Shown: positions 1 to 64,000, counted from the stretch's first letter. The stretch: DNA of 64,000 bases from an uncultured virus (IMG/VR IMGVR_UViG_3300002220_000874) (IMGVR_UViG_3300002220_000874), one strand, 5' to 3'. A program made the numbers and translations. The notes: generated by a model not told the origin, from the letters alone.

Positions 1-527
1 ACCATCTATTAGATATATATTCTCATGTTATCTCAATACCTTATTGGGAATATGTTAAAATAGTCAGAGAATATAATAACGCTTGCGCTGTTCATATGAT
101 GAAGGGTAATGTTGTTACATTTCCTAATAGAATAGGAAAGTTTGGAGTTCAATTTGTTAAGCTTGCTAAAGATAGTAAGATAATAAATTGGAAAGAAAGC
201 AATATATATAAAAGATATTTACTTGCTAACAATCTTACTCCTAAAAACATTCATAATCCTGATGGAGAAGAATGGTTAATTTATTTTACTACTGATTATT
301 ACATTCGATGGGTATGGAGAAGAATGTCTACTAGTGTTGCTAATGCATATTATTATTTCTTTCAAGCTAGTAGTTATTATAATAGTATAACAGTAGATGA
401 TTTAGAAAGTAAGTTAGAAACAAAAGAAGAAATTATTAATAGTCGAGATATGGGTAATTTACAAAAAAGCCTAATGCTTGCACGAAAATTTGAAGATATT
501 AAAGAACTTTACTATTATGGTATATAA
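1..527 (+). CDS. crAss-like IHF-like tail-module protein, 5'-truncated by the window edge
   Basis: The frame of ORF 96..527 is open back to position 3. VTFPNRIGKF, INWKES and WLIYFT segments plus position just upstream of the tail tubular gene match the crAss IHF-like gene. Confidence 0.55.
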   Translation, partial: HLLDIYSHVISIPYWEYVKIVREYNNACAVHMMKGNVVTFPNRIGKFGVQFVKLAKDSKIINWKESNIYKRYLLANNLTPKNIHNPDGEEWLIYFTTDYYIRWVWRRMSTSVANAYYYFFQASSYYNSITVDDLESKLETKEEIINSRDMGNLQKSLMLARKFEDIKELYYYGI

Positions 528-1185
528 ATATAAATCATCACGAGAAATAATAGGCTCACTCTATGATGAGGGAGTTAAGACTTCTGATTGGGAAGGAAGG
601 ATAGCAGCTTGGTGTTTAAAAGCAATTAAAGGACTTAATTGCATTAGGACTAAATGGGATATAAGTCATTCGATTAAAATAGTTGATTATAAAATTCCAA
701 TATCTGATACAATAGATGAAATAATGAGTATATCTATTGGTACTGATAAATTTTATGAGATAAGAAAGACTAGACCGATAGAAAGAGATGAAACTAATTA
801 CGCACGAAACTATCAAGTGTTAAATGGAGAAATTCGTTTTGCAGTAACTGATGTTGATGTTACGGTAAATGCTAGGATATATCCTATCGAATTTGATGCC
901 GATACACGTTCTCACTTTCCTCTTTATCCAGACCTTGAAGAAGTAGAAGAATATTTAAAGTTATATTGTCTTAGAAGAATAATATTAAGAGGATATGTTC
1001 ATCCTTTATATAGTTTTAATATTTTAAATAATCAAACTAATATAAATGTATTAACTTCTGAAGCTAGAAAGAAAGCTAGATTTGCAATTAATGCAATGAA
1101 TAATGAACAACGTAGAAGAGTATCTGATATAATGACACGTATGGATACTAGTCCTAATATTGATGCTAATCGTTTATTCTTATAA
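517..1185 (+). CDS. Tail tubular / ring protein (Ttub, P22 gp4-like)
   Basis: Likely start ATG 517 (MVYKYKSSREII). FPLYPD...YC...RGYVHP segment, ~220 aa size, and synteny between the IHF-like and muzzle genes. Confidence 0.65.
   Translation: MVYKYKSSREIIGSLYDEGVKTSDWEGRIAAWCLKAIKGLNCIRTKWDISHSIKIVDYKIPISDTIDEIMSISIGTDKFYEIRKTRPIERDETNYARNYQVLNGEIRFAVTDVDVTVNARIYPIEFDADTRSHFPLYPDLEEVEEYLKLYCLRRIILRGYVHPLYSFNILNNQTNINVLTSEARKKARFAINAMNNEQRRRVSDIMTRMDTSPNIDANRLFL
762..798 (+). repeat. CCGATAG element, copy A (inside the Ttub CDS)
   Basis: Core ACCGATAGAAAGAGATGAAAC (774-794) matches copy C at 20/21 nt. Confidence 0.6.
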
Positions 1186-1186
1186 T

Positions 1187-4100
1187 ATGAATATAACAGG
1201 TACATTAAATATGGATATAAATCCAAGAGATGCTGCTGATGGCACATGGGCATATGCTAGAAATATGCTTCTCTCAAATGGATATATGAGTATGGAAAAT
1301 GAAGGAGGATTTAATCCTAATGTAATTGATTTAAACGGTAGAATATTAGGATGGATTAGTACACCTAAAGGAGTAGTATTATTCATTAAACCTCATAGTC
1401 TCGATGTTGTTGTTATATATCTTTATAATTCTGAAACACATGATATCTCTGACGTTGTTTCAATACCCGAGTCTATATTTCCTAACTCATATATTCCTCT
1501 TACTCCTGAGTCTGATTTACCATTGATATCAGGAGTATACACTTTTAACTATAAAGGTGAATTAATAGTAGTATGGTGTAACGGAATATTAGATGAAAGT
1601 AATCCTGTTTGTATTATTAATATTGATAGTCCTCCTGTAATTGATTCATTGGATGATATTGAATTTAATACTAATTTATTTGATGCACGTATTATTGCTA
1701 AAGCTGATGTAAGTTATAGCGGTAATCTTAAATCAGGTAATTATAGCTTTGGTGTTTCATTTCAACGAGAAGATGGTACTACGTCTAGTTCTACTCTTAT
1801 GTCATTACCCGTATCTTTACTAGAAGTAGTAAATAATGCTTATGTTACAACTAATGAAAATCATATCAAAGCAATAGATAGAGATACTATTGTTAAGTGT
1901 GGAATAAATTTACAATTTCAAACGAGATATTCAGGTAAGGTACAATTAAATGTTTTATTTGATAATGGGATTGTTAGAGTAGGATATTCAAAAAAGAATA
2001 TTTCTATTACTCCGTCTACTGTTATTAGACTATCAACATTAGATGATTTTGTACTTACTCCATTAGAAGATATATTACTTCCTACTAATCCTTTTACTCA
2101 TACTAATAATCTTACATCAGTTAATATTGATAATGCCTCTCAATTATTAATGGGAGGAGTTAGATTTGATGGTTCAGATTTAACATGGGAACAAGGTCAA
2201 CGAATTGCAAACGCTACAATTATTGAAGTAATAAGAACTGCTCCAAACCTTACTATATTTCATAATCCTACAGGAGTTGCATCAGGTTCAACAGTTTATC
2301 CTTTTAATGTTAATATACCTTTCTTTGAATTAGGAGAAGTATATGCGTTATATATAATGTTAAGAAGTAAGAAAGGGTCTATAATAGGAATATGGCATAT
2401 ACCTGCTATGAGCAGTAATATTAAAGCAGGTGATATATTTCTATCATCACATGAGAATGCCAATGAAACTTATCCTGTTTATTTTCCTACATATAATGGA
2501 CAAAAAGTAAAACATTTTAAAATAGCAGAAACAGTATCATCATCATTTGGACATCATGCTCTGAATGCACAAGTATTATCATTAAGAGCAAATATTAATA
2601 TTCCTAATGATATTGATACTAGTAATATAGGAGAAGTATCAATTCTTTATGCTAAACGAAACTTTAGTAATCATAGAGTTATAGGTAATGATATTCTTCA
2701 TTCTTTTGAATGGCACAACAGACATAGTGATAATATAGCAACTCCTCGTACTAATCTTTCAGGTAAATGGAGAGGTCATTGTTTTGATTTAAAAATTACA
2801 CAAACGTCTATTGAAACAATAAATGAAATAGAAGTATTTTATTATCATTTAATGGCAGGTATCAATGTTTATAATAATAACGGAAATAGAACTAAAGAAT
2901 TTTATCAAAATACAGCATCTTTTACAAGACACAGTACTAATAAATTAACGTTATTATTTACTGATATAGATAGAATTAATTATCTTCCTCATGATACATT
3001 AATAGAAGATAATATGAAAGGAGAGTCTTGTGTATTAGTTTCATTAAATACTAGTGGTAAAAATAAATTATTATCTCATTTTGAATCTTTAATAGGGATT
3101 TCTACACCTATTACAAGTAGTGAAAAGATAGGAATTAAATATATAAGTAATAAACCTGATTATTATCTTAATTATGAAACTCAAGAATTAGTATTAGCAG
3201 GAAAAGTTACATATATTGGTAACAATCTTGCTTTAAATTTTTATGGAGATGTATACAAGAATAATGATTATTGTATGCGTCTAACTAAGCTTATTGAAAC
3301 TACTGATGAAAATAAAGATGAGAACGCAGTTAGATGTGTATTTAGAATGTTCTCTCAAGGTATATTTAATTCAACACATAGAATAGAAGGTCTTAATTCA
3401 TTTGAGAAACTAGGTCCTTTTACAGAATGGCAAAAGCTTACTAATATTGATCTTTATCCAGCTAGTAGAGATAATTATTTAAACTCTGATACAGGGTTAG
3501 GTTATAATATGGGATATGCTAGAAGAAATGATTACTATCAAGGTGTATCAAAAGAATCAGATTTATTTGTTAAATCTAATCCTAATTTTATAGCTCGGTC
3601 AGATATTTATAGTTCTGAAACTTCATTATTTAATTGGCGTACATTTAGAGTTAATAATTATTATGTAATGCCATTTAATATGGGATTACTTGTATTATTA
3701 GTATCTGATGGTTTTAATTTATATATTCAATTACAAAATGAATTATTTATTGCAAATGTTAAAAATGTATTAAATGGTGATGGAGCTGATGCTGTATATT
3801 TAGGTGGTGGTGATATATTTGATAGACCTCCTAGACCATTAGTACTATCACAAGAAGGACATATAGGTTGTAATAATAGAATTCATGCCGCTCTTACTCC
3901 ATATGGTTATTTTGTTGTAGATGAAAAAAGGAAAAGAGTTATTCTAGTACAAGGAGATACTCCTGTTTCAATATCTGATGTTGGATTACGTAATTACTTT
4001 AATGATACATTAGGTAAACGTAAAGATATTAGAGTTAGTTATGATGAAGAATATAATAGACTTTTTGTTCATTTCGGTTCAAGAAACTTTAGAATAGATA

Positions 4101-4816
4101 ACGATGAACTTAAAATACTAGGAGAAAGTGTTTCATACTCTGTTGTTAAAAAAGCATGGACATCTTTCCATGATTATTATATTGATTATCCTATTAACAA
4201 TAATAAAAAATGTATTTATTTATTACAAGATTATACATTAAATGAAGATGAGCCAATTAATCAAAAATTAACAGTATTTACTCCTAATGCTAATTACGGT
4301 AGATTAGGTAGAGAATTACTTTTTAATGCTGCTATTATTGAGAACAGCTTTGTAGATATTTATTTCACAAAAGAAATATTACATCCTAAGTTGCTGCAAT
4401 CATTAGTATGGAAATCTATATCAGATAAAGACAACGTAGTTAATTATGAAGATACCTTAGTAGCTCTAATCATTTATAATGATACGCAATGTATGACAAC
4501 TAGAGTATTATCTTCTCAACAATCATTTTACGATACTGAAACAGCGATATTAACTAATGGAATATGGTATTTTAATAATATTAACGATGATGTAATAAAT
4601 GATAAATTACCTGTTATATCTAAAAGTGAAATACCGTTAGAAAATCTAATACCTATATCTAATAATATACGTACAGATAAGGATTGGTTTACACAATCTA
4701 AATTTATTACTGATTATGCAGTAGCAAGATTATATCTACAAGGGGTTAATGGCAGACAATCGAGGAAATTGATTATAAATTTTGTCGATTTTATCTATTC
4801 TAAAGATGCAAGATAA
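1187..4816 (+). CDS. Tail stabilisation / muzzle protein (Tstab, P22 gp10-like)
   Basis: N-terminus LNMDINP...WAYARN; C-terminal TPYGYFVVD and WTSFHDY; ~1200 aa beta-rich; crAss synteny. Likely start ATG 1187. Confidence 0.75.
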   Translation: MNITGTLNMDINPRDAADGTWAYARNMLLSNGYMSMENEGGFNPNVIDLNGRILGWISTPKGVVLFIKPHSLDVVVIYLYNSETHDISDVVSIPESIFPNSYIPLTPESDLPLISGVYTFNYKGELIVVWCNGILDESNPVCIINIDSPPVIDSLDDIEFNTNLFDARIIAKADVSYSGNLKSGNYSFGVSFQREDGTTSSSTLMSLPVSLLEVVNNAYVTTNENHIKAIDRDTIVKCGINLQFQTRYSGKVQLNVLFDNGIVRVGYSKKNISITPSTVIRLSTLDDFVLTPLEDILLPTNPFTHTNNLTSVNIDNASQLLMGGVRFDGSDLTWEQGQRIANATIIEVIRTAPNLTIFHNPTGVASGSTVYPFNVNIPFFELGEVYALYIMLRSKKGSIIGIWHIPAMSSNIKAGDIFLSSHENANETYPVYFPTYNGQKVKHFKIAETVSSSFGHHALNAQVLSLRANINIPNDIDTSNIGEVSILYAKRNFSNHRVIGNDILHSFEWHNRHSDNIATPRTNLSGKWRGHCFDLKITQTSIETINEIEVFYYHLMAGINVYNNNGNRTKEFYQNTASFTRHSTNKLTLLFTDIDRINYLPHDTLIEDNMKGESCVLVSLNTSGKNKLLSHFESLIGISTPITSSEKIGIKYISNKPDYYLNYETQELVLAGKVTYIGNNLALNFYGDVYKNNDYCMRLTKLIETTDENKDENAVRCVFRMFSQGIFNSTHRIEGLNSFEKLGPFTEWQKLTNIDLYPASRDNYLNSDTGLGYNMGYARRNDYYQGVSKESDLFVKSNPNFIARSDIYSSETSLFNWRTFRVNNYYVMPFNMGLLVLLVSDGFNLYIQLQNELFIANVKNVLNGDGADAVYLGGGDIFDRPPRPLVLSQEGHIGCNNRIHAALTPYGYFVVDEKRKRVILVQGDTPVSISDVGLRNYFNDTLGKRKDIRVSYDEEYNRLFVHFGSRNFRIDNDELKILGESVSYSVVKKAWTSFHDYYIDYPINNNKKCIYLLQDYTLNEDEPINQKLTVFTPNANYGRLGRELLFNAAIIENSFVDIYFTKEILHPKLLQSLVWKSISDKDNVVNYEDTLVALIIYNDTQCMTTRVLSSQQSFYDTETAILTNGIWYFNNINDDVINDKLPVISKSEIPLENLIPISNNIRTDKDWFTQSKFITDYAVARLYLQGVNGRQSRKLIINFVDFIYSKDAR

Positions 4817-4856
4817 TAATCTTTTTTGTATATTTACAAAACTTAACTGAATTAAA

Positions 4857-6653
4857 ATGAAAACAATAAAACAATCAAAAAGAGTTAGATTAGCTACGAA
4901 GAAATTTAGCGAAGGAGGATTCTGGGATAAGTATGGAAGTGCTATACTAACTGGAGTTGGTACTTTTGCTCAAGATCCTTTAAATCCTTCATCAGCAGGA
5001 ACTGCTTTATTTACTGCTTTATCTCAACATCATACTTCTAAACAAGAAGCACAAGCAAAAAAAGAATTTGATGAGCAACAAGCTGAAACATTTCGTAAAG
5101 CAACTCTTAGTGCTGATACAGCTGCATTTGGTCAATACGCTAATGCAGGTAAAGGTCATAGGTTATCATCATGGTATAGAACAGGAGGAGTAATGCCTAT
5201 CAGTGGACAAGATGGAGTAGTACAAGGAGCATCTCATGAACAAGGAGGAGTAGATGTTAATGGTAATAATCTTGAAGGAGGAGAAGCAATACATGGTGAC
5301 CAAGTATTTAATAAAAGTATGAGCCCTGCTGTTATTGAACTTATGCAAAGAAAAGCAGCAATAGAAAGATTATATATGCAAGAACTTGTTAAGCTAGGAG
5401 CAGCAATGGATTTACTTGAACAAAGTAAAGATAAATATCAACAGCAAGGTAATGAGCATAAGGGCAATGCTGTAAAAGAAAGAGTTAAAATGCTTGAGCA
5501 AGAAATGATAGGAATAGAGCAACAAATACAACAAATATTTCAAGAACAACAAGCTCAAAATCCTAATCCTGAAGGACAGCAATTAAATCAAGACGGAGTA
5601 CCTATGGCAACTCCTGATGCTATGCAAGAACAAGCACCTGTACAAATGAGATTAGGAGGAAAGATTAAAGCTTCTACAGGAGCAATATCTGCTATTATGG
5701 AAATTAGTGATAGAGCATCTGATATGGCTAGACCTACAGCAAATTTAATGTTAAATACTGCTGCTCTTATGGAATATCGTAAACAACAACTTCCTCCAAC
5801 ACTACAATCAAAAGCTTATCAATTTAATCCTCATGTTGATACTTCTGCTGCGCAACAACAAATAAGAGAACAAGCTAATGTTGCTAATAAATTTATTGAA
5901 AGTAGTATGCCTAGTGGTTTAGCAAGAGTGGCTAAAGGAAGTGCTGATATTAGGTCTAATCAAATGCTTGCATCTGTAAGAGAATCTGCTGAAAATACTG
6001 CAAGAAGTATTAGAAATGCAAATATTTCTAATATTCAACAAACTGAAGAAAAGAATCTTATGAGAAGAGAACAACATAATCTTGATAAATATAATAAGAT
6101 TATGACAGAGTTAGGTATGAAATCTGATGTTCTAAGTACTTATTCAGATGATAAGAAAGAGTTCTCTGCTAAGAATCAATTAAGATTACTTGATGATAAG
6201 AAATTAGCACTAGAATATGCTAAATCTGTAGATGGTGGTACAGCTGATACAATGAGAGAAATAATGGATAAGGCTAGTCCATCATTTATTGAAAAGCTTG
6301 CAGTTATGAAAGAGAATAGAACTAAAAGCATAGAAGCAAAAGCAGAAGCAGCTAGACTTAAAGCACAAGGAGAAGGTGATACAGCAAATATTGAAGGAAA
6401 GACTATACCTATTTCTGATGTTAAGATTACTCCTGTTGAAACTAATATAATTGAAACAACTGCTGCTTCTATAGGTAAAGACTCTAATTGGTTTAAAGAA
6501 AAATATACAGAAGCAAAAGCTGCTGTAAAAGATGCAATTGCTAAAGGACAAAATGTATCTAATATTATAACACAAATGGTTAAAAATTGGGGACTATCTG
6601 AAAATGAACAACAACAAATAATAACTACATTACTAAACACTTTTAATCAATAA
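4857..6653 (+). CDS. Virion cargo/ejection protein with SHEQGG...LEGGE motif
   Basis: 598 aa ORF after the muzzle gene; Ala/Gly-rich N-terminus, Gln-rich coiled coil, repeated xxGG motifs (FSEGG, YRTGG, MRLGG). Confidence 0.6.
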   Translation: MKTIKQSKRVRLATKKFSEGGFWDKYGSAILTGVGTFAQDPLNPSSAGTALFTALSQHHTSKQEAQAKKEFDEQQAETFRKATLSADTAAFGQYANAGKGHRLSSWYRTGGVMPISGQDGVVQGASHEQGGVDVNGNNLEGGEAIHGDQVFNKSMSPAVIELMQRKAAIERLYMQELVKLGAAMDLLEQSKDKYQQQGNEHKGNAVKERVKMLEQEMIGIEQQIQQIFQEQQAQNPNPEGQQLNQDGVPMATPDAMQEQAPVQMRLGGKIKASTGAISAIMEISDRASDMARPTANLMLNTAALMEYRKQQLPPTLQSKAYQFNPHVDTSAAQQQIREQANVANKFIESSMPSGLARVAKGSADIRSNQMLASVRESAENTARSIRNANISNIQQTEEKNLMRREQHNLDKYNKIMTELGMKSDVLSTYSDDKKEFSAKNQLRLLDDKKLALEYAKSVDGGTADTMREIMDKASPSFIEKLAVMKENRTKSIEAKAEAARLKAQGEGDTANIEGKTIPISDVKITPVETNIIETTAASIGKDSNWFKEKYTEAKAAVKDAIAKGQNVSNIITQMVKNWGLSENEQQQIITTLLNTFNQ

Positions 6654-6655
6654 TT

Positions 6656-9480
6656 ATGTCAAGATTAGCAACTCCAAATATTAAAATGGTTAGTGGTCTT
6701 AATCCTTATGTACCACTTCCTATGAAAGAAATATCAGAAACACATGATGCTTTAATTAAAAGAGGTGAATTAGCAATACAAAGTGCAGGTGTAGTATCAG
6801 ATCATTTAGCATCTCTTAAAACTCATAACGTTAAAGGAATGGATGAGTATATAGCAGAACAAACTGAAACAGTGAATAAATTTATTGATTCAGCAGTTAA
6901 AGACAAGAATGCTCATAAAAGACTTAGAGAAATACAACGTGTGGCTATAGGTATAAATAGTGATATAGGTTTAAGAAAAATACAAGAATTTGCTGCTGCT
7001 CATGATAAAACAATTGAAGTAAATACTGCCGCAGAAGGATGGACACGTGAAGAGCAACAGTTAGCAAATCAAATATCTCTTGAGTCTGCTAATGACTTTG
7101 CTAAGAATGAGGATGGTACTGTTCAATTAGGATATAAACCGTTTGTTCTTCCTGATGCTAAAGAGTTAAGAAAAGAAATTGATACTATTGTTAAATCAAT
7201 GGAAGCAATTAAAGATGTTGATTTTAGTGTACATGAATATTATAATGGTGTTACTGATTTTAATGCTTTTGCTGAACAATTACGAAAAGACTTAAAGAAA
7301 GAACGTAAAACAGATGAAGAAATAAATCAAATTATTGCAGTATTACAAGACGCATATAATCGTGATGCTGATTTTATGAGAAGTCGACAAAGTAATACAG
7401 AAGAATTATCAAGTACAAGAATNNAGTCGACAAAGTAATACAGAAAGATTATCAAGCTACAAGAATACAAAATGCTGTGTTTAGTGCTTTTCAAGTTGAC
7501 CCTAAATTCAAATCATATTTTGATACTAAGGCTAGTTTAGCTGCTCATTCATTTAATAATGTAACTCTTCGTAAAACGACTAATGAAACTGAGGAAGCGT
7601 ATAATCAAAGAGCAATAGAATATAAACAAACTAGGTTCAGAGGTATGGTTGAGACAACAGTTAGATTAGAAGATAAACTTGCTGCTAAAGGTATGGATTT
7701 AAAAACATATAAATCTTTATCTGCTAAAGATAAAGTTTTAGCAGTAGAAGAAGGAACTACTGCTTATATTAATAGTCTTGTACAAAATGCACAACGCTCT
7801 AATGAAGATATAACAGACTCTTCTCAATTAGATGCTGAATTTGGTTATATGTCTGCTGAACTTGAAAAGAATAAAATGGTAGGATATGCTAGTGCAGTAG
7901 GAGCATATTATAAAAGAGATTTACATGACAGTTTACAACAATTAAGAAAAGATGACTCATCTACAAGTATAGTAAAAAAATATGAAGGACAAGATGCTGT
8001 TATAACACAAGGTATACCATCTGAAACAGATGGATATATATTAAATACCATTACTGAATTAGAAGAAAGTATTACAACAGATACTATAAAATTAAGTAAT
8101 TTACAAACTCAAGTCGATGATGGTACTCATCCTAAATTAGCTGCTTTAAATAAGCAATTAGAAACAGCAAACGAAGAAGATAAAGTTAAGATAACTGAAG
8201 CAATAAAAGTTACTAAAATTAAAATACAAGAGGAGATAAATGCGTTACAAGCAGACATTAAGAATAAAGAAATAGGTCGTCAAGCTGCTCAATTGTCTTA
8301 TAATATTGCTATGGCTCCTTTCATGCCTAAGTTAAAAGAACCATTTGATAATGTAAAGATTAGATTTACAGAAGAATTACGAAGATTATTTGATTTACCT
8401 GATGATTTTCAATTTAATGATGCCGCTTATAGTGCTAAAGCAGAAAAAATGATTCAATTATTACAAAACAATCAAGGAGATTATTATCGAAATATCCCTA
8501 TCATAGAAAGAGGTAAAGCGGTTAATGAGATTTACGGGGATATAATAAAAGAATTATTTAAAGATACTTCTATGGAAGCATCCATTCCTACTGATATTAA
8601 TAACAGTGAATATGTTAAATCTTTATATCCACAAGGATTACCATTAACTGTTCCTGTTTCTTTTCTTATTGGTCAAATTGAAAAAGTATATAAAGAAAAT
8701 AAATCTGCAATAGAAGATGGATTAAGAGGAGCAGCATCATGGAAATATTATTCTGCTACAGATAATACTGAAATAGGAAAAACTATGACTTTCTTAAAAG
8801 ATCATTTTAGTAGTATTTTAGGCAATGCTACAATAGTTGAAGCGCCATCTGACCCTAACGGATTTTGGGGTAAACTTTGGAAAAATACACACAAAGGTAC
8901 ATCTGTTTCTTCTAGTAAGTTTCAAAAAGATTTTATGGCTAAGGCAAAAAGTGTTAATTTATTCTTAGCTAGTAATGAATTACGGGATGATGGTAGTTTA
9001 CATATAGGTGTTACTCTTAAACATAAAACTCATGGTAATGCTACGTTTTTATTAAAAATGGGCAATTCATTATCAGGTTTTGAAGCAGGTTTGCTCACTA
9101 GACTAAATCAAGAGTTTGTTGAATTACAGGCTACAGATGATCCGAGATATATTAATATTTTAAATACTAATGCTCTATTGTTAGCAAACTTAGAACAAAA
9201 CTCAGTAATCATAGATGCTGACGGAAGTAAAGTTACATTAGGGCAAGCATTAAGTCATGCTTCTAAAGCTCCTACAACTACATTAACAGTAGATGATAAT
9301 CTTAAATTTACTATAACTACAGAAGGTAATGTTGTAACACTAACAACTACTTCTATGAGGGATGGAAAATTAGTTCCAATAGTTGAAAAAGATAAGCATG
9401 GTAAGGATATAATATATCGTAGTCCATTTGAAGCAAGAAATACAATATTAAGTAAAATAATACAACATCAAAAGAAATAA
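6656..9480 (+). CDS. Virion cargo protein (~926 aa), a single gene split in the ORF track by an assembly gap
   Basis: 7382-7422 is repeated with indels at 7425-7466 across NN. Removing 7423-7466 joins the 260 aa and 667 aa ORFs in frame (...EELSSTRIQNAVFSAF...). Confidence 0.75.
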
Positions 9481-9486
9481 TTACAA

Positions 9487-12400
9487 ATGAACACAAACAA
9501 TCCTACTATTTATGATTTACCTGATGGCACTAGTCCATCAGGTAATTTGATTGATATGAGTAAATATTCATTTCAACCAACAACTATGGCTGGTAGAGCT
9601 TCTGCCCCTGCCACAAGACAAGATGTTGAAACTTTTAATAAATTAAAAGGTTATATTAATAACCCTGCTATGGGATTTAACCCATCTAATATATATGAAA
9701 CTGCTGCTAGAAATCAAGGAGGATGGGAATTATTAGGTAAAAGTTTAGTTCATACTCTTGCTGAATTTACAGGAGGTATAGTAGAAGGAGCAGGAGGATT
9801 ATTGAATCCTTATAGTTGGGCAGCTATTGCATCTGACTCAGCTACTAAGTTTGAAAGAAATTTACTTCAAGAATTAGGTCATTTAATGAATCAAGGAGTA
9901 AAAGATGCTTTACCTATTTATCAAACTAAGAAAGCACAAAAAGGGTTTGCTCTTGCTGATGCTACTTGGTGGGCATCTATGTTTCCTACTGTTGCTAGTA
10001 CTGCTGCATCATTTGTACCAGCTGCTGCTGTATTAAGAGGAACAAGTATGTTAGGTAAAACATTAAATGTAGGAAAAGGATTACGTGCAGCAGGCAAACA
10101 TGCTACCGCAGGTAGAGTGCTTGAAAATGTATCAGCATCTATTATGTCAAGACATATTGATACTTATAGAGAATCTATTGGTACATTTGAACAACAATAT
10201 CAACGACATAAAGATTTAGGATTTTCTGATGAAGAAGCTAAACGAATGGCAGGAGAAGCTGCTTCTATAGGTATGCGATATGGCTATAGTAATATTGTAT
10301 TTGATATGGTTCAATGGGGAGCAATATTACGAATGGGTAATAGAGCATCAAAAGGTATCAGTACAGAAGTAGCAAAAGCAGTAGGAAGAAAAGAAGGATT
10401 TAAAGCAATAGCTGCTGCTGCAAGTGCTGTTGCTAAAAAACCTATGTCCTTTGGTGTTGATTTAGGATTAACTGCTTTCTCAGAAGCAGCTGATGAAGCT
10501 ATGATAGGATTCTGGCAAAAAGAAGGAATATATGAAGGAGATAAAAAGAATTTATCTAAATATTATGATAAGCTTCATACTGAACATAATATTATGGATA
10601 GATTTGCTTCTCATATGGGAGATAGACATACATGGGATGAAGCCTTTTGGGGAGCATTTGGAGGAGCAGGAATGATGATAGGTAGAGCTGGTATTAATAA
10701 AATAGTAAACCCTAAATCAGCAAAAGACTTAAATGATAAGATGGCAGATAAGATTATTACTACTGCCAATAATCTTAAAAACTCTTTAGCACAAGCAACT
10801 GAATTAATCGAACAAGGTGATCCTGTATCTGCTAAAATAATACTTGATACAATGGTTCTTGGTCTTGTGGATAATGCAAATTCAACAGGTTCATTAAAAG
10901 TATGGAATGAATTATTATCAAATATTGAAAATGCTACAAATGAAGAGTTAAAAGAATTAGGTTTAGATGCAACAATTAAACCTTATTTAAAAGAAATAAA
11001 ATCAGATTTACAATCAGCAATAAAAAGTTCTGAAGTATTTACTACAAAAGATTATAGTACTCCTACGCATAAGTTTACCGATGATGAAAACTATTTCATA
11101 GGTAGTAATATTACTAGAAATACTTACATGATTGAAAAGCTTGATAAAAGAATACAAGAATTAGACTCACAAAGAACAGAAGAAATAAATCAGATAAATC
11201 AGATTAAGGCACAATTAGGTACTATAAGCGCACAAACCTTTACTGATTTAATGGGAAAGAATGAAGATAAGAAAGCAAAAGCATATACGAAGATAGCAAA
11301 AGTTAACGCAGGTGTATCAGAAGCATTACTGCTTCAATATTCAACTCTTCAAGATATACAATCTAAAAGAGTTATGGAAATGCAAAATCATGCTACTTTA
11401 GCAATATCAATTGCACATTTAGAAAATGCTATTAAAAGTTCTAATACTCCTGAATTAGTTAAAAATGAATTTAAGAGACAACTTAAAACAAGTAAAGAAC
11501 TTCTCGAACAATCTAAAATACAATTAGATGATTTAACAAAACAACTAGAAGATGGAGATAAAGTAAGAGAAGAATTAGTAAATAGCACTGGTGCAACAGA
11601 AGTTAAAGCTACAAAAGATTTATATAATTTAATTCATAATGTTAGAAATACTACTACTGCTAATACTATTGCTTCTTTAAATAATAGTAAGGATAAAATG
11701 ACTAAGCAGCTTGCAGAATTTAATGATGCTAAAGCTGTTAGAAAAATGATTGATGAAATAAGGAAAGAAAATGATGATGCTCATAAAACAAAATTAACTA
11801 TTGCTAAAGCTCAACTTGAAAACTTAAATGTTGGACAAGAAAATGAAATTGATGAAATTGTAAAAGCTTTTCCTGAATTAAAAACAGAAGCAGACGCAAA
11901 ACGAAAGAAATTAAAACAAGAAGCAAAAGATATTAATAATATAAAAGAAGCTGGTTTAAAAGCAAAAGTAAATGAGTATAATAATGCTCTTAATCAATTA
12001 GATATTGTTTTAAAAAGTAACCTTAAATTAGATTTAGCTTTTCGTTCTGAGTATGATGATATTAAAACAAAAGAAAAGAAAACAGTAGAAGAATATGATG
12101 CTGCTATAAAACAAATAAATACTCTACTTGCTACTATTAAAGGTGAACCTAAACCTGCATCTACTCCTACGACTACTCCTACATCGACATCCACTTCTAC
12201 CTCTACGCCTACTGTAAATATTACGAATAATGAACTGATTGATATTTTATATAATAGGTCATTAGTATATACTAATATTACATCATTACTATCAATATTG
12301 GAAGCAATTCAAAATTATGATATTGCTACATTAGCTAATGAACAAGATGGTAAAAATTTAATGATTGCTGTAAAGTTAATTCAACTTCAAGCAGCATCAT

Positions 12401-15400
12401 TACATCTTAAACTATTAGATATTCATCCTCTTATAAATAAGACAGAATTAACAATAGATGAGATAGAATTAATTGCAACTACTTATGCAGAGGTAAAGTT
12501 ATTTCAAGGCTTAATGAAAGAACACGCTAAATTAAATTTATTAACTGACCATAGTGATTTCGATCTTGCGATAAAAGGAACAAAAAATAGAGCTATATCT
12601 CATTTATTGACTTCATTGAGTGCTGCTTTATCTATTACATATAAAAACGTTCAAGGGTTTGACCAATACAATATTACTAATAATAAAGCAATACAAACAT
12701 ATAATACCTTAGCAAAAAAACTATTAGCGTTTGATACACTTGCAGAACATGGTGATGCATTAGAAGCAAATGATTTAGCTAATGGTACTCCTGTTAATGA
12801 GGTATTACTTGCAATTGAAAGATACGTTAAATCTATAACAAAAGATAAGAATGTTAAAGATATTACGTTTGAAGATTTAATGAATAAGATATTTACTACA
12901 GTAAAATCAAAAGACCAATTTCTTGCAACAGGAAAACTACTAAAAGACTTTTACAATGCTTTACATAATAAAGGTTTACCTAGTGAAACAATTAAAGTAG
13001 AAGAAGTAACAGTTGAAATAAATGAAGAATATTACGATAAGATATTAAAAGATAATAACAAACATATGAGGTATATTACTGTACCTTATAAAGAAGGTTC
13101 TTATTTTAATTTTAATATATTTAACATTGAAGATTCTGATGAGATTAAACTAACTCCTGAACAATCTGAAATGTTTAAAGAATATTTAAATCTTAAACAA
13201 GGAGATATTGTTACTATTAAAAAGAATGCAAAAGGTGAATATGAAATGCACAAAGGAGATAAACCTTTAGGTGTTACATTATCTCAAGCATATCAGGATT
13301 TTAGAGGATTTAACTATAGAAATAAAAATGGTAAATTCTCATCATTTGTTGATAGTTTTACAGTTAATGACTATGAACAATTATTAAGTAATATGAAATT
13401 TTTAATAGATGCTTTTAACAATGATAACATAGATGATTTACCTTTATCAGTAAAAAATATAATACTAAAAGCATTAAATCATAATAATGATAACAAGTAT
13501 CAAATTGAAGACTTAACTATTGAAAGAATTAAGCTTGTTATCTCTCCTATATTTTATGGATTGGATAGAGCTAGTTATAATGATTTAATAGGTAAAATGA
13601 CACTTGAAGAAATACAATATAATTATTTTAAATTAAATTCTTCATTAGCTAAAACAAATCATTATACAGAACAACTCGAAACATTATTAAAAACTATAGA
13701 CCAAGTAGAACTTAAAATACATACTATCTCTCCTGGTCAAATGCGATACTCAAATCAAGTACGTGATAACGCAATAGAAGCAGGATTAATATCTGATTTA
13801 ATTCCTCTTCCTAGTTCAGGAAAATATACAATCGGATTACGAAATCCTAATAACAGAAGACAGATTATAAATATTTATACAGGAGAAGAAATACAAGCAG
13901 AGAATACTCATATATTAAAAAATAGTAATAATAAAGTAATTGCTTTTATTACTACTGAAATTCATGGTAAAACTTATCTTGCAGGAATTGATATAGGACG
14001 AACAAGTAGTGTTGCTAGTGGTGATTTCGGTAAAAAGTTAATAAAGGCTACAGAAGCAAAATTATTACAATGGTTTAATAGCCCAAAAGATACAGGAGGA
14101 TTTGAGTCTTTTTTGAGGAAATATTATAGCTATAATAACGATAAGCAAAAGAATGACATAATGTCAATCTATACACATGAGGGAGCTAAAGTATTTACTT
14201 TTACAAGTGGACAAGGAAATCAAGTTAAACTAGTAAAAATAGTATCAAGTCCTTTGGACACTGTTCCTAAAATATTAATATATAATGATGCTAAAGATAC
14301 TGATAAATATACAAAGAAAGAATTTACACCAGATGAATTTGCTAAACATATAGGAGGAACACTTAGAGGAGTATTATCTTATATTACTAAAGATGGAAAA
14401 CTTGAATCACTAGTGGAATCAAAAGAAACATTTACAGATGAGATTACAGGAAAGACATATGCTACTCCATTAGAATTTTTAATTGATACAGGAGCATTTG
14501 TTACTAAATTAGACCCTGTTGTTGATAATAATGGTAATCCATTATCTGTATTTGATCCTACTGGTTCTCCTAAGGCTACAATATTTGCAACAGTTCACAT
14601 GGAAGATGCTGCTGTAAAAGCTGTACCAACTAAAGCAAAGAAAACAAAAAAATCAAAAGAAGATACTAAAAGTATTTCAACAGAAGAGGTAATAGATGAG
14701 TATTTTCCTGAAGTAGCAGTAACAGTAGATGATAAATCATTTACTGACTTAAATGAATTTCTCGAATATATTGCAAGTAAAGGAGAAATGACTTATGATG
14801 AATTTATTAAAGCTTTTAATGATCATCTAAATGCTGAAGATTTAAGTTTAGTAAATGCTGTTCTTTCTGTTATTTATAATACTCCTATTAAATTTAAAGT
14901 ATCGCTTGACCCAAAAGCATCTAATCCTAATGCTACTGCTGATTATAGTAATGAAGTAGTTACAATTTATGCTCCTAAGTTTTTTGTTAATGCTAGTAAT
15001 CAGACAAGAGGTAAAATGGAACAAACAGCTATTGTATCTCACGAAATGTTACATGATTTATTTGAAGCATTTAAAGTACTATTAGACGAGGAAACATTAA
15101 ATACATTAAAAGATGAACTATCTCGTATTGTAGCAGAAATAAAAAATGTAATACCTACATTAACTAAAGAACGACAAACAATATTAAACAATTGGATAGC
15201 TCAAATAGATAAAGCTGATATTAGAGGTGATGGTTGGCAAGAAGTATTAACGTATGCGCTAACCAATATGGAATTAGCACAAACATTAGTATCCATCAAA
15301 ACAAAATCAGCAGATAGAAGTATTGTTATTGATTTCTTTAAAAAGATATTTGACACTCTTGCTAAATATATAAAAGCATTACTTAATGTTGATATTGCTT

Positions 15401-18400
15401 TAGAAAAGAATACAGCGTTGTATGATATTATTGCTGCTACAGCAGTATCATATGATGTAATAACAAAAGCTGAAAATGATGCGTTTGCATTTGAAGATAA
15501 AATACAAAGAGATATTAATAATGGCATTGACTCTAGTGACGGTAATAATGCTCTTGATTTAACCGCAAAAGAATTATACGATAGAATGATTCAAACAGAA
15601 GGAAATTTAACTCCTTCAGAATTAGCACTATTTGAAGAAAAATATGATAGTAGTTTTGTTGCACTTAAAAGAGCATCAGAAAATAGAACTACATTATCTG
15701 AATGGAATGACCTACCTCTTACACAATTAGGAGATGTTAAAATATTTAGAACACTCTTTTTCAATGAAGTGAATTATTATCTTAATAGATTTGCTGGTAC
15801 AACATATACAAGGTCAAACGCTAGAGCAGGTGGATATGAATATACAGTAAAAATACCAAAACCTACTTTAGAAAGTTCAGACTTAACTATTGATACTAAT
15901 ATAAAAGCTCCTGGTTCTAACTTTACAAATATTGAAAAGTATGGACTTAGAAATCTTTACACACATCAAGTATTAAAGAATGTTAGCACTGATGGTAAAG
16001 CAGTAAATATTCCTACTTTTAGAGATTACAAAGAAGGAAACAAAGAAACTATTAGAACTCTTCTTGTTTCAAGATTAGAACAATTGAAAACAGTTGATGG
16101 AGCTAATGTTGAATTATTAGATAGAGCTATAGTTGATATGAAAAATCCTAATAGTGAAACATTTGATACATTCGTAATGTATTTCAATAATAAACTAGGA
16201 GGAGAAATAGTTGACATTGAGCTATGGTCGTATGAGAATGAAAAGGACTTTTCAGAATACATAGAGAAGTCATTTGAAGAAACTGATATGTTAAGAATGG
16301 ATGTTAAAGATAAAATAACAACATATCTTAAATTTAGATTAGCTCAACTAGCAATAAAAAGAAGTACTGTTACAGGTCTGACTGAAGCATTGGACATTGA
16401 TGAGATTTGGTTTACATTACACTCTGCTCATAGATTTGATACAACTGTTGATGATTTTATAAATACTCTAAAAGTATTAGGTAAAGGTGATGAACATTTT
16501 TCGCATATTGCTGTTGAACTTGAAACAGCACAAAATAGAAATAGCCCAGAAGATATTGATTTTCTCAATGGATATCTCAGTATGGCTAGAATGTCATTAC
16601 TTGAAGTATATGCCACAACATTAGAAAATCTAAACGGTAGAGAAACTATTGACTTCTCTATTCAAAACAGAGACTCATGGGGAACATTCGGTATATTTGA
16701 TACTATCTTTAGAAGAGCTATAACTATTTCTGATACTAAAGATGTTGATGATTTAATGAGATTGTATGGAGAACTAATAGCAATAATAGGAGATGATGTA
16801 GCACCTAACTCAAAACAATTAATGAAAGAATTGTTAGAGTATCGTGTTCATAATAAACAAGGTGAACTAATGTCAAAAGCACTCAGTATAACTACTGCTT
16901 CTAAAGGTGAGTCATTACCTTTAACTCAATATAAGGCATTAACTTTTGATTTAGCATCACAATTAAATCCTAAAGGAGGTAAACATTCTGATTTAATTGC
17001 TGAAAAGTTAACAACAGGAAATGGAGCTGTTATATTAGATCAAATCCTACAACAATTAGATATTAATGTTATATCTAAATTAGAAGCTAAAGATATTCAA
17101 AAGATAGCATATAATGTAATTCATATTGCTGAAAGTATTTTAAGAAATGCTTTCTTTAATCATGAAGAAAGTTTCTTTGATTCTGCTTCTTATGCTATGG
17201 GAATAGCAATAGCATCTGCACATAAAGGAATTAGACCTACTAAATTCGATTATCTTAACGTAGATAATAACTCTGAGTTTTCATTAAATCAACCATTCTA
17301 TTTATCTGATGTATTCAGAGGATTAAATGACCCTGATGATGATAAAGTAAGAAGAAGAATAGATGAAGAGTTTTTACAATTTACAAAAGACCCTAGAGGA
17401 AACTTTTCAAATTGGTTGTGGCATCAGTTAAATGTAATAGGAGAAGATGGAACTCAATTATTAGGTACAAAGGATAAAGCAACAGGCATATTTCAATTTA
17501 GTTCTGAAAGCAGATTAGATAGAAAGCTCGCAAAAGATAATAACCCTGATTATGTAAGAGAAATGTTCGGGTTGGCATCTTTCAATGGCTTAAAGTTTAT
17601 CGAACATAAACTAGGTTTAAAGGCTGATAAAATAGTAAACAATACCTATGATTTAATTGCTTTATCTACATTCCTATTATCTAGGAGTAATGCAGCAAAT
17701 AAATATAGTAAAGACCCTCTAAGAGCATCTAAAGACATTCAATCTGAACAAGGATTTGCATATTACACTATTCCTATGTCAGATAGTCCTAGAACTATTT
17801 TAATGAAAGCTCCTAGGTTTAATGTGTTGAATGATTTAGATACATCATCTGATGTACTTAAATTAGATAGAACAAGTACAACATTTAAGGCATTACAAAA
17901 TATTATATATCAAGATTTAAATGAATTGTTCACTGCTAGAGATACTATCTTTAATAGAAGTAAAGCAGGTAAACTTACTGTTAGGAACCAGTATGACCCT
18001 AAGAATAAAAATAATAATATTGCTTCTGATCTTCATGCAATTAAGCATCTAAAACAAGATAAACAAGGTAATATAACTCTTTTAGATAGTAAGGGTAATC
18101 CTACAGGAAAAGTATTCCATGCTAGCACAATGAGTTATAAAACTAAAGATGGTAAAGTAGTTACTTTATTTGATTATCTAAAAGAAAAGGCTAATGCACT
18201 AGAAGCATGGAAATATGAAACATTAGAACAATTTGTTAATGCGTTCCAAGATGAAATAAATGATTTCATTGAAATTGCTACTCAAGAAAGAGTAACAAAA
18301 GATATGGAACGTCTTGCTCCATTACAAAAAACATTTGATGATTATCATCAAAGGGAGAAACTAAATAGAAGAAGTACTCAAAAACTTGTTACAAATGACA

Positions 18401-19965
18401 AAGATTGGCAACATAAAATGTTTGATTTCTCTATAAATCAATATATTGTCATGAATGAAGTAGGTAATCTATTTGGAGGAGCATTAAGTGAATATGATAC
18501 AGGTATTGAATTAAATAAAAGATACGCTCAATATGCAAAACCTGGTAATGTTCCTGCAACAAATAGAGAATTTACAACTATTAAAGTTATTGACCCTGTA
18601 GGAAAAGTAAGTGAGGAAATACTAGAAATATTAAAACAACATCTATCTCCTGCTCAAGTAAGAAAGTATACAACAATAGCAACAGCTGATGGATTTAGTT
18701 TTATTACTATCGAAGAGTATGAAGAGAGAATGAAAGAAGTAGGAAAGTATCAATTATTTAAGGATATTATTGATGCTCTTAAATCTGATAAACCTTTAAA
18801 TCACTATCAATTCTCAAGACACCTTGAGTCATTAAAGTACTTCTATTATGATAGACAAGTGAAAGGTAGAGATAGTAAAATGACTCTTGATGTAGATAAT
18901 GCTACTCCTTATAATTATGCTTATTCAACACAAATTAAACACTCTGCTATTGTATTAAGTAATAATATGTATGTTGGTTCACAATTACATGACCTCTACA
19001 AATATATGAGAGAAAATGGAATAGACCAACTTGATATGAGTAGTTCTCAAAAAGTTACAAGAAATGTTGGTTTTAAATTATTTGATGAAAACAATAATAT
19101 TAATTTTAATGCTCTTGAAGATGTTAAACCTTATATAAATATTAGAAACGCTAAGAATCTTAGATTACAACAAGAAACAAAACCTCACATGATGGATGAG
19201 GTTATTAAATTAGGAGTTCAAATATCTAAGATTATATTCAACGGTTTAGTATCTGATGGTACATATAAATTAAATAACGGTAATATTAAAGGAGAAGAAT
19301 TATTTAAACATTTCAATAAACTTAATTCTGCTAATATTCAATCTAGTGTACTATCTCTATTATCAAAATGGGGAGCAGTTAAAGATGGTAAGATTAATCG
19401 TGATAATAATGGTAATATCTTAGTTGATACTAGACTTATTACAAAAGAATTAAGACAGTATGTTTATGATGAAGGAATTGATATGAACTTATATAAGAGT
19501 TTACAACCTGATGAAGCAGGTAACTCTAAACTTCCTATTTGGGCTCCTATAAGTCATAAGAAACTTACATCAATTCTTCTTAGTAAATTTACGAAGAATG
19601 TTATTACTCAAAAACTACCAGGTATTCATGCTCCTATTATTCCTAATATATTAGTTAATAAATCACAAATGATGTCTGATGCAGATGTTGGTAGTGCAGC
19701 AGCATTAGGAGAAATAGTACAAGATAATAGTGCATTACTTGAAGAATTTGGAATAACATTCACAAATGAAGAAAATGAATTATGTGCTGCACAAGGTTTA
19801 ACTGATGGAATAAAAGGTAAAAACTGGAAAGTAGTAAAAGAGTTTAAAGGTAAATCTCACGCAGAAGGAGGAATTGATATTAAATTAAATTCTGATGGTT
19901 GGAGTTTTAGGTCAGGAGGAAAAGATATCAAAGCTAAATATGGACTTTTAATACCAAACAATTAA
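9487..19965 (+). CDS. Giant virion protein: ejection-type N-terminus, zincin-like protease domain, C-terminal beta-like half of the virion RNA polymerase
   Basis: HEMLH at 15040-15054 followed by QEVLTYALTN. C-terminal KRYAQYAKPG, TADGFSFIT, KYFYYD, QIKHS, LRLQQE, ITQKLPG segments resemble crAss-like RNAP. Lies upstream of the DFDID gene. Confidence 0.8.
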   Translation: MNTNNPTIYDLPDGTSPSGNLIDMSKYSFQPTTMAGRASAPATRQDVETFNKLKGYINNPAMGFNPSNIYETAARNQGGWELLGKSLVHTLAEFTGGIVEGAGGLLNPYSWAAIASDSATKFERNLLQELGHLMNQGVKDALPIYQTKKAQKGFALADATWWASMFPTVASTAASFVPAAAVLRGTSMLGKTLNVGKGLRAAGKHATAGRVLENVSASIMSRHIDTYRESIGTFEQQYQRHKDLGFSDEEAKRMAGEAASIGMRYGYSNIVFDMVQWGAILRMGNRASKGISTEVAKAVGRKEGFKAIAAAASAVAKKPMSFGVDLGLTAFSEAADEAMIGFWQKEGIYEGDKKNLSKYYDKLHTEHNIMDRFASHMGDRHTWDEAFWGAFGGAGMMIGRAGINKIVNPKSAKDLNDKMADKIITTANNLKNSLAQATELIEQGDPVSAKIILDTMVLGLVDNANSTGSLKVWNELLSNIENATNEELKELGLDATIKPYLKEIKSDLQSAIKSSEVFTTKDYSTPTHKFTDDENYFIGSNITRNTYMIEKLDKRIQELDSQRTEEINQINQIKAQLGTISAQTFTDLMGKNEDKKAKAYTKIAKVNAGVSEALLLQYSTLQDIQSKRVMEMQNHATLAISIAHLENAIKSSNTPELVKNEFKRQLKTSKELLEQSKIQLDDLTKQLEDGDKVREELVNSTGATEVKATKDLYNLIHNVRNTTTANTIASLNNSKDKMTKQLAEFNDAKAVRKMIDEIRKENDDAHKTKLTIAKAQLENLNVGQENEIDEIVKAFPELKTEADAKRKKLKQEAKDINNIKEAGLKAKVNEYNNALNQLDIVLKSNLKLDLAFRSEYDDIKTKEKKTVEEYDAAIKQINTLLATIKGEPKPASTPTTTPTSTSTSTSTPTVNITNNELIDILYNRSLVYTNITSLLSILEAIQNYDIATLANEQDGKNLMIAVKLIQLQAASLHLKLLDIHPLINKTELTIDEIELIATTYAEVKLFQGLMKEHAKLNLLTDHSDFDLAIKGTKNRAISHLLTSLSAALSITYKNVQGFDQYNITNNKAIQTYNTLAKKLLAFDTLAEHGDALEANDLANGTPVNEVLLAIERYVKSITKDKNVKDITFEDLMNKIFTTVKSKDQFLATGKLLKDFYNALHNKGLPSETIKVEEVTVEINEEYYDKILKDNNKHMRYITVPYKEGSYFNFNIFNIEDSDEIKLTPEQSEMFKEYLNLKQGDIVTIKKNAKGEYEMHKGDKPLGVTLSQAYQDFRGFNYRNKNGKFSSFVDSFTVNDYEQLLSNMKFLIDAFNNDNIDDLPLSVKNIILKALNHNNDNKYQIEDLTIERIKLVISPIFYGLDRASYNDLIGKMTLEEIQYNYFKLNSSLAKTNHYTEQLETLLKTIDQVELKIHTISPGQMRYSNQVRDNAIEAGLISDLIPLPSSGKYTIGLRNPNNRRQIINIYTGEEIQAENTHILKNSNNKVIAFITTEIHGKTYLAGIDIGRTSSVASGDFGKKLIKATEAKLLQWFNSPKDTGGFESFLRKYYSYNNDKQKNDIMSIYTHEGAKVFTFTSGQGNQVKLVKIVSSPLDTVPKILIYNDAKDTDKYTKKEFTPDEFAKHIGGTLRGVLSYITKDGKLESLVESKETFTDEITGKTYATPLEFLIDTGAFVTKLDPVVDNNGNPLSVFDPTGSPKATIFATVHMEDAAVKAVPTKAKKTKKSKEDTKSISTEEVIDEYFPEVAVTVDDKSFTDLNEFLEYIASKGEMTYDEFIKAFNDHLNAEDLSLVNAVLSVIYNTPIKFKVSLDPKASNPNATADYSNEVVTIYAPKFFVNASNQTRGKMEQTAIVSHEMLHDLFEAFKVLLDEETLNTLKDELSRIVAEIKNVIPTLTKERQTILNNWIAQIDKADIRGDGWQEVLTYALTNMELAQTLVSIKTKSADRSIVIDFFKKIFDTLAKYIKALLNVDIALEKNTALYDIIAATAVSYDVITKAENDAFAFEDKIQRDINNGIDSSDGNNALDLTAKELYDRMIQTEGNLTPSELALFEEKYDSSFVALKRASENRTTLSEWNDLPLTQLGDVKIFRTLFFNEVNYYLNRFAGTTYTRSNARAGGYEYTVKIPKPTLESSDLTIDTNIKAPGSNFTNIEKYGLRNLYTHQVLKNVSTDGKAVNIPTFRDYKEGNKETIRTLLVSRLEQLKTVDGANVELLDRAIVDMKNPNSETFDTFVMYFNNKLGGEIVDIELWSYENEKDFSEYIEKSFEETDMLRMDVKDKITTYLKFRLAQLAIKRSTVTGLTEALDIDEIWFTLHSAHRFDTTVDDFINTLKVLGKGDEHFSHIAVELETAQNRNSPEDIDFLNGYLSMARMSLLEVYATTLENLNGRETIDFSIQNRDSWGTFGIFDTIFRRAITISDTKDVDDLMRLYGELIAIIGDDVAPNSKQLMKELLEYRVHNKQGELMSKALSITTASKGESLPLTQYKALTFDLASQLNPKGGKHSDLIAEKLTTGNGAVILDQILQQLDINVISKLEAKDIQKIAYNVIHIAESILRNAFFNHEESFFDSASYAMGIAIASAHKGIRPTKFDYLNVDNNSEFSLNQPFYLSDVFRGLNDPDDDKVRRRIDEEFLQFTKDPRGNFSNWLWHQLNVIGEDGTQLLGTKDKATGIFQFSSESRLDRKLAKDNNPDYVREMFGLASFNGLKFIEHKLGLKADKIVNNTYDLIALSTFLLSRSNAANKYSKDPLRASKDIQSEQGFAYYTIPMSDSPRTILMKAPRFNVLNDLDTSSDVLKLDRTSTTFKALQNIIYQDLNELFTARDTIFNRSKAGKLTVRNQYDPKNKNNNIASDLHAIKHLKQDKQGNITLLDSKGNPTGKVFHASTMSYKTKDGKVVTLFDYLKEKANALEAWKYETLEQFVNAFQDEINDFIEIATQERVTKDMERLAPLQKTFDDYHQREKLNRRSTQKLVTNDKDWQHKMFDFSINQYIVMNEVGNLFGGALSEYDTGIELNKRYAQYAKPGNVPATNREFTTIKVIDPVGKVSEEILEILKQHLSPAQVRKYTTIATADGFSFITIEEYEERMKEVGKYQLFKDIIDALKSDKPLNHYQFSRHLESLKYFYYDRQVKGRDSKMTLDVDNATPYNYAYSTQIKHSAIVLSNNMYVGSQLHDLYKYMRENGIDQLDMSSSQKVTRNVGFKLFDENNNINFNALEDVKPYINIRNAKNLRLQQETKPHMMDEVIKLGVQISKIIFNGLVSDGTYKLNNGNIKGEELFKHFNKLNSANIQSSVLSLLSKWGAVKDGKINRDNNGNILVDTRLITKELRQYVYDEGIDMNLYKSLQPDEAGNSKLPIWAPISHKKLTSILLSKFTKNVITQKLPGIHAPIIPNILVNKSQMMSDADVGSAAALGEIVQDNSALLEEFGITFTNEENELCAAQGLTDGIKGKNWKVVKEFKGKSHAEGGIDIKLNSDGWSFRSGGKDIKAKYGLLIPNN

Positions 19966-19966
19966 C

Positions 19967-20437
19967 ATGAAAAATCAAAACATTGAAGTTGAAGGAGGAG
20001 AACTCCTAATTCAATCAGAAGAAGGACATTACGCTATTATTCCTAAGAAACATAGGAAAGAAGTAGAAGATATGATTGCAGGTAAATGTGATGGGTGCAT
20101 TAATGATTACATCCAACATTTACCTAAAAATAATAACTATGCTGAAGATGGTACATTATTACCTGAAACAAATAATCCTACTTTTGGAGATGAACCATAT
20201 GCTAGTAAGCGTCCTTTATCTCCTCTAGCTCAAAGAGTATTAGGAGATAATACTAATATTAATCTTAGGTCTCCTGAGTTTGATACACAATTATCACAAG
20301 TACAATCTGCTCTAAAAGAACAATTATTAGCATCTCCATTAGATGCACAAGGAGAAGAAGATTTACTAAATGCTGGTAAACCAAAGACTCAACCTGATTA
20401 TCATATGCCTATTATATTTAGCTATTCAAAAATATAA
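19967..20437 (+). CDS. Small protein beginning with an EVEGGE motif, inside the inter-RNAP cassette
   Basis: 156 aa ORF starting 1 nt after the previous stop; contains EVEGGELLI, CDGC and YAEDG. Confidence 0.6.
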   Translation: MKNQNIEVEGGELLIQSEEGHYAIIPKKHRKEVEDMIAGKCDGCINDYIQHLPKNNNYAEDGTLLPETNNPTFGDEPYASKRPLSPLAQRVLGDNTNINLRSPEFDTQLSQVQSALKEQLLASPLDAQGEEDLLNAGKPKTQPDYHMPIIFSYSKI

Positions 20438-20450
20438 TAGATTTAATCTA

Positions 20451-20642
20451 ATGAGAGAATACGGAAAAGATAAAAAGAACTCTTACGAATATGCAGAAGA
20501 AGCAGATTTATCGTATGTTAATAAAATATTAGAACAAATCGGAGATATTTCTGTTATTGATAAAAGTGGTAAAAAGTATAAATCTCCACTAGATAATTTA
20601 AGAGCTAGTGAAAAAGTTTTAGCTAGAACATTAACAAAATAA
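20451..20642 (+). CDS. Small hypothetical protein, or +1-frame continuation of the previous ORF
   Basis: Frame is open from 20370; in-frame ATG at 20451 lies 13 nt after the previous stop. Confidence 0.4.
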   Translation: MREYGKDKKNSYEYAEEADLSYVNKILEQIGDISVIDKSGKKYKSPLDNLRASEKVLARTLTK

Positions 20643-20652
20643 TATTAAAGTA

Positions 20653-23600
20653 ATGGCAAAAGCACAAGCAGGATGTTTACCTACATATAAAGGTAAAAGA
20701 TATAACTCTATCGAAGAGTTAATCAAAGAAAATAACTTAGAAACAGCAATTCAAAGTAGCATTAATGATTCTAAGACTGATTCATCTATGAAAATTCAAT
20801 ATACTAAAGAATTTATGGATGATGTACGAGCTGGTAAAAGAGATTATAATCTAAAATACGGTAAGACTTATGAACATGGTCAACTTGTAACATATGTTGA
20901 AGCAGTTATAAATCCATATTCATCTAAGTTTATGATTAATGGTAAAATGCTAGATGTAGCAGATATTGATAAAATAAATAGTGACGCATTAAAAATGTTA
21001 GGTATGCGTATTCCTACTGAGGGTATGCAATCAATGGTATTAATAAAAGTAGTAGGATTTATGAATAATGCTGCATCAGTAGCAATGTTTCCTGATGAAT
21101 TAATATCTCAAACAGGACATGACTTTGATATTGATAGTATTTATATCTATTATAGAAATCTTGAAGTACAGTCAGATGCTTTAGGTAGGGATGTTAAAAT
21201 AAATATTGTTCCTTATTATGAAGATGAAGCAGATGGAAAACGTTACGAAGCTTGGAAATTAGATAGGCGTAATGGTATTCAAGAAAGTGTTATGTCTACT
21301 CTACTAAATAATGGATTTGAAAATAGTCTTGAAAGAAAGACAGCACTTAAAAAAGAATTAGGTGTAAGAATGTCAAAAGCTAGAATAGCAAAAAGTGAAC
21401 ATAATAAGTTTTGGGAAGATTCAATAGCTACTCAAAAAGGTATCATAGATATAGTATTTATGAATATGCCTTCTGAACTAAAGAAACATTTCAATAGAGA
21501 AGATTTTACAGAATTAAATGATTTACTAGAAGAATTTATAGCTATATATGATAATGATGTATTTCCTACTTTTGGTAAATTAGAAAATAAGAAAAGAGCT
21601 AAACAACATTATAATCCTAGAGATTATAAAACTTATCGTACATTAAACTCATACATGATAGATGAAATGAGTATGCTCACCGATAAGATAAATCTTCTAT
21701 ATGATGAGATTGAACTAAGACAAGAAGCAGAAGAAATAAGTGATGAACAAGAATTAATAAAAATAAAGACTGAATTAAAAAAGTTAAACAAAAGAATTAA
21801 TGCAGCAAAAGATGAAATATATAAAGAGATATATGATTCTTTAAACGATGAAGAAAAGAACACTAGAGCTGCTAGAGAAAATAGAATAATTGATGTATTT
21901 GAATCAATCCTAAAAGATGAAAAGCATCTTCCTGCAACTGTTAAACCTAATAGTATGGAAGAAAGTGTAGATGCTGCAACATTTATAAATAATTTATACG
22001 GAGAAGGAGATACAGAAATTAATCTTTTCTATTATTCTGATATGGCAGGAGTTAGAGATATAAATATGTCTATCAGACAATTGAAAGCTAATGTTGTAGG
22101 TACACAAGGAGTAATGGCAGCATTAGGTAAAATAAAAGCACATTTCAAACATGGTATATCTGTAGTATTAACTCCTAAACAAGTTGGTAACAGAACATTA
22201 GAAGAATTGCAAACTATCGTAGGAGTTAAAAACGTTATTAAAGTAGGGAACAACTATCAGATTACTTCTCAACACTTAAACAACAATGCAATTGGTACAT
22301 GGAATGATATATTAGGAGTAAATATTTCATCTCAAGCAGCACAAACAACAAGTCATATTCTTGATGCTGTTAAAGAACTTATGGGATTTAATATAAATGA
22401 ACATACATTACCCGTATATATGTTAATGGTATTTAGTGAATTAAGTATGTTATTTAATAATGCACAAAATGAATTAACTCCTAATAAATTTATTCTTCCT
22501 AATCTATTCATACATCAACCTATCCTTATTGAGTATGTAAATAAGATAGTTCGTAATCAAATAGACCAATACTCTTCAAGAAATGGTATTCCTGGTGAAT
22601 TACGAAATGAGTATATTGTTAAACTAATTAATGCAGTAGATATAAGTGCTACAATAAAAGAATTAGCTGAAACAAAATATAAGATTGATGCAGACAAAGA
22701 AGTTTATATACGTCGTACTACTAACATTATTGATAAAGCTAAAAAAGATAAAAAGCTAAGTGATGAAATGTTAGATATAGTAAAAGATATATCAGAACAT
22801 TATGAAAATAATAAATTAGATACTTTTACTAAATTACTAGAAAATATTGAACTGCGTGATAGTAATATTGTAAAGTTTTATGCAAGACAATTAAATCATC
22901 TTGATACATTTCAATCTTATAATGCTAAAGCTGGTTCTATTATATCAGCAGTAGCAACAGTTAATACAGATAAGAAGAAACTAGGTCCTGATGCAAGTGA
23001 TACAAGTCTTATTATAGATAAGATTAAACTTGAATACGAAAAAGCATTAGATGAACATGAAGCAGATGTAGAAGATTCTACTGTAATTCTTGTAAACGAT
23101 GAACCTTTATTAGGAGCAATATATCCTAAGTTTTTAGGTTTAGAGAAAGAAAGTGTTTATCCTATATATGAAGCTTATTTAGAACATGGTGCTAAAACAG
23201 CACTAGATGTAATGATAGCTCTTTCTCCTTTAAACTCTCCTGTAATGAGAAGATTTAAAGAAGATGTACTATCTAATATCATTAACTCAAATAAACGAGT
23301 TGATATTGAAAATGCTATTAATGGATATGCTACATTCTACTTTACTCCAATGTCCGAGTATTTTAAATTTGATGAATTTGATACTGAACTTAACGAACAA
23401 GCAAAGATACTAAATTTAAAAGCAAGGATAAATGGTACATTAGCAGAATGGATGGATAACCATGTATCATGGGAAACAGTAGCAGGTAAAGGAGAAATAC
23501 ATTTACACACTTCCGAACAATTTGAAAAGTTTAAAGTGTTATCATTAACTAATAAACTAAATCTAATAAAGAAATCTAAAAGACATTCAGCATTTATAAA

Positions 23601-26600
23601 TGACCCCTCATATAAAGGTGCAAATATCTTAAACGTTGTATATTCTTTAGATAGTAGGCAATATTACAATAAACATCTAAGCACAAACATAGGTATAAAT
23701 AAGATTGATGTTACTAAGGATTTTACTATTGATAGTTTCATTCAAATGTTTTACGGTAAAGATATATTCCTTAAAGATATTGCATTGGATTTATTACGTC
23801 ATACTTATTTTAATCATGGATTAAACTTTGGTAATAACATATCTAAGTTTATACCTGTTGATATATTGTTTGATGGCAATGAGATAATAGGAACTTATGC
23901 TCAAGATTTATATGCTCTTAAACAAGGTATCACAGAACAAGCAATGCCTGAATTTATTAAGAACTTTTATAAATCACATAGTAGTGAAACAGCATTAGTA
24001 CCTACGGTTAATGCTAAAAATATAAGTGAAACATTAAAATCTAAATTGATTAATTTTGTATTTGAAGATAACACAGGTATTAGATTTATCCCTGTTAATC
24101 AAGAATTATTAAATCAAAGTCATATAGGTAATGCTCCTTATATAACTATATCTTCAGTAGGAGAGAAAACTCTAATGAAAAGATATGAGTTTGAAGATAG
24201 TATAAATCCTATAGATATCTTTGTTCCTATTAGTAAATTAAATGCGTATGAAAGAGAACAAAGTTCTAATATTTTAAACCTAGAAACAAATCTTTGGAAT
24301 GAAGAAATAGATGGAGCTATATATAAAGGTACATTAGGTTCAGAAACTGAAATGGATAAAATCGTACAAGATTTATTCTCATCTAGTAACTTTAGAGATA
24401 TAGCAATTAATACTAATGCTAGTTATAAAAGTCAACAGCGAGATGCTCAATCATTAGAGTCTGCTGATATTTCTGTAAGTAGTCATAATAGTCAGACAGA
24501 GGCAGTAAAAGAAATGGCTAAGAATTATGATACAATATATTATGTCGGAGATGAAAACTCAACTGAGTTTAAATTACTAAATTCAAAAGTTGCATTACAA
24601 CCTATTCCATTTCATAACGCAAAACAAGTAGCAAGAGAAATAAATAAAAAGAATAAAACTAAAATTGCTATTATAGGTAATATTCCTGATAGTAAAGATA
24701 ACAGAGCACAAATATTAGAAGTTATAGAAAGAATACAAAAATATAACCCTAATCTTGAACGAATTGGAACATTATCTAATTCTAATATATCTTCAGTAAT
24801 TAAAAGAGCAACTACTGTACCAGTAGACCTTTATACTTCTAATGAGTATATTCCTAGTTTAATAAAAACTAATGTTCTCGAATCTCAAGATTTATTAGAA
24901 GAAGACTCTCAGACAATAGCACTTAGTCAAGAGATTAAATCAATGCAATCTGCATTAGATAAACTATATAAGCTAAACCATAAATATAGACAAAGTGCAG
25001 CTCCTTTTCGTGCTCAATTAGAAACGATTATAGAGCATATGACTAAAGATAAAATTCAATCTAATTTAAACTATGGACAAATTGCAACATTATACGGTGC
25101 ATCAATAAATGTAAAAGAAGTATTGACTCTAATTCAACCACATCTTAACGATATTATAGATGAATTACGCAAGTATAATATGAATACTATAGTTGCTCAA
25201 TCACAAGAAGAGCATAATAAAGTAGTAGGTAAAATACTTGAAGGATTAGACTTAATAGCTTTTGCAGATATTATGGCTGAATTAAATGAATTAGAATATA
25301 CTAGTATAGCGGAACAAGGAGAAGCACAAATATTCAGAGATTATAATAATTTAGTAAAAGAAATAAAACAATTAAGAGAAGAAATAGATACTCATCATAA
25401 ATCTTTAATGATTCATGCAAAAAGTTATATGACAGGTATTGTTAGTTATAATAGTTCAAATAATACAAAGTTTATAACTCGATTTGAAAAAGAATTTAAA
25501 GATTTTACTCTAACTGACTTTACACAAAATATGTTAAAGATGTTAGAGAATAATGAGGATATAACAGTATATCAATTATGGTTAGATACAATCTTTAGTA
25601 CAGGTGTATCTATGATAGATAACATGATGCTGGAATATGCTAAATTATTAGGAGAACAATATCGAGAAAGAACTGATTTATTAGATGCTTTTGTTGATGC
25701 CTATGCTGCAACATTTGGAGCTAAATATTTATTAAATCCACAAGAAGTAACAAAAGGAGAAGTACCAAAATATGATAGAAAAGCTGTTACAAATTCATCA
25801 AATTCATCAAGAACTGATAGAAGTATAACATTTAAAACTAGATTATTAGATGGTGAAACAGGTAGACTTGTATCTGAGTATGACTATTATAGGTATTTTA
25901 AAGAAGAAAGAGCTAAACGAAATGCTATATATAAACTTCAAAGAGAATTAGCAAGAGAAACATCAATAGGAAATAATCCTAGAATAAATTATCTTGACCA
26001 ACAAATAAAAGATGCGTGGAACAAATACAATGAATGGTACGATAAAACTAATTTATCTAAAGAAACAGAATCTTCTAAACTAAGTGACCAAGAATTAATA
26101 CATTTAGAGAAGTTAAAGATTGAATTAGGTGAACGTAAATTTAAACAATATTTAAAACGTGAACATATCGCTACTGTACAAAAGTTTCAAAGTAGAAAAG
26201 GAAGGAAGAAAAGTGTAATTACATATAGACGCATTGTACTTGATGATACATATAAAAATGCAAAGTATGAAAAGTTATCACAACAGGAAAAAGATTTACT
26301 TAAACTTATTCAACAAACTATAAGTGGATTACTTCAATCTACTTATAATGAATTTAATGTAACTCCTGATTTCTTTCCTCTAGTTATGCCAATGACATTA
26401 GAAGCAGCAATAGTTGAAAACTTCTTAGGTTGGCAAAACATTAAACCATCTAATCTATCGCAAGGTATTACAAATGAATTATATAGAGTGTATGACCCTC
26501 CTATGATGTCTTATATTCAATATCAACAAGTATATGAAATACCATTTAATCTTGAAAATGAGTCAGATAAATTAGAAAAAGTAAATAAAGAAGTAGCAAA

Positions 26601-28575
26601 ACGTGCCGCAAAAGATAAAAATGCAAGAACCGAACCTTTTAAATCTTATGAAGAAATACTAACTTATAATGAGGAAATAGAAGAAATCAATAGAAAGAAG
26701 ACAATCGAGAAGATGATTACTGACCCTTATGCAGTAATGTCAACATTTATAAGTATGGTATTAGAACATAAGAAAACAATTAACTTTGCAAATAGAGTTA
26801 ATGTACTACGTTATGTTATGAGAGATCCTGCTGTTAAATTTCATAAAAAGGTTAAAGGTAGAACTATTACAGTATTAGGAAAAGAAACAAATGCTTATAA
26901 GAGATTAGAAGGATTTATACCTACTTTACATGGTGATAGTAAAGTTAAAAAGAGTATTGATAAGGCATTAAGTGCAATGAAACAATGGACATCTCTTACT
27001 TATATGGGATTTAATATAACAGGGGGTATCAAGAATATAATGCACGGATATGGTAATGAACTAATGGAATCTGTAGCTGGAGAATTTACTACTAGAACTG
27101 ATCTCCGTTGGGCTATGAAAACTTATCTATTCAAATCTACTAAAATAATAGGAGCAATAGGCAGCGAATACTCTGATGATGTTGATGTAGCCATAATGAA
27201 GAGATTTGGTAATCTTCTTGATTTGAAAAACGAAGAAGCATTTGAAAGAAATGAAGATGATAAAAGACTTCATAGATTTTTAATGGCATCATCTATTCCT
27301 TATTTTATGAATAACATGACTGAGCATTTTATGCAATACACTATGTTATTAGGTGTATTAAAAAGTTCAAGAATTGTTAAAGGTAGAATAATGAATTTTA
27401 CTCAATACGCATCTGAAACTAGATTAGCAACATTAAAAAAAGTATTATCTAATAGTGCCTATGCTGATTTAATAAAATGGTTAACTGCTCAAAAGAAGTC
27501 TAATCCAAATTATTCAAATAATCCATCTGATTATATTAGACAATGGGTATTAGGTAAAACTGATGGTACTCCTAATTTAACAAGAGAAGAGAAACGTAAT
27601 TATAATAAAGAAATACTTATTGTTGAAAAAGGATTACAAGAAGAGTTCTTAAATTTTGATAGTGCGTATGACCAATTTGAAGTAAAGAATGGAAGAGCTG
27701 TACTAAAAGAAAATGCTAAAATTACAAATGAAGAAGTTGATTTATTTCAACAGCACGTACACAAATTAAATCAATCATTACATGGTATATATAATAGAAT
27801 AGATAGACATATGTTAAAAGATACTATATTAGGTGATTTAGCATTTCAATTCAGGTCATGGATGCGACCAAACTGGAATAGGTTCTTTGGTGTAAGATTT
27901 GGAAAAAGTACATTTAATGAAGGACTTAGAAGTTTTAGAAAAGGAGCATTTATAAGTCTAGGTGAATTCTTAGCAAGTCCTATTATATATAATTATCAAG
28001 CATATAAACGAAATGACATTGAAGGTAAACAAGTATTTGCTAGAATATTATCTGATTATAAGAGCTTCTTTAGTAATGTAATATTACATTGGAGATCAAT
28101 GTCATTACAAGATAGACAAAATGCTTGGAGAGCTCTTGCAAATTTACTATATCTAGCAAACATTGGATTACTTCTAACATTTATAGGATTTCTTGATGAT
28201 GATGACGAAGAACAAGCATACATGACTGCATTATTAATATATGAATTAAATGCAACATTTACTGATACATCTGCTTTTATTCCTATAGTAGGTTGGATGG
28301 GTACATTAAGTAGAACAAAACAATACACTATGGCTAGTGAGAGAGTAATAATAGATAATATCAAAATGATGTGGCAATTATTAAGTTATCCATTTGCATC
28401 AGATAAGAGTAAATATTATAGGTCAGGTATGTACAAAGGTAAGAGTAGATTGGGTGTATCTCTTATGAAGAATACTCCTATTGTAAGACAAGGACATAAG
28501 TTCCAATATATACCTTATTATACTAAATGGTATGAACTTCATAATCCTTTTACCTCTCTGATTCCTAAACTATAA
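20653..28575 (+). CDS. Giant virion protein with the catalytic beta-prime-like half of the virion RNA polymerase
   Basis: MRIPTEGMQS and QTGHDFDIDS (DFDID at 21121-21135), NTRAARENRIID, ILDAVKE; long helical C-terminal region with a hydrophobic segment. Confidence 0.88.
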   Translation: MAKAQAGCLPTYKGKRYNSIEELIKENNLETAIQSSINDSKTDSSMKIQYTKEFMDDVRAGKRDYNLKYGKTYEHGQLVTYVEAVINPYSSKFMINGKMLDVADIDKINSDALKMLGMRIPTEGMQSMVLIKVVGFMNNAASVAMFPDELISQTGHDFDIDSIYIYYRNLEVQSDALGRDVKINIVPYYEDEADGKRYEAWKLDRRNGIQESVMSTLLNNGFENSLERKTALKKELGVRMSKARIAKSEHNKFWEDSIATQKGIIDIVFMNMPSELKKHFNREDFTELNDLLEEFIAIYDNDVFPTFGKLENKKRAKQHYNPRDYKTYRTLNSYMIDEMSMLTDKINLLYDEIELRQEAEEISDEQELIKIKTELKKLNKRINAAKDEIYKEIYDSLNDEEKNTRAARENRIIDVFESILKDEKHLPATVKPNSMEESVDAATFINNLYGEGDTEINLFYYSDMAGVRDINMSIRQLKANVVGTQGVMAALGKIKAHFKHGISVVLTPKQVGNRTLEELQTIVGVKNVIKVGNNYQITSQHLNNNAIGTWNDILGVNISSQAAQTTSHILDAVKELMGFNINEHTLPVYMLMVFSELSMLFNNAQNELTPNKFILPNLFIHQPILIEYVNKIVRNQIDQYSSRNGIPGELRNEYIVKLINAVDISATIKELAETKYKIDADKEVYIRRTTNIIDKAKKDKKLSDEMLDIVKDISEHYENNKLDTFTKLLENIELRDSNIVKFYARQLNHLDTFQSYNAKAGSIISAVATVNTDKKKLGPDASDTSLIIDKIKLEYEKALDEHEADVEDSTVILVNDEPLLGAIYPKFLGLEKESVYPIYEAYLEHGAKTALDVMIALSPLNSPVMRRFKEDVLSNIINSNKRVDIENAINGYATFYFTPMSEYFKFDEFDTELNEQAKILNLKARINGTLAEWMDNHVSWETVAGKGEIHLHTSEQFEKFKVLSLTNKLNLIKKSKRHSAFINDPSYKGANILNVVYSLDSRQYYNKHLSTNIGINKIDVTKDFTIDSFIQMFYGKDIFLKDIALDLLRHTYFNHGLNFGNNISKFIPVDILFDGNEIIGTYAQDLYALKQGITEQAMPEFIKNFYKSHSSETALVPTVNAKNISETLKSKLINFVFEDNTGIRFIPVNQELLNQSHIGNAPYITISSVGEKTLMKRYEFEDSINPIDIFVPISKLNAYEREQSSNILNLETNLWNEEIDGAIYKGTLGSETEMDKIVQDLFSSSNFRDIAINTNASYKSQQRDAQSLESADISVSSHNSQTEAVKEMAKNYDTIYYVGDENSTEFKLLNSKVALQPIPFHNAKQVAREINKKNKTKIAIIGNIPDSKDNRAQILEVIERIQKYNPNLERIGTLSNSNISSVIKRATTVPVDLYTSNEYIPSLIKTNVLESQDLLEEDSQTIALSQEIKSMQSALDKLYKLNHKYRQSAAPFRAQLETIIEHMTKDKIQSNLNYGQIATLYGASINVKEVLTLIQPHLNDIIDELRKYNMNTIVAQSQEEHNKVVGKILEGLDLIAFADIMAELNELEYTSIAEQGEAQIFRDYNNLVKEIKQLREEIDTHHKSLMIHAKSYMTGIVSYNSSNNTKFITRFEKEFKDFTLTDFTQNMLKMLENNEDITVYQLWLDTIFSTGVSMIDNMMLEYAKLLGEQYRERTDLLDAFVDAYAATFGAKYLLNPQEVTKGEVPKYDRKAVTNSSNSSRTDRSITFKTRLLDGETGRLVSEYDYYRYFKEERAKRNAIYKLQRELARETSIGNNPRINYLDQQIKDAWNKYNEWYDKTNLSKETESSKLSDQELIHLEKLKIELGERKFKQYLKREHIATVQKFQSRKGRKKSVITYRRIVLDDTYKNAKYEKLSQQEKDLLKLIQQTISGLLQSTYNEFNVTPDFFPLVMPMTLEAAIVENFLGWQNIKPSNLSQGITNELYRVYDPPMMSYIQYQQVYEIPFNLENESDKLEKVNKEVAKRAAKDKNARTEPFKSYEEILTYNEEIEEINRKKTIEKMITDPYAVMSTFISMVLEHKKTINFANRVNVLRYVMRDPAVKFHKKVKGRTITVLGKETNAYKRLEGFIPTLHGDSKVKKSIDKALSAMKQWTSLTYMGFNITGGIKNIMHGYGNELMESVAGEFTTRTDLRWAMKTYLFKSTKIIGAIGSEYSDDVDVAIMKRFGNLLDLKNEEAFERNEDDKRLHRFLMASSIPYFMNNMTEHFMQYTMLLGVLKSSRIVKGRIMNFTQYASETRLATLKKVLSNSAYADLIKWLTAQKKSNPNYSNNPSDYIRQWVLGKTDGTPNLTREEKRNYNKEILIVEKGLQEEFLNFDSAYDQFEVKNGRAVLKENAKITNEEVDLFQQHVHKLNQSLHGIYNRIDRHMLKDTILGDLAFQFRSWMRPNWNRFFGVRFGKSTFNEGLRSFRKGAFISLGEFLASPIIYNYQAYKRNDIEGKQVFARILSDYKSFFSNVILHWRSMSLQDRQNAWRALANLLYLANIGLLLTFIGFLDDDDEEQAYMTALLIYELNATFTDTSAFIPIVGWMGTLSRTKQYTMASERVIIDNIKMMWQLLSYPFASDKSKYYRSGMYKGKSRLGVSLMKNTPIVRQGHKFQYIPYYTKWYELHNPFTSLIPKL

Positions 28576-28605
28576 AAAATAGTAAAGTAGGGTCTTTCTA
28601 AAGTT

Positions 28606-28644
28606 AAGAAACACACTAACCGATAGGAAGAAAGGAAACATGAT
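28606..28644 (+). repeat. CCGATAG element, copy B
   Basis: AAGAAACACACTAACCGATAGGAAGAAAGGAAACATGAT; 36/39 identical to copy C. Confidence 0.9.
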
Positions 28645-28661
28645 TGGTCTGGCTTTTGTAA

Positions 28662-28699
28662 TAAAATAATACCCCCTTTAATAGGGGGTATTTTATTTT
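28662..28699. terminator. Bidirectional intrinsic terminator at the convergence of the late and replication blocks
   Basis: Stem AATACCCCCT/AGGGGGTATT with A-tract on the left and T-tract on the right, between convergent genes. Confidence 0.8.
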
Positions 28700-28721
28700 A
28701 TCTCGTACTTGTATAATTGAA

Positions 28722-28919
28722 TTATCTATTATTCATAAACCACATTAGTGCAACTACTATAAGTATTACTATCATTAGAGTTATTCCTCCCCATAAAGGA
28801 AGTGTTACTAGCCACCAACTCCAATCTATAACGTTTGTTAATTTTAGCACTATAAATACTATTCCTAGTAGTCCTAGAAATCCAATTCCTGAACTACTTG
28901 ATGAACTTGATTTACTCAT
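28722..28919 (-). CDS. Small two-TM phage membrane protein
   Basis: SSSSGIGFLGLL...LKLTNVIDWSWWLV..PLWGG pattern, common in phages. Confidence 0.7.
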   Translation of the reverse strand: MSKSSSSSSSGIGFLGLLGIVFIVLKLTNVIDWSWWLVTLPLWGGITLMIVILIVVALMWFMNNR

Positions 28920-29125
28920 TAAGCAAATTTTACTTTAATTACTTCTATTCCAAATAAATATAATATCTTCTGCCACATTTTAGGTTTACATATTTCTTTT
29001 ATTTTCTTGTAACCTGATGGCGTAGGTATATACTTATGTTGTTTGAGTTGTTTCGATAGTGTCATTATTATCATTTTCGTTAATACCTGTGCTTCCAAAT
29101 CCTCCTTCTCCTCTATCAGTTTCAT
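28919..29125 (-). CDS. Small hypothetical protein (true start probably the internal Met near 29074)
   Basis: Stop overlaps the next start; the 5' part overlaps the dUTPase tail. Confidence 0.4.
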   Translation of the reverse strand: MKLIEEKEDLEAQVLTKMIIMTLSKQLKQHKYIPTPSGYKKIKEICKPKMWQKILYLFGIEVIKVKFA

Positions 29126-29561
29126 CTAATTCTTCTACAACTTTCCATGAAATTGTTTCAACTTTAGATAATACTGCTTGAGCAATACGGTCTCCATGAT
29201 TTATTGCAACATTCTTGTTACTAACATTTGTGATAATAATACCAATATCTCCTCTGTAATCGCTATCAATAGTGCCAGGAGAGTTAGTAAGCATTAATCC
29301 GTTATTTAATGCCATACCACTACGAGGTCTTATTTGAAGCTCATATCCCTTAGGGATTGCTACTTTTATACCTGTAGAGATTAATACTCTTCCCATTGGT
29401 TTAATTATGATAGAGTTTCCATTTCTGATAGGAACAATCCCCTCCTTAATTAGAGGGGGTATGTTAAAGTTAGCACATAAGTCTAATCCTGCAGCACCTT
29501 CTGTCTTATGTGCAGGTAACGTTACGTCTTTCTCAGTTTTGATTTTAACTTGTTTTGCCAT
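29034..29561 (-). CDS. dut: Trimeric dUTPase
   Basis: Motifs AGLDL, RSG, GTIDSDYRG, RIAQ, RGEGGFGSTG. Confidence 0.97.
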   Translation of the reverse strand: MAKQVKIKTEKDVTLPAHKTEGAAGLDLCANFNIPPLIKEGIVPIRNGNSIIIKPMGRVLISTGIKVAIPKGYELQIRPRSGMALNNGLMLTNSPGTIDSDYRGDIGIIITNVSNKNVAINHGDRIAQAVLSKVETISWKVVEELDETDRGEGGFGSTGINENDNNDTIETTQTT

Positions 29562-29563
29562 AG

Positions 29564-30565
29564 TTAATAAGCTAAGATTAAGTTTTTAATAACATTAGTA
29601 GTTTCTGATGCAGTTCCACCTATAATATTCTCAAATCTATTCTCTTCTGATGTATATTTCTTACCATTATTAAAGTAACCATTCACACCATTATATAACC
29701 ATAGACCTGTACCTTGATATGTATCTTGTCCAACTCCTTGATTTGTCCAATCCCACATATCATGTATTACATTCTTCTTTCTAGTAGAAATTTCATCAAT
29801 ATTGAGTTTACCATATTTACTTACAAGTTCTAACTCATTTGTATTTAGAACTGTTTTCAATATTATCTCTTTACTGCTCTTTTCGGTTAATGTTATAGAT
29901 TTCATATGATTTAGAATTTCTTCTAATTCTTTAATATATACGTTATGTAATCCTAACATTGTTGTTACATCTGTCATTCTATCTGACAATGATTTGGTAT
30001 GTCTAATCTTATAATGATTTGCTGTACCTTTCAGTGCCATAGTTAATGTATTATTACATACTACTCTAGTAGGTGTAAACATTATATGCAATGAACTCTT
30101 ACCACTATGATCATTAGATAGTAATAAATATTGTTCTATTACATCATTATTTCCTAGACGAATATAATCAGGGAGTTTAGCAGTAATGAATACTTTTTGT
30201 CCCTTGTATAATACTCCTGCTGTTTCATATATTGCTTCTTTACTTCCTACAATGTTATCGAAGAAGTTGAAAGCTTCTATGTTTTGTAATATTTCATACT
30301 TAGTACCAACAGTACCTAGTACCGCTTTAGTATCAGTTCTAACTGTAGAAAAAGATTCATCATTTTTATGATAAACATTGTTTGCTTTATCGTAAGCATA
30401 ATTAGGAAGTTTCTCAACTTTAAAATCTAAATTAGCAATCTTTAATACTTCATCAGATGTCTTAGCTTCTGATACGACTTGCCCTAATCCATGCCAAGCA
30501 GGCTCTTTTCTACTATAGAATGAATGAGTGCCTGTTTGTTTGTTGTATTCAATTTGATGTGCCAT
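29564..30565 (-). CDS. DUF932-family phage/plasmid protein
   Basis: MAH...PAWHGLG, YETAG.L..G, HSGKSS...FTPTRVVCNNTL. Confidence 0.85.
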   Translation of the reverse strand: MAHQIEYNKQTGTHSFYSRKEPAWHGLGQVVSEAKTSDEVLKIANLDFKVEKLPNYAYDKANNVYHKNDESFSTVRTDTKAVLGTVGTKYEILQNIEAFNFFDNIVGSKEAIYETAGVLYKGQKVFITAKLPDYIRLGNNDVIEQYLLLSNDHSGKSSLHIMFTPTRVVCNNTLTMALKGTANHYKIRHTKSLSDRMTDVTTMLGLHNVYIKELEEILNHMKSITLTEKSSKEIILKTVLNTNELELVSKYGKLNIDEISTRKKNVIHDMWDWTNQGVGQDTYQGTGLWLYNGVNGYFNNGKKYTSEENRFENIIGGTASETTNVIKNLILAY

Positions 30566-30795
30566 TAGATAGGAGAATAAAGTTCTTTGATTTTAATTTC
30601 AATATTAGACACTCTAAGAGATACAATCTTTTTTGTTTGCTCAGGTGTCAAATCTTTCGTTTTAAGTAATTCCTTAATAATATCAAATTTAGTATTGATA
30701 TCAATTTTCTTAAAAACTAAAGGAATATTAATATCACTATTTGTAATATTAAATTCTCCTTTTGTTTTATCATATTGTGCTATAAATGTGTTCAT
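30565..30795 (-). CDS. Hypothetical protein
   Basis: 76 aa ORF with overlapping start/stop junctions on both sides. Confidence 0.55.
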   Translation of the reverse strand: MNTFIAQYDKTKGEFNITNSDINIPLVFKKIDINTKFDIIKELLKTKDLTPEQTKKIVSLRVSNIEIKIKELYSPI

Positions 30796-31094
30796 ATTAA
30801 ATTCTCAGGTTTAGTGATGAATTGACATAGTTGTTTAATTTGTCCTAACTTAACAGGTATATTAGTAACAATGTTACCCTCTTTATGAGAAAAATAAAAA
30901 CTTAATTTAGTTATTTTATCTCCTAATATTTCTCTACATAGTTCTTTATTTGTATTAAGCTCTATGACGCTATGCAATTTATTAATATTACCAGACAGTA
31001 GATGAATAACTTCGTCATCATCTCTATATACAGTAATTAATCCATTAAATGTTATAAAGGTAGACAGTTCCATATTATGTAATACGTAATACAT
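30792..31094 (-). CDS. Hypothetical protein
   Basis: 100 aa ORF in a tightly packed operon. Confidence 0.5.
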   Translation of the reverse strand: MYYVLHNMELSTFITFNGLITVYRDDDEVIHLLSGNINKLHSVIELNTNKELCREILGDKITKLSFYFSHKEGNIVTNIPVKLGQIKQLCQFITKPENLI

Positions 31095-31725
31095 CTGTTG
31101 AGCCTAATTTAAAACCTTGTACTTCTTTTCCTTCTTGAAGTAATGTTTTTATTTCAGCTTTAACAGGTTTAATATTGAAAAATATAGTAAATAAATTAGC
31201 AGTACAAAAATCAATTAATTCTTTTACTTTATCTGTTTTATCATAAGGAATACGAATATCGACTACAATATTATGTCCTTGTAAATCAACATTAGTAGAA
31301 CCATTATTATAAAAATCATTTATTGCTTGTTCAATGTTTTTAGATATTGCTATCTCATCTTCTATAACTACAGCAAGAGGATAACAAGATGCTTTGAAAT
31401 TATCAAAAGCAAAAGATTTATTTCCAGATTTATTAACTTCTCCAAATAGTTTCAGTGAACCTATTTGAAATGTTTTCAATCGTTTTACTACATTGTCGTT
31501 TACTTTTATTTTATCTCTAAGACGACTAATCTCATCTGATAAAAAAGTATTATGTGCTTCTTTTGCTACTACAAGATTACGATAGTTGGAAAACTTATCT
31601 TTAAAGTTTTCTTCATTTATCATTAATTCAACTTCTAACTCAGGGGTTAATTCTCCTCCTGTTTCTTCGAGTAATGATATTAACTCTAAGTACTTTTGTT
31701 CAATGTCAAATAGTGTGTTTCCCAT
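31075..31725 (-). CDS. Siphovirus Gp157-like protein
   Basis: TLFDI...GGELTPELE.EL N-terminus, coiled coil, C-terminal KAEIK..LQEG.EV.G...LRI. Confidence 0.7.
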   Translation of the reverse strand: MGNTLFDIEQKYLELISLLEETGGELTPELEVELMINEENFKDKFSNYRNLVVAKEAHNTFLSDEISRLRDKIKVNDNVVKRLKTFQIGSLKLFGEVNKSGNKSFAFDNFKASCYPLAVVIEDEIAISKNIEQAINDFYNNGSTNVDLQGHNIVVDIRIPYDKTDKVKELIDFCTANLFTIFFNIKPVKAEIKTLLQEGKEVQGFKLGSTDVLRIT

Positions 31726-32123
31726 TAATTAAGTATTTTTAAAAGTGTTGGAGATTGTTGTATAATTGTAATATTATTATATTTCAATTTATTATACTTC
31801 GTAAGAATTTCAACCATTGCTAGTTGTAATTCTTCTTCAGTCTTTACTACTTTTATTATGTGGTCTAATCCTACATATCCACTAAAGGTATTAGGTGGAA
31901 GAAGAGGTTTAGCTTTTATAACTATATGGTCAGAATGTATTACTCCATAAGTTATTATATCATGATTAGACCTTTCTTTAGACTCAACAACTATACCCTG
32001 TATTACATTATCGTGGATAGGGTTTGGAATGAAATCATCAAATTGATTATCTAATAAAAATATTACAAAATTAGAGTCTCTAGCTATACTAGGAACTGTA
32101 TCAGAAAGTATGTACTTTTTCAT
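31725..32123 (-). CDS. Hypothetical protein
   Basis: 132 aa ORF, translationally coupled to its neighbours. Confidence 0.55.
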   Translation of the reverse strand: MKKYILSDTVPSIARDSNFVIFLLDNQFDDFIPNPIHDNVIQGIVVESKERSNHDIITYGVIHSDHIVIKAKPLLPPNTFSGYVGLDHIIKVVKTEEELQLAMVEILTKYNKLKYNNITIIQQSPTLLKILN

Positions 32124-33271
32124 CTTACTTCAATAGTATTGTTATGAAAAGGGATACCATTAATAGTTCGTTCATAATATTTTATAATTGCTGTTCTACC
32201 TATATAATTGAATTTATTGGTTAGATATTCTTCTCTTTGTTCATTATTACCAATAGGAGTTGACTCAAATACTTCTCTATTGATATCATTCATACAAACA
32301 AAAAGACCTAATGCAGGATTTTTACGAAAAGGTATGACATCTATTATTTGAAATTCTCCAATAATAAACTTCTTAATTTTCATCATATTCTTTCTTCTAC
32401 CTCCAAAGTAATAAGGAGAAGTTAAATCTCTAATTATACCACCTTCAAATCCTTTATCAATAAATTCCATAGATTTTTCAATAGTAGCATCATCAGATTC
32501 AACTATAATAGTTTCAATCATCTTGATATGTTTCATATTAGGATTAGCATCAAATAAATCTTTAAGTAATACTAATCTTTCATCTTGAGGAGTATCAGGA
32601 ATAGCTAAATCAAAACATATAAATTCTAATTTAGAATTAACTGGGTTATTAACATTCTTTGATGCACCAGCAATAGTTGGAGCAGGTGAACTATGATGAT
32701 ATAATTCTCCATCTATAGAATATTCAAAGTCTTTAAGTAATACACTAGCTTCTCTTTCAATATGAGGTACATTATATGTAATACCATCTTTACTTGTTAT
32801 TGACACTTTCCTCTCTGTTCCGAATAATCCATTTGATACTTCAATTACCGATATTACGCACCTTACTCCGTTCAATTTGGGTTGCAGAAAACAAGGATAT
32901 AGCATAGCATTTTTGACAAATGGTTGTGCTTTCATTGGTTTAGCAATGTCGTTCTTATCAAATTTATTAGCCTTTAGAATGGCTTTTAATTGAGGTTCTA
33001 GGGGTAAATCGGTATTAATCTTTAACTCTGTTAGATTTCTATATCCCGCATTACGCTTTAGTTCGGTTAAGCGATAAACGATTGTAGTTGCGTTATTTAT
33101 GTTAAATACGCTATTGATTACTTCTACAGAAGTAGATAGTTTGCCATCTATATAACTATAGAACTTAGTTACATGAGTAATATTATTTACTTCACTTACT
33201 ACTACTCTCCAACATCTAATTTTGTCATTAAATGTTTTAGAATATAGCCAATCAGATTCTATCTTTTTCAT
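32120..33271 (-). CDS. lig: ATP-dependent DNA ligase
   Basis: QPKLNGVRC (motif I), IDGELY, FD, EGGIIR, MKIK. Confidence 0.92.
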   Translation of the reverse strand: MKKIESDWLYSKTFNDKIRCWRVVVSEVNNITHVTKFYSYIDGKLSTSVEVINSVFNINNATTIVYRLTELKRNAGYRNLTELKINTDLPLEPQLKAILKANKFDKNDIAKPMKAQPFVKNAMLYPCFLQPKLNGVRCVISVIEVSNGLFGTERKVSITSKDGITYNVPHIEREASVLLKDFEYSIDGELYHHSSPAPTIAGASKNVNNPVNSKLEFICFDLAIPDTPQDERLVLLKDLFDANPNMKHIKMIETIIVESDDATIEKSMEFIDKGFEGGIIRDLTSPYYFGGRRKNMMKIKKFIIGEFQIIDVIPFRKNPALGLFVCMNDINREVFESTPIGNNEQREEYLTNKFNYIGRTAIIKYYERTINGIPFHNNTIEVR

Positions 33272-33663
33272 CTCTGCTTTTTATAAATCATTGTAAACTT
33301 AGGGTTATACATTTTATTCATTACACAATTCCACGAACTTAAAGCATCTTCATGTAATTGTAAATGTTCAGTCAATTGAGGTTTAACATAACAGTGATAA
33401 CCTTTCTTACCATAAAAAGGAATTAAGTCTTTTAAGAAATGATTGGTTACACCACTATCGTCACCTATAGCAATTATATGTTCAGGATGAAAGTTATATA
33501 ACTTTTGAAATGTTGTAACTTTTTCAATCCTTTCTGAGTTCATACGCATACTCTTTATTTCAGATAATGCTGTATAAATCTCATCGTGTTGTTCTTTAGT
33601 AATAGCTTCAACAATATAATCATATCCGCCTCTACTTTGTAATACTTCTTTTGCTGGTATCAT
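33268..33663 (-). CDS. Hypothetical protein
   Basis: 131 aa ORF with ATGA overlaps. Confidence 0.6.
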   Translation of the reverse strand: MIPAKEVLQSRGGYDYIVEAITKEQHDEIYTALSEIKSMRMNSERIEKVTTFQKLYNFHPEHIIAIGDDSGVTNHFLKDLIPFYGKKGYHCYVKPQLTEHLQLHEDALSSWNCVMNKMYNPKFTMIYKKQR

Positions 33664-34811
33664 ATTTTTTCAAGTAAATGTTTTACAATTTCTTTAGTTG
33701 TATCGTAACCGTATTTCTTACAAAAATCAGTTAAATCCTTTGGAATATCTTTATGAATAATTACAGGTTCATGTAAGATATTTGAAGGAATAAACTCAGG
33801 ATATAATGTTTTAATAGAATGAATAAGATATAAAGGAGTAATGTTATACTCTTTATTCATTATAACCATAGCATTAATTCCTGCTACATCATTATCAAAT
33901 AGACAATATCTTTGCTTGTATAATTTATTTATAACATTTAATTCATCATTTGAAAACTTAATGCTTTCAGATGATACTGCTATAACTTGAATATCACTAC
34001 AATAATATTCATTAAGAATTTGAGTTAGTAATATTCTATCTTTTATTGATTTAATAAATACTACTACTTGAGTAGGTTTCATCTTTATTAAATCATCAAT
34101 ATTGTATTTATTATTTGTTATAAATCGAATAGCGTTATCTCCTTTACGAAAAGGAAAGTACAATTTATATCTATTTATATTATTGAATATACCTAGATTA
34201 TAAGCATAACAAGGGTCATTATATGAATAGTAATATCGTAATCGTATCTCTCCGTTTATTACCATTTCAAAGCTTTGCACTGCTAATACATTAACAAGTA
34301 CGTTATCTTTTGTTATACCTAATCTCAACCAATAATTGTAATCCTTTCTATTAAAATCTCTAAAGTAGGGTATTAGTATTACGTTCTCTTCTTTCTTTAT
34401 AACTGTTGGTAGTACAGAAGTAGGTATAATCGAATTATCATTTGAAACATTTGCAATAATATCTTTACATATCTTTACGAAATGTCTAGGGTTATTGCTA
34501 TTTAAAGCTAATGCTATTCCTGCAAAATGAAAACAATCTCCAGAAAACCAATTATTACCAAAATCAGTTGCTATTAACTTTTCGATACCTCCGTTGACAG
34601 TTCGCATAAAACTGAAACTTGGAGTACTATCTAATCTTAAAGGGTTTTTAATCATATAACTATTTCTAGTTATAGATAGGTAAATATCATGTGAGGTTAA
34701 TCCACTACCGTACTTCGTACCGTAGTATTCAAATATCTTAGCTTGGTCAATATGCTCTAAGATATATAATTTAATATTTGTTGAATTTCTTAACTTCATG
34801 GTTAATATCAA
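33660..34811 (-). CDS. crAss-type DNA primase (DnaG-like TOPRIM)
   Basis: NPLR.D.TPSF, DFG...GDCF, KS.KD, LFDNDVAG, KDLTD. Confidence 0.8.
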   Translation of the reverse strand: MILTMKLRNSTNIKLYILEHIDQAKIFEYYGTKYGSGLTSHDIYLSITRNSYMIKNPLRLDSTPSFSFMRTVNGGIEKLIATDFGNNWFSGDCFHFAGIALALNSNNPRHFVKICKDIIANVSNDNSIIPTSVLPTVIKKEENVILIPYFRDFNRKDYNYWLRLGITKDNVLVNVLAVQSFEMVINGEIRLRYYYSYNDPCYAYNLGIFNNINRYKLYFPFRKGDNAIRFITNNKYNIDDLIKMKPTQVVVFIKSIKDRILLTQILNEYYCSDIQVIAVSSESIKFSNDELNVINKLYKQRYCLFDNDVAGINAMVIMNKEYNITPLYLIHSIKTLYPEFIPSNILHEPVIIHKDIPKDLTDFCKKYGYDTTKEIVKHLLEKI

Positions 34812-34814
34812 CAG

Positions 34815-35462
34815 TTATACTAGTTTTAAGTATTTAGCAATATCCATAATATCTTGATGTGATATTATCTTACATCCTATCTTTAATCCATTAGGTATAA
34901 CATCTAAATCTGAATATATAGAATTTTTATTATCATCAATATGACGTAAATTATAACTATTCATTAGAGTGGTATAAGAAATATAACTACGACATATATC
35001 ACTTACACCTTTTATTTCTCTCCATATATCATTAAAATAATAACTTTCACGTTGTCCTATTAGTATAGTGTCATTACAAAAACTACATAAATCCCATTCA
35101 TCGATTTCTTGTTGTGTAGCTTTACGAATATATATATCAGTATATGAATTAACTGCATCTAATGAAACATTATTAGGTTTCCACTCTTTACCGTAGCATT
35201 GAGTTACTACAAGTAATGCTTTTTTTAATTTTTTATGCCATACCCAATTACCTTCTTTAAATTTATTAACAGATAAGTCTATAAGCTCAAACCATTTAGT
35301 TAAATAAGTAGCATTATTCTTAAATTCTTGAACCAAATAATCATCTGATTTATCTTTTGCTGCTAATTTATAGTAACTTCTTCTAAATTCACTTATTGTC
35401 AGTACTTCTCCTTTATAGTGTAAAGGAGTATCTCGTAACAGTTTTATAATATATCTTTCCAT
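34815..35462 (-). CDS. Hypothetical protein
   Basis: 215 aa ORF; FKEGNWV...RKAT..EI segments typical of Bacteroidota phage proteins. Confidence 0.6.
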   Translation of the reverse strand: MERYIIKLLRDTPLHYKGEVLTISEFRRSYYKLAAKDKSDDYLVQEFKNNATYLTKWFELIDLSVNKFKEGNWVWHKKLKKALLVVTQCYGKEWKPNNVSLDAVNSYTDIYIRKATQQEIDEWDLCSFCNDTILIGQRESYYFNDIWREIKGVSDICRSYISYTTLMNSYNLRHIDDNKNSIYSDLDVIPNGLKIGCKIISHQDIMDIAKYLKLV

Positions 35463-35524
35463 AATTATTCAACTAAGTTAATTACATTAAGCATAGATTG
35501 TTTGTTAACTTTATAAAATATTAT

Positions 35525-35553
35525 AAAAAAAGGGAGTAGTTAACTCCCTTTTT
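35525..35553 (-). terminator. Intrinsic terminator, possibly bidirectional
   Basis: AAAAAGGGAGT-agtta-ACTCCCTTTTT downstream of the SSB-like gene. Confidence 0.75.
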
Positions 35554-35571
35554 CATAATTAAATGTTATTA

Positions 35572-36345
35572 TTATTGTTTACCGATTAAAGCTGCTACGG
35601 TAGGATCGAGTTCTTCGTGTGCCATAGCTGCTGCTTCTCCGTCTGCTGCTTTTGCTCCTTTAGCAACCAATCTATTGTTTGCTAATTCGGTTGGAGTTAA
35701 TTCAATAGATGGAGCTGCACCTGTAGCTCTTTCGATGAAACCTTTACCTACATATGTAGGAATAACATAGAAAGCTTTAGTCCTATAATCAGGAACGATT
35801 TTCAAGTAAACCATTGAAGGCTCACCTTTACCATCAATAAAGATAGGCTTATCATTCTTACCTTTATTGAAAGCATTAGCGATAGCTGTAAAGAATTTCT
35901 TGAAAGCATCAAGTCTTTCTTTTGCTGAACCAGCTTCGTTAAACTCTAAATCAGGTAGAGCTTGATAATTAATATCATTCTTAAAAGCTTCGTGTAAGTG
36001 AACGATACGGTCATTCATTCCTACGAATAGATTCTGAAGTGCTTCATCATCTACTTTTTGTCCTTCTTTGTTAACAAAGGTTAGAACATTTTCAACATGA
36101 CGAAGAACTCTATCTCTTTCGTTCTTGTCTTTCTTAGCTTGAATGAAAGTAAATTGAAGATAAGGAACTGTATAGCCAGCATATTCCCATGCTTTTTCTA
36201 CACCTTGCTCATTAACCTTTTCTACTTTATTCTCGATAACTTTTACTTCTTTCAGATAACATTTTACAAGATTACCTATAGCAGGATCTGGCTTAAAGGT
36301 TAAGTCTTGTGTTACCGCTTTTTGTCCTTGAAATTTGAAACTCAT
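35572..36345 (-). CDS. Putative single-stranded DNA-binding protein (crAss type)
   Basis: 257 aa, Ala/acidic C-terminal tail, codon usage suggesting high expression, located near primase and recombinase. Confidence 0.5.
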   Translation of the reverse strand: MSFKFQGQKAVTQDLTFKPDPAIGNLVKCYLKEVKVIENKVEKVNEQGVEKAWEYAGYTVPYLQFTFIQAKKDKNERDRVLRHVENVLTFVNKEGQKVDDEALQNLFVGMNDRIVHLHEAFKNDINYQALPDLEFNEAGSAKERLDAFKKFFTAIANAFNKGKNDKPIFIDGKGEPSMVYLKIVPDYRTKAFYVIPTYVGKGFIERATGAAPSIELTPTELANNRLVAKGAKAADGEAAAMAHEELDPTVAALIGKQ

Positions 36346-36387
36346 TGCAATAAGATTTTAATTTAACAAAAGGGTTAATATTAGATT

Positions 36388-36419
36388 AAAAATGGAGTAG
36401 ACGTTAATCTACTCCATTT
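36388..36419 (-). terminator. Intrinsic terminator
   Basis: AAATGGAGTAGA-cgttaa-TCTACTCCATTT with a U-tract on the minus strand. Confidence 0.7.
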
Positions 36420-36439
36420 AATGTATAGTAATAATATTA

Positions 36440-37018
36440 CTAATCTTGCTCTTCAACTACAGACTCCTCAGGAGTTAAGTCGTAACTCTTAGGATTAACC
36501 AACGCGAACAATTGAACTTCTTCTCCATCTACTTCAATAGCGGGACCTTCAACTAGTTCAAATTGCATAGTTCTAAGTGAACTGTAATTACGACGATTAG
36601 GATACTTCTTTGAAGGACGAGAAATATATAGTCCTTTTTCTTCCATAGCTTCTGGAGAAAGAGCAGCAGCATCAACTTCACCTTGAATAAGTTTAGTATA
36701 TACAGATGCTTGAACAAACGCTAGATTGATACCTTCTCCTGTTTGTTTATTAGGAGAGTAAAGTTTAGCTACGTTCTCATCAGCTTCTTTTGATACCTTA
36801 CCCATAAAGAATAGACCGTTAAGGTCTTCAGCGTTCTTATTCTCAAAGAACATTACTTTATCTTGAGGTTCAACTCCAAGAGCTTTAGAAGCTAGAGCAT
36901 TAAGATTGAAACGAGAAGGGGTTTCGCTTAAACGAACGTAAGCTTTGTCATCAGATGTTGTACGAACATTTGTCTTAACTACTGATAGGTCGATGTTGCC
37001 AAAATTAAACTTTTCCAT
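36440..37018 (-). CDS. Replication-module hypothetical protein
   Basis: 192 aa ORF with acidic tail and codon usage suggesting high expression. Confidence 0.6.
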   Translation of the reverse strand: MEKFNFGNIDLSVVKTNVRTTSDDKAYVRLSETPSRFNLNALASKALGVEPQDKVMFFENKNAEDLNGLFFMGKVSKEADENVAKLYSPNKQTGEGINLAFVQASVYTKLIQGEVDAAALSPEAMEEKGLYISRPSKKYPNRRNYSSLRTMQFELVEGPAIEVDGEEVQLFALVNPKSYDLTPEESVVEEQD

Positions 37019-37038
37019 TTTAGTTTTAATTTATTAAG

Positions 37039-37938
37039 TTATACTTCTTCATGATTAACATCCTCGATGACTTTTGCACTAGGATCAATTGATGAAACTT
37101 CATCAGGTAAATAAGTATCAAATAACTTATGTGCAGCACATTCTCTTCCACCGTAAATGATAACTCTATTTCGCATTTGACGATTTGGATATTTATTCCA
37201 ATTATCTTTTCCTGCTACTTGAGTACCATCTGCCTTTATACCTTTATGTAGTTCTGCTTCTATTGCTTCACTTAAATAAAATTTAATATGAACATCAGAA
37301 CCATCTGGTTTATGAAATATAGCCGAAGTTAATCGGTCAGGCTTACGAGTTACAAATTTCTTTCCTGATGATTGTGCTGTCTTAACTTCATCTGGAGTAG
37401 AAGAACCTGTAACAATAAAATAACGACTATCGGGTATCTCTACTTCAGAAGCAGATACTTCTTCTTTAGAGGTTGCATCAAAATATTTATAAACTAATTT
37501 ATAATCATCTATCCATTCAATACGAACATTTGCATCGTTTATAACTTTAGAAATAATATGAACTCCTGTATAAATTGCTACTTTACCAGAAGAAGTTGTA
37601 AACGCATGAATATTTTGCATAGCAGTGATTTCATCTAAATTCATAGCTCTACCTCTAGCTATTGCAAAATAAGTGTTTTTGTTCAACTGATTACCTAATG
37701 CCATTGTTTTCATAGGACTTAATCCTAGTTCAGCACCAAATAATATAGCAGCAATTATATCTTCAGTTTTTATAATAGAATTGTTTTTCTCATCAACAGT
37801 TTCAAAGTTTTTACCAAACCTACTATTCTTTATAAATTCAGCTAATTGAGTAGCCTTTTGAATATTTGCTATGGTATTATCCATAACATTCATAGGTTGG
37901 TCTGTTGATTGTAGGCTTAATTCTTTATTGTTATTCAT
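37039..37938 (-). CDS. RecT-like single-strand annealing protein
   Basis: AAILFGAELGLSPM, AMQNIH, W.KYP.RQMR.R, Y.PDE. Confidence 0.65.
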   Translation of the reverse strand: MNNNKELSLQSTDQPMNVMDNTIANIQKATQLAEFIKNSRFGKNFETVDEKNNSIIKTEDIIAAILFGAELGLSPMKTMALGNQLNKNTYFAIARGRAMNLDEITAMQNIHAFTTSSGKVAIYTGVHIISKVINDANVRIEWIDDYKLVYKYFDATSKEEVSASEVEIPDSRYFIVTGSSTPDEVKTAQSSGKKFVTRKPDRLTSAIFHKPDGSDVHIKFYLSEAIEAELHKGIKADGTQVAGKDNWNKYPNRQMRNRVIIYGGRECAAHKLFDTYLPDEVSSIDPSAKVIEDVNHEEV

Positions 37939-37942
37939 GCTT

Positions 37943-37974
37943 CAAAGGTATTACAAATAAAATTAAATTCCAAA
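37943..37974 (-). promoter_or_regulatory. Bacteroidota primary-sigma promoter
   Basis: Minus strand TTTG-N20-TACCTTTG, ending 4 nt before the ATG at 37938. Confidence 0.7.
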
Positions 37975-39453
37975 TATTTCATCTAAAAACATTACATTTT
38001 TTATGTCTGATGAGTGTACTTGTCTTTGTCTTAACTTAGCTTTATCTCGACTGTTAACTTTACTACCATCAGGTAAAATAAAATCATCGAAATATAAGTT
38101 AATAACTTTAGACACTTTATCAGGCTTATAAGGGTTAATTGTATTACCTCTCGCTATGCGTTGACCATAATTAACAGGATTAGTACTTCCTGCTGTGGTA
38201 ATCACTTGTTCTATACTATGACAAGTAAATCCCTCATCTAATGCTTTAACTGTAACAAGACAAGTAAAATATCCATGATTTAGACCTTCCACTGCATAAT
38301 CTTTAATCAGTTTCTTTCCAAACATTTTAACTTTACCAGTAGATTTAACTTTAAAGTAATCCCCTGTCTTGGGATCAATTAAAGGTCTACTTTCAATCTT
38401 ACTATGGTAAGCAACAGATTTAATACCTGCGTTATTTAATGTACTAACAACTTTCTCGACAAAATCAATAGACTCATTAAATATTATAGTAGGTACTGGA
38501 TGTGCTTGCATTATCTCTACTATCATGTTAAGTTTGACTTCATTATCAATAAGAATTTCATTTCTCTTATCCATAAGATTTTTGAAAACTTTACATTTGT
38601 CATAGAGATTAACAGGATTCCACATATTGTCAATCTTAGCTCCGATAGAATCATTAGTATCAATTTCCTTACTCCATCCGTTAAGGTCTGCAAGTACTGC
38701 CCTTATACGTTCAGAAGGAACATATTCTCCTAACATCTTCTTACCTGTATAACAAGATATAATTAAATCCAATTCACTATCGAAAACAGGAGTACCATTA
38801 ACTTTAAAGCTTTTATGCAAATCTTTAAATTGTGATAGTAATTCTCTCATAGGTATACTAAATTTAGCATACGCTATCTTATCATCTTCTGATAATTCTA
38901 ACGGTAAGTTATATTCAGTATAATTAGATATCCATCCCTCTTGTATAGCTTCACTCTCAGTTATAACATCAATTACAGGTGCAAAACTTTCAATCCGTTG
39001 CATTAACGTTTCATCTGGTTTTATACCTAGTAAGCCTAATTTAAACTTAGTCTTTAATGCTAATATGTTGTTATAACTTTGTTCTCCACTAACAGCTTTA
39101 TGAAATTCATCAATAACAATTAAATAATGTTCAACATCTAATATAGTTGTTATAATATTATTTAATCTATGTAATGTTACTAATGAAATTGCATATGTTG
39201 TTCCTATTTTCTTATATACTAATTCTTTCCATTGCTGTAATATTATATCACTAGGAACAAGAACTAATATTTTAGCAGAAGGATGTTTCTGTACTACTCT
39301 ACTTATAACTTCTACCCCTTCATATAATTTACCAAATCTAGGACAATGTAAAAAAGTACCAATACCTTTAGATTGTTGCCATTTCTCAATAGCTTCTCGT
39401 TGTCTTTCAATTTTAGAATTTTCAGTATTTCTGATAGTGGATTTAAACTTCAT
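37963..39453 (-). CDS. Superfamily 2 helicase
   Basis: Q.EA, PRFGK (Walker A variant), LVPS, DEFH, LDEGF, QRIAR. Confidence 0.85.
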   Translation of the reverse strand: MKFKSTIRNTENSKIERQREAIEKWQQSKGIGTFLHCPRFGKLYEGVEVISRVVQKHPSAKILVLVPSDIILQQWKELVYKKIGTTYAISLVTLHRLNNIITTILDVEHYLIVIDEFHKAVSGEQSYNNILALKTKFKLGLLGIKPDETLMQRIESFAPVIDVITESEAIQEGWISNYTEYNLPLELSEDDKIAYAKFSIPMRELLSQFKDLHKSFKVNGTPVFDSELDLIISCYTGKKMLGEYVPSERIRAVLADLNGWSKEIDTNDSIGAKIDNMWNPVNLYDKCKVFKNLMDKRNEILIDNEVKLNMIVEIMQAHPVPTIIFNESIDFVEKVVSTLNNAGIKSVAYHSKIESRPLIDPKTGDYFKVKSTGKVKMFGKKLIKDYAVEGLNHGYFTCLVTVKALDEGFTCHSIEQVITTAGSTNPVNYGQRIARGNTINPYKPDKVSKVINLYFDDFILPDGSKVNSRDKAKLRQRQVHSSDIKNVMFLDEIFGI

Positions 39454-39821
39454 TAGATTTGTAGTTTAAGCCTTATTACATCTATTAACCTTTTCTCTAA
39501 CCAAAGATTTATAAACCTGAAAAATGATAATAGATAATCAGGGATAATTGTTAAAAGAAAGATAATAGTATATATAACAGTAGAGATAGCTAGTAGTATT
39601 ACAAGTAATACATTCCACAACTTTATACCTATTTCATTCATTAAAAGAATAAAGTAGATTTTAAATCTACTAACAGGTTTACCTTGTTCCATATCTGGTC
39701 TAGGTTTAGGGTCAACCTTATCTTCAAGATAAAGAGGAGTAACATCAGGTTTAGTTACTACTGGTTTTTCAGGTTTAAATTCATCATTACTTTTAGTAAC
39801 TGTTTTAACTTTAACTGCCAT
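39453..39821 (-). CDS. Predicted membrane protein
   Basis: Long hydrophobic segment LWNVLLVILLAISTVIYTIIFLLTII. Confidence 0.6.
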   Translation of the reverse strand: MAVKVKTVTKSNDEFKPEKPVVTKPDVTPLYLEDKVDPKPRPDMEQGKPVSRFKIYFILLMNEIGIKLWNVLLVILLAISTVIYTIIFLLTIIPDYLLSFFRFINLWLEKRLIDVIRLKLQI

Positions 39822-39848
39822 AATTAGATTGTTTTAAAATGTTGAAAA

Positions 39849-39887
39849 ATCATGTTTCTTCTCTTTCTATCGGTTAGTGTGTTTCTT
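39849..39887 (-). repeat. CCGATAG element, copy C
   Basis: Minus strand AAGAAACACACTAACCGATAGAAAGAGAAGAAACATGAT, starting within the polB stop codon. Confidence 0.9.
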
Positions 39888-42033
39888 AGCTAAACAAAGT
39901 TCTTGTTGAATCTTCTAAAGGGCTAAATATCTTCATAACTTCATTATAGTAAAATCTATAATCAACGTTATATTCTTCAAAATCTTCAACTTTATAGAAT
40001 TTATTAAATATAGCAATATTTTGTTTTGCTACTACAGATATCTCTTTTACAATAACTCCTTTCTTATTGGGTCTTGGATGTTTATATGCTTTTACAAATC
40101 CCCCTGTAGATTTAGACGTTATGTAAAATCTGTTATTCTTTTGAAGTAATCTTTCAATAACTTCTTTAGTTTCCTTATCAACTTCTTTAAAAATACTTTT
40201 AAAATCTTCATTAGTTTTTTTACTAATACAGAAGTCGTATATATCTGTATGATTTAAAATAGTATTTTCAATAGATTGATTGAAACAATAGTATGCTTCT
40301 AATGTTTTAGCAACAATAGGAGCAAAGTATCCTTTATCCAGAGATAAGTCAGTTAAGAAAATACCTTTCTTTTTAACGTATTTCTTTAACTTTATATCAT
40401 TGGTTTCAGTAGAGGATGAAAATCCTTCTTTGATAGCAATATAATCATTAACAGCATAACATATATACTTTTCATAGAACGTATATTCTAATGTAAATCC
40501 TGTTAATTCTTCCCATTCTTTGCAAGCAACATAATATTCTTCTAGCCTAGAACGTTTCACTTTTGTAATAACACCATCGGTATTTGCTGAGATATTAATA
40601 AATCCTTTTTGATGCAACATTTCAATCAACATTAATAAAAATAATTGACCATTAATTGTTGTTTTATACATTGCAACTAAATCATACAAAGGACTATGTT
40701 CATCTCCTGTTTTACCGTATATAGCATTTACTACAATTTTTAATGCTTCGGCTTTAGTATTAGCTTGTTCTAATGCTTGTTCTAATAGCTTTACATCATT
40801 ATCAGATAATTGTTTCTTTAGAGCAAGATTAATCTTTTTTGCTAAATCTTTGGCTGATACTCTATTGAGAACAATATCCTGCAATAATTCAATAAAGATA
40901 GCTTTATCCAAATGTTTTGGACAAGCTTCTAGTAATATCATTATATAAGGATAGAATGATGTAACATCAGAATCAATGTAAACATATTCATCATCAGAAG
41001 TATAAATAGATGGATAATCTTTACTATGTAATCCTCCTTTAGCTAACACATAAACTTTATTTCCATAGGAAACATCAAATATAAATTTATCAGCAGTAGC
41101 ATTACTACCTACTGCTATTACTTTATTTTTGACTTCAAATAATAGGTCATTTAACCTATCACTATTGAACGTAAGTTTCGGTGATAATAGATCTTTAACT
41201 TTTATAGTATGTCTGTAAGTTCTTAGTTTTACTAAGTCTGCTTGTTTTATTCCTGCTTTCTCAGCATAAACTTTAATGAAATATCGGTTGGCAATTCCTG
41301 ATCTACTTTCATTAATAACATTAATACCGTATAGTTTAGATACTTTTTGTCTTAGGTTTATTTCTTCTATACTTTCATCTACAACTCTTTTTGTTATTAG
41401 GCAATCGTTAATATTATAAAATCGTAAAGCTTCTACTAATTCATCAGTTAAATTTAATGTTTCAGTAGGATCATAAGGTAAATCTAAAACAAGATACCAT
41501 TTTAGTAATATTGCTACTTGTTTTAAACTAACAAATCGTTTATCTAAATAAAGAATACGTTGAATATCAAAAGTACTATACAGTCTTTTATAATACTGCA
41601 TATCATATTCTTCTTTAAATATACGACTATATCCACTACCATATGATATAATGCTTCCACTTATACGATAAATAACATCATTAAACTTTTCACCTTTAGC
41701 ATTTCTTAAATCTTTATTATATTTCTTACCATACATACATATATAATCTAATATAAGATTATCATAATTATGATTATTATATCCAATCATTAATTTATGC
41801 CTACTCATAAAAGATAACAATAGAGGTAAATCATTTCTATATTCATGGCTAACTATAAAGCATTTTACATCCAGATGTGGTTCTAGTTGTTTCATGAGCT
41901 GAACATTATTATCAATGGCAGCTCTTTCATATGCTGAAACTACATCAAGATGAACATTTGCATTTATACAAGTTAACATAAATATATTAGGATATGTCTC
42001 TATATCATAAATGTAATTATTGTTTTCAATCAT
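39886..42033 (-). CDS. polB: Family B DNA polymerase
   Basis: Exonuclease YDIETY and GYNNHNYD; polymerase SDVTSFYP, KIVVNAIYGKTG, NTDG. Confidence 0.93.
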   Translation of the reverse strand: MIENNNYIYDIETYPNIFMLTCINANVHLDVVSAYERAAIDNNVQLMKQLEPHLDVKCFIVSHEYRNDLPLLLSFMSRHKLMIGYNNHNYDNLILDYICMYGKKYNKDLRNAKGEKFNDVIYRISGSIISYGSGYSRIFKEEYDMQYYKRLYSTFDIQRILYLDKRFVSLKQVAILLKWYLVLDLPYDPTETLNLTDELVEALRFYNINDCLITKRVVDESIEEINLRQKVSKLYGINVINESRSGIANRYFIKVYAEKAGIKQADLVKLRTYRHTIKVKDLLSPKLTFNSDRLNDLLFEVKNKVIAVGSNATADKFIFDVSYGNKVYVLAKGGLHSKDYPSIYTSDDEYVYIDSDVTSFYPYIMILLEACPKHLDKAIFIELLQDIVLNRVSAKDLAKKINLALKKQLSDNDVKLLEQALEQANTKAEALKIVVNAIYGKTGDEHSPLYDLVAMYKTTINGQLFLLMLIEMLHQKGFINISANTDGVITKVKRSRLEEYYVACKEWEELTGFTLEYTFYEKYICYAVNDYIAIKEGFSSSTETNDIKLKKYVKKKGIFLTDLSLDKGYFAPIVAKTLEAYYCFNQSIENTILNHTDIYDFCISKKTNEDFKSIFKEVDKETKEVIERLLQKNNRFYITSKSTGGFVKAYKHPRPNKKGVIVKEISVVAKQNIAIFNKFYKVEDFEEYNVDYRFYYNEVMKIFSPLEDSTRTLFS

Positions 42034-42587
42034 CTCTGAGGTCTGTTATAATAGGGATTAAGATGTGCATATAGTGTTGATACATTATTAAAAAAATTAG
42101 AGTATTCTGGTAATAGATTAGGATTATGAAGAATATAGCTAGGATGATAGGCAATACCTATAACAGTAGAACCAAAATTCCTTTGAGAAAAACTATAAGT
42201 ATTTACTGATATAATTACTTTATTGGGATAAGCCCACTGCATTGCAACAGTACCTAAAAGTATTATAATTTTAGGTTTATGATAAAATATCTCACTATAT
42301 AAATAAGATTTACAAGCAGATATTTCAGTAGGTCTAGCAGTTCTATTGTAAGGAGTTTTACATTTAATAACAGTAGTAAAGTAACAATGTTGTGTTAAAT
42401 TATACTTTTGTAATATTTTCCTTACTAACTTTCCTGATTTACCCGCAAATGGTTTACCTTTCTTAACATCAGTTCCTGTCGGTGATTCTCCTATTATCAT
42501 TATATCTCCTTGACCATCTCCATTAGTTGGATGAAAGTTATTAAATATTCCTAGTGGACATTTATCACAATAAAGAATATCTGTCAT
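42030..42587 (-). CDS. Family 4 uracil-DNA glycosylase
   Basis: C..CPL, IGESP, PFAGKSG, KC, C..YL..EI, LLG..A, YHPS. Confidence 0.9.
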   Translation of the reverse strand: MTDILYCDKCPLGIFNNFHPTNGDGQGDIMIIGESPTGTDVKKGKPFAGKSGKLVRKILQKYNLTQHCYFTTVIKCKTPYNRTARPTEISACKSYLYSEIFYHKPKIIILLGTVAMQWAYPNKVIISVNTYSFSQRNFGSTVIGIAYHPSYILHNPNLLPEYSNFFNNVSTLYAHLNPYYNRPQR

Positions 42588-43987
42588 AATACAATTATTG
42601 CTTTATGTTTAACCCTTGTAATACCAACATAGATTAATTTATTAACTAAGTCAGTATTTGGATAACGTCTTACTTTTCCATGACTATCAGTATAGTATAG
42701 CATATCGTGCATATCAATAGTAGCTATATCAAATGTACTACCTTGTGCCTTATGTGCTGTGATAGCATAACCATAATCAAAGTCTTTCTTTACTGTAGCC
42801 TTGTTATTAATAGCAGGTAGGGTTACGGTTTTGAGACTTAATATTTCATTTTTAAAATCAAAGTATCTCTTCCACATTCTCCCTCTATCTCCCATATTGG
42901 CTTGTTTAGCGTTTAAATGTAATTGACTTAGTATTTCATAGTATCTCAAATATGAAGGGTCTGTATGATCTACTATTTGTAATGTTCTAGTAGGAAGACT
43001 AGTATCATTATTTACTAAGTTTACAGCAAACACTTTAATACCATAATCATTTACATAATCTCTTAGATGTTCAACTCTATATGTTTCAGAGTTAACAAAA
43101 ATAGGAGTATTAAAGTCATCGACTACAGTATTATATGCCATTAGTATATCTCCTTCTTCTAACATTTTCTTTGAAGTAGGAAATATCATTTTTCTAATAG
43201 CTTCATTCCAATAGGCAACAGCACTGTTAGTGTAACAAATATGTCTGCTATAATTAGGATTAGATTTAAACTGATTAGATACATATATTTCTTTACATAT
43301 AGAAGCAAACGCTATATCATTTACTAGCTTATATCCTACATCGTTTGTTATAGTATCTCTATGTTTAAATATATAATCAGTAAAGTTTTTAGTTTTATGT
43401 TTTATATCATCTCTGAGTAATTGAAATGGTTCAAGTAAAGGATTACCTTTTTCTTGTCTAACTATTTCAGTTAATTCAAACTTATGACTAACACTAAAAA
43501 TTCTACTTTCATTCTCATATTTACCTCCTTTATTGATAGGAGGTAATTGACAACTGTCACCAATATAAAGAATTTTATAACCATACTTTATAGCTCTATC
43601 AAGATTTAATTGATATAGACTGTTGTTAATTTGAGAACCTTCATCACAAATAATTAAACTATAATTCTTTGCATGAGGGTCAGCAAGAGGGTCAAATTGA
43701 GGATTAGAAATATCAAATGATGCTAAATCAATATTAGGTCGTAAACCATGTAAACTATGAAATGTTTTACCTTTTCTGTTTACTGTTTCTTCCAATACTC
43801 TAAGTGCTTTATGAACAGGAGCAGTAATACAATATGTACCTTTTATATTGTTAATTAAATGTTTCAATAAAAAGGTTTTACCTGTACCTGCTGAACCTGT
43901 AAGTGTTGCTTCTTTTATGTTTTTATTTTCAATAAAATCTTTTGCCCATAAAAACGCTTCATTCTGTTGAGTAAATAGTTTAGCCAT
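42584..43987 (-). CDS. SF1B Dda/RecD-like helicase
   Basis: GSAGTGKT, DEGS, GD..QLPP, LTEIVRQ, YAITAHKAQGST, YVGITR. Confidence 0.92.
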   Translation of the reverse strand: MAKLFTQQNEAFLWAKDFIENKNIKEATLTGSAGTGKTFLLKHLINNIKGTYCITAPVHKALRVLEETVNRKGKTFHSLHGLRPNIDLASFDISNPQFDPLADPHAKNYSLIICDEGSQINNSLYQLNLDRAIKYGYKILYIGDSCQLPPINKGGKYENESRIFSVSHKFELTEIVRQEKGNPLLEPFQLLRDDIKHKTKNFTDYIFKHRDTITNDVGYKLVNDIAFASICKEIYVSNQFKSNPNYSRHICYTNSAVAYWNEAIRKMIFPTSKKMLEEGDILMAYNTVVDDFNTPIFVNSETYRVEHLRDYVNDYGIKVFAVNLVNNDTSLPTRTLQIVDHTDPSYLRYYEILSQLHLNAKQANMGDRGRMWKRYFDFKNEILSLKTVTLPAINNKATVKKDFDYGYAITAHKAQGSTFDIATIDMHDMLYYTDSHGKVRRYPNTDLVNKLIYVGITRVKHKAIIVL

Positions 43988-43990
43988 ATA

Positions 43991-44287
43991 TTAAAAAGGG
44001 TTTTCAATATATGCAAAAGCATCTACTATTGCTGTTTCTAATATTTTCATGTAATCAGTATCTTTAAATGTTTTTCGTTTAACTGCATTACTCTTTGCAT
44101 AATAAATTCTGTAAGAGTTTCTGTTAGTAACTATAATGATATTACAAGCATTGAGATATTCAAGATACCAACCTAATTGAAATTTAAAATCAAGTTTAAT
44201 AAAGTCATTAATATTTGTCTTAGCAGATACATAAGTTATAAATGATTTTAATTCTCTCCTGCTATTAGATAGATTATTAATGAACAT
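43991..44287 (-). CDS. Hypothetical protein
   Basis: 98 aa ORF in operon. Confidence 0.55.
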   Translation of the reverse strand: MFINNLSNSRRELKSFITYVSAKTNINDFIKLDFKFQLGWYLEYLNACNIIIVTNRNSYRIYYAKSNAVKRKTFKDTDYMKILETAIVDAFAYIENPF

Positions 44288-44483
44288 CGTGAAACTTTAT
44301 AGTAATATCAGTAGCAGAAAATAGATATAATACTTCACTTTTATTATATCCTAATGTAGTTATTATATCTTCAATCTCCTCAAGAGCATTTTGTATTTTA
44401 TCAGCAGGATGTAAATTAACAGTATTATTAGCATAATCTAATACTACTAACGTAGGACTGTCTATTTTAATTTTTCCTTTCAT
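44277..44483 (-). CDS. Hypothetical protein
   Basis: 68 aa ORF in operon. Confidence 0.5.
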   Translation of the reverse strand: MKGKIKIDSPTLVVLDYANNTVNLHPADKIQNALEEIEDIITTLGYNKSEVLYLFSATDITIKFHDVH

Positions 44484-44730
44484 TGTTTCTTTTTATTAAG
44501 AGTTCAACAATATAAATATTATCACGAATACTATCATTATATATTCCTTCATTTACTCCAATTAGTATATCAAGATATACAATACGAAGAACATCAGGTT
44601 TATATTTATTGTATAATCTGTATAAAGATTGTAAATTTAAACATCTTACATCTAATTCTTTTTTAGTAAATGTTCGATGTTCTACAACTTTACCTTTAAC
44701 CATTGATACTTTTACAATTGACATCACCAA
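44467..44730 (-). CDS. Hypothetical protein
   Basis: 87 aa ORF in operon. Confidence 0.5.
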   Translation of the reverse strand: MVMSIVKVSMVKGKVVEHRTFTKKELDVRCLNLQSLYRLYNKYKPDVLRIVYLDILIGVNEGIYNDSIRDNIYIVELLIKRNNERKN

Positions 44731-46061
44731 TCAAGATTATAACGTTGTATGAAATCTTCTACTTCAAATATAGGAATATTATGACATCCTATCTTTAACG
44801 TAGGAACTGATACTGTTATTACCTCATCTCCTTGAAGTTGTAATATACTATATAAATCAATACACTTTACTATAAAGTTTGATATTTTTGTTTCTCTACT
44901 TGGATAAAAAGGCATATCAGGTTTATTAGTTATAAATTCTTTTACAAAATATGCATATAACCATTTAGCATTATTAATAGATACACTAACACCAAACGAA
45001 GTTTGTACTTCATTATTTAGTAATCTTATACTATGATAGGATAAATCATATAAACGAGTTGATGCAGTAATAGAATTATAAATACCTTCTCTTATTGTAT
45101 TACTTTTCCATTTATCTAAATTTTCTAAATTTGATTTAAAGTTATCTATCTTTCGTTGTAATAACTTCTTCTCTTCTTTGTCTTGTATTTCTTTAAGATG
45201 TTGCGCTTTTGCTTTTATTATCTTATCGTATAACTCTTTATCATTATATACTCTTGTCGCAACATCTAAAGATTTTATATTAATTCCTTCGAGTGTATCA
45301 CCTCTAAAACTTAAATAAAACTTTTTAATATTGTATCTATCTACCATCTCTTGAGATAATACATCTGATACGAATAAAGGTTTATCGTAAAAAGTTATTA
45401 ATTTACCTATAGGAATTTTAAATTCATGTGTTTCATCAACATATGATTTCCAACTACTATAGGTATATGATGTACCTTTTACAGTAGCATATTTTATTTT
45501 ACGTAATTTAAAATACTTACGTAATATAGGCTTTAATTTTAAAGTTGATATAATACCATAAATATTATCATCATTTGAACTAAAACTAGTTTGTTCATAT
45601 GGAAATCTACTTCTTCTATTATTATGAGTAAAAGATAATATAGTAGCACAACTATCACAAAATTGTTGTAATGAAGGAAGTCCAAGTATTTCTTCATAAA
45701 GCCAATGTTCTAAGCTATGTATGTTTTCTTCTGATTTTATATCTTTTAATGGTACATCTAAATCATATATTCTAGTAACACCTGCTTTAATACCATCAAC
45801 ACTTCTTAGAACAGAATGAGTACTCCAACCATTTCCAAAACTTCCAATATTAATAAAACTCTTTACAAGAGTTATACGTTTTTTATTTATAATGAAATGC
45901 TTTCCGATTAGAACATTATTGTAAAATAGACTTGTATTATCAGCACTATATTCTCCTGTTTTCTTAAGTCCAGTCTTACATCTTGCTAGTGTTTTTTCTG
46001 GGATTATTTGATTTGCCCAAGCATGAATTAATTGAGTAGAATTAGTTATTTTTCTTTCCAT
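44724..46061 (-). CDS. Hypothetical phage protein
   Basis: 445 aa ORF with HAWANQ N-terminus and VQTS.G...LKIGCH.I C-terminus. Confidence 0.65.
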   Translation of the reverse strand: MERKITNSTQLIHAWANQIIPEKTLARCKTGLKKTGEYSADNTSLFYNNVLIGKHFIINKKRITLVKSFINIGSFGNGWSTHSVLRSVDGIKAGVTRIYDLDVPLKDIKSEENIHSLEHWLYEEILGLPSLQQFCDSCATILSFTHNNRRSRFPYEQTSFSSNDDNIYGIISTLKLKPILRKYFKLRKIKYATVKGTSYTYSSWKSYVDETHEFKIPIGKLITFYDKPLFVSDVLSQEMVDRYNIKKFYLSFRGDTLEGINIKSLDVATRVYNDKELYDKIIKAKAQHLKEIQDKEEKKLLQRKIDNFKSNLENLDKWKSNTIREGIYNSITASTRLYDLSYHSIRLLNNEVQTSFGVSVSINNAKWLYAYFVKEFITNKPDMPFYPSRETKISNFIVKCIDLYSILQLQGDEVITVSVPTLKIGCHNIPIFEVEDFIQRYNLDW

Positions 46062-46441
46062 GATATGTTTTCTCCTTTTAGAGTTTTTACTTTAAATTCA
46101 TTATTTACTATTATGCCATATACTACTAGATTTGGTTTAATAGGACTCCAATACTTTATAATCTTATGTGTATATTTAGACAAATGAGGTATACGTTTAA
46201 CCATTGTCCAATGAGAGTAAATGTCATTTAATGGGGTAGTATAATATGCTCTTGCTTGAGCATATAAATCCATAGGATTTTCAATAGTATATCTGTTTCC
46301 ATCTTCAAGTGTTACATAAAAAGAGTGGTCATAATTATATCCAACTACTCCTTTTAATAAATTTAATTTAGTAGGGCTTCCGCTACTATTTTTACTTTTG
46401 CTTTTACGCTTTGTCTTGTTTGTTACTCTGACTAGTTCCAT
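46046..46441 (-). CDS. Hypothetical basic protein
   Basis: 131 aa ORF. Confidence 0.55.
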   Translation of the reverse strand: MELVRVTNKTKRKSKSKNSSGSPTKLNLLKGVVGYNYDHSFYVTLEDGNRYTIENPMDLYAQARAYYTTPLNDIYSHWTMVKRIPHLSKYTHKIIKYWSPIKPNLVVYGIIVNNEFKVKTLKGENISWKEK

Positions 46442-46458
46442 AACATATGAGATTAAAT

Positions 46459-46487
46459 AAAAAAAGAGGATGATGGCTCATCCTCTT
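46459..46487 (-). terminator. Intrinsic terminator
   Basis: AAGAGGATGA-tggc-TCATCCTCTT with a U-tract on the minus strand. Confidence 0.75.
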
Positions 46488-46508
46488 CTCATTTAAACTA
46501 ACACACGA

Positions 46509-47033
46509 CTAACTACCACATTCAGTACAACGTGGATGAAAATACATTTTCTTATCAGCACGTTCAGTTAATATGAAATCTTTTCGTTTAAGAGTTAAAA
46601 GTTTTCTACTGTTACGTAACTGTACTTCAAATTCCTGATCAAATTTCTTTCCTGGAATAGGTCTTATTATTATACCTACTCGTTCCCTTACATCATGCAT
46701 ACCATGACTATCAACAATGTCAATGTTACACACTCTTACAAGGTCTTCTTCTTTAGCATTACGGTGAATTTCTCTCAAATATCCTTCGACAATTTGCTCA
46801 TCATATATTCTTCCATAATCAGAGTATTCTACATCAAAAGACTTATCACCAATTACTGCAACATATCTAATGATATATGGTTTTAAGTCAGCAACATTGT
46901 ACTGATTACCATTCTCAACAGTTGCGATACCTCCTTCGATTTCAATTATGCGAAGTTTTACTTCTTCAAGCATACAATAAAATCCAACTTTAGGTTTAGT
47001 TGTAACTAAGTTTTGTACGATTTTTACTTCCAT
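46509..47033 (-). CDS. Hypothetical protein with C-terminal CxxC
   Basis: 174 aa ORF ending HPRCTECGS. Confidence 0.6.
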   Translation of the reverse strand: MEVKIVQNLVTTKPKVGFYCMLEEVKLRIIEIEGGIATVENGNQYNVADLKPYIIRYVAVIGDKSFDVEYSDYGRIYDEQIVEGYLREIHRNAKEEDLVRVCNIDIVDSHGMHDVRERVGIIIRPIPGKKFDQEFEVQLRNSRKLLTLKRKDFILTERADKKMYFHPRCTECGS

Positions 47034-47052
47034 TTCACTATAAGTGTTTAGT

Positions 47053-47253
47053 TTAACAATTTTTATTTAATCCGTAGTTTTTTAAAGTATATAATGCAAT
47101 ACTATGAACTACACGAATGTATTTATCAACAGTTTTTGTTGCTTTAGGATTAATAGCAACGTGGTCAGATGTAATTGTTACCATATCATCTTCTTCAGAT
47201 TTAATAGTAACTTTAGCAATAAGATTTGTTTCAGGTACAATATAAACAATCAT
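47053..47253 (-). CDS. Hypothetical protein
   Basis: 66 aa ORF. Confidence 0.5.
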   Translation of the reverse strand: MIVYIVPETNLIAKVTIKSEEDDMVTITSDHVAINPKATKTVDKYIRVVHSIALYTLKNYGLNKNC

Positions 47254-47273
47254 AAGATTAGAATTAAGAGATG

Positions 47274-47301
47274 AAAAAAAACCTAGAGTAGAACTCTAGG
47301 T
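47274..47301 (-). terminator. Intrinsic terminator
   Basis: ACCTAGAGT-aga-ACTCTAGGT plus a U8 tract on the minus strand. Confidence 0.75.
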
Positions 47302-47375
47302 CTGATGATGAATACCAATTAAAAAGACTCCTCTCTAATTCTCTTGCGGCAGAGACATATCTGAAACCATGCAGA

Positions 47376-47525
47376 TTAAATCATACGGTAACTAATATAA
47401 TGACTATTCTCTGACAACATTATTGCTTGTTTGATGAAGTATTTAACTCCATTAGCATTTTCAATCACTTTGTCGGATATGAACTTTACAAGTCCAAACT
47501 CCTTTTCAATTGCTCTCTTGTCCAT
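47376..47525 (-). CDS. 49 aa protein not in the ORF track (MDKRAIEKEFGLVKFISDK...)
   Basis: ATG 47525 to TAA 47376, directly downstream of a consensus host promoter. Confidence 0.6.
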   Translation of the reverse strand: MDKRAIEKEFGLVKFISDKVIENANGVKYFIKQAIMLSENSHYISYRMI

Positions 47526-47549
47526 GTCAGTAATTATTAGATTATGCTA

Positions 47550-47581
47550 CAAAGATAATATGTAAATTAACTAAATGCAAA
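47550..47581 (-). promoter_or_regulatory. Bacteroidota primary-sigma promoter
   Basis: Minus strand TTTG-N20-TATCTTTG. Confidence 0.75.
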
Positions 47582-47601
47582 TATTTTAATAAAAATCTTT
47601 A

Positions 47602-47913
47602 CTACTTTTTAAACTTTTTGTAAAGGTTCTTATAAAAGTGAGCGTAATCTTTTGCTGTAACTGCTGAAACTATTACCAATCGACAGTTTTGTAATTCACT
47701 AGCATAGATTATAAATTGTTCTTCAAGCCATTGAATAATGACTTTGTTTAGGTTTGTTCTGTCTATTTTTACTGCTCCTCTTGCTTTGAGCAAGGATATT
47801 GTTTTCTCTATGTGAATAGGGCTACAATCCGAGCAATAGGTATTAATAACATACTCTATTTGAGCATTGGTTAATTTAATTACCTTTTTATAAAGTTTTA
47901 TTTCTCCTTTCAT
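47602..47913 (-). CDS. Hypothetical protein
   Basis: 103 aa ORF. Confidence 0.55.
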   Translation of the reverse strand: MKGEIKLYKKVIKLTNAQIEYVINTYCSDCSPIHIEKTISLLKARGAVKIDRTNLNKVIIQWLEEQFIIYASELQNCRLVIVSAVTAKDYAHFYKNLYKKFKK

Positions 47914-48155
47914 TTCAATACGATATGTAGTTTAAGAGTATCGACTTTTGTATTTAAAAGAGTAATTCGAGTAATATCTCGATTAGAGGTTACATCATAT
48001 ACACCTTGTTCTTGAAATTTGTATTTAAGATTATTGATTTCATCTCTAGTCTGTTTCATTTCAACATAGTGTATTAATGATAAAATAGGGATAGATAATC
48101 CAAACATAATAGCAAATACTAATGCTAATGTAGTACTATCAATTCTTCTATTCAT
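47910..48155 (-). CDS. Small membrane-anchored protein
   Basis: N-terminal transmembrane segment LALVFAIMFGLSIPILSLI. Confidence 0.55.
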   Translation of the reverse strand: MNRRIDSTTLALVFAIMFGLSIPILSLIHYVEMKQTRDEINNLKYKFQEQGVYDVTSNRDITRITLLNTKVDTLKLHIVLK

Positions 48156-48417
48156 CGGAGGGTTGTTTTAAGCGCATGAATATTCTAAATTCTCCTTGTA
48201 GTACATCTGAACAAATATCATCAAGAATTGTATCAGGGGTATCAGTAAATGCAGAATTAACTAATTGATCTTCTGCAAAATTAATGATAAAGTTCTCACA
48301 TTGTTGTGCAAGTGATTCTTCTGAATATATATCTATTGTAAACGTTTTATCAATAGGAATACAAATAGCTACATATCCATCATCAGTTTTGTAATATTCA
48401 AAGTTTATCGTTCTCAT
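48148..48417 (-). CDS. Small acidic hypothetical protein
   Basis: 89 aa ORF, Asp/Glu-rich. Confidence 0.55.
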   Translation of the reverse strand: MRTINFEYYKTDDGYVAICIPIDKTFTIDIYSEESLAQQCENFIINFAEDQLVNSAFTDTPDTILDDICSDVLQGEFRIFMRLKQPSDE

Positions 48418-48418
48418 G

Positions 48419-48592
48419 TTAGTTTAAATATATGTGATACGTTTTGATTACTGATTGTTTACACTTAGCCCTTTTGATGATAGGTACTTGTTCGTGTTCT
48501 AAAAACATTAAATGTTTTTGTTTTTGAAGAGGAAGAAATGAATAATCAATTCTACTCTTATAGAGTTTGCTTCTCACTAAATGTGACATCAT
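48419..48592 (-). CDS. 57 aa basic protein not in the ORF track (MMSHLVRSKLYKSR...)
   Basis: Open frame that fills the gap between the 226 aa and 89 aa ORFs; stop lies 1 nt before the next ATG. Confidence 0.5.
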   Translation of the reverse strand: MMSHLVRSKLYKSRIDYSFLPLQKQKHLMFLEHEQVPIIKRAKCKQSVIKTYHIYLN

Positions 48593-49238
48593 TAATGTAT
48601 TTTAATATTACGTCTTTTTCAGTAATAGTGCAATTATTAAAAAAGTTTAATAGTTGCGTGAGAGAGGTAGGAGTAAATATTAAATGATGACCAGTAAAAT
48701 GTTCATCTTCTTCTATAACATTAGTCAACTTTGGTAATGCTTCTGCTGATATAGCATTTAATGCTCTAGTATTAGTTGTATGTCTACCTTTCGATATTTT
48801 AACTAAACTTGTAGCGTGAAGTATTACATTTGCTGCATTGATTAACCAAGATTGATGTTGTGATACATTACCAAAATTGAAATCAACAGAGGTATCTTTA
48901 AATACTAAACATTCATCAAAACCTAATGCTGTTTGAAGAGAAAAAATAGATGCAGGAGGATATAATGTCCAATCTATTATAAATAAATCATCATTATATA
49001 CAGCGTGCATTATAATACCATCAGGTTTTTTAGTATGAATAATCTTTCTCCATTCATAAGAGTCTTTCTTCAAATGAAATAAAAATTCAAGTCGGCTATC
49101 TACTTTTATAGGTGTATCATCAATATATCTTGTACTATGATGATAATCATATCTTTTATTAGTTATGTCAACTATATAAAAAATACCTTGAGTAGAACCG
49201 AATTGAATTTTTATCAAATCAATCTTCGACTTTATCAT
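48558..49238 (-). CDS. Hypothetical protein
   Basis: 226 aa ORF. Confidence 0.6.
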   Translation of the reverse strand: MIKSKIDLIKIQFGSTQGIFYIVDITNKRYDYHHSTRYIDDTPIKVDSRLEFLFHLKKDSYEWRKIIHTKKPDGIIMHAVYNDDLFIIDWTLYPPASIFSLQTALGFDECLVFKDTSVDFNFGNVSQHQSWLINAANVILHATSLVKISKGRHTTNTRALNAISAEALPKLTNVIEEDEHFTGHHLIFTPTSLTQLLNFFNNCTITEKDVILKYINDVTFSEKQTL

Positions 49239-49467
49239 TGGATATTTTCTCTACTTTGATTATAACGTAATCATGTTCTTTTACAAGATAATCAATCTTA
49301 CCCCATGAGCTATTTCCTAAATCATTACGCTTGTTAGGATTAGGTTTCATGCCATCAGGAGTTGCAACTTGGTTACAAACTACATTGATTACTTTCTGTC
49401 CTTTATCTACTCGAACATCTCGTTTTTTCGATAATGCTTTTAATGCTGATTGTTCTGTGTGGTTCAT
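49219..49467 (-). CDS. Small phage protein (DLGNSSWGKIDYL motif)
   Basis: 82 aa ORF with a G..SWGKID.L motif that I recall from Bacteroidota phages. Confidence 0.6.
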   Translation of the reverse strand: MNHTEQSALKALSKKRDVRVDKGQKVINVVCNQVATPDGMKPNPNKRNDLGNSSWGKIDYLVKEHDYVIIKVEKISNDKVED

Positions 49468-49739
49468 TGTGGTAAAGTGTTAGTGGCTTTTTCATTGTAA
49501 GAAATAATTACACTCTTTGAACGAGTTTGTCTATGGTTTTTCAGATGATGAATATTAGATAACTTCTTTCTTCTAGCAGTAACATCAGTTCCTGCTCCTA
49601 CTTTAGAAGAATTAGGAAATTCAGAATTTCCTCTAATTTGTCTTCTTATTGCAGAAGCACTTTTACCACCACTGTTTTTGCTTCTTAAAAAAGTACTTAC
49701 TTTTCCTAAAAGCTTTCTTAGTACCATTCGTCTTTTCAT
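49464..49739 (-). CDS. Very basic small protein
   Basis: 91 aa, Arg/Lys-rich. Confidence 0.5.
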   Translation of the reverse strand: MKRRMVLRKLLGKVSTFLRSKNSGGKSASAIRRQIRGNSEFPNSSKVGAGTDVTARRKKLSNIHHLKNHRQTRSKSVIISYNEKATNTLPQ

Positions 49740-49769
49740 AGTTAATTGTGTGTTAGATTAGAAACTAAA

Positions 49770-49934
49770 TTAAGATTTAATATGTGTACGTACAAATTCA
49801 TATATTTCTTGTGCTACAGATAATGGAATATTGTAAACACATCCAATTGAAAAAGTAATATTCATGGTTACTTTATAAGCATCTAGCGTATTACAATCAT
49901 TAATAGTGAGGATGTGAAAATTATGTTGTACCAT
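49770..49934 (-). CDS. 54 aa hypothetical protein not in the ORF track (MVQHNFHILT...)
   Basis: ATG 49934 to TAA 49770 fills the intergenic gap. Confidence 0.4.
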   Translation of the reverse strand: MVQHNFHILTINDCNTLDAYKVTMNITFSIGCVYNIPLSVAQEIYEFVRTHIKS

Positions 49935-49965
49935 TCAACTAATAAAAAGAGTAATAGATATACTA

Positions 49966-50067
49966 TCAAATAATATTATATGTAGCGTTTAGCCAATTAA
50001 TATACTTACGCCATAATGGATTACTACTATCTCTTCTAATGGCAAAGTATAAAGGTAATGTTTTCAT
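49966..50067 (-). pseudogene. Truncated gene (MKTLPLYFAIRRDSSNPLWRKYINWLN...)
   Basis: 33 codons after an A-rich leader, then TGA TAG; a protein-like YIYYSFY..NGT continues past the stops. Confidence 0.4.
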
Positions 50068-50079
50068 AAGTTTTGTGTG

Positions 50080-50724
50080 TTAGTTGTTATACAAATTAGG
50101 TAATTCATAAGTATTATTCATTACATTATCAGCGATTTCTTCTAAATAATCTATTTTATAATGTTTAATTATACGATTAACAACATATACAATATAATAC
50201 GATGTGCGTTCATTAACATGATTTTTGTATATACGATAATGATAGAGTGCTTCATCTAAAAAATAAAATATGTCATCAAGTTTATATTTTTCTACTGTTG
50301 TATCCTTTAATGTAAGGTTTTTATCAGATATAATTTTTTTAATCATACGATTTATTTGTTCAGATGCAATAAGATTTTTATGATTATTATATACTTTAAA
50401 TACAGTAAGTCCAAACAGATAAAAATGATTAAATGAAAGAACAGGTACAGGTAATGCTTCGAGTAATATCATTTTAGTACATCCTCCTTTTCTCCCTAAA
50501 TCATCTAAATGTTTTCCTTCTGTTAATACTTTAAATAATCTAGGATTTTCAATACAAGCATGGATTTCATTAAAAAATATAGCAAGAAAAGGATGATGAT
50601 AATAATGCAATCATCCATCTGAACAAAGAGTACCATTTCCACTTGTTTCTATTGGTACATCTATTTCTCATTGACAATCATTATAAGTAGTCATTTCGGG
50701 AGTTGTTAGTTTATATTTTATCAT
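50080..50724 (-). CDS. 214 aa phage protein with two in-frame TGA codons at predicted Trp positions
   Basis: MIKYKLTTPEMTTYNDCQ-TGA-EIDVPIETSGNGTLCSDG-TGA-LHYYHHP... is in frame with the 176 aa track ORF. Confidence 0.7.
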
Positions 50725-50805
50725 TGGATATAAGATTAATAATTTAATATTATTGTTCGTAAAAAAATTAATAGAGTAGCGTAGCCCAATAAGGCATTAG
50801 GATTA

Positions 50806-50839
50806 AATAAGTAGGACAAGAGTTTATATCCTACTTATT
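50806..50839 (-). terminator. Hairpin / probable terminator
   Basis: AATAAGTAGGA ... TCCTACTTATT 11-bp inverted repeat. Confidence 0.55.
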
Positions 50840-51016
50840 GGCTCATGTTATTTGAGATAATGTTCTACCTCATTCTTCAAGAAGTGAACGCTTGTATTGC
50901 TAATTTTATAATGAGGTTGAGCATTACACAATAGTTTATACATATCGTTCACGATTTATGTGATGTCTTAGTTTATTAGTGTTCATTGCATTATGCCATA
51001 TCAATAGTTGTATGTG

Positions 51017-51364
51017 TTAGTTCATTATGAGATTGTATTTATCTACTAAAATCTTTAAGTTATTTAAAGTAACAGCAATGAATAAATAATAGGTTACTTT
51101 ATTAATATTACTACAGTATCCTATTTCTCCATATTGTGCGTCTTTGTATTGTATACTTCTATCAATACAAACATTATGATATATTTTAGCACAACCGTTA
51201 AGCATTTCTTGTATTGTTTTATTAGTAGTTCTATGTCTTTTCCAATCTACGCCATCATTCTTTATTTCAATATGAGTATCATATGATAGCATAACTGCAT
51301 CTTTAAAAAACTGTTTAAGTTGTCTTTTACTTAAATGTTTAAGACTGTGAAATCCTGTTTGCAT
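51017..51364 (-). CDS. Hypothetical protein
   Basis: 115 aa ORF. Confidence 0.6.
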   Translation of the reverse strand: MQTGFHSLKHLSKRQLKQFFKDAVMLSYDTHIEIKNDGVDWKRHRTTNKTIQEMLNGCAKIYHNVCIDRSIQYKDAQYGEIGYCSNINKVTYYLFIAVTLNNLKILVDKYNLIMN

Positions 51365-51378
51365 ACTTAGAATATTAG

Positions 51379-51531
51379 TTAAATATTATTTAATTCATCT
51401 ACAATTCTTTTTCTGTTTGTTTCTGCCCATGTTAGCCATTTATCTATTAGGATAAATATTGTAACAAATGGCAGTACAACTAATGCTCCTATTTGGAACA
51501 TTATAATTAAGAACCAGGTTAGTATTTTCAT
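51379..51531 (-). CDS. Small membrane protein (probable start MKILTWFL)
   Basis: Hydrophobic helix with a charged tail; the internal ATG is preferred over the TTG start at 51579. Confidence 0.45.
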   Translation of the reverse strand: MKILTWFLIIMFQIGALVVLPFVTIFILIDKWLTWAETNRKRIVDELNNI

Positions 51532-51778
51532 GATTAAAATAATTAAGTGATTAATTAATAGTTTTGTTTCGATGCTCAATTACATCATCATCAGTATGAA
51601 CAATAGTTCATAAACAAAGAGTTATAAAAAGAGATTTAGTAGAGAGAGTTAATTAAATGTAATAATAAATATAACTATTTTTCTTAATTTGATGTTATAG
51701 ATAAAGAGATTAAAAAAAGATTTAGTAGAAAATAGTTTATGTTATTGAGAGGATTAGATTTGTGTTATCAATTAAGAG

Positions 51779-51815
51779 AATGAGAAAGATGGGAATAGGC
51801 TCCATCTTTCTCATT
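51779..51815. terminator. 14-bp hairpin downstream of an early gene
   Basis: AATGAGAAAGATGG ... CCATCTTTCTCATT. Confidence 0.65.
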
Positions 51816-51831
51816 TTATAATAAGTTGCAA

Positions 51832-52365
51832 TTATATCTTCATAGCCATCGCAACTTGTTCTTTAATCTCCTCATCGCTGAACCCTGCCGCCATCAAAGC
51901 GGTTCTCATCTCTTTGATATCTTTTGCTAGGTTCTCACGTCTGAGGTCATATTTCACCTGATCTTTCGCCCTAGTAGTTAGAGCAATAGACTCAAAAGTA
52001 CTTAGTCCGATTACTTCTCTAAGAGAGTAACCAGAAGACTTATGGCTTTGAATTACACCTTTATCGTCTTTGTAAGACGTAACACCTTCTACGTGTTTTT
52101 CAAGCACTACAGAAAGTTGGTTACCCTTAACTACGATATCTGCGTATTTCTTGTTGTCAGCAGTGAATTTCTCAAGCTGACCGTCAGATGTAATCGCTTT
52201 AAAATGTTGACCTGTCTTAGCGTCATAAATCGTAACGAGTGTTCCTAATACTTCGTTAGACTTATTTTTCATCTCATTAACTCCAACAATCTCTCCTGAG
52301 ATTGTAATCTGTTCGGGAGCTACGATTGTAGCTTCAACCACTTTACCTTTTTTCTCTTCTGCCAT
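51832..52365 (-). CDS. Early protein, possible OB-fold; paralogue of 52532-53011
   Basis: 177 aa; shares SG.IV.V...VTI.D and H..G.TSY..G....H.S.G with its neighbour. Confidence 0.65.
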   Translation of the reverse strand: MAEEKKGKVVEATIVAPEQITISGEIVGVNEMKNKSNEVLGTLVTIYDAKTGQHFKAITSDGQLEKFTADNKKYADIVVKGNQLSVVLEKHVEGVTSYKDDKGVIQSHKSSGYSLREVIGLSTFESIALTTRAKDQVKYDLRRENLAKDIKEMRTALMAAGFSDEEIKEQVAMAMKI

Positions 52366-52489
52366 GATTTCTATGTATTAGTTTAAAAATTAATGAAAGT
52401 AGATTTTTATAATTAACCTACCATTGTCAAGTTTCAGTAGGGGAATTGATAACACGTAGTTAACTATGATAACACTGGGGTTTTTAAAA

Positions 52490-52525
52490 AATAAAGTTGG
52501 GAAGTATTTCATCCCCAACTTTATT
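52490..52525 (-). terminator. Intrinsic terminator
   Basis: AATAAAGTTGGG ... CCCAACTTTATT with a U-tract on the minus strand. Confidence 0.65.
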
Positions 52526-52531
52526 CGTAGC

Positions 52532-53011
52532 TTAATCTTTCAAGTGCTTCATTAAGAACTCAGCTCTCTCAATACCACTAAGTTTGCTGCTATCAGCTAT
52601 CTTCATAACCTTCACATTGTGAGCAGTATGTTCACCTAATGTGGCAATGTTATATAACCATATACCATCACTAGTGTGAACATGAACAATACCATCCTTA
52701 ACATAAGATGTCTCACCTTTACGATGAACATCTACGTCAAGTACATGACGCTCTCCTTTTTTGAGAACTTCAAGGAACTTAATCCCTTTCTTCTCAAATG
52801 TTTCAGCCACCTCCTTGCTCACATAGATGGCGAATAACTCGATAGCATCCTCTACGTCTAATTTGTAGTAGGTATAATTTTTGTTATTGATAAGAGTTAC
52901 GTCATGGATAGTAACCACCATTCTATCAGTGATAGAATTAGCAGTTACCTCAACGATACTACCGCTCACTTTTGTAGACTTAGCTACACCTTTTACTCTA
53001 CGATTTGCCAT
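52532..53011 (-). CDS. Early protein, paralogue of 51832-52365
   Basis: 159 aa; shares the motifs listed for its neighbour. Confidence 0.65.
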   Translation of the reverse strand: MANRRVKGVAKSTKVSGSIVEVTANSITDRMVVTIHDVTLINNKNYTYYKLDVEDAIELFAIYVSKEVAETFEKKGIKFLEVLKKGERHVLDVDVHRKGETSYVKDGIVHVHTSDGIWLYNIATLGEHTAHNVKVMKIADSSKLSGIERAEFLMKHLKD

Positions 53012-53110
53012 AATACAATTCCCATTTGCAGAGGTGCAGGGATTTTTAGCACTTGCTATTAGTTTAAAATCAAATAAGAGTAGAGGAATTGATACCTCTA
53101 CTCTCAGATA

Positions 53111-53338
53111 TTATAATGGTAATAATTCTACTACAAATCTATTATATACTGTAAAACTATTACCAAATTGATAAGGTGAACGTAAATGCTTTATTGCATT
53201 TACTTTAGGAGATAATGAAAGAGTATTATTGAATTCTACTACTTGAGAATCCTCTCCTCCTGATGTCCAATCAATCAGTTTTTCTTTTTCTTTTTGACAT
53301 CCATACGTTGTCTTAAAGTAATGAACTATTGCTATCAT
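53111..53338 (-). CDS. Hypothetical protein
   Basis: 75 aa ORF followed by a hairpin at 53077-53104. Confidence 0.5.
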   Translation of the reverse strand: MIAIVHYFKTTYGCQKEKEKLIDWTSGGEDSQVVEFNNTLSLSPKVNAIKHLRSPYQFGNSFTVYNRFVVELLPL

Positions 53339-53506
53339 AATTCTAAATGTATTTAATTTGTCTACTATTTAGGGTTTCGACATTCCCTACTATTATTGTT
53401 AATATAGCTTCTTCTATAATAACGTTTGTGAAGTTATCATATTAAATAACTATATACAAAATAGCAAATAAGAGTAGGGCAATAGATACCCCACTCCTAT
53501 CAGGTA

Positions 53507-53731
53507 TTACTTGTTCTCCTGAACGAATTGTCTCAGGAGTTTTCCACTAAGACCACAATGGAGACCAACCTCCATTACGGTTTCCTCTCTCGTCTGATGA
53601 GAGAAGATAGCACTTACTTCTCTTTTTATAGAGGTGAGATCCTCTTTGCTAATAATAGTAGCACTACCATCAATACCGTAAACCGCATAGGTTGATTCAA
53701 CCTTACGATTACTGTTAAACAATCTTTTCAT
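53507..53731 (-). CDS. Hypothetical protein, first gene of the leftward early block
   Basis: 74 aa ORF followed by an imperfect hairpin at 53471-53499. Confidence 0.55.
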   Translation of the reverse strand: MKRLFNSNRKVESTYAVYGIDGSATIISKEDLTSIKREVSAIFSHQTREETVMEVGLHCGLSGKLLRQFVQENK

Positions 53732-54041
53732 GTTATATGAGTTTAGATTGTGATGCCTACTCTTTATAGGATTTTCAGCTTAACTCCTTGAAACTAGATA
53801 CGGGGGTATCTTCATTTCAATTTTGAGTAGGGGACTTCAGATATAATGGTTCCTCCTTTCTCTCACACAAACTATCCCTACCCTCTCTCAGTCTTCCTTA
53901 TATCTCATTCATAATCATATTTATATTTCCATTTATAATCATACTTATCTCATTCATATTTCCATTTATTTAATGTAATTTTATTATACTTTTATCATCA
54001 CTATTTGTACTACTTACAATTTCATTTAAAATATCATTCCT

Positions 54042-54076
54042 ATCATGTTTCTTCTCTTTCTATCGGTTAGAGTGTT
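54042..54076 (-). repeat. CCGATAG element, copy D
   Basis: Minus strand AACACTCTAACCGATAGAAAGAGAAGAAACATGAT; 34/35 identical to copy C. Confidence 0.9.
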
Positions 54077-54523
54077 AAATAACTCATCTGAAAGAGCGTA
54101 ATCTTTCAGTTCTACTAAAAGCTATTAATATGGGAGTTATTAAAAATAAAAAAACAGAAGCGATTGCCTCTGTTGAAATATTTATTAAAAAATTACAATT
54201 TTTATTTATTATTATATTTAAAGATTTAGTAGTTCATTAAGGAGTGATTAAAGTTAATTTTAAAAGTGTTTCAAAAAGTGTTTTAAATTTTATAAAAAAT
54301 ACCGCTTTGCTTTGCTTAACTTTAAAATGTAATTTCGATGTAATCGAAATTAGATATAGTTATCCTTTTTTTTAATTAAGTTTGCAAACAAACTTGCTTT
54401 GCTTTGTAAAGTTATAACTTTTTTTTGACATTAGCAATAGATTATATCAATTATTTTTAATTATTTTTTCATTCTTGGCTATACCTATATATTATATATA
54501 GGTGTAAAAAATGTATTATAGTA

Positions 54524-54554
54524 TTGTTTATATTGAAACTTTGATTTATCTTTG
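54524..54554 (+). promoter_or_regulatory. Bacteroidota primary-sigma promoter for the rightward block
   Basis: TTG-N20-TATCTTTG, 34 nt upstream of ATG 54589. Confidence 0.65.
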
Positions 54555-54588
54555 TTGTACGATATTATTAACCCTAATCTAAATTGAT

Positions 54589-55125
54589 ATGAAATTAAAG
54601 AGTTTTAATTATCCTGACTTTAAACAGTATGGAGAAAATAAGATAGGTCTTACTGCACCTGTTAATACTCAAGAAGCAAATGCTTGTAAACAGTATTTTA
54701 GAAACAGTAAAGGAGAAAAGGAAAGTGGTGATGCAGTTAGTGCATTAGATTTCTTTCCTACTGAAAACAATATTGTAATTGCTTCTGTTTGGCATCTTGC
54801 TCCACTTACCATTACAAATGAAGACCAATTAAGGAAAGAACCTCCTATTATTAATTTCCTTGTAGCTAAAGGAGCTAATGTATTAAATATTCAATTAGGA
54901 GAAGTATTAGAACTATCTCAAAATATCAATATTACTAAAGTTGATATTATGGATAATTCAAGAAATATGCTAGACTTAATTAAGCATTATCAAAATCCTT
55001 TAACTAAATTAGAAGGAAGTCAAACTACTAGACCAGTATTCGTAGTAGAATACTTTGTATTACCTGCTCATGGTGTTTTAGGTATATATGGTTCTCTTGA
55101 AACATTGTATGGACAAAAAGGATAG
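54589..55125 (+). CDS. Hypothetical protein
   Basis: 178 aa ORF, first gene of the rightward block. Confidence 0.6.
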   Translation: MKLKSFNYPDFKQYGENKIGLTAPVNTQEANACKQYFRNSKGEKESGDAVSALDFFPTENNIVIASVWHLAPLTITNEDQLRKEPPIINFLVAKGANVLNIQLGEVLELSQNINITKVDIMDNSRNMLDLIKHYQNPLTKLEGSQTTRPVFVVEYFVLPAHGVLGIYGSLETLYGQKG

Positions 55126-55591
55126 AAAGATAGACTTAGCAAAGTTAATCACAAAGATTAAAAAGTTTCACGATAAGACGTGTGATCAAATACGAGATAT
55201 GCTCTTGGATCACACGTTTTTTCATTACAACACAAGGTGGTATAATAGATTTAAAAAACTTGATAAAGAAGTACAATCTCAAGTTGTAGATAAAGTAGTT
55301 AATATTCAATTTGAATATATTACTTTTGCTATGAATAAAAAACAAACTCCAATTGTTTTAGAAGGACTAGGTAAATTTATTATAAAACAAGGTAGAAGAG
55401 ATTTTTTAGATTTAATTAAATCTCCTGAATTTGATGGAGATATAGATGCGGCAGTAGAAGCAACTAAAGAAAAGATTAAATTAAGACAACAAGCTAAGTA
55501 CGAACATAGATTAAATCGTAAAGGTAAATCAACTCCTGTAATTACAATCTTATCATGGAAAAACTCAGAAAACTGTTCTTTGACCCAGTAG
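55088..55591 (+). CDS. HU/IHF-like DNA-binding protein
   Basis: IVLEGLGKFIIK beta-arm motif; basic; true start probably the internal ATG (MDKKDRK). Confidence 0.5.
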   Translation: MVLLKHCMDKKDRKIDLAKLITKIKKFHDKTCDQIRDMLLDHTFFHYNTRWYNRFKKLDKEVQSQVVDKVVNIQFEYITFAMNKKQTPIVLEGLGKFIIKQGRRDFLDLIKSPEFDGDIDAAVEATKEKIKLRQQAKYEHRLNRKGKSTPVITILSWKNSENCSLTQ

Positions 55592-56502
55592 TACATAAAT
55601 ATACAGATGAATTTGGAAATGAATATACAAGTATGACTACTTGTATAAAACATTATACTGAAGATTTTAAAAAAGTAGATATTGCTAGAGCTTGTGAAAA
55701 GATAGGAAGAAACCCTAATCATCCTAAATATGAGAAATATAAAAATAAGACTGCAAAACAGTTAATGTATGAATGGGATAAAACAGCTAAAGATGCTTGT
55801 GAAAAAGGAACACTTAAACATAATTATTTAGAAGAGATAATTAAAAATAGTACAAACTATGTTAGTGCTTTAAAGAAATATACAGGTACTAGGATATATA
55901 CTATTCAAGATATAATTGAAGACCATGAGTTTGGTGAAATTGATTTAAACTATTTCATTGAAAGTGGATTACCTTCAAAGTATCCTTCTATATATACTAT
56001 AATAGAAACACTACATAAACAAGGATATAGGTTTTATGCTGAGATAGCAGTATTTGACCCTGATAGATTAATATCAGGTTTAGTTGACTTATTGGCTGTT
56101 GACCATAATGCTAAACAGTTTTTTATAATTGATTGGAAAACTAATAGAGCAACTATTACTTTTAAATCAGGATATTTTGAGAAAGACTCTAAAGGAGAAT
56201 TAACTGAAAACTTTATAGAAAAGAATGATTATTTTTGTCCTCCTGTGGATAGTATTCCTGATAGTATAGGACATAAGTATTCAATGCAGTTATCAGGATA
56301 TGCAGCATTAATTGAATTATATGGATTTAAAAATAAAGGTAATATTATCTGTCATATCCAAGAAAAGAAAGATATTATAGGTAATCCTATAGAAATTGTA
56401 AATACTGTAGTAGCTAAAGATTTAAGAGAACAAGCAATTATAATGTTTAATGATTATCACTATAACAGACAAATTAAAACAAATAAAAAACTATTTTTAT
56501 GA
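55555..56502 (+). CDS. PD-(D/E)XK (Cas4/RecB-like) nuclease
   Basis: H.Y, GT..H, AE...SGLVDLL, IIDWKT, Y..QLSGYA. Confidence 0.85.
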   Translation: MEKLRKLFFDPVVHKYTDEFGNEYTSMTTCIKHYTEDFKKVDIARACEKIGRNPNHPKYEKYKNKTAKQLMYEWDKTAKDACEKGTLKHNYLEEIIKNSTNYVSALKKYTGTRIYTIQDIIEDHEFGEIDLNYFIESGLPSKYPSIYTIIETLHKQGYRFYAEIAVFDPDRLISGLVDLLAVDHNAKQFFIIDWKTNRATITFKSGYFEKDSKGELTENFIEKNDYFCPPVDSIPDSIGHKYSMQLSGYAALIELYGFKNKGNIICHIQEKKDIIGNPIEIVNTVVAKDLREQAIIMFNDYHYNRQIKTNKKLFL

Positions 56503-57218
56503 TTAAATCTATTAATATAAATGCGCTAAAGAGAACAGCAAAAAGAAATAATTGGGTTATCTTTGATAATCATACAAAAGCGTATGATTTAAACCTTTGG
56601 GTAATAAGAAGCGCAAATCGAGAAGCAGGAATCTTCGATGATACCCTAATAGTATTTTGGAAAGTTGATGCAGTTAAATGGGAATATAGATTTTATAGAG
56701 TTACAGCTGACCCAAGCGAAGTATCTTTATTTAATTCTAAAAATGATTTAGGTGTTGCTATAATTAAACAAGGACAACATCGTGGTGCATGGGCATTAGG
56801 ATTACATAAAGGTCAATATGATGCTCTTGTTCAAGTTGGTAACATTACTGTAATAAGAGATTTTAATCAAGACGAATGGTTAGATATTCCTGACTGTGAT
56901 GAATTAAGTCATTGGAAGAATGTTGCTCCTTATCGAATAAATGTATATAAAAGACAAGGTAGATTAGTAACAGAGTATCTTAAAAATGAACAAATACTAT
57001 ATAGAACAGAAGTTGGTTCAAATATGGGTATTAATTGTCATAGAGCAAGTTCTTGGAAAATACTTGAAAGAGTAGGATTATACTCTGAGGGATGTGTAGT
57101 TCATCATGACCCTGTTAAATATAAAGACGAGTTTATTCCTTTAATGAAACAAAGTGCTGCTAATTGGGATAATAAGTTCTCATTCGTACTATGCCATGAA
57201 GAGCAGTTATATTACTAA
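56499..57218 (+). CDS. Putative endolysin with L,D-transpeptidase-like H...S.GC active site
   Basis: FDD, GLHKG.Y.ALVQ, GINCHRA...VGLYSEGC; lies upstream of two membrane-protein genes. Confidence 0.6.
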   Translation: MIKSININALKRTAKRNNWVIFDNHTKAYDLNLWVIRSANREAGIFDDTLIVFWKVDAVKWEYRFYRVTADPSEVSLFNSKNDLGVAIIKQGQHRGAWALGLHKGQYDALVQVGNITVIRDFNQDEWLDIPDCDELSHWKNVAPYRINVYKRQGRLVTEYLKNEQILYRTEVGSNMGINCHRASSWKILERVGLYSEGCVVHHDPVKYKDEFIPLMKQSAANWDNKFSFVLCHEEQLYY

Positions 57219-57528
57219 TATATTGTTACTTATAGTAATCATTGGATTACTTAAAGTTATTATGTTTCCTACTCCTGTAGAATACACTCCTCAAGAGTAT
57301 CAAAGCATATTAATAAAACTTGATAGTATATATAAGGTAAATGATAGTATTTTAAATCAAATTAATAATAGGTTATCTGAATTAGAAACAAGTGAAACCA
57401 CAATAATAAATAATCATGCAAGTACAAAAAATGCTATTCTGTTTGGCGATATGTCTAATGATGATATTGCCTTGTTTATCGCAAACCAAATACGAGATAG
57501 ACAAAAAACATTACTACTGTTACAATGA
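57196..57528 (+). CDS. N-terminally anchored membrane protein (i-spanin-like candidate)
   Basis: Likely ATG 57196; transmembrane segment ILLLIVIIGLLKVIMF followed by a coiled coil. Confidence 0.5.
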   Translation: MKSSYITNILLLIVIIGLLKVIMFPTPVEYTPQEYQSILIKLDSIYKVNDSILNQINNRLSELETSETTIINNHASTKNAILFGDMSNDDIALFIANQIRDRQKTLLLLQ

Positions 57529-57832
57529 AGAAGAAAATAAAATAATAGCAGTATTATTAGATGATAGAAATGAATATTTATCTTTAATTGAATTATGTAA
57601 AAGTAGAAACTTTGAATATATGAATAAGATAAATATATTAGAATCTAATGTTGTTGCTACTAAAGAAGCTTTATCTGAATTAGTTAAAAAAATGGATATT
57701 GAGATTAATAAGAATAAAGCATTAACTGTTGCTCTTTGTGAAACAGAAGATAAATTAGATACTACTCGTAAAGTAGCGATAGGTTCACTCTCATTGAATA
57801 TACTTTTAATAATAGGACTAATTCTTATATAA
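57416..57832 (+). CDS. Secreted coiled-coil protein with C-terminal TM (spanin-like candidate)
   Basis: Signal peptide-like N-terminus ending CLSQ, coiled coil, C-terminal hydrophobic helix; overlaps the previous gene by 113 nt. Confidence 0.5.
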   Translation: MQVQKMLFCLAICLMMILPCLSQTKYEIDKKHYYCYNEEENKIIAVLLDDRNEYLSLIELCKSRNFEYMNKINILESNVVATKEALSELVKKMDIEINKNKALTVALCETEDKLDTTRKVAIGSLSLNILLIIGLILI

Positions 57833-58443
57833 TGGAACTGTTTATTAGAAAAAATAATGATATTCATGTAGCTTTTGACGAACTTTGGATATATCCAGAG
57901 TTTAAACCTATACTAAATAAGTATGGTAAAAACGATAACACTCTTGAGAAGATACTGAAATATATTTATTTCACTTCTAGTTCAAAAGCTCTTCCTCAAC
58001 AGAAAGGATATAGTTCTAAAGAAGCACATGAATATGCAATTAAGAAAGCAGGATTAGATGATAAGTTTATAGTACTAGATGAGATTAAAGTTGCTCAAAA
58101 GTTTTACAGAGAATTTAACACTAATCCTTTAATTGAATATATTGAAAATATTACTAAGTCATTGAGATTAGGAAATAAGATATGTAAGTACATAATTGAT
58201 AATCAAGTTATAGAAGAGAAGATGAGCCTTGAAACTTTAACTGCTGTTACAGGTTCTATTAAAGAAGTCCTATCATTATCTAACTCTATTAATACTTCAA
58301 TTCCTAAATTGTTAGACAACATTAAAGAATTAAAGAAATTAGAAGATATAGATAATGAAGCAACAGGAGATAAGATAAGAGGTACTAATCAAACTGTTCC
58401 TGATAGTTTTGACGCAAAAGGAGAAATAGAAGACGATGATTGA
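57832..58443 (+). CDS. Probable terminase small subunit
   Basis: 203 aa helical protein directly upstream of and overlapping TerL; KYIYF and C-terminal RG motifs. Confidence 0.5.
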   Translation: MELFIRKNNDIHVAFDELWIYPEFKPILNKYGKNDNTLEKILKYIYFTSSSKALPQQKGYSSKEAHEYAIKKAGLDDKFIVLDEIKVAQKFYREFNTNPLIEYIENITKSLRLGNKICKYIIDNQVIEEKMSLETLTAVTGSIKEVLSLSNSINTSIPKLLDNIKELKKLEDIDNEATGDKIRGTNQTVPDSFDAKGEIEDDD

Positions 58444-60730
58444 TGTTATTTTAAATAATCATTTAGGAGATAAACCAGTGGTTTATAAAGGGGTTGAAAT
58501 TAATAACCCTTTTATAAATTATTGTAGAGAAGATAAATCTAAGTATCAGAAAGCTTCTGATGCTGGATATATTGATCCCGATAATGATTTTTTAATAGGT
58601 GGTTCAGGTGGACTACTTTTAAATATTAACTTTGTTTTTGTAAATACTCATCTATTGACTGAAGCAGCTGAGCATTATAGAAAACATAAATGTTATACAT
58701 TCTTTAAGCCTGGTACTGCTGGTTATATTATGTGGTGGAAACAGGAAACAAAACGAAGAAAGAATGGTTTTGTAGCTGATTGTAAATTAGAATTTAAAGA
58801 TGTACCGAAGTATTTTGATAAAGATACAACAGAACAAGAAAGAAAAAAGTTAGTTAAATCTCTCCGAATAACAGGTGACCAATATTACTTTCTTAATTAC
58901 AGTAGAATTAAACGTAGTCCTACTGCTGAAGAAAAACAAACACTACCTAGTTCAAGACGTAATAAAAAGATACTAGACTTTCCTCTTTTCTTAGATGGGC
59001 AATATTGGGATTTCAAACTTGATGAATTATGTATTTCAAACAATCTCAATATTGTTGAGAGTAAAGCTAGAAGAAAAGGTTTTACTTATATTAAAGCTGC
59101 AAGAACAGCAAACCTTGTTAACTTATATAAAGAAATTCTTGTTATAAATGCTGCATACGATAAAGGCTTTATAGAAGAAGAAGGCTCTATTAACTCATTT
59201 GTTTATAAAAATCTTCAATGGTTGGAAGAACAAACTTATTGGAGAAGAGGTTTCTTAAAAGAAACATTAGACGAAATGAAGTTAGGATATAAGTTAAGTA
59301 AACATGGTAACAAAGCATTTGGACATCAGTCTGCTGTATTAGGTGTAGTATTAAGAGGTAACACTAGTGGTGCAGTAGGTAAAGATGCAATTGAAATAAA
59401 TTTTGAAGAGTCAGGTAAAAATCCAAATCTTGATGAAGCACTAGGGGTAACATTAAGTGCAGCAGAAGATGGGGGAGAGAAGATAGGTATCATTAGAGTA
59501 TTTGGTACAGGTGGAACAAAAGATACTAATTGGATACAATTTAGTAATTGTTTCTACAATCCTGCTAAATATGAAATGGTATGTTTAGAAAACGTATGGG
59601 ATGAAAATAAAAGAAATACTGTTTGTGGTTTCTTTTATCCTCAAACATGGGGATATTTTCCATATGTTCAAGACGGTAATTCATTGTTACTAGAAGCATT
59701 TGTCCATGATTATGAAAGAAAAGAAGAAGCTAAGAAGAATCTTAAATCTTCTGAATATGCTGTCTTTGTAGGACAACGTGCTAATTCACCACAAGAAGCT
59801 TTTATTAATACTTTAGATAATATCTTCAGTAGTGTTGCACTAACTGAACATTTAACTTATATTCAAAATAATGAAGATTTAAAGTTCTATAAAGATGGAT
59901 GGGTTGATTACTTTAAAGGAGAATTAAGATTTTTAACAAATGATGATTTAATACAACAAGGACATAAAAAACGAGAATATGTTGAAGATGTTCCATTTGA
60001 TATTAGGAAAGATATTACAGGAGCAGTAAGGATGTATCATGCCCCATATACAATGGGAGAAGCTCGTCCACCTAAAGACTCGTATATTGTTTTGTATGAC
60101 CCTTATGGTATTGATAAAAATGTTAAAGATGTTATATTAAAAAATTCACTTGCGTGTATTTATGTAATAGGTTTACGAAATGCTGCATTTCCTTTCCATG
60201 AAGATAAGCTTTGTTGTGCTTATGTAGGTAGGATGAATACTATGGAAGAAAGTGATTTACTAGCAATTCGTATTGCTGATTCATATGGAGCTAAGATAGT
60301 AGCAGAATTAAACAGAGGTACTATGCTTCAAACAGCAAAAAAGTTTAATCGAAAAGATGTATTAGCAAGAGATATATCAGGTATGTTAGATAATTATGAT
60401 ACTGTATTAAAAGATACGTATGGTGTTGTAATAGGTTCAGGACAAGAGAAACTTGATTTACTCGGTACTATGGCTGATTGGTTGTATCAACATACTTCGA
60501 TTGATGAAGATGGAAAACCTACATATTTATTTCAAAAGATTACAGATATACCCTTTATAAAAGAGTTAACAATGTATAATAGTGTTAACAACTTTGATAG
60601 GGTAAGTTGTTATTTAGTTGGAATAAAACATTTAAAATATCATGCAATGAAGAATTATAAAAAGCATACTAATAGAGTTGAAACTGAGAAAAGTAAAAAT
60701 AAATTACGTTCCTTATTATTTGGTAGATAA
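58436..60730 (+). CDS. terL: Terminase large subunit
   Basis: KARRKGFTY Walker A, FEESGK Walker B, FGTGG, YDPY nuclease Asp, NFDRVS. Confidence 0.93.
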   Translation: MIDVILNNHLGDKPVVYKGVEINNPFINYCREDKSKYQKASDAGYIDPDNDFLIGGSGGLLLNINFVFVNTHLLTEAAEHYRKHKCYTFFKPGTAGYIMWWKQETKRRKNGFVADCKLEFKDVPKYFDKDTTEQERKKLVKSLRITGDQYYFLNYSRIKRSPTAEEKQTLPSSRRNKKILDFPLFLDGQYWDFKLDELCISNNLNIVESKARRKGFTYIKAARTANLVNLYKEILVINAAYDKGFIEEEGSINSFVYKNLQWLEEQTYWRRGFLKETLDEMKLGYKLSKHGNKAFGHQSAVLGVVLRGNTSGAVGKDAIEINFEESGKNPNLDEALGVTLSAAEDGGEKIGIIRVFGTGGTKDTNWIQFSNCFYNPAKYEMVCLENVWDENKRNTVCGFFYPQTWGYFPYVQDGNSLLLEAFVHDYERKEEAKKNLKSSEYAVFVGQRANSPQEAFINTLDNIFSSVALTEHLTYIQNNEDLKFYKDGWVDYFKGELRFLTNDDLIQQGHKKREYVEDVPFDIRKDITGAVRMYHAPYTMGEARPPKDSYIVLYDPYGIDKNVKDVILKNSLACIYVIGLRNAAFPFHEDKLCCAYVGRMNTMEESDLLAIRIADSYGAKIVAELNRGTMLQTAKKFNRKDVLARDISGMLDNYDTVLKDTYGVVIGSGQEKLDLLGTMADWLYQHTSIDEDGKPTYLFQKITDIPFIKELTMYNSVNNFDRVSCYLVGIKHLKYHAMKNYKKHTNRVETEKSKNKLRSLLFGR

Positions 60731-63108
60731 TGAAAACAAACGCATTTGAATATATTTATGGCAAAAAGTCTTTGTCAGAAAAGCAGAAAAAGGAGTGGTA
60801 TGTAAATGCAGCAGATGAAATCATAGATTATATATCAGGTCTATACGTTAATGATAAAGAATCTGTTAAGAAAGATTTAGAATTAGCTAACGGAAAAGTA
60901 CCTATTGATTTTATTCTTGAGGCTCTTAGACCATATATTCCTCCTGAAGGTAAAAAAGAATTAGACTCAGGTCATTATGGATTTACTGCTATTAATGATA
61001 AAGAGACTCCTAACGCTGGTACTGTACCATCTTATCTTGTAGATGTTGATTTTATTAATCAAATCAAAGACAGATATATAGGTGAATACATTAGACAGTT
61101 CTCTGATTTACAAGTTTATAATAGAGATCCTGATGTAGTAGCAGAAAGAAATAAAGCATTACATAGTCATCTAAAAGATTTATTAGAAGAGTATATGCTT
61201 AAATTGATTGAAGGTAAACAACCTGAAGAAATAGAAGCAGTAGATGTTGAGAAAGAAAGAAAAGAATTTGTTGATAAATGGGTTGATGATAAAACTATTG
61301 AGTATCAACATAGGTTAAATCTATTAAATGATTTATCTAAAGCAGATATTATATATACTCATTCTTTCTTAAATTGGTTCTCTACTGAACACGCTATTAC
61401 ATATAGGAGTATTTATAATGAAAGCAAGATGAGAAAAGAAGCAGTTCATCCTCTTGAGTATTATCGTATTCCTAATAATATTACTCCTTTCATTAAAGAT
61501 GATGTTGGAGGTGTACGTAAGTATAAATTAAATATTAATGAGATAATTACATTCTTTCAATTAGAATTATCTACTGAAGATATTGCTTACATAAAAGAAA
61601 TTATAGAGAAACATCATTCTGGTAATGGATATACTGTTCCTGCTACTTTAATTAAATCTCGACAATTTAATCATTCTGATATTAATAATGTAAATGATAG
61701 TTATACGTTTTGTACTGGAGAAGAAGTTAATATATATCATATCGTATTACAGACACCTTATGACATTAAGATTCTAACCTATCAAGATATTGCTAGTGGC
61801 ATTATTCAAAAGATGGAAGTTGATGCGGATTATGAATTAGATCCCGATATAGGAGATATACATTTAGAGAATTTTACTACTTATAAAACTATTGAGTTTT
61901 ATAGAATAGGTGAGAAAGCAGCAGCAGTTTATACTAAACCAAAAGAGCATGAAGTTCAGATTGGATGTCTTCCTTATAACGGTATTGTAGGTTATTTAGG
62001 AACAGGTAATTGTAATCCTATACCAAGACGATTAGCAGGACTGTTAGCATTATATAAGTATTATACTTTACAACAACAACGAGCAGTAGCTAAATATAAA
62101 AATTGGATTATTATTCCTGAGACTCTTATTCAAGATGGTCATTTGACTATGGAAGAAAAACTTGAATTTGCTAAAAAGGATGATACTCTTTTCATATCAG
62201 ATGAAGATGCTAGTGCAAATAGTTTACAAGCAATACGAGTATTGGTAGGACAAGGAGCAGAAAGATATATTGAAACTCTTACAACGCTTCGTGAAAGCAT
62301 TCGTAAAGAAGCAATGGATATTGCTGGTATGAATGAACAACGTTATGGTGATACAAGTCCTACAGCAGGTAAAGCTGTAACCGAATATGCTATTACTAGA
62401 GCTACTACAGCAAGTATTGGTTTGTTTAATACATTTAATTTATTAAAAGAAGAAGATGCTGTATTAGATTTAGCGTATGCTAAACAAATATTTAAGAATG
62501 GATACAAAGGTTCATATTTTGATAAGGCTACTAAACACGTAATATATGTAGATATTCCTGCAGAAGAATATGACCCTAAAGACATAGGAGTTTTTGTTAA
62601 GAACTCAATACAAGAACAAGAAAAGAAACAAGTAATGATAGATTTTGCTTTTAATATGGGTCAAGCTGGTGAACCATTAATAGCAATAGAAGCTTTAGAT
62701 TCAGAGAGTGCAACTCAGATAAAAAGATTAATTAAAGATACAATCAAAGAAAGACAACAAACTGAAGAAGCTATGCGTAAATATGAAGAGCAAATTAAGG
62801 CTGAAGTTGAACAGATTATATCTGATAGAGAATTAGGTAAACAAGAACATGAAGCGAAAATGCTTGCATACAAAGAAGAAATGGCAAATCTACGTACTAA
62901 TCTTGAGTTAGATACTCAGATACTATTGAAAGAAATGGAACTAGATAATATAAATGCTGATGAAAGTAATACAAGAAAGTATGAGTTAGAAGAAAGAAAG
63001 ATAAATCTTAAAAAACTTGAGATGCAATTAAATCTATATCAGCAGAACTTTAAATCAATGATGGATGTTAAAAAAGAGAAAGTAAAAGCATCTAAAGCTG
63101 CTAAGTAG
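60730..63108 (+). CDS. Portal protein
   Basis: 792 aa after TerL; K...W N-terminus, GEY, LPYNG, GMNEQRYG...AGKAVTE; C-terminal coiled coil. Confidence 0.88.
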   Translation: MKTNAFEYIYGKKSLSEKQKKEWYVNAADEIIDYISGLYVNDKESVKKDLELANGKVPIDFILEALRPYIPPEGKKELDSGHYGFTAINDKETPNAGTVPSYLVDVDFINQIKDRYIGEYIRQFSDLQVYNRDPDVVAERNKALHSHLKDLLEEYMLKLIEGKQPEEIEAVDVEKERKEFVDKWVDDKTIEYQHRLNLLNDLSKADIIYTHSFLNWFSTEHAITYRSIYNESKMRKEAVHPLEYYRIPNNITPFIKDDVGGVRKYKLNINEIITFFQLELSTEDIAYIKEIIEKHHSGNGYTVPATLIKSRQFNHSDINNVNDSYTFCTGEEVNIYHIVLQTPYDIKILTYQDIASGIIQKMEVDADYELDPDIGDIHLENFTTYKTIEFYRIGEKAAAVYTKPKEHEVQIGCLPYNGIVGYLGTGNCNPIPRRLAGLLALYKYYTLQQQRAVAKYKNWIIIPETLIQDGHLTMEEKLEFAKKDDTLFISDEDASANSLQAIRVLVGQGAERYIETLTTLRESIRKEAMDIAGMNEQRYGDTSPTAGKAVTEYAITRATTASIGLFNTFNLLKEEDAVLDLAYAKQIFKNGYKGSYFDKATKHVIYVDIPAEEYDPKDIGVFVKNSIQEQEKKQVMIDFAFNMGQAGEPLIAIEALDSESATQIKRLIKDTIKERQQTEEAMRKYEEQIKAEVEQIISDRELGKQEHEAKMLAYKEEMANLRTNLELDTQILLKEMELDNINADESNTRKYELEERKINLKKLEMQLNLYQQNFKSMMDVKKEKVKASKAAK

Positions 63109-63189
63109 TTTTTACTGCATAATTATAATAGCGTTACAAATATGATATGCTTGCAACACTATTATATAAGGTATTTCTAGTATTTGAAA

Positions 63190-63198
63190 TAAATTTGT
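63190..63198 (+). promoter_or_regulatory. Possible -7 promoter box (TAAATTTG)
   Basis: TAnnTTTG in the intergenic region upstream of ATG 63222; no clear -33 element. Confidence 0.4.
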
Positions 63199-63221
63199 GT
63201 ATAATCAAAAAAACTTAAAGT

Positions 63222-64000
63222 ATGACTATTAAACTAAAAGTGCCTGTAGGAAATTCAGACCCTGATGTAGATTCTATTGTTACCCCTATTGATGGTGCTG
63301 ATGATACTCCTAATCCACCTGCATCTGATTCTACTGATACATCTGTCCCACCTGCGAGTGACTCTACTTCGACAGAAGTAATCGAAGGATTTAATCCTGA
63401 GGAAGTAAGTACATTAGACCAAGTAGTAGTAGATGATGTAGAATTATATGTATTCAATAATCAACTAGTTGATAAAACAGGAAAACCTGTTTATAATGAA
63501 GATGAGTATGCTGAACTAAAAGCAAATAGTAATATATTAGATGTTAATTTAATTCAACGCTATAGCGGAATTGAATTATTAGATGAAACAGGTACACCAA
63601 TCGAGTTTGAAAATACCGTTAAAGGTATAGCAAAACGAGAAGCTTTTATTAAGGATATGGCAGAGAAACAAGGAAGAGAATTAGCCATTAATGAATTATT
63701 TGAAAGCACGCCTGTTATAAAAGATGTATTGCAATATGTAAAAAAGAATGGTTCTTTAGAGGGATTTAAACCTGCAACCGATTATTCTAAAGTTACATTA
63801 AGTAAAGATAATGAAGACCAGTTAACAAATATTATAATTGAAGCTGAATTACTTAAAGGTAATACACTAGATAAAGCAAAAAAATATATAGATTTTTATA
63901 AAGCAGATAATCAGCTATACGAAGAAGCAATTGAAGCGAAGAACTTTATCGTAAGTCAAAAGCAAGCACAGGAACAAGCAAGGGTACAATCTGAGCAAGA
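63222..64000 (+). CDS. crAss-like scaffold-type protein between portal and major capsid gene, 3'-truncated
   Basis: ATG 63222, open to the window end; acidic Pro-rich N-terminus, DETG.PIEFENT..GI and NGSLEGF; not in the ORF track. Confidence 0.75.
   Translation, partial: MTIKLKVPVGNSDPDVDSIVTPIDGADDTPNPPASDSTDTSVPPASDSTSTEVIEGFNPEEVSTLDQVVVDDVELYVFNNQLVDKTGKPVYNEDEYAELKANSNILDVNLIQRYSGIELLDETGTPIEFENTVKGIAKREAFIKDMAEKQGRELAINELFESTPVIKDVLQYVKKNGSLEGFKPATDYSKVTLSKDNEDQLTNIIIEAELLKGNTLDKAKKYIDFYKADNQLYEEAIEAKNFIVSQKQAQEQARVQSEQ

Follow-up and report, generated by a model that had tools for sequence, protein, structure and literature searches.

A putative relocated docking and tether cassette within the split RNA polymerase of an uncultured virus

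How several megadaltons of giant crAss-like phage proteins, including an RNA polymerase (RNAP), are packed into a capsid and leave in order through the tail is an open question. The sole cargo domain known on the portal is formed by residues 425-552 of crAss001 gp45 (PDB 7QOG chain M; PMC10172136), and binding to the portal wing loops is known for gp45 only. A direct link between successive ejection proteins is described in a report on the pre-ejectosome of cyanopodophage A4, where cryo-EM revealed a disulfide between the C-terminal helix of one protein and the beginning of the next (gp27 Cys1715-gp26 Cys5; PMC12002296). Full-text literature searches returned no description of a junction cassette, or of junction cysteines, in crAss-like phages. 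Here we examine a 64,000-nucleotide stretch of an uncultured virus (IMGVR_UViG_3300002220_000874; hereafter the window), in which an insert of about 1 kb separates two parts of an RNAP.

Anatomy of the interrupted polymerase locus

The two barrels of the RNAP are not on one polypeptide in the window (Table 1). Between KLPGIHA, which ends the polymerase part of P0001, and RIPTEG in P0003 there are a stop codon (TAA, 19963-19965), two ORFs and a new start at 20653. The polymerase part of P0001 has tblastn matches in 62 crAss-like phage records, and the catalytic stretch of P0003, with its DxDxD loop and the preceding RIPxxG strand, has matches in 78 phage records. A profile of seven RNAP relatives that excludes the window (profile A4) matches residues 1044-1447 of PDB 6VR4_A (E=2.7e-32). 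With its first member, cr127_1, both window halves can be aligned, one on either side of the cut: P0001 shares 30% identity with the cr127_1 giant protein by BLASTP (E=1e-35), and P0003 shares 36% (E=9e-25). Direct phmmer searches of PDB sequences with both halves gave nothing relevant.

Table 1. Coordinates of the junction features and of the related cargo gene in the window
Feature	Coordinates	Strand	Description
P0001	9487..19965	+	3492 aa giant cargo-type protein; final ~1400 aa = virion RNAP N-terminal part, ending in KLPGIHA (19603-19641)
P0001 tail module	19735..19962	+	aa 3417-3492, 76 aa; shared with other phages; Cys3433 (19783-19785), SHAEGG (19855-19872), terminal KAKYGLLIPNN
P0002 adaptor gene	19967..20437	+	156 aa; ATG 19967; N-terminal 67 aa = EGGE/CxxC domain (19967-20167) with EVEGGE (19985-20002) and CDGC (20087-20098)
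ORF63	20451..20642	+	63 aa; 90 aa if start = ATG 20370
P0003 leader	20653..20793	+	aa 1-47 of 2640 aa (whole P0003, 20653-28575); Cys8 (20674-20676)
P0003 remainder	20794..28575	+	RNAP catalytic barrel and downstream regions; RIPTEG (21007-21024, aa 119-124), DFDID (21121-21135, aa 157-161)
P0004	4857..6653	+	598 aa; probable crAss001 cargo protein 1 (gp45) homolog; SHEQGG (5232-5249) and EGGE (5274-5285), contiguous

The preliminary description of this locus had the polymerase-like sequence of P0001 stopping shortly after ITQKLPG (19603-19623), and homology to most relatives does stop at about aa 3382-3398, near nt 19650. By BLASTP to cr127_1 it returns at aa 48 of P0003. Because the tail module begins at nt 19735 and RNAP homology resumes at nt 20794, the cassette extends over approximately 19735-20793; the insert of about 1 kb proposed earlier (19690..20790) therefore stands, with its left edge moved about 45 nt further inside. 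The order of parts is also as first reported. P0001 ends in an unrelated-looking tail (ELCAAQG...GKSHAEGGIDI...KAKYGLLIPNN), and 1 nt further on the next ORF opens in a different frame with EGGE at its N-terminus (MKNQNIEVEGGELLI, which includes IEVEGGE). One small ORF follows, where one or two had been suggested, and the 2640 aa protein then begins with a short leader (MAKAQAGCLPTYKGKRYNSIEEL; conserved core GCLPTYKGKRYNSIEEL) ahead of the polymerase. The rest of P0002 is a short linker without an enzyme domain.

The successive gaps between P0001, P0002, ORF63 and P0003 are 1, 13 and 10 nt. In the six-frame translation of the window, the SHxxGG and EGGE motifs each occur only twice, and they had been noticed side by side in the cargo protein P0004, where they are indeed contiguous. 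A 19,116-nt Logan contig from run X1 covers 19300-21300 with 0 differences; it is not fully independent, given that this run may be the source sample of the window. Run X2 covers only 199 nt, and the sequencing runs listed include no RNA run.

Recurrence and position of the cassette in related phages

A portable junction module had been postulated from the window, with one tag at a C-terminus, another at an N-terminus and an adaptor gene between them, and such a unit recurs in many uncultured phages at varied positions relative to the RNAP. A profile of the EGGE domain matched 494 cluster representatives; of the 150 matches listed, 145 have the domain beginning at residue 1-7. We compared 50 related loci (35 viral and 15 metagenome). 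The ORF immediately before the EGGE gene ends in the tail at 16 of the viral and 11 of the metagenome loci, so adjacent C-terminal and N-terminal pairs are present at 27/50. At the viral loci an SH..GG domain is carried by an ORF upstream of the EGGE domain in 34 of 35 cases (fused to it in L033), and at 19/50 loci the protein preceding the EGGE gene has its SH..GG domain at the N-terminus or internally. Relative to the tail gene, the EGGE gene lies in a reading frame that differs from locus to locus.

Each of the three pieces can be recognized individually. P0001 aa 3417-3492 shares 40-62% identity with giant-protein tails at the C-terminus in other loci, and an HMM from a 24-sequence alignment (A3) scores 88 bits on it; the consensus tail has one Cys, the pattern W.IVK.FKG.SH..GG.D, a few strands and the ending AK.GL.IP. 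The P0002 domain is 66-73% identical to 11 of its 15 metagenome relatives (50-79% over all 15). At L003, L006, L009, L013, L015, L016, L017 and L019 the gene that comes next after the EGGE gene matches the leader at its N-terminus, with 57-94% identity over 16-28 aa; a longer 49-aa match occurs at L007 (36% identity). The leader consensus in the next giant protein is M.C.PTYKG.RYNS.EEL. Among the viral loci, 23 of 35 have a Cys within the first 6 residues of this third gene. No RNAP homolog found by tblastn in phage records covers P0003 aa 1-23, and no close relatives with the P0003 N-terminus were found in viral contigs. P0002 and the tail had no tblastn match in 50,697 phage records, so the cassette is absent from deposited phage genomes at the sensitivity of that method. 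We think it reasonably likely that the 1-kb insert represents, in full, a conserved three-part cassette that bounds consecutive giant cargo proteins in relatives.

P0002 differs most from its counterparts in length, since relatives of this gene type encode 350-770 aa and the full-length EGGE proteins carry variable C-terminal parts, including YkuD and peptidoglycan-binding domains. ORF63 may be what is left of the next segment of gene 2, as judged from collinear weak tblastn matches to residues ~127-181 of that gene at L003, L015 and L019 (E 0.4-1). The shortness of P0002 and this possible relic count against a tether and would also fit a decaying insertion.

The position of the cassette relative to the polymerase varies. 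At L003, L007/8, L018, L022 and L043, DFD[IV]D and the tail are in one protein, with the motif 800-1400 aa upstream; at L044-L047 the leader precedes RIPTSG...DFD by about 1090 aa. Only in the window is the cassette inside the RNAP core, about 110 aa ahead of DFDID. The RNAP is uninterrupted at this site in cr127_1, crAss002 and five IMG/VR loci, and the site is a linker of variable length just ahead of the catalytic barrel. Both cut edges have 14 aa in common (ITFTNEENELCAAQ and IQYTKEFMDDVRAG; cr127_1 residues 1358-1371), which might represent a target duplication, although the first of the two, ITFTNEENELCAAQ, belongs to the tail module found elsewhere.

Fold, cysteines and a proposed tether

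On balance we favour the view that the cassette is a relocated docking and tether module that probably holds the polymerase pieces together. The module would have moved into the linker just upstream of the RNAP catalytic double-psi barrel and, as a result of this relocation, the polymerase would be produced as separate P0001 and P0003 chains. P0002, the adaptor gene, would have been reduced to barely more than its docking domain. Association of the tail with the EGGE domain would occur via one small beta/alpha fold that they share and that is related to the gp45 portal-bound domain, the leader of the next protein would join this assembly, and a few cysteines would lock the junction through a disulfide or a shared metal site. 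The RNAP halves could then be packaged together, exit the capsid in order and reunite in the host, with the portal as a possible further anchor of the junction. The location of the P0001-P0003 products in the virion is itself a prediction.

A bolder form of this proposal, which we regard as somewhat doubtful, is that a split portal-docking domain has become a movable protein-cutting unit. The tail, the EGGE domain and the Cys-bearing leader would form one Cys-locked C1-like domain on the portal wing, stringing giant proteins head-to-tail in gene order for serial exit. Because the unit would bring its own re-joining device, it could land anywhere in cargo genes, including the polymerase core, without loss of function, and homing endonucleases at junctions would aid its spread.

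The idea that one domain has been split over the gene boundary, put forward in the preliminary description, holds in part. In P0139, P0157 and L033, natural fusions join SH..GG directly to the EGGE domain, and the fused segment of P0157 is predicted to be one compact domain (pLDDT 79.5, pTM 0.72); at the level of this model, the natural fused form is shown to have a single-domain fold. The two parts are not clean halves and instead overlap, since the tail of the split form retains its own degenerate copy of the following strands, four of which were aligned by MAFFT on the EGGE strands. As these are the strands that the EGGE domain would supply, the tail may be self-sufficient. An hhalign comparison of the second half of the tail with the EGGE strands gave P=2.6e-4 in a register unlike that of MAFFT, and paralogy of the two sets of strands is tentative.

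The four strands of the tail are also what might be expected if the tail and the EGGE domain were independent and merely adjacent, the tail serving for example as a portal or capsid anchor and the EGGE domain as an N-terminal packaging tag of ejected cell-wall enzymes, with neither trans complementation nor a tether. The 19 loci in which the EGGE gene follows an internal or N-terminal SH..GG domain, and the YkuD, peptidoglycan-binding or other variable C-terminal parts of full-length EGGE proteins, fit this explanation as well. However, the two domains remain paired in neighbouring ORFs at all but one of the viral loci, natural fusions exist with a segment that is predicted to fold as a single domain, and the tail on its own yields a poor predicted model (pLDDT 50). 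Furthermore, at L018 and L022/23 the tail has extra Cys where the EGGE domain is without CxxC. We therefore consider independence of the two domains unlikely.

Returning to the docking and tether module, the resemblance to gp45 is drawn from several comparisons. The link from the cassette to the cargo protein at 4857 that had been drawn earlier is real at the motif level, and it leads to crAss001 cargo protein 1, in the domain that binds the portal: P0004 aa 89-155 align with gp45 aa 414-487 (pairwise BLASTP, E=0.001), and SHEQGG...EGGE (5232-5285) lies inside the part aligned to that domain. When the fused-domain model was compared with 48,161 chains by VIA-align, the top chain was 7qog_M (crAss001 gp45 on the portal) at a weak Z of 3.3, which is within 1 unit of unrelated rows; gp45 had been named as the structural target before the search. 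Residues 33-106 of the model superimpose on residues 438-539 of chain M (68 residues, rmsd 3.0) in a register that fits the SH motif, at this same weak Z. The nearest named ESM Atlas cluster carries PF25725 crAss_CARG1, with scores of 0.79 and 0.88, below the 0.9 bar; the Pfam version used, which may lack this model, gave no PF25725 match, and hhalign of the cassette against the C1 domain profile gave E=0.016 at a probability of just 3%.

Other searches were negative within their scope. Foldseek found no match at E<=0.001 for the fused-domain model in PDB and BFVD, and the cassette profile and P0004 had no significant match among PDB sequences. Pfam and PHROGs yielded nothing meaningful for the tail, P0002, ORF63, the leader or P0004, Pfam gave scattered chance matches only on the 51 members of alignment A6, and PHROGs gave nothing for ten large window proteins.

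Cysteines of the window proteins lie in the cassette. P0001 has a single Cys (C3433 of 3492, in the tail), P0003 has a single Cys (C8, in the leader) and P0002 has two (CxxC), and P0004, orf260, orf667 and ORF63 have none. All four Cys of the neighbouring cargo-type proteins thus fall within 342 of 7,876 residues (chance ~4e-6), and related loci exhibit the same confinement to the cassette. A four-Cys site is not universal, because CxxC is absent from the EGGE domain at 13 of the 35 viral loci and L035 retains one Cys.

Competing explanations and known systems

It is also conceivable that recombination or a homing endonuclease acted at a tolerant RNAP linker and left the insert behind as a functionless, decaying remnant, with halves that assemble unaided as do cellular RNAP beta and beta-prime. 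The 156 aa of P0002, without the enzyme part of its longer relatives, and the possible origin of ORF63 from gene 2 are compatible with such decay, as is a split in a variable-length linker right before the catalytic barrel. GIY-YIG endonuclease genes occur at the junctions of L048 and L050, and none is present at the window junction. However, each of the three conserved pieces is still intact and retains its invariant residues and cysteines, the P0002 N-domain is still about 70% identical to its relatives, and the genes are tightly spaced. A recent event would be marked by a GC anomaly or a flanking repeat, and we found neither a GC anomaly nor convincing repeats, whether direct or inverted, at the cassette flanks; a promoter and terminator scan was unremarkable. 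These features make a decaying remnant decidedly improbable.

The stop and following start only 1 nt apart, and the introns, inteins and recoded stops known in crAss-like phages (PMC7886860), might suggest that the split is unreal at the protein level, with an intein, intron, frameshift, stop read-through or misassembly restoring or mimicking one chain, yet this is scarcely credible given that Pfam recognises neither a Hint nor an endonuclease domain in the tail, P0002, ORF63 or leader, that no Rfam intron family was found in 19000-21500 (E<=1), that no tRNA was found, that the P0002 frame is closed five codons upstream of its ATG, that frame relations vary between loci, that the tail ends proteins at 27 other loci, and that the Logan contig crosses the region without a difference.

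If the docking and tether module is as we propose, a recurring and relocatable junction unit would provide concrete, testable parts for the question of how cargo is packed and ejected in order. This unit holds nearly all the Cys of the giant proteins and bears a weak resemblance to the gp45 portal domain. The locus further indicates that a break between the two barrels is tolerated by the polymerase core if such end modules accompany it, a point of importance when annotating the 'RNAP subunit' genes of Crassvirales, which vary greatly. The unit may also provide engineering with a natural docking-tag pair.

Among known systems, phi14:2 gp66 (6VR4), cr127_1 and crAss002 have the same two-barrel polymerase as the window. 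In those three it is one chain across the site, whereas the window chain is cut, with added end modules, at a point equivalent to about gp66 residues 1265-1285 as read off the alignment of profile A4 with 6VR4. With the gp45 domain, the junction shares the motif order G-SHE..G....(L/V)E.GE...IP..RKE and would likewise be a small beta/alpha domain of an injected protein. The gp45 domain is contiguous, internal and Cys-free; in contrast, its putative counterpart in the window lies at a gene boundary, is spread over two proteins and contains Cys, and the similarity in sequence and fold is weak. With the cyanophage A4 gp27-gp26 pair, the likeness is one of placement: one protein has a Cys close to its C-terminus, and the protein encoded adjacently has another within its first residues, as with C3433 of P0001 and C8 of P0003, each the sole Cys of its chain. 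The cyanophage partners have a helical partner region and no adaptor gene between them, whereas the window has an adaptor gene. The disulfide was observed in cyanophage A4, whereas the corresponding linkage in the window is inferred, and a sequence relation between the two is not expected.

The split polymerase in a divergent crAss-like phage

The window belongs to a very divergent crAss-like phage. The nearest deposited relative is cr127_1 (Crevaviridae), with a protein identity of about 28-36%, and a PHROG search with ten large proteins or segments from window 1-28575 yielded no match at E<=0.001. The phage is far removed from the catalogued families. No tRNA genes were found across the 64-kb window. 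The region from 9487 to 28575 is filled by four ORFs, all in the same direction, and two giant proteins among them share the virion RNA polymerase (RNAP) of the phi14:2 gp66 type. Its N-terminal part, in P0001, runs to ITQKLPGIHA (19603-19641), and P0003 holds RIPTEG (21007-21024) together with the catalytic DFDID (21121-21135). The motifs named in the preliminary description were all recovered, each with just two occurrences when the window is translated in six frames. A sub-threshold match to the Rfam S15 leader at 21115-21231, within the P0003 coding sequence (E=0.27; 18.6 bits, below the gathering score of 39.5), is most likely due to chance.

Genes at the polymerase split in the window and additional genes at junctions in comparison loci
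Feature	Location	Size	Remarks
P0001	9487-19965	3492 aa	Stop TAA 1 nt before P0002 start
P0002		156 aa	Starts 1 nt past P0001 TAA
ORF63	20451-20642	63 aa	Between P0002 and P0003
P0003		2640 aa	Last of the four co-directional ORFs
GIY-YIG homing-endonuclease gene	L048:960-1631		Inserted exactly at cargo-gene junction
GIY-YIG homing-endonuclease gene	L050:704-1450		Inserted exactly at cargo-gene junction
Ferritin/Dps-like gene	L019:2747-3235		Pfam PF00210, E about 1e-22; between protein ending ...EKAC and protein starting MLC
Ferritin/Dps-like gene	L018:7227-7733		Pfam PF00210, E about 1e-22; after EGGE gene, before protein starting MTC

Alignment to unsplit RNAPs, which the preliminary description had suggested as a means to map the junctions, places both sides of the split on the one-chain protein of cr127_1; the region is likewise a single chain in crAss002. 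The P0001 alignment ends at cr127_1 residue 1371; that of P0003 starts at P0003 aa 48, on cr127_1 residue 1358, and continues from there. Homology of P0001 to most other relatives stops near aa 3382-3398, and P0003 aa 1-23 are covered by no RNAP relative. A profile of seven unsplit relatives matched residues 1044-1447 of phi14:2 gp66 (PDB 6VR4_A) at E=2.7e-32. By our reading of this profile alignment, the cut corresponds to about gp66 residues 1265-1285, in the variable linker that leads into the first strand of the catalytic barrel.

The giant protein of cr127_1, the closest unsplit relative, has four cysteines in 3371 residues (translated from L001:3376). One of these, residue 1368 in ITYSRDFIDRCKAE, coincides with the window tail cysteine (ITFTNEENELCAAQ) and with the cut. 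It may be a scar left when a cassette was lost, or mark a recombination hot spot.

A recurring junction unit

The sequence between the polymerase halves comprises an SH..GG tail that ends P0001, a small gene (P0002) that starts with an EGGE/CxxC domain, and a cysteine-bearing leader that starts P0003. A profile of the EGGE domain, built from P0002 residues 1-67, matched 494 cluster representatives at E<=0.001. Among the 150 matches listed, in proteins of 53-2271 aa, the domain starts at residue 1-7 in 145 and lies further in for five. Two of these internal cases, the natural fused proteins P0139 and P0157, carry the two motifs contiguously in the pattern ...ITYT.EEGKPC..G...W.IV.DLKGAPSH..GG.D..I.G..VEAEG.EL.L.N..G..AIIPK..R.EV...C..C....LPK...AEDG.

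We compared the genomic context of 35 viral and 15 metagenome loci that carry an EGGE gene. Adjacent C-terminal and N-terminal halves, for which the preliminary description had suggested a search in other phages, do recur: the ORF directly before the EGGE gene ends in a P0001-type tail at 16 of the 35 viral and 11 of the 15 metagenome loci. One additional ORF separates tail and EGGE gene in L020 and L048, and the two are fused in frame in L033. At the other loci with upstream sequence the SH..GG domain of the upstream protein is internal or N-terminal, with the exception of L026, which alone among the 35 viral loci lacks it. Residues 3417-3492 of P0001 are 40-62% identical to these tails. The gene that comes after the EGGE gene has an N-terminus matching the P0003 leader (GCLPTYKGKRYNSIEEL), for example in L006 (94% over 16 aa) and L003 (73% over 22 aa). 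The window insert therefore constitutes a complete junction, consisting of the gene 1 tail, gene 2 and the gene 3 leader, and it is a recurring unit rather than random sequence.

Gene 2 is reduced to 156 aa in the window, versus 350-770 aa in relatives, whose full-length forms have C-terminal parts of YkuD, peptidoglycan-binding or unknown type; ORF63 may perhaps be a relic of gene 2. Separately, four loci (L005, L015, L016 and L028) have an internal SH..GG domain followed in frame by sequence normally found behind the EGGE domain of gene 2 (e.g. VSELYEQITGKPW, PVMADYAGDGSLYPEE), and these proteins look like fusions from which the stop and the EGGE domain were deleted.

The unit also changes position relative to the RNAP. 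It lies after the active site in L003, L007/8, L018, L022 and L043, where gene 1 contains DFD[IV]D 800-1400 aa ahead of the tail, and before it in L044-L047, where the leader of gene 3 is followed about 1090 aa later by GFRIPTSG...SDFD. Among the loci compared, it sits inside the RNAP core in the window only, and the copy there shows neither a GC anomaly nor flanking repeats. The GIY-YIG genes at junctions of relatives (see table) are possible routes of movement; that of L048 starts by repeating the 12 opening codons (MKKQNIEVEGGE) of the EGGE gene behind it. Full-text literature searches turned up no description of such a junction cassette, nor do passages of the papers on crAss001, on phi14:2 and by Yutin (2021) mention it. 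We regard three points as new: a cassette of the EGGE type, its occurrence before, inside and after the RNAP active site, and its link to the portal-bound cargo domain.

Cysteines at the junctions

The only cysteine among the 3492 residues of P0001 is C3433, within the tail; that of P0003, with 2640 residues, is C8, within the leader; and P0002 has C41 and C44. P0004 (a cargo-type protein), orf260, orf667 and ORF63 have none, and the neighbour orf1218 has ten. Leaving orf1218 aside, all four cysteines are confined to 342 of 7,876 residues, an arrangement with a probability of ~4e-6 under random placement by our own arithmetic. At other loci gene 1 usually has a single cysteine, located in the tail; CxxC is present in the EGGE domain at 21 of 35 viral loci, and gene 3 has a cysteine among its first six residues at 23 of 35. 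Where CxxC is missing, the tail carries additional cysteines in L018 and L022/23, and no such additional cysteine in L025.

Further junctions in the same gene rows (L003, L007, L009, L013, L017, L019, L038, L042, L048 and L050) have an upstream protein with a cysteine 1-6 residues from its C-terminus (e.g. ...KCHIK, ...IDCN, ...KCHG) and a next protein that begins M..C (MSKCYN, MAKCIN, MGKCLN). The Ferritin/Dps-like genes of L018 and L019 are a second type of junction gene.

Possible kinship with crAss001 cargo protein 1 and a proposed function

The tail by itself gave a poor model (pLDDT 50). The fused segment of P0157, for which fused forms, EGGE domains and tails were aligned as input, is predicted to be a single compact domain with six strands and two helices (pLDDT 79.5, pTM 0.72). 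The main rival to the docking and tether reading given below is that tail and EGGE domain act independently of each other. In favour of this rival, the tail has a copy of the overlapping strands itself, and a terminal tail is missing at 19 of 50 loci.

In gp45, the crAss001 cargo protein 1, residues 447-477 bear GGSHEEN...LVEQGEVV. They lie within residues 425-552, which passages of PMC10172136 describe as a compact domain whose twelve copies interdigitate with portal wing loops. P0004 (window 4857-6653, 598 aa) aligns to this portal-bound domain at E=0.001, with its SHEQGG...EGGE on the domain core, and is likely a homolog of gp45. A Foldseek search of PDB and BFVD with the fused-domain model gave no match. 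Exhaustive VIA-align against 48,161 chains ranked 7qog_M (gp45 on the portal) first, at a low Z of 3.3 tied with unrelated rows (rmsd 3.0 Å over 68 residues, model 33-106 versus gp45 438-539); this match carries weight because gp45 had been named as the target in advance and the register puts SH on SH. Weak hints of the same kinship come from hhalign of the cassette against the portal-bound cargo domain (E=0.016, probability 3%) and from the nearest named ESM Atlas cluster, which carries PF25725 crAss_CARG1 with scores of 0.79 and 0.88, under the 0.9 bar.

Most likely, the cassette serves to dock and tether injected proteins that follow one another. Tail and EGGE domain would together form a single C1-like fold, resembling the cargo protein 1 domain, with the next protein's leader joining them and the rare cysteines locking this assembly; for the split RNAP, the cassette would hold the halves together during packaging and ejection. 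It is less likely that the cassette is a decaying, functionless insert, or that the split is an artefact or recoding. As to known bonds of this type, tail assemblies of crAss001 are stabilised by disulfides, and in cyanophage A4 a Cys-Cys bond links consecutive ejection proteins (PMC12002296).
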